DNA of 23,265 nucleotides from Lepidodermella squamata (lineage: Eukaryota > Animalia > Gastrotricha). The notes under the pieces were generated by a model that was not told the origin of the DNA, searched no databases, and saw only the letters and a list, made by a program, of their open reading frames with translations. Where the stretch lies: NCBI GenBank assembly GCA_047495785.1, contig JBLDXI010000137.1, positions 1-23,265 of the forward strand. Reading direction: 5' to 3'. Positions 1 through 23,265 of this stretch are shown here, piece after piece; the first letter of the stretch is position 1; each line of letters starts with the position of its first letter. A program made the position numbers and the translations under genes.

Positions 1-1672
1 ACATATATGATGGCAAAATTCGCAGGCAGCTAAGCCACTAAATACAGAGAACTTTGAAAGTTCGTGCACCTCCGTGCGCCTAGAGAATGCAAGGCTCCTT
101 GTGATCGGAGTGAGTTTAATCTATGTTTGCTGAAGACCATACAGCTATTTCATCTGACCTAAACCACAATTCCGGTCTGCCGTCGGCGCCCAGCGCCCAG
201 GCCAACGTTGGTCAAGGGAAACCAGAAACTAAGAAGGCAAGCATGTAAGCGAAAGAATAGATCATGACAAAACATTCTTCAGGCAGCATTAAGGATGAAA
301 CTTATTGATAATGACGGCTTTAATCCAGGGTTTCGCCTCTTCTACAGCGCAGCCATAAATCGTTCGAAAAAGGCAACGCCAACAGGTTCTAGGTTCTGGC
401 TAGATGTGGAATTTCGCGGAGGCACAAGATCTTTGTAGAAATTCATGCTTAGAACCCAGGGCTGCCGTATAGTGTGATCGTGGTCAATTTGGATTGCTTT
501 TGCTAGTGCTAGTGGTATCTTAACCTCGAGTGCTTCCGACCTGGTGATTGAACATTTACCTAGGAACAGACCGGGCTTTTCAAAGTATAAAACCAAGGCA
601 ACGTACAATCTGAGCGGGAGTGAGCACTGAGAGCCGTAGGATGTGGCCAAAGAATCCATTGCCTCTTCATCGTAAAAATTTCGATTTGAGGTTTCTGGTT
701 CCTGAGTTGTTCGGTCAAAAAACCTAGGACTTCAAACAGCTGAGACACAAAAAACTAGAACCGGCCTGGAAAATCCCAAAAACTAAAATAAAAGACTGGA
801 AAATAATAACCAACATGAAAAGTTAAGATAATTAATTTTCGAAATTCTTGTTAAAATTAAACTTCAAATTCACAAAGATCCACAAAATGGGGTAATGCGA
901 TTTTTTTCGTCATTTTCTTCATCGCGATCCATTTTAGTTGGCTTAGATGGCCCGTTTTCACGCAAGCAGGAAGGCGCTACCGAGGCCCGAATGCAGCCAG
1001 GCGCTCTCAATACAAAAACAAATTCAATGTGCCAACACATCAATGTTTGGCAGTGTCGGAGCTATGAAATTGTGCACAGGCGACGACATTCGAAACTCCG
1101 GTTACTTAACTCATATCAATCTTGATGCTTACTTATTCCCTGATTCCATGAAATTGGTGAGTTATGATTTATTTGGATGGAAGACCGCTATTTCGGCGAA
1201 TACAACGTAAAAATTCGTACACGCAGTGAGATATGCGAATACCGGAAGTGATAGTCCACCTCCAATCACCTCTTACCTCCGCCACTGCTATTTTGAACGA
1301 ATGTCTATCTCTCATCTCCTTCTAATCTCATTAGCAATTGCAATAGCAAACAGAAAATTGCTGTATTTATTAACACACTTATGGCTGAACTGCGCGCTTG
1401 GCTTTATTTAGAATGCAGGTTGCTTTCACAGGAAACATTCTGGGAACTGAGATCTGTGGAAGTTATGGGGAATAGGTTGAATTATAACAAAACGCAAGAC
1501 GCCAAGCTCATGTATCTCTCTCTTGGCTTAAATACCTACTACCTACTCGTTACTCGTTAGTATGCTTAACTTTGGGGGTGCGTATACCATAACTGTGCTT
1601 ATGATGTGTTATCAATAACGTCGTATAATTGTTGCTGTAAAAAAAAATTGAATTTACTCTTCTTTTTATAGG

Positions 1673-3475
1673 ATGTCTTTATTATCCAGAGTTTTACCGG
1701 CTCCTATTCACGAGAAGAAGTCGGCGCCTCCCCCGCCGGCTGTCGAGAAGCCTACTTCTTCAGCTTTGATCTCGCGGTTGACGGCGCCACCTTACGGTTC
1801 CCGAGAGGGTTGGATTCCTCGCAAGCAAGAGGTTTGTTACAAATTTTAATTTGCTGACCCTTTTAAATCTGTCCTACTTTGCAGGATTATGGTGATGGAG
1901 GAGCCTACCCAGAATGTCATGTTGCCCAGTTTCCATTGGGCATGGGCCAAGTTGCGAGTACTTCCAACGCTTTGCAGGTTCAACTCGATGCTGAAGGAAA
2001 CATAAAATATGACGCTCTTCTGCGCCAAGGGAAAAGCAAAGACGTTGTCGTGTATTCAAAGTTCAGTGATCTTCTACCAAAAAATTTGGAAGATGAGGAT
2101 GGTTTGGAGAAACCAGGTGAAGAGGATATTCAGGAAGCTACAGAAAAGACTAGAGCCGCTCTGGAGGAGCTTGTACATTCAAAAATTGCTGCATCTATGC
2201 CTGTAAAAGTGGCTGAAAAGACCGCTCCTGCGCAATACGTGCGATACACTCCCTCTCAGCAATCAGTGGCATTTAACAGTGGAGCAAAGCAACGGATCAT
2301 TCGAATGGTGGAAGTTCAGAGAGATCCTATGTCTCCACCTCGTTTCAAAATCAATAAGAAATTGCCTCGAGGACCACCCTCCCCTCCTGCGCCTGTGATG
2401 CACTCACCTCCTCGAAAAGTTACCCAAAAGGAGCAACAAGATTGGAAAATCCCGCCGTGTATCTCGAATTGGAAAAACGCTAGAGGTTACACCATTCCTC
2501 TCGACAAGCGTCTAGCTGCTGATGGTCGTGGTTCACAACAACCTGGAATTAACGAAAACTTCGCCAAAGTCGCCAACGCTTTGGAAATCGCGAGTCGAAT
2601 GGCGCGAGAAGGTGTTGAAGCTCGCGCCAATGTCGAAAAGAAAATGGCTCAAAAGGTGAAAGAAAAGAAGGAGCAGGAGCTCAGGCTGCTGGCTCAAAAA
2701 GCGCGTGACGAACGTGCAGGCATCAGAGCCGTTGCATCCGCAGTTGGCGATGAAGATGACGAAGCCAGGGCTCGTGACCAGTTGCGCAAAGAGCGCGAGA
2801 AGGAACGCCAACGCGACCGTAATATTGCTCGAGCTGCACCTGATAAGCGGTTCGTTCCTATTTTCTACTTCGTTTAAGTTATTGCTCCATTTTTTCTCTT
2901 TCAGGAATATGCTGGAACGCGAGCGAGATCGTGATATTAGTGAAATGATTGCCCTGGGCGTTCCCAATCCGGGTCAACAGAAGTCTTTCGAATCAGAATT
3001 TGACCAGAGGTTGTTCAATAAGACCCGTGGCATGGACGCTGGTTTTGGTGATGAAGATGGCTACAACGTCTACGACAAGGCCTGGCGTGACGAAAAGGAG
3101 TTCAGCTCCAATATTTACCGTCCATCTAAAGGCAATGATAACGATATATACGGTGAAGAGCTCGAGAAACTCGTCAGCGCCGGTACTACCTCGCGTTTCA
3201 TGCCTGAAAAAGGTTTCAGTGGCGCCTCGGGCGAGAAGGGAGACTCGCGACGCCGCGAGGGTCCCGTTCAATTCGAACGCCAGGACAATGACGATCCTTT
3301 CGGCCTCAATAAGTTCTTGCAAGAGGCCAAAACCGGTGGTACTGATAATCGCCAATCGTCATCTGGTGGCGAGAAGCGAGACCGTGATCGATCCGACGAC
3401 CGTGGTCGGGGTGCTGCTCCAAGCAGTTCTCGCGGCGACGACAGCCGTAGCAGCAAGAAGTCTCGCCGAGACTGA
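1673..3475 (+). CDS. SNW1: SNW domain-containing protein 1 (SKIP/Prp45 spliceosome factor); exons 1673-1831, 1885-2849, 2905-3475; 564 aa
   Basis: Spliced translation MSLLSRVLPAP...PPYGSREGWIPRKQE|DYGDGGAYPECHVAQFPLGMG...YVRYTP...PRGPPSPPAPVMHSPPRK...WKIPPCISNWKNARGYTIPLDKRLAADGRG...RDISEMIALG...FDQRLFN...GPVQFE. It includes the SNW signature. GT-AG introns 1832-1884 (53 bp) and 2850-2904 (55 bp) join the ORF-track pieces in frame. Confidence 0.97.
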
Positions 3476-3571
3476 AAATCCGGATGTTCTTTTCTTTTTA
3501 TCACTCATAGTGTAATATGTTTAACCATTATCAGCGGGACACTTTTTGTTGTTTACAAGTTCATGAGAAAA

Positions 3572-3577
3572 AATAAA
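3572..3577 (+). terminator. Putative polyadenylation signal (AATAAA) of SNW1
   Basis: First AATAAA ~100 nt after the SNW1 stop, followed by T/GT-rich sequence (ctttattgttttt). Confidence 0.6.
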
Positions 3578-3599
3578 ACGATGAATTGGACTTTCTAGC

Positions 3600-3605
3600 T
3601 TTATT
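3600..3605 (-). terminator. Putative polyadenylation signal (AATAAA on minus strand) of UGDH
   Basis: TTTATT on +; the only canonical minus-strand hexamer I found between the UGDH stop (4241) and SNW1. Confidence 0.45.
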
Positions 3606-4240
3606 GTTTTTCCAAACTTTATATAATTTGACGTTAACTGGAGTTTTCAACCGCGCGATAAAGGAAACAATTGAGATTGATAGGCTCAACAAATAATTAT
3701 AGCAATCTTTGGCTGGGCTAAAGCACAAAACCCGCGGACGGCAAAAAACGATTTTTCAACCTTCTCTGCAAAAATAAACGCAGACGAAGCAACTCGATAA
3801 GACAACCACAAACGGCATTATTGTTTGGAGTTTAGCGAAGTTCGAAAATGCGACACATCAAAATAAATAGTAAAAGGAATAGTAAACATCTTACATCGCA
3901 GCACCGCGTGAGCAAATGGGAAGGATACATCCATATATTATCATTATCAATTACGTAGTTTCCAATGGCAATTACAGTATTTCGAAATAAAAACACGGCA
4001 ATAAATAATAAGTTTCCAAGAATCAAACTAAACTTTCAGCTAACCGGGCGCTATGAAACGATTTGTTTGGCGCTAGTTTTTGTAAAACAATGCAAGACAG
4101 TATGGCAAATCGGCCAGCTAGGCACTATTTAAAAAGGAGATGACAAGAGAAAGATTCAATGACTTTCTTGTTCAGCTTCCAAAGCGCAAGAAAAAAAACA
4201 CTTCAAAGTTAACTACCAAAAACAACACGTTTTTGATTAA

Positions 4241-5920
4241 TCAATGGTGGATAGCATGAGGTGGTGTAGGTAGCGAGGTTTGGGCATGACCGTTTTTCGC
4301 ACCATTTGTGGGCGATGGGAACATGATGCGTTTCCCGACAACTTCAACGTGAAACCCAAGGTTGATCAGGGCCTCGTGATCAAGAATGAGTCGTCCGTCG
4401 AAAACAAACGCTGGTTTGGCCATTTGTCCGTAAATTTTGGCGTAGTCTAGCTTTTTGAATAAATCCCATTCGGTGCAGATCAAAATTGCGTGGGCGCCGA
4501 CTGCCGCTTCGTACGGGTCGCTAGCAATGTGAACATTCGCTCGAACGTGGTCAGGCCGGTCGCAGTGGTACGGGTTAGCGAGGTCGTCCATGATTTGAGC
4601 TTCGCGAGTCAGGGGGTCGTAAATTGTCAGAATAGCGCCTTCGTCCAAAAGCTGACGAGCGACGTAAATGCTGCTGGATTCACGCGTGTCTGCCGTGTCT
4701 TTCTTGAACGCAAAACCGAACAACGCCAGTCGTTTGCCACTGACGCTACCAAATAGTCGATCAACGACTCGGTTAGCAAATCGGCGGCGTTGGTAATCAT
4801 TCATCTGAAAAATAGTCAATAGTGAAACAAAATAGTCCTTGATCTGCTTCAAACTAACCTCGACAACTTGGAGCCAATAATTGGCAACTTCAGGCAGATT
4901 CAGGGATTCAGCAATATATACCAAGCTGAGCAGATCTTTTTGGAAACAACTGCCACCGAAACCAACGCTGGCCTGTAAGAACTTTGACCCGATTCGCGTG
5001 TCAGTTCCAACGGCATACGAAACCTGCTTCACGTCAGCACCCGTAGCCTCGCAAAGTGCCGATATAGCGTTGATACTGGAGATTCGTTGTGCTAGGAATG
5101 CATTAGCGGCAAGTTTAGAAAGCTCGCTAGACCACGTTGACATGGTGATGATTCTATCAGATGGCACCCACTTCTCGTAAATGTACTTCCGCAATGAAGC
5201 AACAGCACTGCGTCCAGCAGGTGTTTCATCGCCCCCGATTAGCACACGGTCGGGTTCAATTAAATCACGAACAGCAGTGCCTTCAGCCAAAAATTCTGGG
5301 TTTGACAACACTTGGAAACTAACTCCGTTGCTTTTAATCGAGTAAGTCCCATTTACAGGGCCGTCGTGATGTCCATTTCCGTTGCCATTCAGCGAAACGG
5401 CATTAGTGCGAAGGATGTAAGCGATACTTTCCGCCGCCTTGACTGGCACCGTGCTTTTCTCAACCACAATCTTAGAAATGCGGCCATTTTCGTCGGAAAC
5501 TACCGATGAAGCTATCATGCGAGCAGCTTCTTCGACAAAACGCAGATCAGGAGCGCGACCTTTTCCGCGGCCATGCATTTTCGTCGGTGTATTGACGCAA
5601 ATGAAGATCAACTCGGCCTCTCGAATCGCCTTTTGAATTTCGGTAGAAAAGAACAAGTTTTTGTTACGGTATTCAGCAACGATTTCAGCAAGGCCGGGTT
5701 CGAAAATCGGAAGTTTAGAGCAGTCCGGACTGTTCCATTGTGCGATTCTTTCGGCTGAAGCGTCGACGACAGTCACGGTAACATCAGGACACTTCGAGGC
5801 GATTACAGCGCAAGTGGGGCCGCCAACATAACCAGCTCCAATGCAGCAGATATGGCGTATAGGAGTTATTTCGCTCAGCGGAACTTGACTAGTTTGCAGA
5901 AAATCGCCACCACTTGCCAT
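4241..5920 (-). CDS. UGDH: UDP-glucose 6-dehydrogenase; coding exons 5920-4859 and 4804-4241; 541 aa after removing a 54-bp intron
   Basis: Rossmann motif [62 protein letters not shown], catalytic [34 protein letters not shown]. The ORF-track segment [18 protein letters not shown] is a gttagt...ttttcag intron (4805-4858). Confidence 0.97.
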
Positions 5921-6678
5921 CTTTTATCATAAAATCAACCTACGAAAAATGAAAATTCCCATCATCAATGGTTTACTTATTTTCAATTGCGAAAATGTAA
6001 AAGTATAGTAATAATGGTAATAATTACTGGTTTCAAGATGTCATCATCTTCATCGTGATATTATTATCTCAATATTAATATATATTTATATAGAACAGAC
6101 TGGCGTTGTCAAGATAAAAACGAAGATGACATTGCCGACTTCTCAATGTCATTTTTCACCGTTTCTGCAGAGCAATGATACGAAGAACAAAAACAAATCG
6201 ACTACGTAAATCGTACGAATAGCAGTTGTAGAACAACAGGCACACATGTTCATGGCAGCCTCTGTTGATTCATTGCAAAGAAAAACGGACCGTCGCGCAA
6301 CATCGGCAGTTTAAAAATGGATGTATTTGGTGCATCTAATCAAAAATAGTTAGCTGAACTCGACGTCACGATTAAGGAAGTAAAGAATAATTGAGAGATT
6401 ATGATACCGCGACAACAAACCAAGCATCCGACAAGAATTAAGACGAATAGGAAGATAGGATATTAGGATGAAATATACATATTTCGAAGATTTGAATCAA
6501 TATTACACTAGCGCTGTATTCTATCTGAGGTGTAAAAAATGAAGTGACAACTCATGATGACATTCTGCGCCGCAGTAATAATACAAACCAAGGAGAGAAA
6601 TTTGTAATTTGAAAGACCGCATGTGCCGCTTCATTTCCTTTGCCAACAGCAAAACAATTATTTACTAGATATACGGGG

Positions 6679-8187
6679 CTATGAATTCGAAGAATCGATT
6701 CGCTTTAGAAGCCATCGACCTGTTTGAAGCGCCGAAATGGGTATTTTACTCTGTTGAGCAGTATCAAGATTTCGTAGCACGATCTCGCCCCCGGCAATTT
6801 TCCATAATTGAGAATGTTCCACTGACTTGGAATTTGGACGAGTGACAGCTGAAAATTAGGTTAAAGATAATTCAATAAATTCAAATTATCGATTTGAACT
6901 TGCCTATATCGTCCCCGATACTGAAGCACTGAGAGTCGTAAAAAAGTTTGCCATCAGAAGACACGCGGACTTTTTTCGAGGAAGAATGAGAGATGCTTTG
7001 GTTCACGCCATGTCCATTGACTACAGGAGCACCGTGTTTTTGATCTGACTGCCGCAGGGCATGAGCTATCTCCACCCAGTCATCCATGATATCTTGGTCA
7101 CGAAGCAAATAGACTATGTATGGTCCTGAGACAACAGTTGGTTTTTTCAATCCGGTGGAATGCGAACTGTCGTCTTTAGCAGTAATTGTCTGCCGCAACC
7201 GATGCCGCATAGGCGATGATGCATTAATCAACTCTTCCGCTTGAGGCGACTTGGCACGGCGCTTCACCTGTTTAACAACGGTAACTGTCTTCAGCTCAGC
7301 AACCTTGTCGCTTGCTGTTTTAGCTCGTTTAAGGAGTCCGCTTATTACACATCTCGTGAGAGTCGTCTGAGCTTCTATTGTTGCACGGACTAAGTCACCG
7401 ATCGTGGGATCGCACAGTTTTGCTCGTTTAGCTTTCAGCACGTCCCGCTCTGATTGAATACTGGCGATTTTGGCATTCAACTCATCTCGCATAGAACACA
7501 ACAACATATCCCTCTCCTCCTAAGAAAATGAAATACAAATGATAATAAATGCATTTGTGATAACCAGCTTTACTCACTGCAAGAGTCAAGTCCACCACCG
7601 TTTTATCACACTCGAGGTTCCATTTGAGATTATGAAGATGCAGCTCCCTCCATACTTCGACATTTTCTATTTGATTACTCATCTCTTTATCGTACCTTTC
7701 AAATGCTTGAACATATTCAGGTAAGCGATCTTCATTCAAAGCCAGTAAATTGTCATCGAGAGCCCCAAGTTTCTCGGTCATTAAACTGTTAAAAGGAAAA
7801 GTAATTCATAGCAAAAACAGAGAATAAAACTTACATGTCTCTCGCAGACGCAAAGTGCTGCTCCAATTCAAACATATCATCGGCATATTCATGCCTTTTT
7901 ACTTCGGCTTCGTGCTCGTCAAAGTCTGCCAAATTGATTCGCTCATCCTCATCATCAGATGGTGCATTGCTACCAGAATCGCTGGATGCCGACGAATGGC
8001 AAGGGGAATATGGAAATCTTAGGCCGACTGCTTGATACCGATCATCGGCCATTGCGAGACCATCAGGTGTCATGTCACCTGTGTATCTGACGTCGACCAT
8101 GCGACCTTCATCGAAAGGCGTGGCGGCAGTGAAGTCAGAGTTTGGTGTGTCGCCGGGATATCTTTTGCGTTTCGCTTGAATACTCAT
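6679..8187 (-). CDS. BRMS1L: BRMS1/BRMS1-like (Sds3 family, Sin3-HDAC subunit), left copy; exons 8187-7835, 7785-7578, 7519-6904, 6848-6679; 448 aa
   Basis: Acidic N-terminus, coiled coil (EVKRHEYADDMFELEQHF), BRMS1 motif KKPTVVSGPYIVYLLRDQDIMDDW, and C-terminal capped-Tudor-like region DGKLFYD...SKIPISALQTGRWLLKR. Introns are 49, 58 and 55 bp; the last is GC-AG. Confidence 0.88.
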
Positions 8188-9288
8188 AACTCAACAATTC
8201 TGATCAATACAGAAAACAAGCCAGGCGAATAAAACTTCAATCAAGAATGTTTTTATCAAGCACTTAAGCACAGGGAAAAGTCAGATATTCGCAATAAGTG
8301 CTCGACAGCAATAAGTTCTTCTCGCTAACAGAGGAGATTTCATTGAATGAATGAATTTACTATTTCAGCAGAACGGTTGAAAACGCCAGCTTCAGCCATA
8401 CCATTTACTACACAACTTTCACTAGCCTTTCGCTACACATATTGCACTGGATACTGAACTAGAAAGTAAAGGCTTTGTCCTGTAGCGCTGAGGTCGCTGG
8501 CAGTTGTGTGTGGTTTTACTTGAAAAGAAAAATAACCTGGAATAGTACCCTCTGTCTCTTCTAAATAATTTGATTATTTTTTGCCCTCATAAATTTAAAA
8601 TCAAAATAATTTTTTATTCCAAAGTAGTCTATATTATTTTTATTATACGTGACAATTTTCTATGAGGCGGGGAATTCAATTCGAAAACGCGACCCACCGA
8701 CTGGATTTAGGTTATGCCTCTAGCTGGATTATAGTTCTGAATTCTGAAGGTACTCAAATTATGCAATTAATAATTCAGCCTATATGGTAGCTGGCTAGTA
8801 ACAATGGGTAATTGGCGCTCGGTGCTGAATATTAGTCCATACGGTTTATTGTTTACATTTTTTGTGGTCACATACGCTGTCAACTGATCGGAAGTAAGTT
8901 ATCGTCGTGCCAAGTAGTTCTCCTTTGAAAGATGTTATTGGTGTCGAAGTTGATCTTTTATCCATTAAAGCTAGCCCGAAATTGATAATATTAATTGCTT
9001 GCTGAAAATTCTACAGCCGTCAAGCTATGGCTTGTTCCAGAAGCCAGAAGCCCGAGTGTTGTTTGAGTTTGCATGTCTTCTTGTGTGACCTGATTGATTC
9101 AAAGTTTGATAATCAGATTTTCCCTTCGACTTACTTCTTCAAGATGAAGTATGTTCGTTAGTTTTCTTTCGAGAAGGGAATTCGATTTACATAACTGTTT
9201 CCTTTATCACTTGATATTTGAACTTTGGTAGTTTTAGTTGTTTAGGTTTATCGGGGTTCATTACACCCTCCACAGTTAATTGAACTAG
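8188..9288. promoter_or_regulatory. Putative bidirectional promoter and 5' UTRs between divergent BRMS1L and CEP192 genes
   Basis: 1.1 kb between head-to-head start codons, with an AT-rich core at ~8560-8660. Candidate 5' UTR introns on + are 8894-9016 (gtaagt...ctacag) and 9149-9245 (gtatgt...tttag). Confidence 0.6.
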
Positions 9289-12200
9289 ATGAGCGCGGCC
9301 GCCTCCGATCCAGCGGATTTCCTAAGACTGAGCAGTGGTAGGCGCGATTTTTAGTTGAATAATTTTTCACCATCGTATTTTATTACAAGGACCGCTTAAC
9401 GGCAAGTCAAATGACTTCATCAACAATGACGGCCTGGATATCGATTATGTAGGCGAATTATTGCTTGTTAATAATTGGTTTGTTCATATAATATTGATTG
9501 ATGCTTTTAGGATGATGAAGACGATGGTCCTCCGGCCTTGCAAATGAGCAATGAGGAACTCGTGGCGCTGCAATCTCGTTTTCGGTTAGAATGCGATAAT
9601 GGTTCCGATTCGGGTAATTCTTTTTCAGAGGCTCAACTGTATTACTTTAACCATCATGATATTTGTAGATGACAGCGACGAAGAAGTCGAAGTTCCTGCG
9701 GTTAGTAAGCCCACAATTTCCGTCAATGGTCTTCCGGCTGATAGCCGGCTAACATCCGTGAAGTCCATCACGCCTTCCAGTTGCACTTCGGCGAACAATC
9801 GACCATACGATGGTTAACAATATAAATTTCATTATTTGCTTCAACTTAATATCTTTCGAAAACTAGATTCCTCATGTTTCCCAACTGACTCGATGATCCT
9901 TGAAAATAAGACCATTTACGAGAATATGGTAAATTTATGCCTGCACGCAACACATTTTATTTCAAAATTTGTTATTTTGCTAGCTTCATGATGACCCTGC
10001 AAACGAGACCAGCGTTGACAAATGGCAAGCTGTAAATCGACCAAAATATATCTCTCGCCCGGATGGATGGAATTTTGCCAGGTCAAATGATTTAGTGCAA
10101 ATGACTCCCGAAGAGTATTTGGCTCTCCGGTCTGAACCAATCGGCTCATTAGGTGGAAACAACAATCTGGTATTGAATTTTCATTGAATTTGTTGAAAAA
10201 TGAATGCGTTGCTTCTTTAGACTGCTTTCGAAATGGCTGGCTTGTTGCCGTCCAACTCTCCAGCTTCTTCGACTTCACCAACTGAATGCAACGATAAGAA
10301 GCCATCGCCTATACCTCCTCAACCGCCTAAAAGTACCGCCGATGTTAAACCAGTCACAGAGGCGCCGGATGTGAGTGTAAATATCGAATATCTGCTTCAA
10401 CCAAGCCAGCCTGTCGGTGATACAACAATGGATCAAACCAGAGTGGATCAAGCTTCCCCGACGCCTCAAGTATCGGCTGCCCAACAATCAACGAAGATAG
10501 CAGATTCAAATAGCAAAGATGACACTCGCTTATCGTCAAACAGAGTAATGGCTACCCTGGACTGTTTTTCTAGTCTTTTATCCTTTTCTTTCTTTAGCTT
10601 CCCGACAGTGGTCGTGATACCGATCGGCAAAGCCCCACCGCTTCTGAAACAGCTAGCTACCGCTCTAATCATTCGAGTAGCAGTGTTAGTTTCAGTTTCA
10701 ATAACGGCAGTGCGATTGCCGACGCCACTGACCCTGACTTGGCGGCAGTCGATGCTATGCTTGAAATGTATGATGCGGATGTCGACCCCGATGAGTTGGC
10801 CGAACACATCATGATGCGATTCGGGGTGAACCCGCAACGACCTGCCAGTACGAGCGCTCTTTTTCGCGATCAAGACGAATCGCTATTACGTCCGCCTAAC
10901 CGAGGCGGCGCTTTGTCACTTGCCAGTGTTGTTTCTAGCACTCCGAAGGCCGCGCCTAACCAGAAGAACGGCTCGCGACCCGGCTCAGCGCAATCATCAG
11001 CCTCGCGCAAAGTTGACACGACCACCTCATCTCAAGTAACCCTCGTAAGTTTACCGCAAGTTTGTCACGCGCAATCACGTGTCATTCACCTGCGCTCTTT
11101 TAGGAAAACGTGTCTGCCGGCCGGGCGAGTAATGAATCGCATAACAATGGTGGCGAAAATCGGATTAGCGCGCCCTCGCCGCGCAGTTCGAACTCAACTG
11201 TGACAAGCGGCGGCGGCGGCGGCTTTGTGAAACCGGCTAGACCAAGTGGTGGCAATGAAAACATCGAAAAGAATATCCAAGCTAAAAATAGCAACAAAGC
11301 ATCCCCAAATCCGTTGACGCAGTCAAACTTGTCGCTTATTTCGTCGTTCGATGCATCCAGCGTATCTGAATATGGACCACTACTCACGCCAATGGCTGAT
11401 AAAGGGCCTTTCATCCGACTGGAATGGGATAAACTTGCAATTGACATGAAAGAGCCGGTTTACGTCGGTCAGACGCAAGATTTGACGCTAACTGCAAAAA
11501 ATACGGGCAGGTTATGGGTTCAATTAAGCGCGACATTGCAAAACCCGAAAATTGATGGAAATCAAACCGGTGGACCACGAGGTCTTCACGTTTTGAATTC
11601 AACTGTTGTTGTAGAGCCGAATGCGAGCGGCACTTTTCGGCTTCGTTTCTCGCCGGGAGATCCCGGATTTTACTCGGCAAATATCGACATTTTTGCCTGT
11701 GTTGTTGGGTCAGTTGTTGAAGACTCGCGAACGCTACCGCCAATTCCGTTCTCAGCCGATGTCCGCTTACCCGCTGTCGACTTTTTCATACCAGGCCAAC
11801 AGATATGCGATTTTGGCGCCTTACCTGCCGGGGCTAGTAAGCGCATGGTTTGTTCATTACGTTTCCAGCCACCCTCTTCAGTGACCCCGGCCTCGTCCAG
11901 CTTCAACATTGACGTCCCGATTGTTGTAACGATTCGACCTGAATCAGCGTGGCGTTGTTTCCATTTTCTGCCGACTACGGGCTCGAATACCGAGGCTCTA
12001 GCCAAAAGTAAATCGATTACTAACGCTCCAGCTCCTTTATACGGCGCAGGTCATGCCACGAAGCTGTACCTATCTCCGATTCACCAACAACACGATTTCG
12101 TGGTGTGTTTCACCGCTCGTTATGACATTGAGCTATCGCCGAACCAGCAAGGCCTTGACATAAACGAGGCTGAATTAGTCGCCCAAACTGATTCGACGCC

Positions 12201-15200
12201 GCCTCGACAATTGTCGGTTGTACCGCTGAGGGCAGGGGTTGGAATTGTTTCGATTAAGGCGGTTGGCCTTGACCAAAACAGCGATGATTCGACTACGCTG
12301 AGAATGTCGACCCAAATCGCGAATACGATTACTCGCACTTTTTTCCTCGTTAATTCTGGATCGATTGGGGTTGATATTACGACAGCCATCACTTCATCGC
12401 CGACTACTCAATGCGCAGACCAGCCGGATCTTGGAAATGTGAAGATGTTTTCCGTCCAGCCGAGTCAGTTCACGTTGTTGCCAAAGCAAAAAATGCAAAT
12501 CAGCGTTAAATTTGAGCCGTTTGGGCTGGGTGCAAATGAAATGTGCGCTGGTTTCCTGAGTTTCTACACCGACCCGCCGCAAAGTGGAGCGCCCGGTCAA
12601 TTGCCCGCGCTTGACGTTTCGCTAATCGGCCTGGTAACTCCGGCCCCTGTTGAGCAAATGTCATCGAATCGAGGATCAGTTTCCTCGTCCTCATTGCCTG
12701 GCAGTGCGCATTCGACCCCGGGCTCGCAGATAATGGCGCTGGATTCGAGGCAGAATTCGCAACAGCGGCCGGGATTTGCGAGCAACTCTGGCAGTGAAAG
12801 TGCGAATAGCTCTGCGTCGTCGACCAATAGCCGTCGTACACTTGTTACCAGCCATCAACGAGTCGTATGGTGGGGCGTCGATCCTGGTCAGCAAATTGAA
12901 CAAGTAAGTGGTTTTCATATTTTTCCAAGCAAGTGGGTATTTTTAGGCTAAAATCACGCATTGGTTATCATTTAACAGTCAGAGTAAATTTGAGAGTTGG
13001 ACGTTAACCCGAAATATTTCCGGATTTTAGGCTGAAATTGGGTGGGTTCGTTTATTACTTGCATTTTCTGTTACCGAAAAACTCGAAAATTCGAGTGTGA
13101 CAAATTGGATTTATATCAACCAATTTTACAATTATTTTCAATAGATTGTCAATTTGCGAAATGTTGGCTCGGACGAAGTCAGTGTTCGAATTTCTATTCG
13201 AGACCACAATGCCGATCCTCAACAGCCAGCGTTCGTGCTCGCTGGGTCGACCTCACTCGCCGCCCCTCTTCTAGCCACCCTACCAGGCGCGTCCGACTTC
13301 CCAATGCGGATCATCTTCCGAGCCCAGCCGCAACACCAAAGTCGAGTCGCCATCGCAAAAATGCAGATCAAGGTGCTAGCATCTGGCGCCGGGTCTGTCC
13401 CGCCCGGTCTCAAGTTCTGCATACCGCTATTCGGCGCCGTTGGAACTGCCGCCATGTCTGCTGAGGGCGCGACTCTTCGCACAACCAGTGCCGGTCACTA
13501 CTACGCAATAATCGGAACAGTACCTGTCGGAGTTCGCCGGTCAGTGCGGCTCACTCTGAAAAACAACGGCTCGAGAAACGCGTTTTTCACCGCGTTGCCG
13601 TTCGCTGATATGAGCTGCACGCAGCGTTTGGGCCACTCAAAACTAGTCTGCACGCCACCTCAAGCCTGTTTGACGCCGAATGAAACCGTTGAACTGGCTG
13701 TTGATCTCTATGTCAGTGATCGAGAGGCTGCGTTATGCGCCGAGCGGTCTTACATCGTCGCGTGTCTGCAAATCGTGTTTGGCGATAACGATTTGCGGGT
13801 TATGGCAGGTCGCGCCCTGTCCACGATGAAGCCGACTGAAATCCGCAAGTTGCTGGACGAAACTGCCATGGAGCTGATTCGAGGCGGCTCAGCGGCGACT
13901 GGCGACGAATTGCCGCGAAATATGTCCGGCAATCTAGCTCAGACAGAAGCGTGGCCCGAGCATTTACGGTTGTTTTCTCGCCATTGCCGGCGGTTGTACG
14001 TGGCGCTGGTCGGCGAACGGACGTCAAATTCCGAGGCTAAGGGTGGCAGCGATTTCGATGAAGAAACTTTGCAGCATACGATGTTGCTGGACGATACTCA
14101 AGCGACAATCATGTTCCCACCGCCGATTATGAATGCCGAACGCGGCTTGAACTCGATAGCCAGCTTGGTGGAACAACGGTCTGGTTCCAAGTGAGTTTTT
14201 CTCAGCTTCTTATCTGAATCCCAGTGGATGCCCTAAATTATAGGTTTCAGCATACGATTTCCCAAAAATATGCATTTTTAGGCTGGATTTATGAATTTTT
14301 ATCTTCTCACTTGGTCTTCAATTTTCTATCTATTTTTCAGCTCCCAACTGCCCCGGGTTCCGATTGCGGCTGCCCCATCGTTGCCCACTGTCTACGACTC
14401 GCCGAATTCTCAACGCAACTCGTCGAGCTTCCAACACTCGCCAGCTCATGGAATCCGCCTGCTACCCAGCGAATTGCTCCTGACTGCCCTATCAGACTCG
14501 CGGGCGATGATGCTGATCAACGACACATCGTCACCAACCGATTTCGAAGCGGAATGGGCAGCGCATATTCTCATTGTTGAACCGCCGAAAGGGACGCTGC
14601 CTTCGAACGGCACTGCTACCATCAACGTGAGACTAGCACCTGGAGCTGCTGCTTTCGTCGATTCGGCGCAACAGCAATGGGTAGGCCGGGGTCGGAGTCA
14701 GAACTGCATCAGGCAGCCGGTTGGAAAGCGTTGTCCGAGTTCATTTGAGTTCGTCAGTTCAAACTTCGAATAACATGCCGCCGCCGCCGAGTATTCCGAA
14801 CTCAGCTCAACGGGCTAGGATGATGCAGGCGAGCAGGAACGAACCGGTTGTTCAAATAGTCTTCGGATCACGTGACTGCCCGCACCCGCCGGCTGCTCGT
14901 TTGGATTTCGGAAAAATCCAGCTATCGTCCGATCAGATACAACGAAAATTGGGCCTGCGGCTTGAAAATGACCAGCCTTTCCAAGTTTCGTGGCAAATGG
15001 AGGAGTTGAGTGCCTACGCGCTGGCTAGTCTGCCTGGTTCTAACAGCGGGGCTCAAGTTCCGGCGGCGAATTCTGCGAATCGGTGTGTTCCATCGATATT
15101 TTCGTTTATTCCGAATAAAAGCGGCATTTTGGCGCCAAATGGCGGGCAAGTGACGTTGAAATGCGTTTTCCAACCGCCGTCGACGAAGCAATCGCAAGAT

Positions 15201-15605
15201 ATCAACTATTTGCAGCACTTTCTGCTGACAATCAAGGGTACGACGGGCTGGACGGCTGAGACGAGGATTTCGGCGGTCGCGAGTCTTGTTACCTCGAATG
15301 CGTCTGTCAACCAATCAGTGGCGAATAGCACGAATTTGTCGATGAGCATGGCTGATCAGTCGCAAATGAGCCGCGTTTCGAATTCGTCGACTTGCTCTGC
15401 AGCGCCGTTGAGTGCGAGCCGCCGGCCGGCGTTCGGCCAGAGGATTTCGCGGTGCCTTGTTTGCCCGGGCGAAAAACACGAATTCCAGAAAGTTGTCAGA
15501 CCAGGTGAGAAGATAAAAATTCATAAATCCAGCCTAAAAATGCATATTTTTGGGAAATCGTATGCTGAAACCTATAATTTAGGGCATCCACTGGGATTCA
15601 GATAA
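9289..15605 (+). CDS. CEP192: CEP192/SPD-2-like centrosomal scaffold, 3'-truncated; exons 9289-9337, 9390-9448, 9511-9613, 9669-9812, 9867-9928, 9984-10169, 10221-10544, 10598-11044, 11104-12903, 13145-14190, 14341-15504; ~1794 aa to the breakpoint, one frameshift at 14688-14691
   Basis: Ten GT-AG introns join in frame. A disordered acidic/Ser-rich N-terminus is followed by tandem ASH/PapD-like domains with CEP192-like motifs: AKNTGRLWVQL, DFGALPAG, LVNSGSIGV, VVWWGVDPGQ..IVNLRN, LKNNGSRNAF and VFGD (Spd2 domain), FEAEWAAHILIVEPPKG, FQVSW..IFSFIP. Unspliced read-through past 15504 stops at 15605 inside the inverted arm. Confidence 0.82.
14311..15504. other. Unique 1194-bp spacer (loop) of the palindrome; contains the last visible CEP192 exon
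   Basis: Exact arm pairing ends at 14310/15505. The first mismatch is 14311 t versus 15504 g. Confidence 0.95.
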
Positions 15606-15620
15606 GAAGCTGAGAAAAAC

Positions 15621-18600
15621 TCACTTGGAACCAGACCGTTGTTCCACCAAGCTGGCTATCGAGTTCAAGCCGCGTTCGGCATTCATAATCGGCGGTGGGA
15701 ACATGATTGTCGCTTGAGTATCGTCCAGCAACATCGTATGCTGCAAAGTTTCTTCATCGAAATCGCTGCCACCCTTAGCCTCGGAATTTGACGTCCGTTC
15801 GCCGACCAGCGCCACGTACAACCGCCGGCAATGGCGAGAAAACAACCGTAAATGCTCGGGCCACGCTTCTGTCTGAGCTAGATTGCCGGACATATTTCGC
15901 GGCAATTCGTCGCCAGTCGCCGCTGAGCCGCCTCGAATCAGCTCCATGGCAGTTTCGTCCAGCAACTTGCGGATTTCAGTCGGCTTCATCGTGGACAGGG
16001 CGCGACCTGCCATAACCCGCAAATCGTTATCGCCAAACACGATTTGCAGACACGCGACGATGTAAGACCGCTCGGCGCATAACGCAGCCTCTCGATCACT
16101 GACATAGAGATCAACAGTCAGTTCAACGGTTTCATTCGGCGTCAAACAGGCTTGAGGTGGCGTGCAGACTAGTTTTGAGTGGCCCAAACGCTGCGTGCAG
16201 CTCATATCAGCGAACGGCAACGCGGTGAAAAACGCGTTTCTCGAGCCGTTGTTTTTCAGAGTGAGCCGCACTGACCGGCGAACTCCGACAGGTACTGTTC
16301 CGATTATTGCGTAGTAGTGACCGGCACTGGTTGTGCGAAGAGTCGCGCCCTCAGCAGACATGGCGGCAGTTCCAACGGCGCCGAATAGCGGTATGCAGAA
16401 CTTGAGACCGGGCGGGACAGACCCGGCGCCAGATGCTAGCACCTTGATCTGCATTTTTGCGATGGCGACTCGACTTTGGTGTTGCGGCTGGGCTCGGAAG
16501 ATGATCCGCATTGGGAAGTCGGACGCGCCTGGTAGGGTGGCTAGAAGAGGGGCGGCGAGTGAGGTCGACCCAGCGAGCACGAACGCTGGCTGTTGAGGAT
16601 CGGCATTGTGGTCTCGAATAGAAATTCGAACACTGACTTCGTCCGAGCCAACATTTCGCAAATTGACAATCTATTGAAAATAATTGTAAAATTGGTTGAT
16701 ATAAATCCAATTTGTCACACTCGAATTTTCGAGTTTTTCGGTAACAGAAAATGCAAGTAATAAACGAACCCACCCAATTTCAGCCTAAAATCCGGAAATA
16801 TTTCGGGTTAACGTCCAACTCTCAAATTTACTCTGACTGTTAAATGATAACCAATGCGTGATTTTAGCCTAAAAATACCCACTTGCTTGGAAAAATATGA
16901 AAACCACTTACTTGTTCAATTTGCTGACCAGGATCGACGCCCCACCATACGACTCGTTGATGGCTGGTAACAAGTGTACGACGGCTATTGGTCGACGACG
17001 CAGAGCTATTCGCACTTTCACTGCCAGAGTTGCTCGCAAATCCCGGCCGCTGTTGCGAATTCTGCCTCGAATCCAGCGCCATTATCTGCGAGCCCGGGGT
17101 CGAATGCGCACTGCCAGGCAATGAGGACGAGGAAACTGATCCTCGATTCGATGACATTTGCTCAACAGGGGCCGGAGTTACCAGGCCGATTAGCGAAACG
17201 TCAAGCGCGGGCAATTGACCGGGCGCTCCACTTTGCGGCGGGTCGGTGTAGAAACTCAGGAAACCAGCGCACATTTCATTTGCACCCAGCCCAAACGGCT
17301 CAAATTTAACGCTGATTTGCATTTTTTGCTTTGGCAACAACGTGAACTGACTCGGCTGGACGGAAAACATCTTCACATTTCCAAGATCCGGCTGGTCTGC
17401 GCATTGAGTAGTCGGCGATGAAGTGATGGCTGTCGTAATATCAACCCCAATCGATCCAGAATTAACGAGGAAAAAAGTGCGAGTAATCGTATTCGCGATT
17501 TGGGTCGACATTCTCAGCGTAGTCGAATCATCGCTGTTTTGGTCAAGGCCAACCGCCTTAATCGAAACAATTCCAACCCCTGCCCTCAGCGGTACAACCG
17601 ACAATTGTCGAGGCGGCGTCGAATCAGTTTGGGCGACTAATTCAGCCTCGTTTATGTCAAGGCCTTGCTGGTTCGGCGATAGCTCAATGTCATAACGAGC
17701 GGTGAAACACACCACGAAATCGTGTTGTTGGTGAATCGGAGATAGGTACAGCTTCGTGGCATGACCTGCGCCGTATAAAGGAGCTGGAGCGTTAGTAATC
17801 GATTTACTTTTGGCTAGAGCCTCGGTATTCGAGCCCGTAGTCGGCAGAAAATGGAAACAACGCCACGCTGATTCAGGTCGAATCGTTACAACAATCGGGA
17901 CGTCAATGTTGAAGCTGGACGAGGCCGGGGTCACTGAAGAGGGTGGCTGGAAACGTAATGAACAAACCATGCGCTTACTAGCCCCGGCAGGTAAGGCGCC
18001 AAAATCGCATATCTGTTGGCCTGGTATGAAAAAGTCGACAGCGGGTAAGCGGACATCGGCTGAGAACGGAATTGGCGGTAGCGTTCGCGAGTCTTCAACA
18101 ACTGACCCAACAACACAGGCAAAAATGTCGATATTTGCCGAGTAAAATCCGGGATCTCCCGGCGAGAAACGAAGCCGAAAAGTGCCGCTCGCATTCGGCT
18201 CTACAACAACAGTTGAATTCAAAACGTGAAGACCTCGTGGTCCACCGGTTTGATTTCCATCAATTTTCGGGTTTTGCAATGTCGCGCTTAATTGAACCCA
18301 TAACCTGCCCGTATTTTTTGCAGTTAGCGTCAAATCTTGCGTCTGACCGACGTAAACCGGCTCTTTCATGTCAATTGCAAGTTTATCCCATTCCAGTCGG
18401 ATGAAAGGCCCTTTATCAGCCATTGGCGTGAGTAGTGGTCCATATTCAGATACGCTGGATGCATCGAACGACGAAATAAGCGACAAGTTTGACTGCGTCA
18501 ACGGATTTGGGGATGCTTTGTTGCTATTTTTAGCTTGGATATTCTTTTCGATGTTTTCATTGCCACCACTTGGTCTAGCCGGTTTCACAAAGCCGCCGCC

Positions 18601-20526
18601 GCCGCCGCTTGTCACAGTTGAGTTCGAACTGCGCGGCGAGGGCGCGCTAATCCGATTTTCGCCACCATTGTTATGCGATTCATTACTCGCCCGGCCGGCA
18701 GACACGTTTTCCTAAAAGAGCGCAGGTGAATGACACGTGATTGCGCGTGACAAACTTGCGGTAAACTTACGAGGGTTACTTGAGATGAGGTGGTCGTGTC
18801 AACTTTGCGCGAGGCTGATGATTGCGCTGAGCCGGGTCGCGAGCCGTTCTTCTGGTTAGGCGCGGCCTTCGGAGTGCTAGAAACAACACTGGCAAGTGAC
18901 AAAGCGCCGCCTCGGTTAGGCGGACGTAATAGCGATTCGTCTTGATCGCGAAAAAGAGCGCTCGTACTGGCAGGTCGTTGCGGGTTCACCCCGAATCGCA
19001 TCATGATGTGTTCGGCCAACTCATCGGGGTCGACATCCGCATCATACATTTCAAGCATAGCATCGACTGCCGCCAAGTCAGGGTCAGTGGCGTCGGCAAT
19101 CGCACTGCCGTTATTGAAACTGAAACTAACACTGCTACTCGAATGATTAGAGCGGTAGCTAGCTGTTTCAGAAGCGGTGGGGCTTTGCCGATCGGTATCA
19201 CGACCACTGTCGGGAAGCTAAAGAAAGAAAAGGATAAAAGACTAGAAAAACAGTCCAGGGTAGCCATTACTCTGTTTGACGATAAGCGAGTGTCATCTTT
19301 GCTATTTGAATCTGCTATCTTCGTTGATTGTTGGGCAGCCGATACTTGAGGCGTCGGGGAAGCTTGATCCACTCTGGTTTGATCCATTGTTGTATCACCG
19401 ACAGGCTGGCTTGGTTGAAGCAGATATTCGATATTTACACTCACATCCGGCGCCTCTGTGACTGGTTTAACATCGGCGGTACTTTTAGGCGGTTGAGGAG
19501 GTATAGGCGATGGCTTCTTATCGTTGCATTCAGTTGGTGAAGTCGAAGAAGCTGGAGAGTTGGACGGCAACAAGCCAGCCATTTCGAAAGCAGTCTAAAG
19601 AAGCAACGCATTCATTTTTCAACAAATTCAATGAAAATTCAATACCAGATTGTTGTTTCCACCTAATGAGCCGATTGGTTCAGACCGGAGAGCCAAATAC
19701 TCTTCGGGAGTCATTTGCACTAAATCATTTGACCTGGCAAAATTCCATCCATCCGGGCGAGAGATATATTTTGGTCGATTTACAGCTTGCCATTTGTCAA
19801 CGCTGGTCTCGTTTGCAGGGTCATCATGAAGCTAGCAAAATAACAAATTTTGAAATAAAATGTGTTGCGTGCAGGCATAAATTTACCATATTCTCGTAAA
19901 TGGTCTTATTTTCAAGGATCATCGAGTCAGTTGGGAAACATGAGGAATCTAGTTTTCGAAAGATATTAAGTTGAAGCAAATAATGAAATTTATATTGTTA
20001 ACCATCGTATGGTCGATTGTTCGCCGAAGTGCAACTGGAAGGCGTGATGGACTTCACGGATGTTAGCCGGCTATCAGCCGGAAGACCATTGACGGAAATT
20101 GTGGGCTTACTAACCGCAGGAACTTCGACTTCTTCGTCGCTGTCATCTACAAATATCATGATGGTTAAAGTAATACAGTTGAGCCTCTGAAAAAGAATTA
20201 CCCGAATCGGAACCATTATCGCATTCTAACCGAAAACGAGATTGCAGCGCCACGAGTTCCTCATTGCTCATTTGCAAGGCCGGAGGACCATCGTCTTCAT
20301 CATCCTAAAAGCATCAATCAATATTATATGAACAAACCAATTATTAACAAGCAATAATTCGCCTACATAATCGATATCCAGGCCGTCATTGTTGATGAAG
20401 TCATTTGACTTGCCGTTAAGCGGTCCTTGTAATAAAATACGATGGTGAAAAATTATTCAACTAAAAATCGCGCCTACCACTGCTCAGTCTTAGGAAATCC
20501 GCTGGATCGGAGGCGGCCGCGCTCAT
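15621..20526 (-). pseudogene. CEP192: Second, more truncated CEP192/SPD-2-like copy (exons 1-10 only, ending after the Spd2 domain region)
   Basis: Mirror of 9289-14194. Intron 10 is cut at 15505 before its acceptor, and without splicing AA|GTGA gives an immediate stop at 15621. One Ala/Thr difference at 16118. Confidence 0.78.
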
Positions 20527-21627
20527 CTAGTTCAATTAACTGTGGAGGGTGTAATGAACCCCGATAAACCTAAACAACTAAAACTACCAAAGTTCAAATA
20601 TCAAGTGATAAAGGAAACAGTTATGTAAATCGAATTCCCTTCTCGAAAGAAAACTAACGAACATACTTCATCTTGAAGAAGTAAGTCGAAGGGAAAATCT
20701 GATTATCAAACTTTGAATCAATCAGGTCACACAAGAAGACATGCAAACTCAAACAACACTCGGGCTTCTGGCTTCTGGAACAAGCCATAGCTTGACGGCT
20801 GTAGAATTTTCAGCAAGCAATTAATATTATCAATTTCGGGCTAGCTTTAATGGATAAAAGATCAACTTCGACACCAATAACATCTTTCAAAGGAGAACTA
20901 CTTGGCACGACGATAACTTACTTCCGATCAGTTGACAGCGTATGTGACCACAAAAAATGTAAACAATAAACCGTATGGACTAATATTCAGCACCGAGCGC
21001 CAATTACCCATTGTTACTAGCCAGCTACCATATAGGCTGAATTATTAATTGCATAATTTGAGTACCTTCAGAATTCAGAACTATAATCCAGCTAGAGGCA
21101 TAACCTAAATCCAGTCGGTGGGTCGCGTTTTCGAATTGAATTCCCCGCCTCATAGAAAATTGTCACGTATAATAAAAATAATATAGACTACTTTGGAATA
21201 AAAAATTATTTTGATTTTAAATTTATGAGGGCAAAAAATAATCAAATTATTTAGAAGAGACAGAGGGTACTATTCCAGGTTATTTTTCTTTTCAAGTAAA
21301 ACCACACACAACTGCCAGCGACCTCAGCGCTACAGGACAAAGCCTTTACTTTCTAGTTCAGTATCCAGTGCAATATGTGTAGCGAAAGGCTAGTGAAAGT
21401 TGTGTAGTAAATGGTATGGCTGAAGCTGGCGTTTTCAACCGTTCTGCTGAAATAGTAAATTCATTCATTCAATGAAATCTCCTCTGTTAGCGAGAAGAAC
21501 TTATTGCTGTCGAGCACTTATTGCGAATATCTGACTTTTCCCTGTGCTTAAGTGCTTGATAAAAACATTCTTGATTGAAGTTTTATTCGCCTGGCTTGTT
21601 TTCTGTATTGATCAGAATTGTTGAGTT
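20527..21627. promoter_or_regulatory. Mirror copy of the putative bidirectional promoter region
   Basis: Reverse complement of 8188-9288. Confidence 0.55.
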
Positions 21628-23136
21628 ATGAGTATTCAAGCGAAACGCAAAAGATATCCCGGCGACACACCAAACTCTGACTTCACTGCCGCCACGCCTT
21701 TCGATGAAGGTCGCATGGTCGACGTCAGATACACAGGTGACATGACACCTGATGGTCTCGCAATGGCCGATGATCGGTATCAAGCAGTCGGCCTAAGATT
21801 TCCATATTCCCCTTGCCATTCGTCGGCATCCAGCGATTCTGGTAGCAATGCACCATCTGATGATGAGGATGAGCGAATCAATTTGGCAGACTTTGACGAG
21901 CACGAAGCCGAAGTAAAAAGGCATGAATATGCCGATGATATGTTTGAATTGGAGCAGCACTTTGCGTCTGCGAGAGACATGTAAGTTTTATTCTCTGTTT
22001 TTGCTATGAATTACTTTTCCTTTTAACAGTTTAATGACCGAGAAACTTGGGGCTCTCGATGACAATTTACTGGCTTTGAATGAAGATCGCTTACCTGAAT
22101 ATGTTCAAGCATTTGAAAGGTACGATAAAGAGATGAGTAATCAAATAGAAAATGTCGAAGTATGGAGGGAGCTGCATCTTCATAATCTCAAATGGAACCT
22201 CGAGTGTGATAAAACGGTGGTGGACTTGACTCTTGCAGTGAGTAAAGCTGGTTATCACAAATGCATTTATTATCATTTGTATTTCATTTTCTTAGGAGGA
22301 GAGGGATATGTTGTTGTGTTCTATGCGAGATGAGTTGAATGCCAAAATCGCCAGTATTCAATCAGAGCGGGACGTGCTGAAAGCTAAACGAGCAAAACTG
22401 TGCGATCCCACGATCGGTGACTTAGTCCGTGCAACAATAGAAGCTCAGACGTTAATGGAGGGCAAGAAAATAAGCGGACTCCTTAAACGAGCTAAAACAG
22501 CAAGCGACAAGGTTGCTGAGCTGAAGACAGTTACCGTTGTTAAACAGGTGAAGCGCCGTGCCAAGTCGCCTCAAGCGGAAGAGTTGATTAATGCATCATC
22601 GCCTATGCGGCATCGGTTGCGGCAGACAATTACTGCTAAAGACGACAGTTCGCATTCCACCGGATTGAAAAAACCAACTGTTGTCTCAGGACCATACATA
22701 GTCTATTTGCTTCGTGACCAAGATATCATGGATGACTGGGTGGAGATAGCTCATGCCCTGCGGCAGTCAGATCAAAAACACGGTGCTCCTGTAGTCAATG
22801 GACATGGCGTGAACCAAAGCATCTCTCATTCTTCCTCGAAAAAAGTCCGCGTGTCTTCTGATGGCAAACTTTTTTACGACTCTCAGTGCTTCAGTATCGG
22901 GGACGATATAGGCAAGTTCAAATCGATAATTTGAATTTATTGAATTATCTTTAACCTAATTTTCAGCTGTCACTCGTCCAAATTCCAAGTCAGTGGAACA
23001 TTCTCAATTATGGAAAATTGCCGGGGGCGAGATCGTGCTACGAAATCTTGATACTGCTCAACAGAGTAAAATACCCATTTCGGCGCTTCAAACAGGTCGA
23101 TGGCTTCTAAAGCGAATCGATTCTTCGAATTCATAG
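21628..23136 (+). CDS. BRMS1L: BRMS1/BRMS1-like (Sds3 family), right copy; exons 21628-21980, 22030-22237, 22296-22911, 22967-23136; 448 aa
   Basis: Same motifs as the left copy. Introns gtaagt..aacag (21981-22029), gtgagt..cttag (22238-22295) and gcaagt..tttcag (22912-22966) keep the frame to TAG at 23134-23136. Confidence 0.9.
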
Positions 23137-23265
23137 CCCCGTATATCTAGTAAATAATTGTTTTGCTGTTGGCAAAGGAAATGAAGCGGCACATGCGGTC
23201 TTTCAAATTACAAATTTCTCTCCTTGGTTTGTATTATTACTGCGGCGCAGAATGTCATCATGAGT

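Follow-up and report, generated by a model that had tools for sequence, protein, structure and literature searches.

A ~16.7-kb inverted duplication in a Lepidodermella squamata contig is most probably an in-vitro fold-back chimera

The window analyzed here, the whole 23,265-nucleotide stretch of Lepidodermella squamata contig JBLDXI010000137.1 (assembly GCA_047495785.1), contains several genes, two of which occur a second time in an inverted copy that fills its right-hand part. Its features are listed below.

1..6549, no strand: left flank, unique and colinear, which holds the SNW/SKIP-domain gene and the UDP-glucose 6-dehydrogenase gene
1879-3475 (ORFs), plus strand: SNW/SKIP-domain gene (Pfam SKIP_SNW, 1.4e-68)
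4241-5920, minus strand: UDP-glucose 6-dehydrogenase gene (Pfam UDPG_MGDP_dh N, central and C domains)
6550..14310, plus strand: arm A, genuine genomic sequence with the BRMS1L-like gene (minus strand) and most of the CEP192-like gene (plus strand)
6881-8187, minus strand: BRMS1L-like gene, arm A copy, named as in the initial annotation
7347..7363, plus strand: adapter scar ACACATCTCGTGAGAGT, identical to the 3'-terminal bases of the PacBio barcoded adapter bcAd1003 (barcode bc1003 and its T overhang)
9599..15504, plus strand: CEP192-like gene, 5' and middle exons, truncated where an exon ends, at splice donor 15504|GT; its 5' limit is uncertain
14309..14317, plus strand: putative template-switch landing site ACTTGGTCT, inside intron 14191-14340
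14311..15506, plus strand: spacer, colinear genomic sequence with CEP192-like exons rather than a loop, tiled by contigs of all three sequencing runs
15498..15506, plus strand: putative take-off site AGACCAGGT, the 3' end of the nascent strand, at the chimeric junction 15506/15507
15507..23265, minus strand: arm B, most probably an artefactual reverse-complement copy of 6550-14308
16118, no strand: the single arm-to-arm substitution, T versus G at 13697 (Ala to Thr)
21628-22934, plus strand: BRMS1L-like gene, false arm B copy, the mirror of 6881-8187

The initial annotation had described the duplicated genes as a BRMS1L-CEP192 pair, and the second of these names held. Pfam places Cep192 domains D1, D2 and D3 in ORF 11110-12951, D4 and D5 in 13154-14194, and D6 in 14291-14773, such that D1-D6 are ordered along 11110-14773; D1, D3 and D5 exceed the Pfam curated cut-offs and D2, D4 and D6 fall slightly under them. 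On these matches the predicted CEP192 identity of the plus-strand gene is confirmed at the level of sequence. The BRMS1L name found no database counterpart, as the separate exon ORFs of this gene gave zero matches in Pfam (E up to 10), the ESM Atlas, a search of 5.8 billion proteins and the PDB; a C-terminal motif of the minus-strand gene at 6881-8187 is the only hint of a possible kinship with BRMS1/SDS3. An exact look-up of the UDP-glucose 6-dehydrogenase ORF retrieved zero records, and a homologue search with 14721-15504, directed at the colinear CEP192 3' end, returned nothing.

Self-comparison of the window revealed an inverted duplication that obeys the symmetry i+j=29815 with zero indels, in agreement with the earlier claim of a structure centered at 14907/14908 without net indel. 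A first pass yielded arms at 6550-14317 and 15498-23265 with 1,180 nt in between. The arms differ in three ways: (a) a 17-nt block at 7347-7363 versus 22452-22468, of equal length; (b) a G at 13697 versus a T at 16118, which replaces an Ala codon (GCT) of the CEP192-like ORF by a Thr codon (ACT); and (c) a T at 14311 versus a G at 15504. The inverted duplication is thereby confirmed as first described. Because the 14311/15504 mismatch belongs to a microhomology at the junction, the arms properly extend over 6550-14310 and 15505-23265, each 7,761 nt long and differing by one substitution and the 17-nt block, with ~1.19 kb of unique sequence in the middle and ~16.7 kb for the whole inverted structure. 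Arm B, which also yields a false second copy of the CEP192-like gene on the minus strand, reaches the last base of the window; position 6550 is thus fixed by that end and is no biological boundary. The T at 16118 probably reflects an error of copying or consensus calling that is confined to the chimeric molecule, and a G>A change at 13697 was absent among the variants listed for the DNA-like run described below, a list that is incomplete.

To place the duplication against sequencing data we used Logan contigs, in which rare variants are dropped and molecules cannot be counted, from three runs of three studies (X1, X2 and X3). Run X1 is deep, DNA-like and from the same organism, and contains 95% of the words sampled from 600-6500; it may itself be the run from which the assembly was made, and would then not be independent. 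Run X2 is RNA, as judged by a spliced joint from 14190 to 14341 (GT..AG). The second organism in X1's study has none of the window's words. The initial annotation had named three observations that would mark the structure as an artefact, namely an intact colinear CEP192 3' end elsewhere, poor support for the junction, and arms of single-copy depth, and at the contig level all three were found. Both X1 alleles pass colinearly over the boundary between arm A and the spacer (contigs at 14113-14374), and two X1 contigs, one per allele at ~48x each, depart from the window after 15506 into TCGCTTTTCTTTCATAACC. RNA-like contigs of the other two studies, two of X2 and one of X3, depart after 15510 into CTGTGAAGGAGAAGG, which leads in frame into the next exon (...VVRPGETVKEKVNLEN). 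The colinear continuation reads AGACCAGGT and then TCGCTTTTCTTTCATAACCTGACTATACAT, with the next exon beginning GTGAGACTGTGAAGGAGAAGG; neither the X1-type nor the X2/X3-type continuation (30 nt each) occurs anywhere in the window. In the three runs no contig spans 15506/15507, and all three continue otherwise. The stretch 15507-15672 is without any X1 contig, and the bin depths there are fully explained by contigs that stop at 15436 and 15506 and another that begins at 15673. The allele-specific word depth of X1 is 51.7 and 46.8 in the arm (14113-14374) versus 48.5 and 48.5 at the end of the spacer, which gives an arm:spacer ratio of ~1.07, not 2, for contig word depth as distinct from read depth. 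On the opposing side, GTGAGA is common to the RNA continuation and the beginning of arm B, a coincidence of 1/256 to 1/4096 that is not further explained.

These data bear directly on whether the window depicts a genuine germline palindrome, in which at least one haplotype of the animal would carry a very recent inverted copy of the BRMS1L-like/CEP192-like pair. Such a duplication would account for a structure that is present in the assembled sequence with arms that are 99.99% identical, and microhomology-mediated fold-back is known in vivo too. However, both X1 alleles run colinearly past 15506 at full depth, junction contigs number zero, and arm depth approximately equals spacer depth. Moreover, arm B has no outer end within the contig, the CEP192-like gene would be truncated though its RNA continues, and one arm carries an adapter scar. 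We consider a germline origin extremely improbable, and the gene-bearing palindrome that headed the initial annotation is not supported as a biological reading.

The scar, which goes unmentioned in the initial annotation, is the 17-nt block by which the arms differ. The 3' end of bcAd1003 matches 7347-7363 at 17/17 bases, the only such match in the window, with ~3e-6 expected by chance; section 41 of bioRxiv 10.1101/2023.02.19.526140 gives the sequence of the adapter, and the bc1003 barcode is also present in PMC11480859. The adapter bases replace exactly 17 natural bases within a coding exon, converting TLMEGKK to TTLTRCV, and the natural bases survive at the mirror site 22452-22468. An overwrite of this kind is the expected outcome when overlap coordinates determine where a read with an untrimmed end is placed. 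As a physical trace of the adapter, the scar directly attests a read boundary, the start of a HiFi read. From 7347 to the end of the window is 15,919 nt, approximately one HiFi read length, and one read (7347-23265) would carry the entire structure; no barcode was seen at the window's right-hand end.

The junction itself offers a route by which such a read could arise. Positions 14309-14317 are complementary to 15498-15506 over 9 nt, forming 8 Watson-Crick pairs and a G·T pair at 14311/15504 (P of at least 8/9, ~1e-4), and beyond 15506 the sequence continues as the reverse complement of the stretch that ends at 14308, which lies 1.19 kb back on the same strand. Such a 9-nt inverted microhomology is the signature of phi29/MDA inverted chimeras. 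The palindrome is best explained as an inverted chimera formed in vitro, in which a molecule folded back on itself, was sequenced as a HiFi read and was retained by the assembler, and we assign this reading a probability of roughly 0.93. The initial annotation had weighed an extremely young, a gene-converted and a non-biological origin, and its lean towards a phi29-amplification or fold-back-read artefact is supported. A nascent copy of the plus strand with its 3' end at 15506 would have been displaced in the course of strand-displacing synthesis, most likely by phi29 in multiple displacement amplification (MDA); this end would have re-annealed 1.19 kb upstream, at 14309-14317 of a single-stranded plus strand, and been extended back along that strand. 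The product would read as the genome up to 15506 and then, in reverse complement, from 14308 towards lower positions. After ligation of barcoded SMRTbell adapters, sequencing of the chimeric fragment would yield a read that begins at 7347 with an untrimmed barcode. The assembler may then have overlapped this read with a normal one, such that 17 adapter bases replaced 17 genomic ones, and the contig would afterwards have taken the chimeric path to its end. From circumstantial evidence we infer that phi29 in MDA was the polymerase and that an MDA-amplified single-animal library was the source.

The same junction could in principle have formed inside the animal, as a rare somatic or replication-error fold-back (a hairpin-capped break or a template switch) in one or a few cells that was sampled by chance. 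In this case the fold-back at the CEP192-like splice donor would have existed in a minority of cells and been picked up because a single animal was sequenced, rather than made by the amplification polymerase. A template-switch signature is common to in-vivo replication errors, and a single molecule cannot separate an in-vivo from an in-vitro origin. The priors, however, point the other way, as 60-70% of reads in MDA-HiFi libraries are chimeric, mostly inverted, versus 0.8% in bulk (10.64898/2026.06.11.730069). We regard a molecule formed in vivo as very unlikely, both as a general origin and as a fold-back at this particular splice donor.

A third account dispenses with a chimeric DNA molecule altogether and holds that the assembler mis-joined reads, or that a PacBio read passed round a hairpin whose adapter was missed. 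The adapter remnant in the contig does indicate imperfect read trimming, but the center of the structure is 1.19 kb of unique genomic, coding sequence rather than adapter, and the arms are unequal around the read start. A missed-adapter read was ruled out, given that no 12-mer of the SMRTbell loop occurs anywhere in the window. Likewise, an assembler mis-join via a natural inverted repeat was ruled out, the spacer having only weak 14-30-nt matches and no long inverted repeat able to give the overlap. As the 9-nt microhomology is too short to drive an assembler overlap, the junction must be present in at least one read. Taken together, this account is exceedingly improbable.

The second copy of both genes is almost certainly not part of the animal's genome; the structure is almost certainly not a real genomic feature, and its relevance lies in quality control rather than in biological importance. 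The published Lepidodermella squamata assembly was produced by REPLI-g MDA and HiFi sequencing (157 contigs, 122.8 Mb) on a flow cell shared with a second species, and its authors state that no chimeric contigs were detected (PMC11660948). If the source of the present contig is that published MDA-HiFi gastrotrich assembly, our finding contradicts this statement (PMC11660948). As it stands, the contig falsely duplicates two genes and truncates the CEP192-like gene model. The BRMS1L-like protein has six wrong amino acids because the adapter bases lie in an exon.

Genuine gene-bearing palindromes, such as the ampliconic palindromes of sex chromosomes and those made by fold-back gene amplification, have 2x arm depth, junctions represented by many molecules, and defined outer boundaries. 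The structure in the window resembles them in its near-identical, kilobase-scale, gene-containing arms and its unique spacer, whereas at the contig level doubled arm depth, a multi-molecule junction and a defined outer boundary are all unseen. The scar is similar to known bcAd1003 contamination of assemblies in its exact match to the adapter 3' stem (barcode and T overhang), and differs in that it overwrites 17 genomic bases with no insertion. A likeness is also found in the palindromic long reads obtained after whole-genome amplification (Pacasus, bioRxiv 10.1101/173872; tardigrade MDA-ONT, PMC13265396; MDA-HiFi benchmark, 10.64898/2026.06.11.730069), which are palindromes of read length that survive assemblers such as hifiasm and create false inversions and duplications; those studies used reference or read-level data, whereas ours used contigs of public runs. 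HiFi sequencing of MDA DNA gave thousands of false inversions with a mean of 1,493 bp that were kept by hifiasm (10.64898/2026.06.11.730069), and this mean of ~1.5 kb compares with 1.19 kb here. Inverted, intramolecular products reportedly account for more than 85% of MDA chimeras, and more than 70% are primed on 2-21 complementary nucleotides (Lasken & Stockwell 2007, PMC1855051). In the present case the product lies within a finished contig rather than a read, and the use of MDA is inferred. The structure nonetheless shares with the phi29 MDA inverted chimeras (PMC1855051) a short complementary priming site (9 nt here versus 2-21 nt), an intramolecular switch onto a complementary nearby copy, a kilobase-scale offset, and an arm-spacer-arm product.

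The initial annotation reported a giant palindrome duplicating a BRMS1L-CEP192 gene pair, and a repeat search together with a base-by-base check bore out the palindrome as observed in the window, including its centre at 14907/14908, its arms of ~7.76 kb and its middle of ~1.19 kb. The repeat search of the window returned one large inverted duplication, whose arm segments 7364-14317/15498-22451 and 6550-7346/22469-23265 are each 100% complementary. On the symmetry i+j=29815, the base-by-base check found no indels between the arms (arm A to the left of the spacer, arm B to its right) and three kinds of difference:

17-nt block, 7347-7363 versus 22452-22468
substitution, 13697 G versus 16118 T
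substitution, 14311 T versus 15504 G

The last base of arm B is the last base of the window, so the left limit at 6550 merely mirrors that end. We assign a probability of roughly 0.93 to the structure being a chimeric fold-back read retained in the assembly, and hence no real genomic feature. The window, whose introns are short, clearly belongs to an invertebrate and not to a human, and the following genes were located:

1879-3475, + strand, SNW/SKIP-domain gene
4241-5920, - strand, UDP-glucose 6-dehydrogenase
6881-8187, - strand, three-exon gene, putative BRMS1L (named so in the initial annotation)
up to 15504, + strand, CEP192-like gene encoding Pfam domains D1-D6 in sequential order

The 559-aa UDP-glucose dehydrogenase ORF, judged from its sequence, seems to include a short intron translated in frame, the putative read-through segment being 18 residues located between the central Pfam domain and the C-terminal one.

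The boundary between arm A and the spacer is crossed by contigs of both alleles in X1, a deep DNA-like run of the same organism (records 2 and 3, 14113-14374); this boundary is ordinary genome, and the break is on the right side. Across the junction at 15506/15507 the window reads ...GTTGTCAGACCAGGT followed by GAGAAGATAAAAATTC. Two X1 contigs leave the window there, continuing from ...CCAGGT with TCGCTTTTCTTTCATAACCTGACTATACAT (mutual agreement 0.88), and represent the two alleles at 48.5x each. X2, a run from another study, contains a spliced joint (14190->14341) with GT..AG ends and is therefore RNA. X2 and the RNA-like run X3, which belong to two other studies, contribute three contigs that proceed beyond 15510 with CTGTGAAGGAGAAGGTGAACTTGGAAAACC and keep the reading frame (...FQKVVRPGETVKEKVNLEN). 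Neither the X1 nor the X2/X3 continuation was found in the window; together with the in-frame RNA continuation, this identifies the GT after 15504 as a donor splice site in the CEP192-like gene. The intron and exon downstream of 15504 are located in another part of the genome. In the RNA contigs the following exon starts with GTGAGA, the first six bases of arm B after the junction (15505-15510), which is why X2 and X3 seem to match to 15510 rather than 15504; this sharing is probably a coincidence (1/256 to 1/4096).

In about a dozen short X2 contigs a position in arm A is joined to one in arm B on the same strand (13319-16603); the mirror images of the joined positions lie ~100 nt apart (e.g. 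13319->16603 and 13935->15778). None of these joints coincides with the junction seen in the window, and the contigs resemble small fold-backs or split placements of contigs that fit both arms. Two X2 contigs have opposite-strand joints (14596/14710 and 14640/14740) within a CEP192-like exon, and no strong inverted repeat was found at 14596-14740.

Depth in X1, which may be the very run from which the window was assembled, was read from Logan contigs; these lose rare variants and carry one mean word depth each. The bin 15412-15545 (depth 83) comprises a contig ending at 15436 (76.5) and two ending at 15506 (96.9 together), and the bin 15546-15679 (4.42) is due to the leading 7 nt of a contig that begins at 15673. 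These contigs account for the bin depths exactly, so X1 has no sequence on 15507-15672 and no contig bridging the junction. A real duplication would place the arm at double dose, which is not the case: allele-specific depths are 51.7 (window allele) and 46.8 over 14113-14374, which is mostly arm, versus 48.5 and 48.5 at the spacer end. The second allele differs from the window by ~1.5% in exons (13141-13866 and 14113-15470) and by ~6.5% plus indels in intron (14113-14374). Between 13180 and 13708 the 11 differences all lie multiples of 3 nt apart, and thus fall at third-codon positions. With both alleles at about equal depth (47-52x), this divergence indicates a highly heterozygous animal with purifying selection on both alleles.

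The sequence at the join suggests how the switch was primed. Eight of the nine bases of the take-off end AGACCAGGT (15498-15506) are complementary to the landing site ACTTGGTCT (14309-14317) within the intron 14191-14340, the ninth position being G·T (chance probability ~1e-4).

The 17-nt block at 7347-7363, ACACATCTCGTGAGAGT, is an adapter scar. Its bases 1-16 are the PacBio barcode bc1003, and 17/17 bases agree with the 3' end of bcAd1003, a barcoded hairpin adapter; this is the single match in the window even at <=3 mismatches (~3e-6 exact matches expected by chance). In SMRTbell molecules the adapter 3' end is ligated to the insert 5' end, so a read with an unclipped barcode begins with barcode, T and insert; this order is present at 7347, with the insert running right from 7364. 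The adapter ends ...GAGAGAT-ACACATCTCGTGAGAG-T (bioRxiv 10.1101/2023.02.19.526140, section 41), and bc1003 is also listed in PMC11480859. Exactly 17 natural bases are overwritten and are retained in the mirror arm, where the exon reads ...EAQTLMEGKKISG... versus ...EAQTTLTRCVISG... in the scarred arm. Such a same-length overwrite cannot be of biological or ligation origin; an assembler that positions a read according to the coordinates of its overlap and takes over its bases from the very first one would produce it. Neither the hairpin loop sequence nor a second barcode was found anywhere in the window. The stretch between 7347 and the end of the window measures 15,919 nt, which is typical of a HiFi read, and judging from this span one read may be the source of the whole fold-back. 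A non-chimeric read from 7347 could not extend past 15506 with consistent overlap.

The window probably derives from the published L. squamata assembly, built from REPLI-g MDA and HiFi reads (157 contigs, 122.8 Mb; PMC11660948). Those reads average 13.4 kb at 83x coverage, versus 15,919 nt from 7347 to the end and ~48x per allele in X1. X3 dates from 2014, and that paper names a 2014 public transcriptome; the 2024 study of X1 includes a second organism sharing 0 of the window's words, and the paper has C. elegans in the same study. One Sequel II cell was shared with C. elegans (PMC11660948), which required barcoded adapters and fits the bc1003 scar. Alvis found no chimeric contig in that assembly (PMC11660948); if it is the source, the window is a counter-example. 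The fold-back can serve to flag the assembly that holds the window for quality control.

Among HiFi reads of MDA products 60-70% are chimeric, false structural variants are mostly inversions (mean length 1,493 bp), and hifiasm retains them, so that its contigs contain misassemblies and false duplications (10.64898/2026.06.11.730069). Pacasus (10.1101/173872) and PMC13265396 also deal with palindromic reads obtained after whole-genome amplification. In the study of Lasken and Stockwell more than 85% of the MDA chimeras were inverted, intramolecular events were favoured, and >70% were primed on 2-21 complementary nt (PMC1855051). Five features of the window fit the phi29 MDA chimera model of these authors: its join is inverted and stays within one molecule, the offset is of the order of kilobases, a short complementary stretch primed the junction, and the arms are identical except for one substitution.
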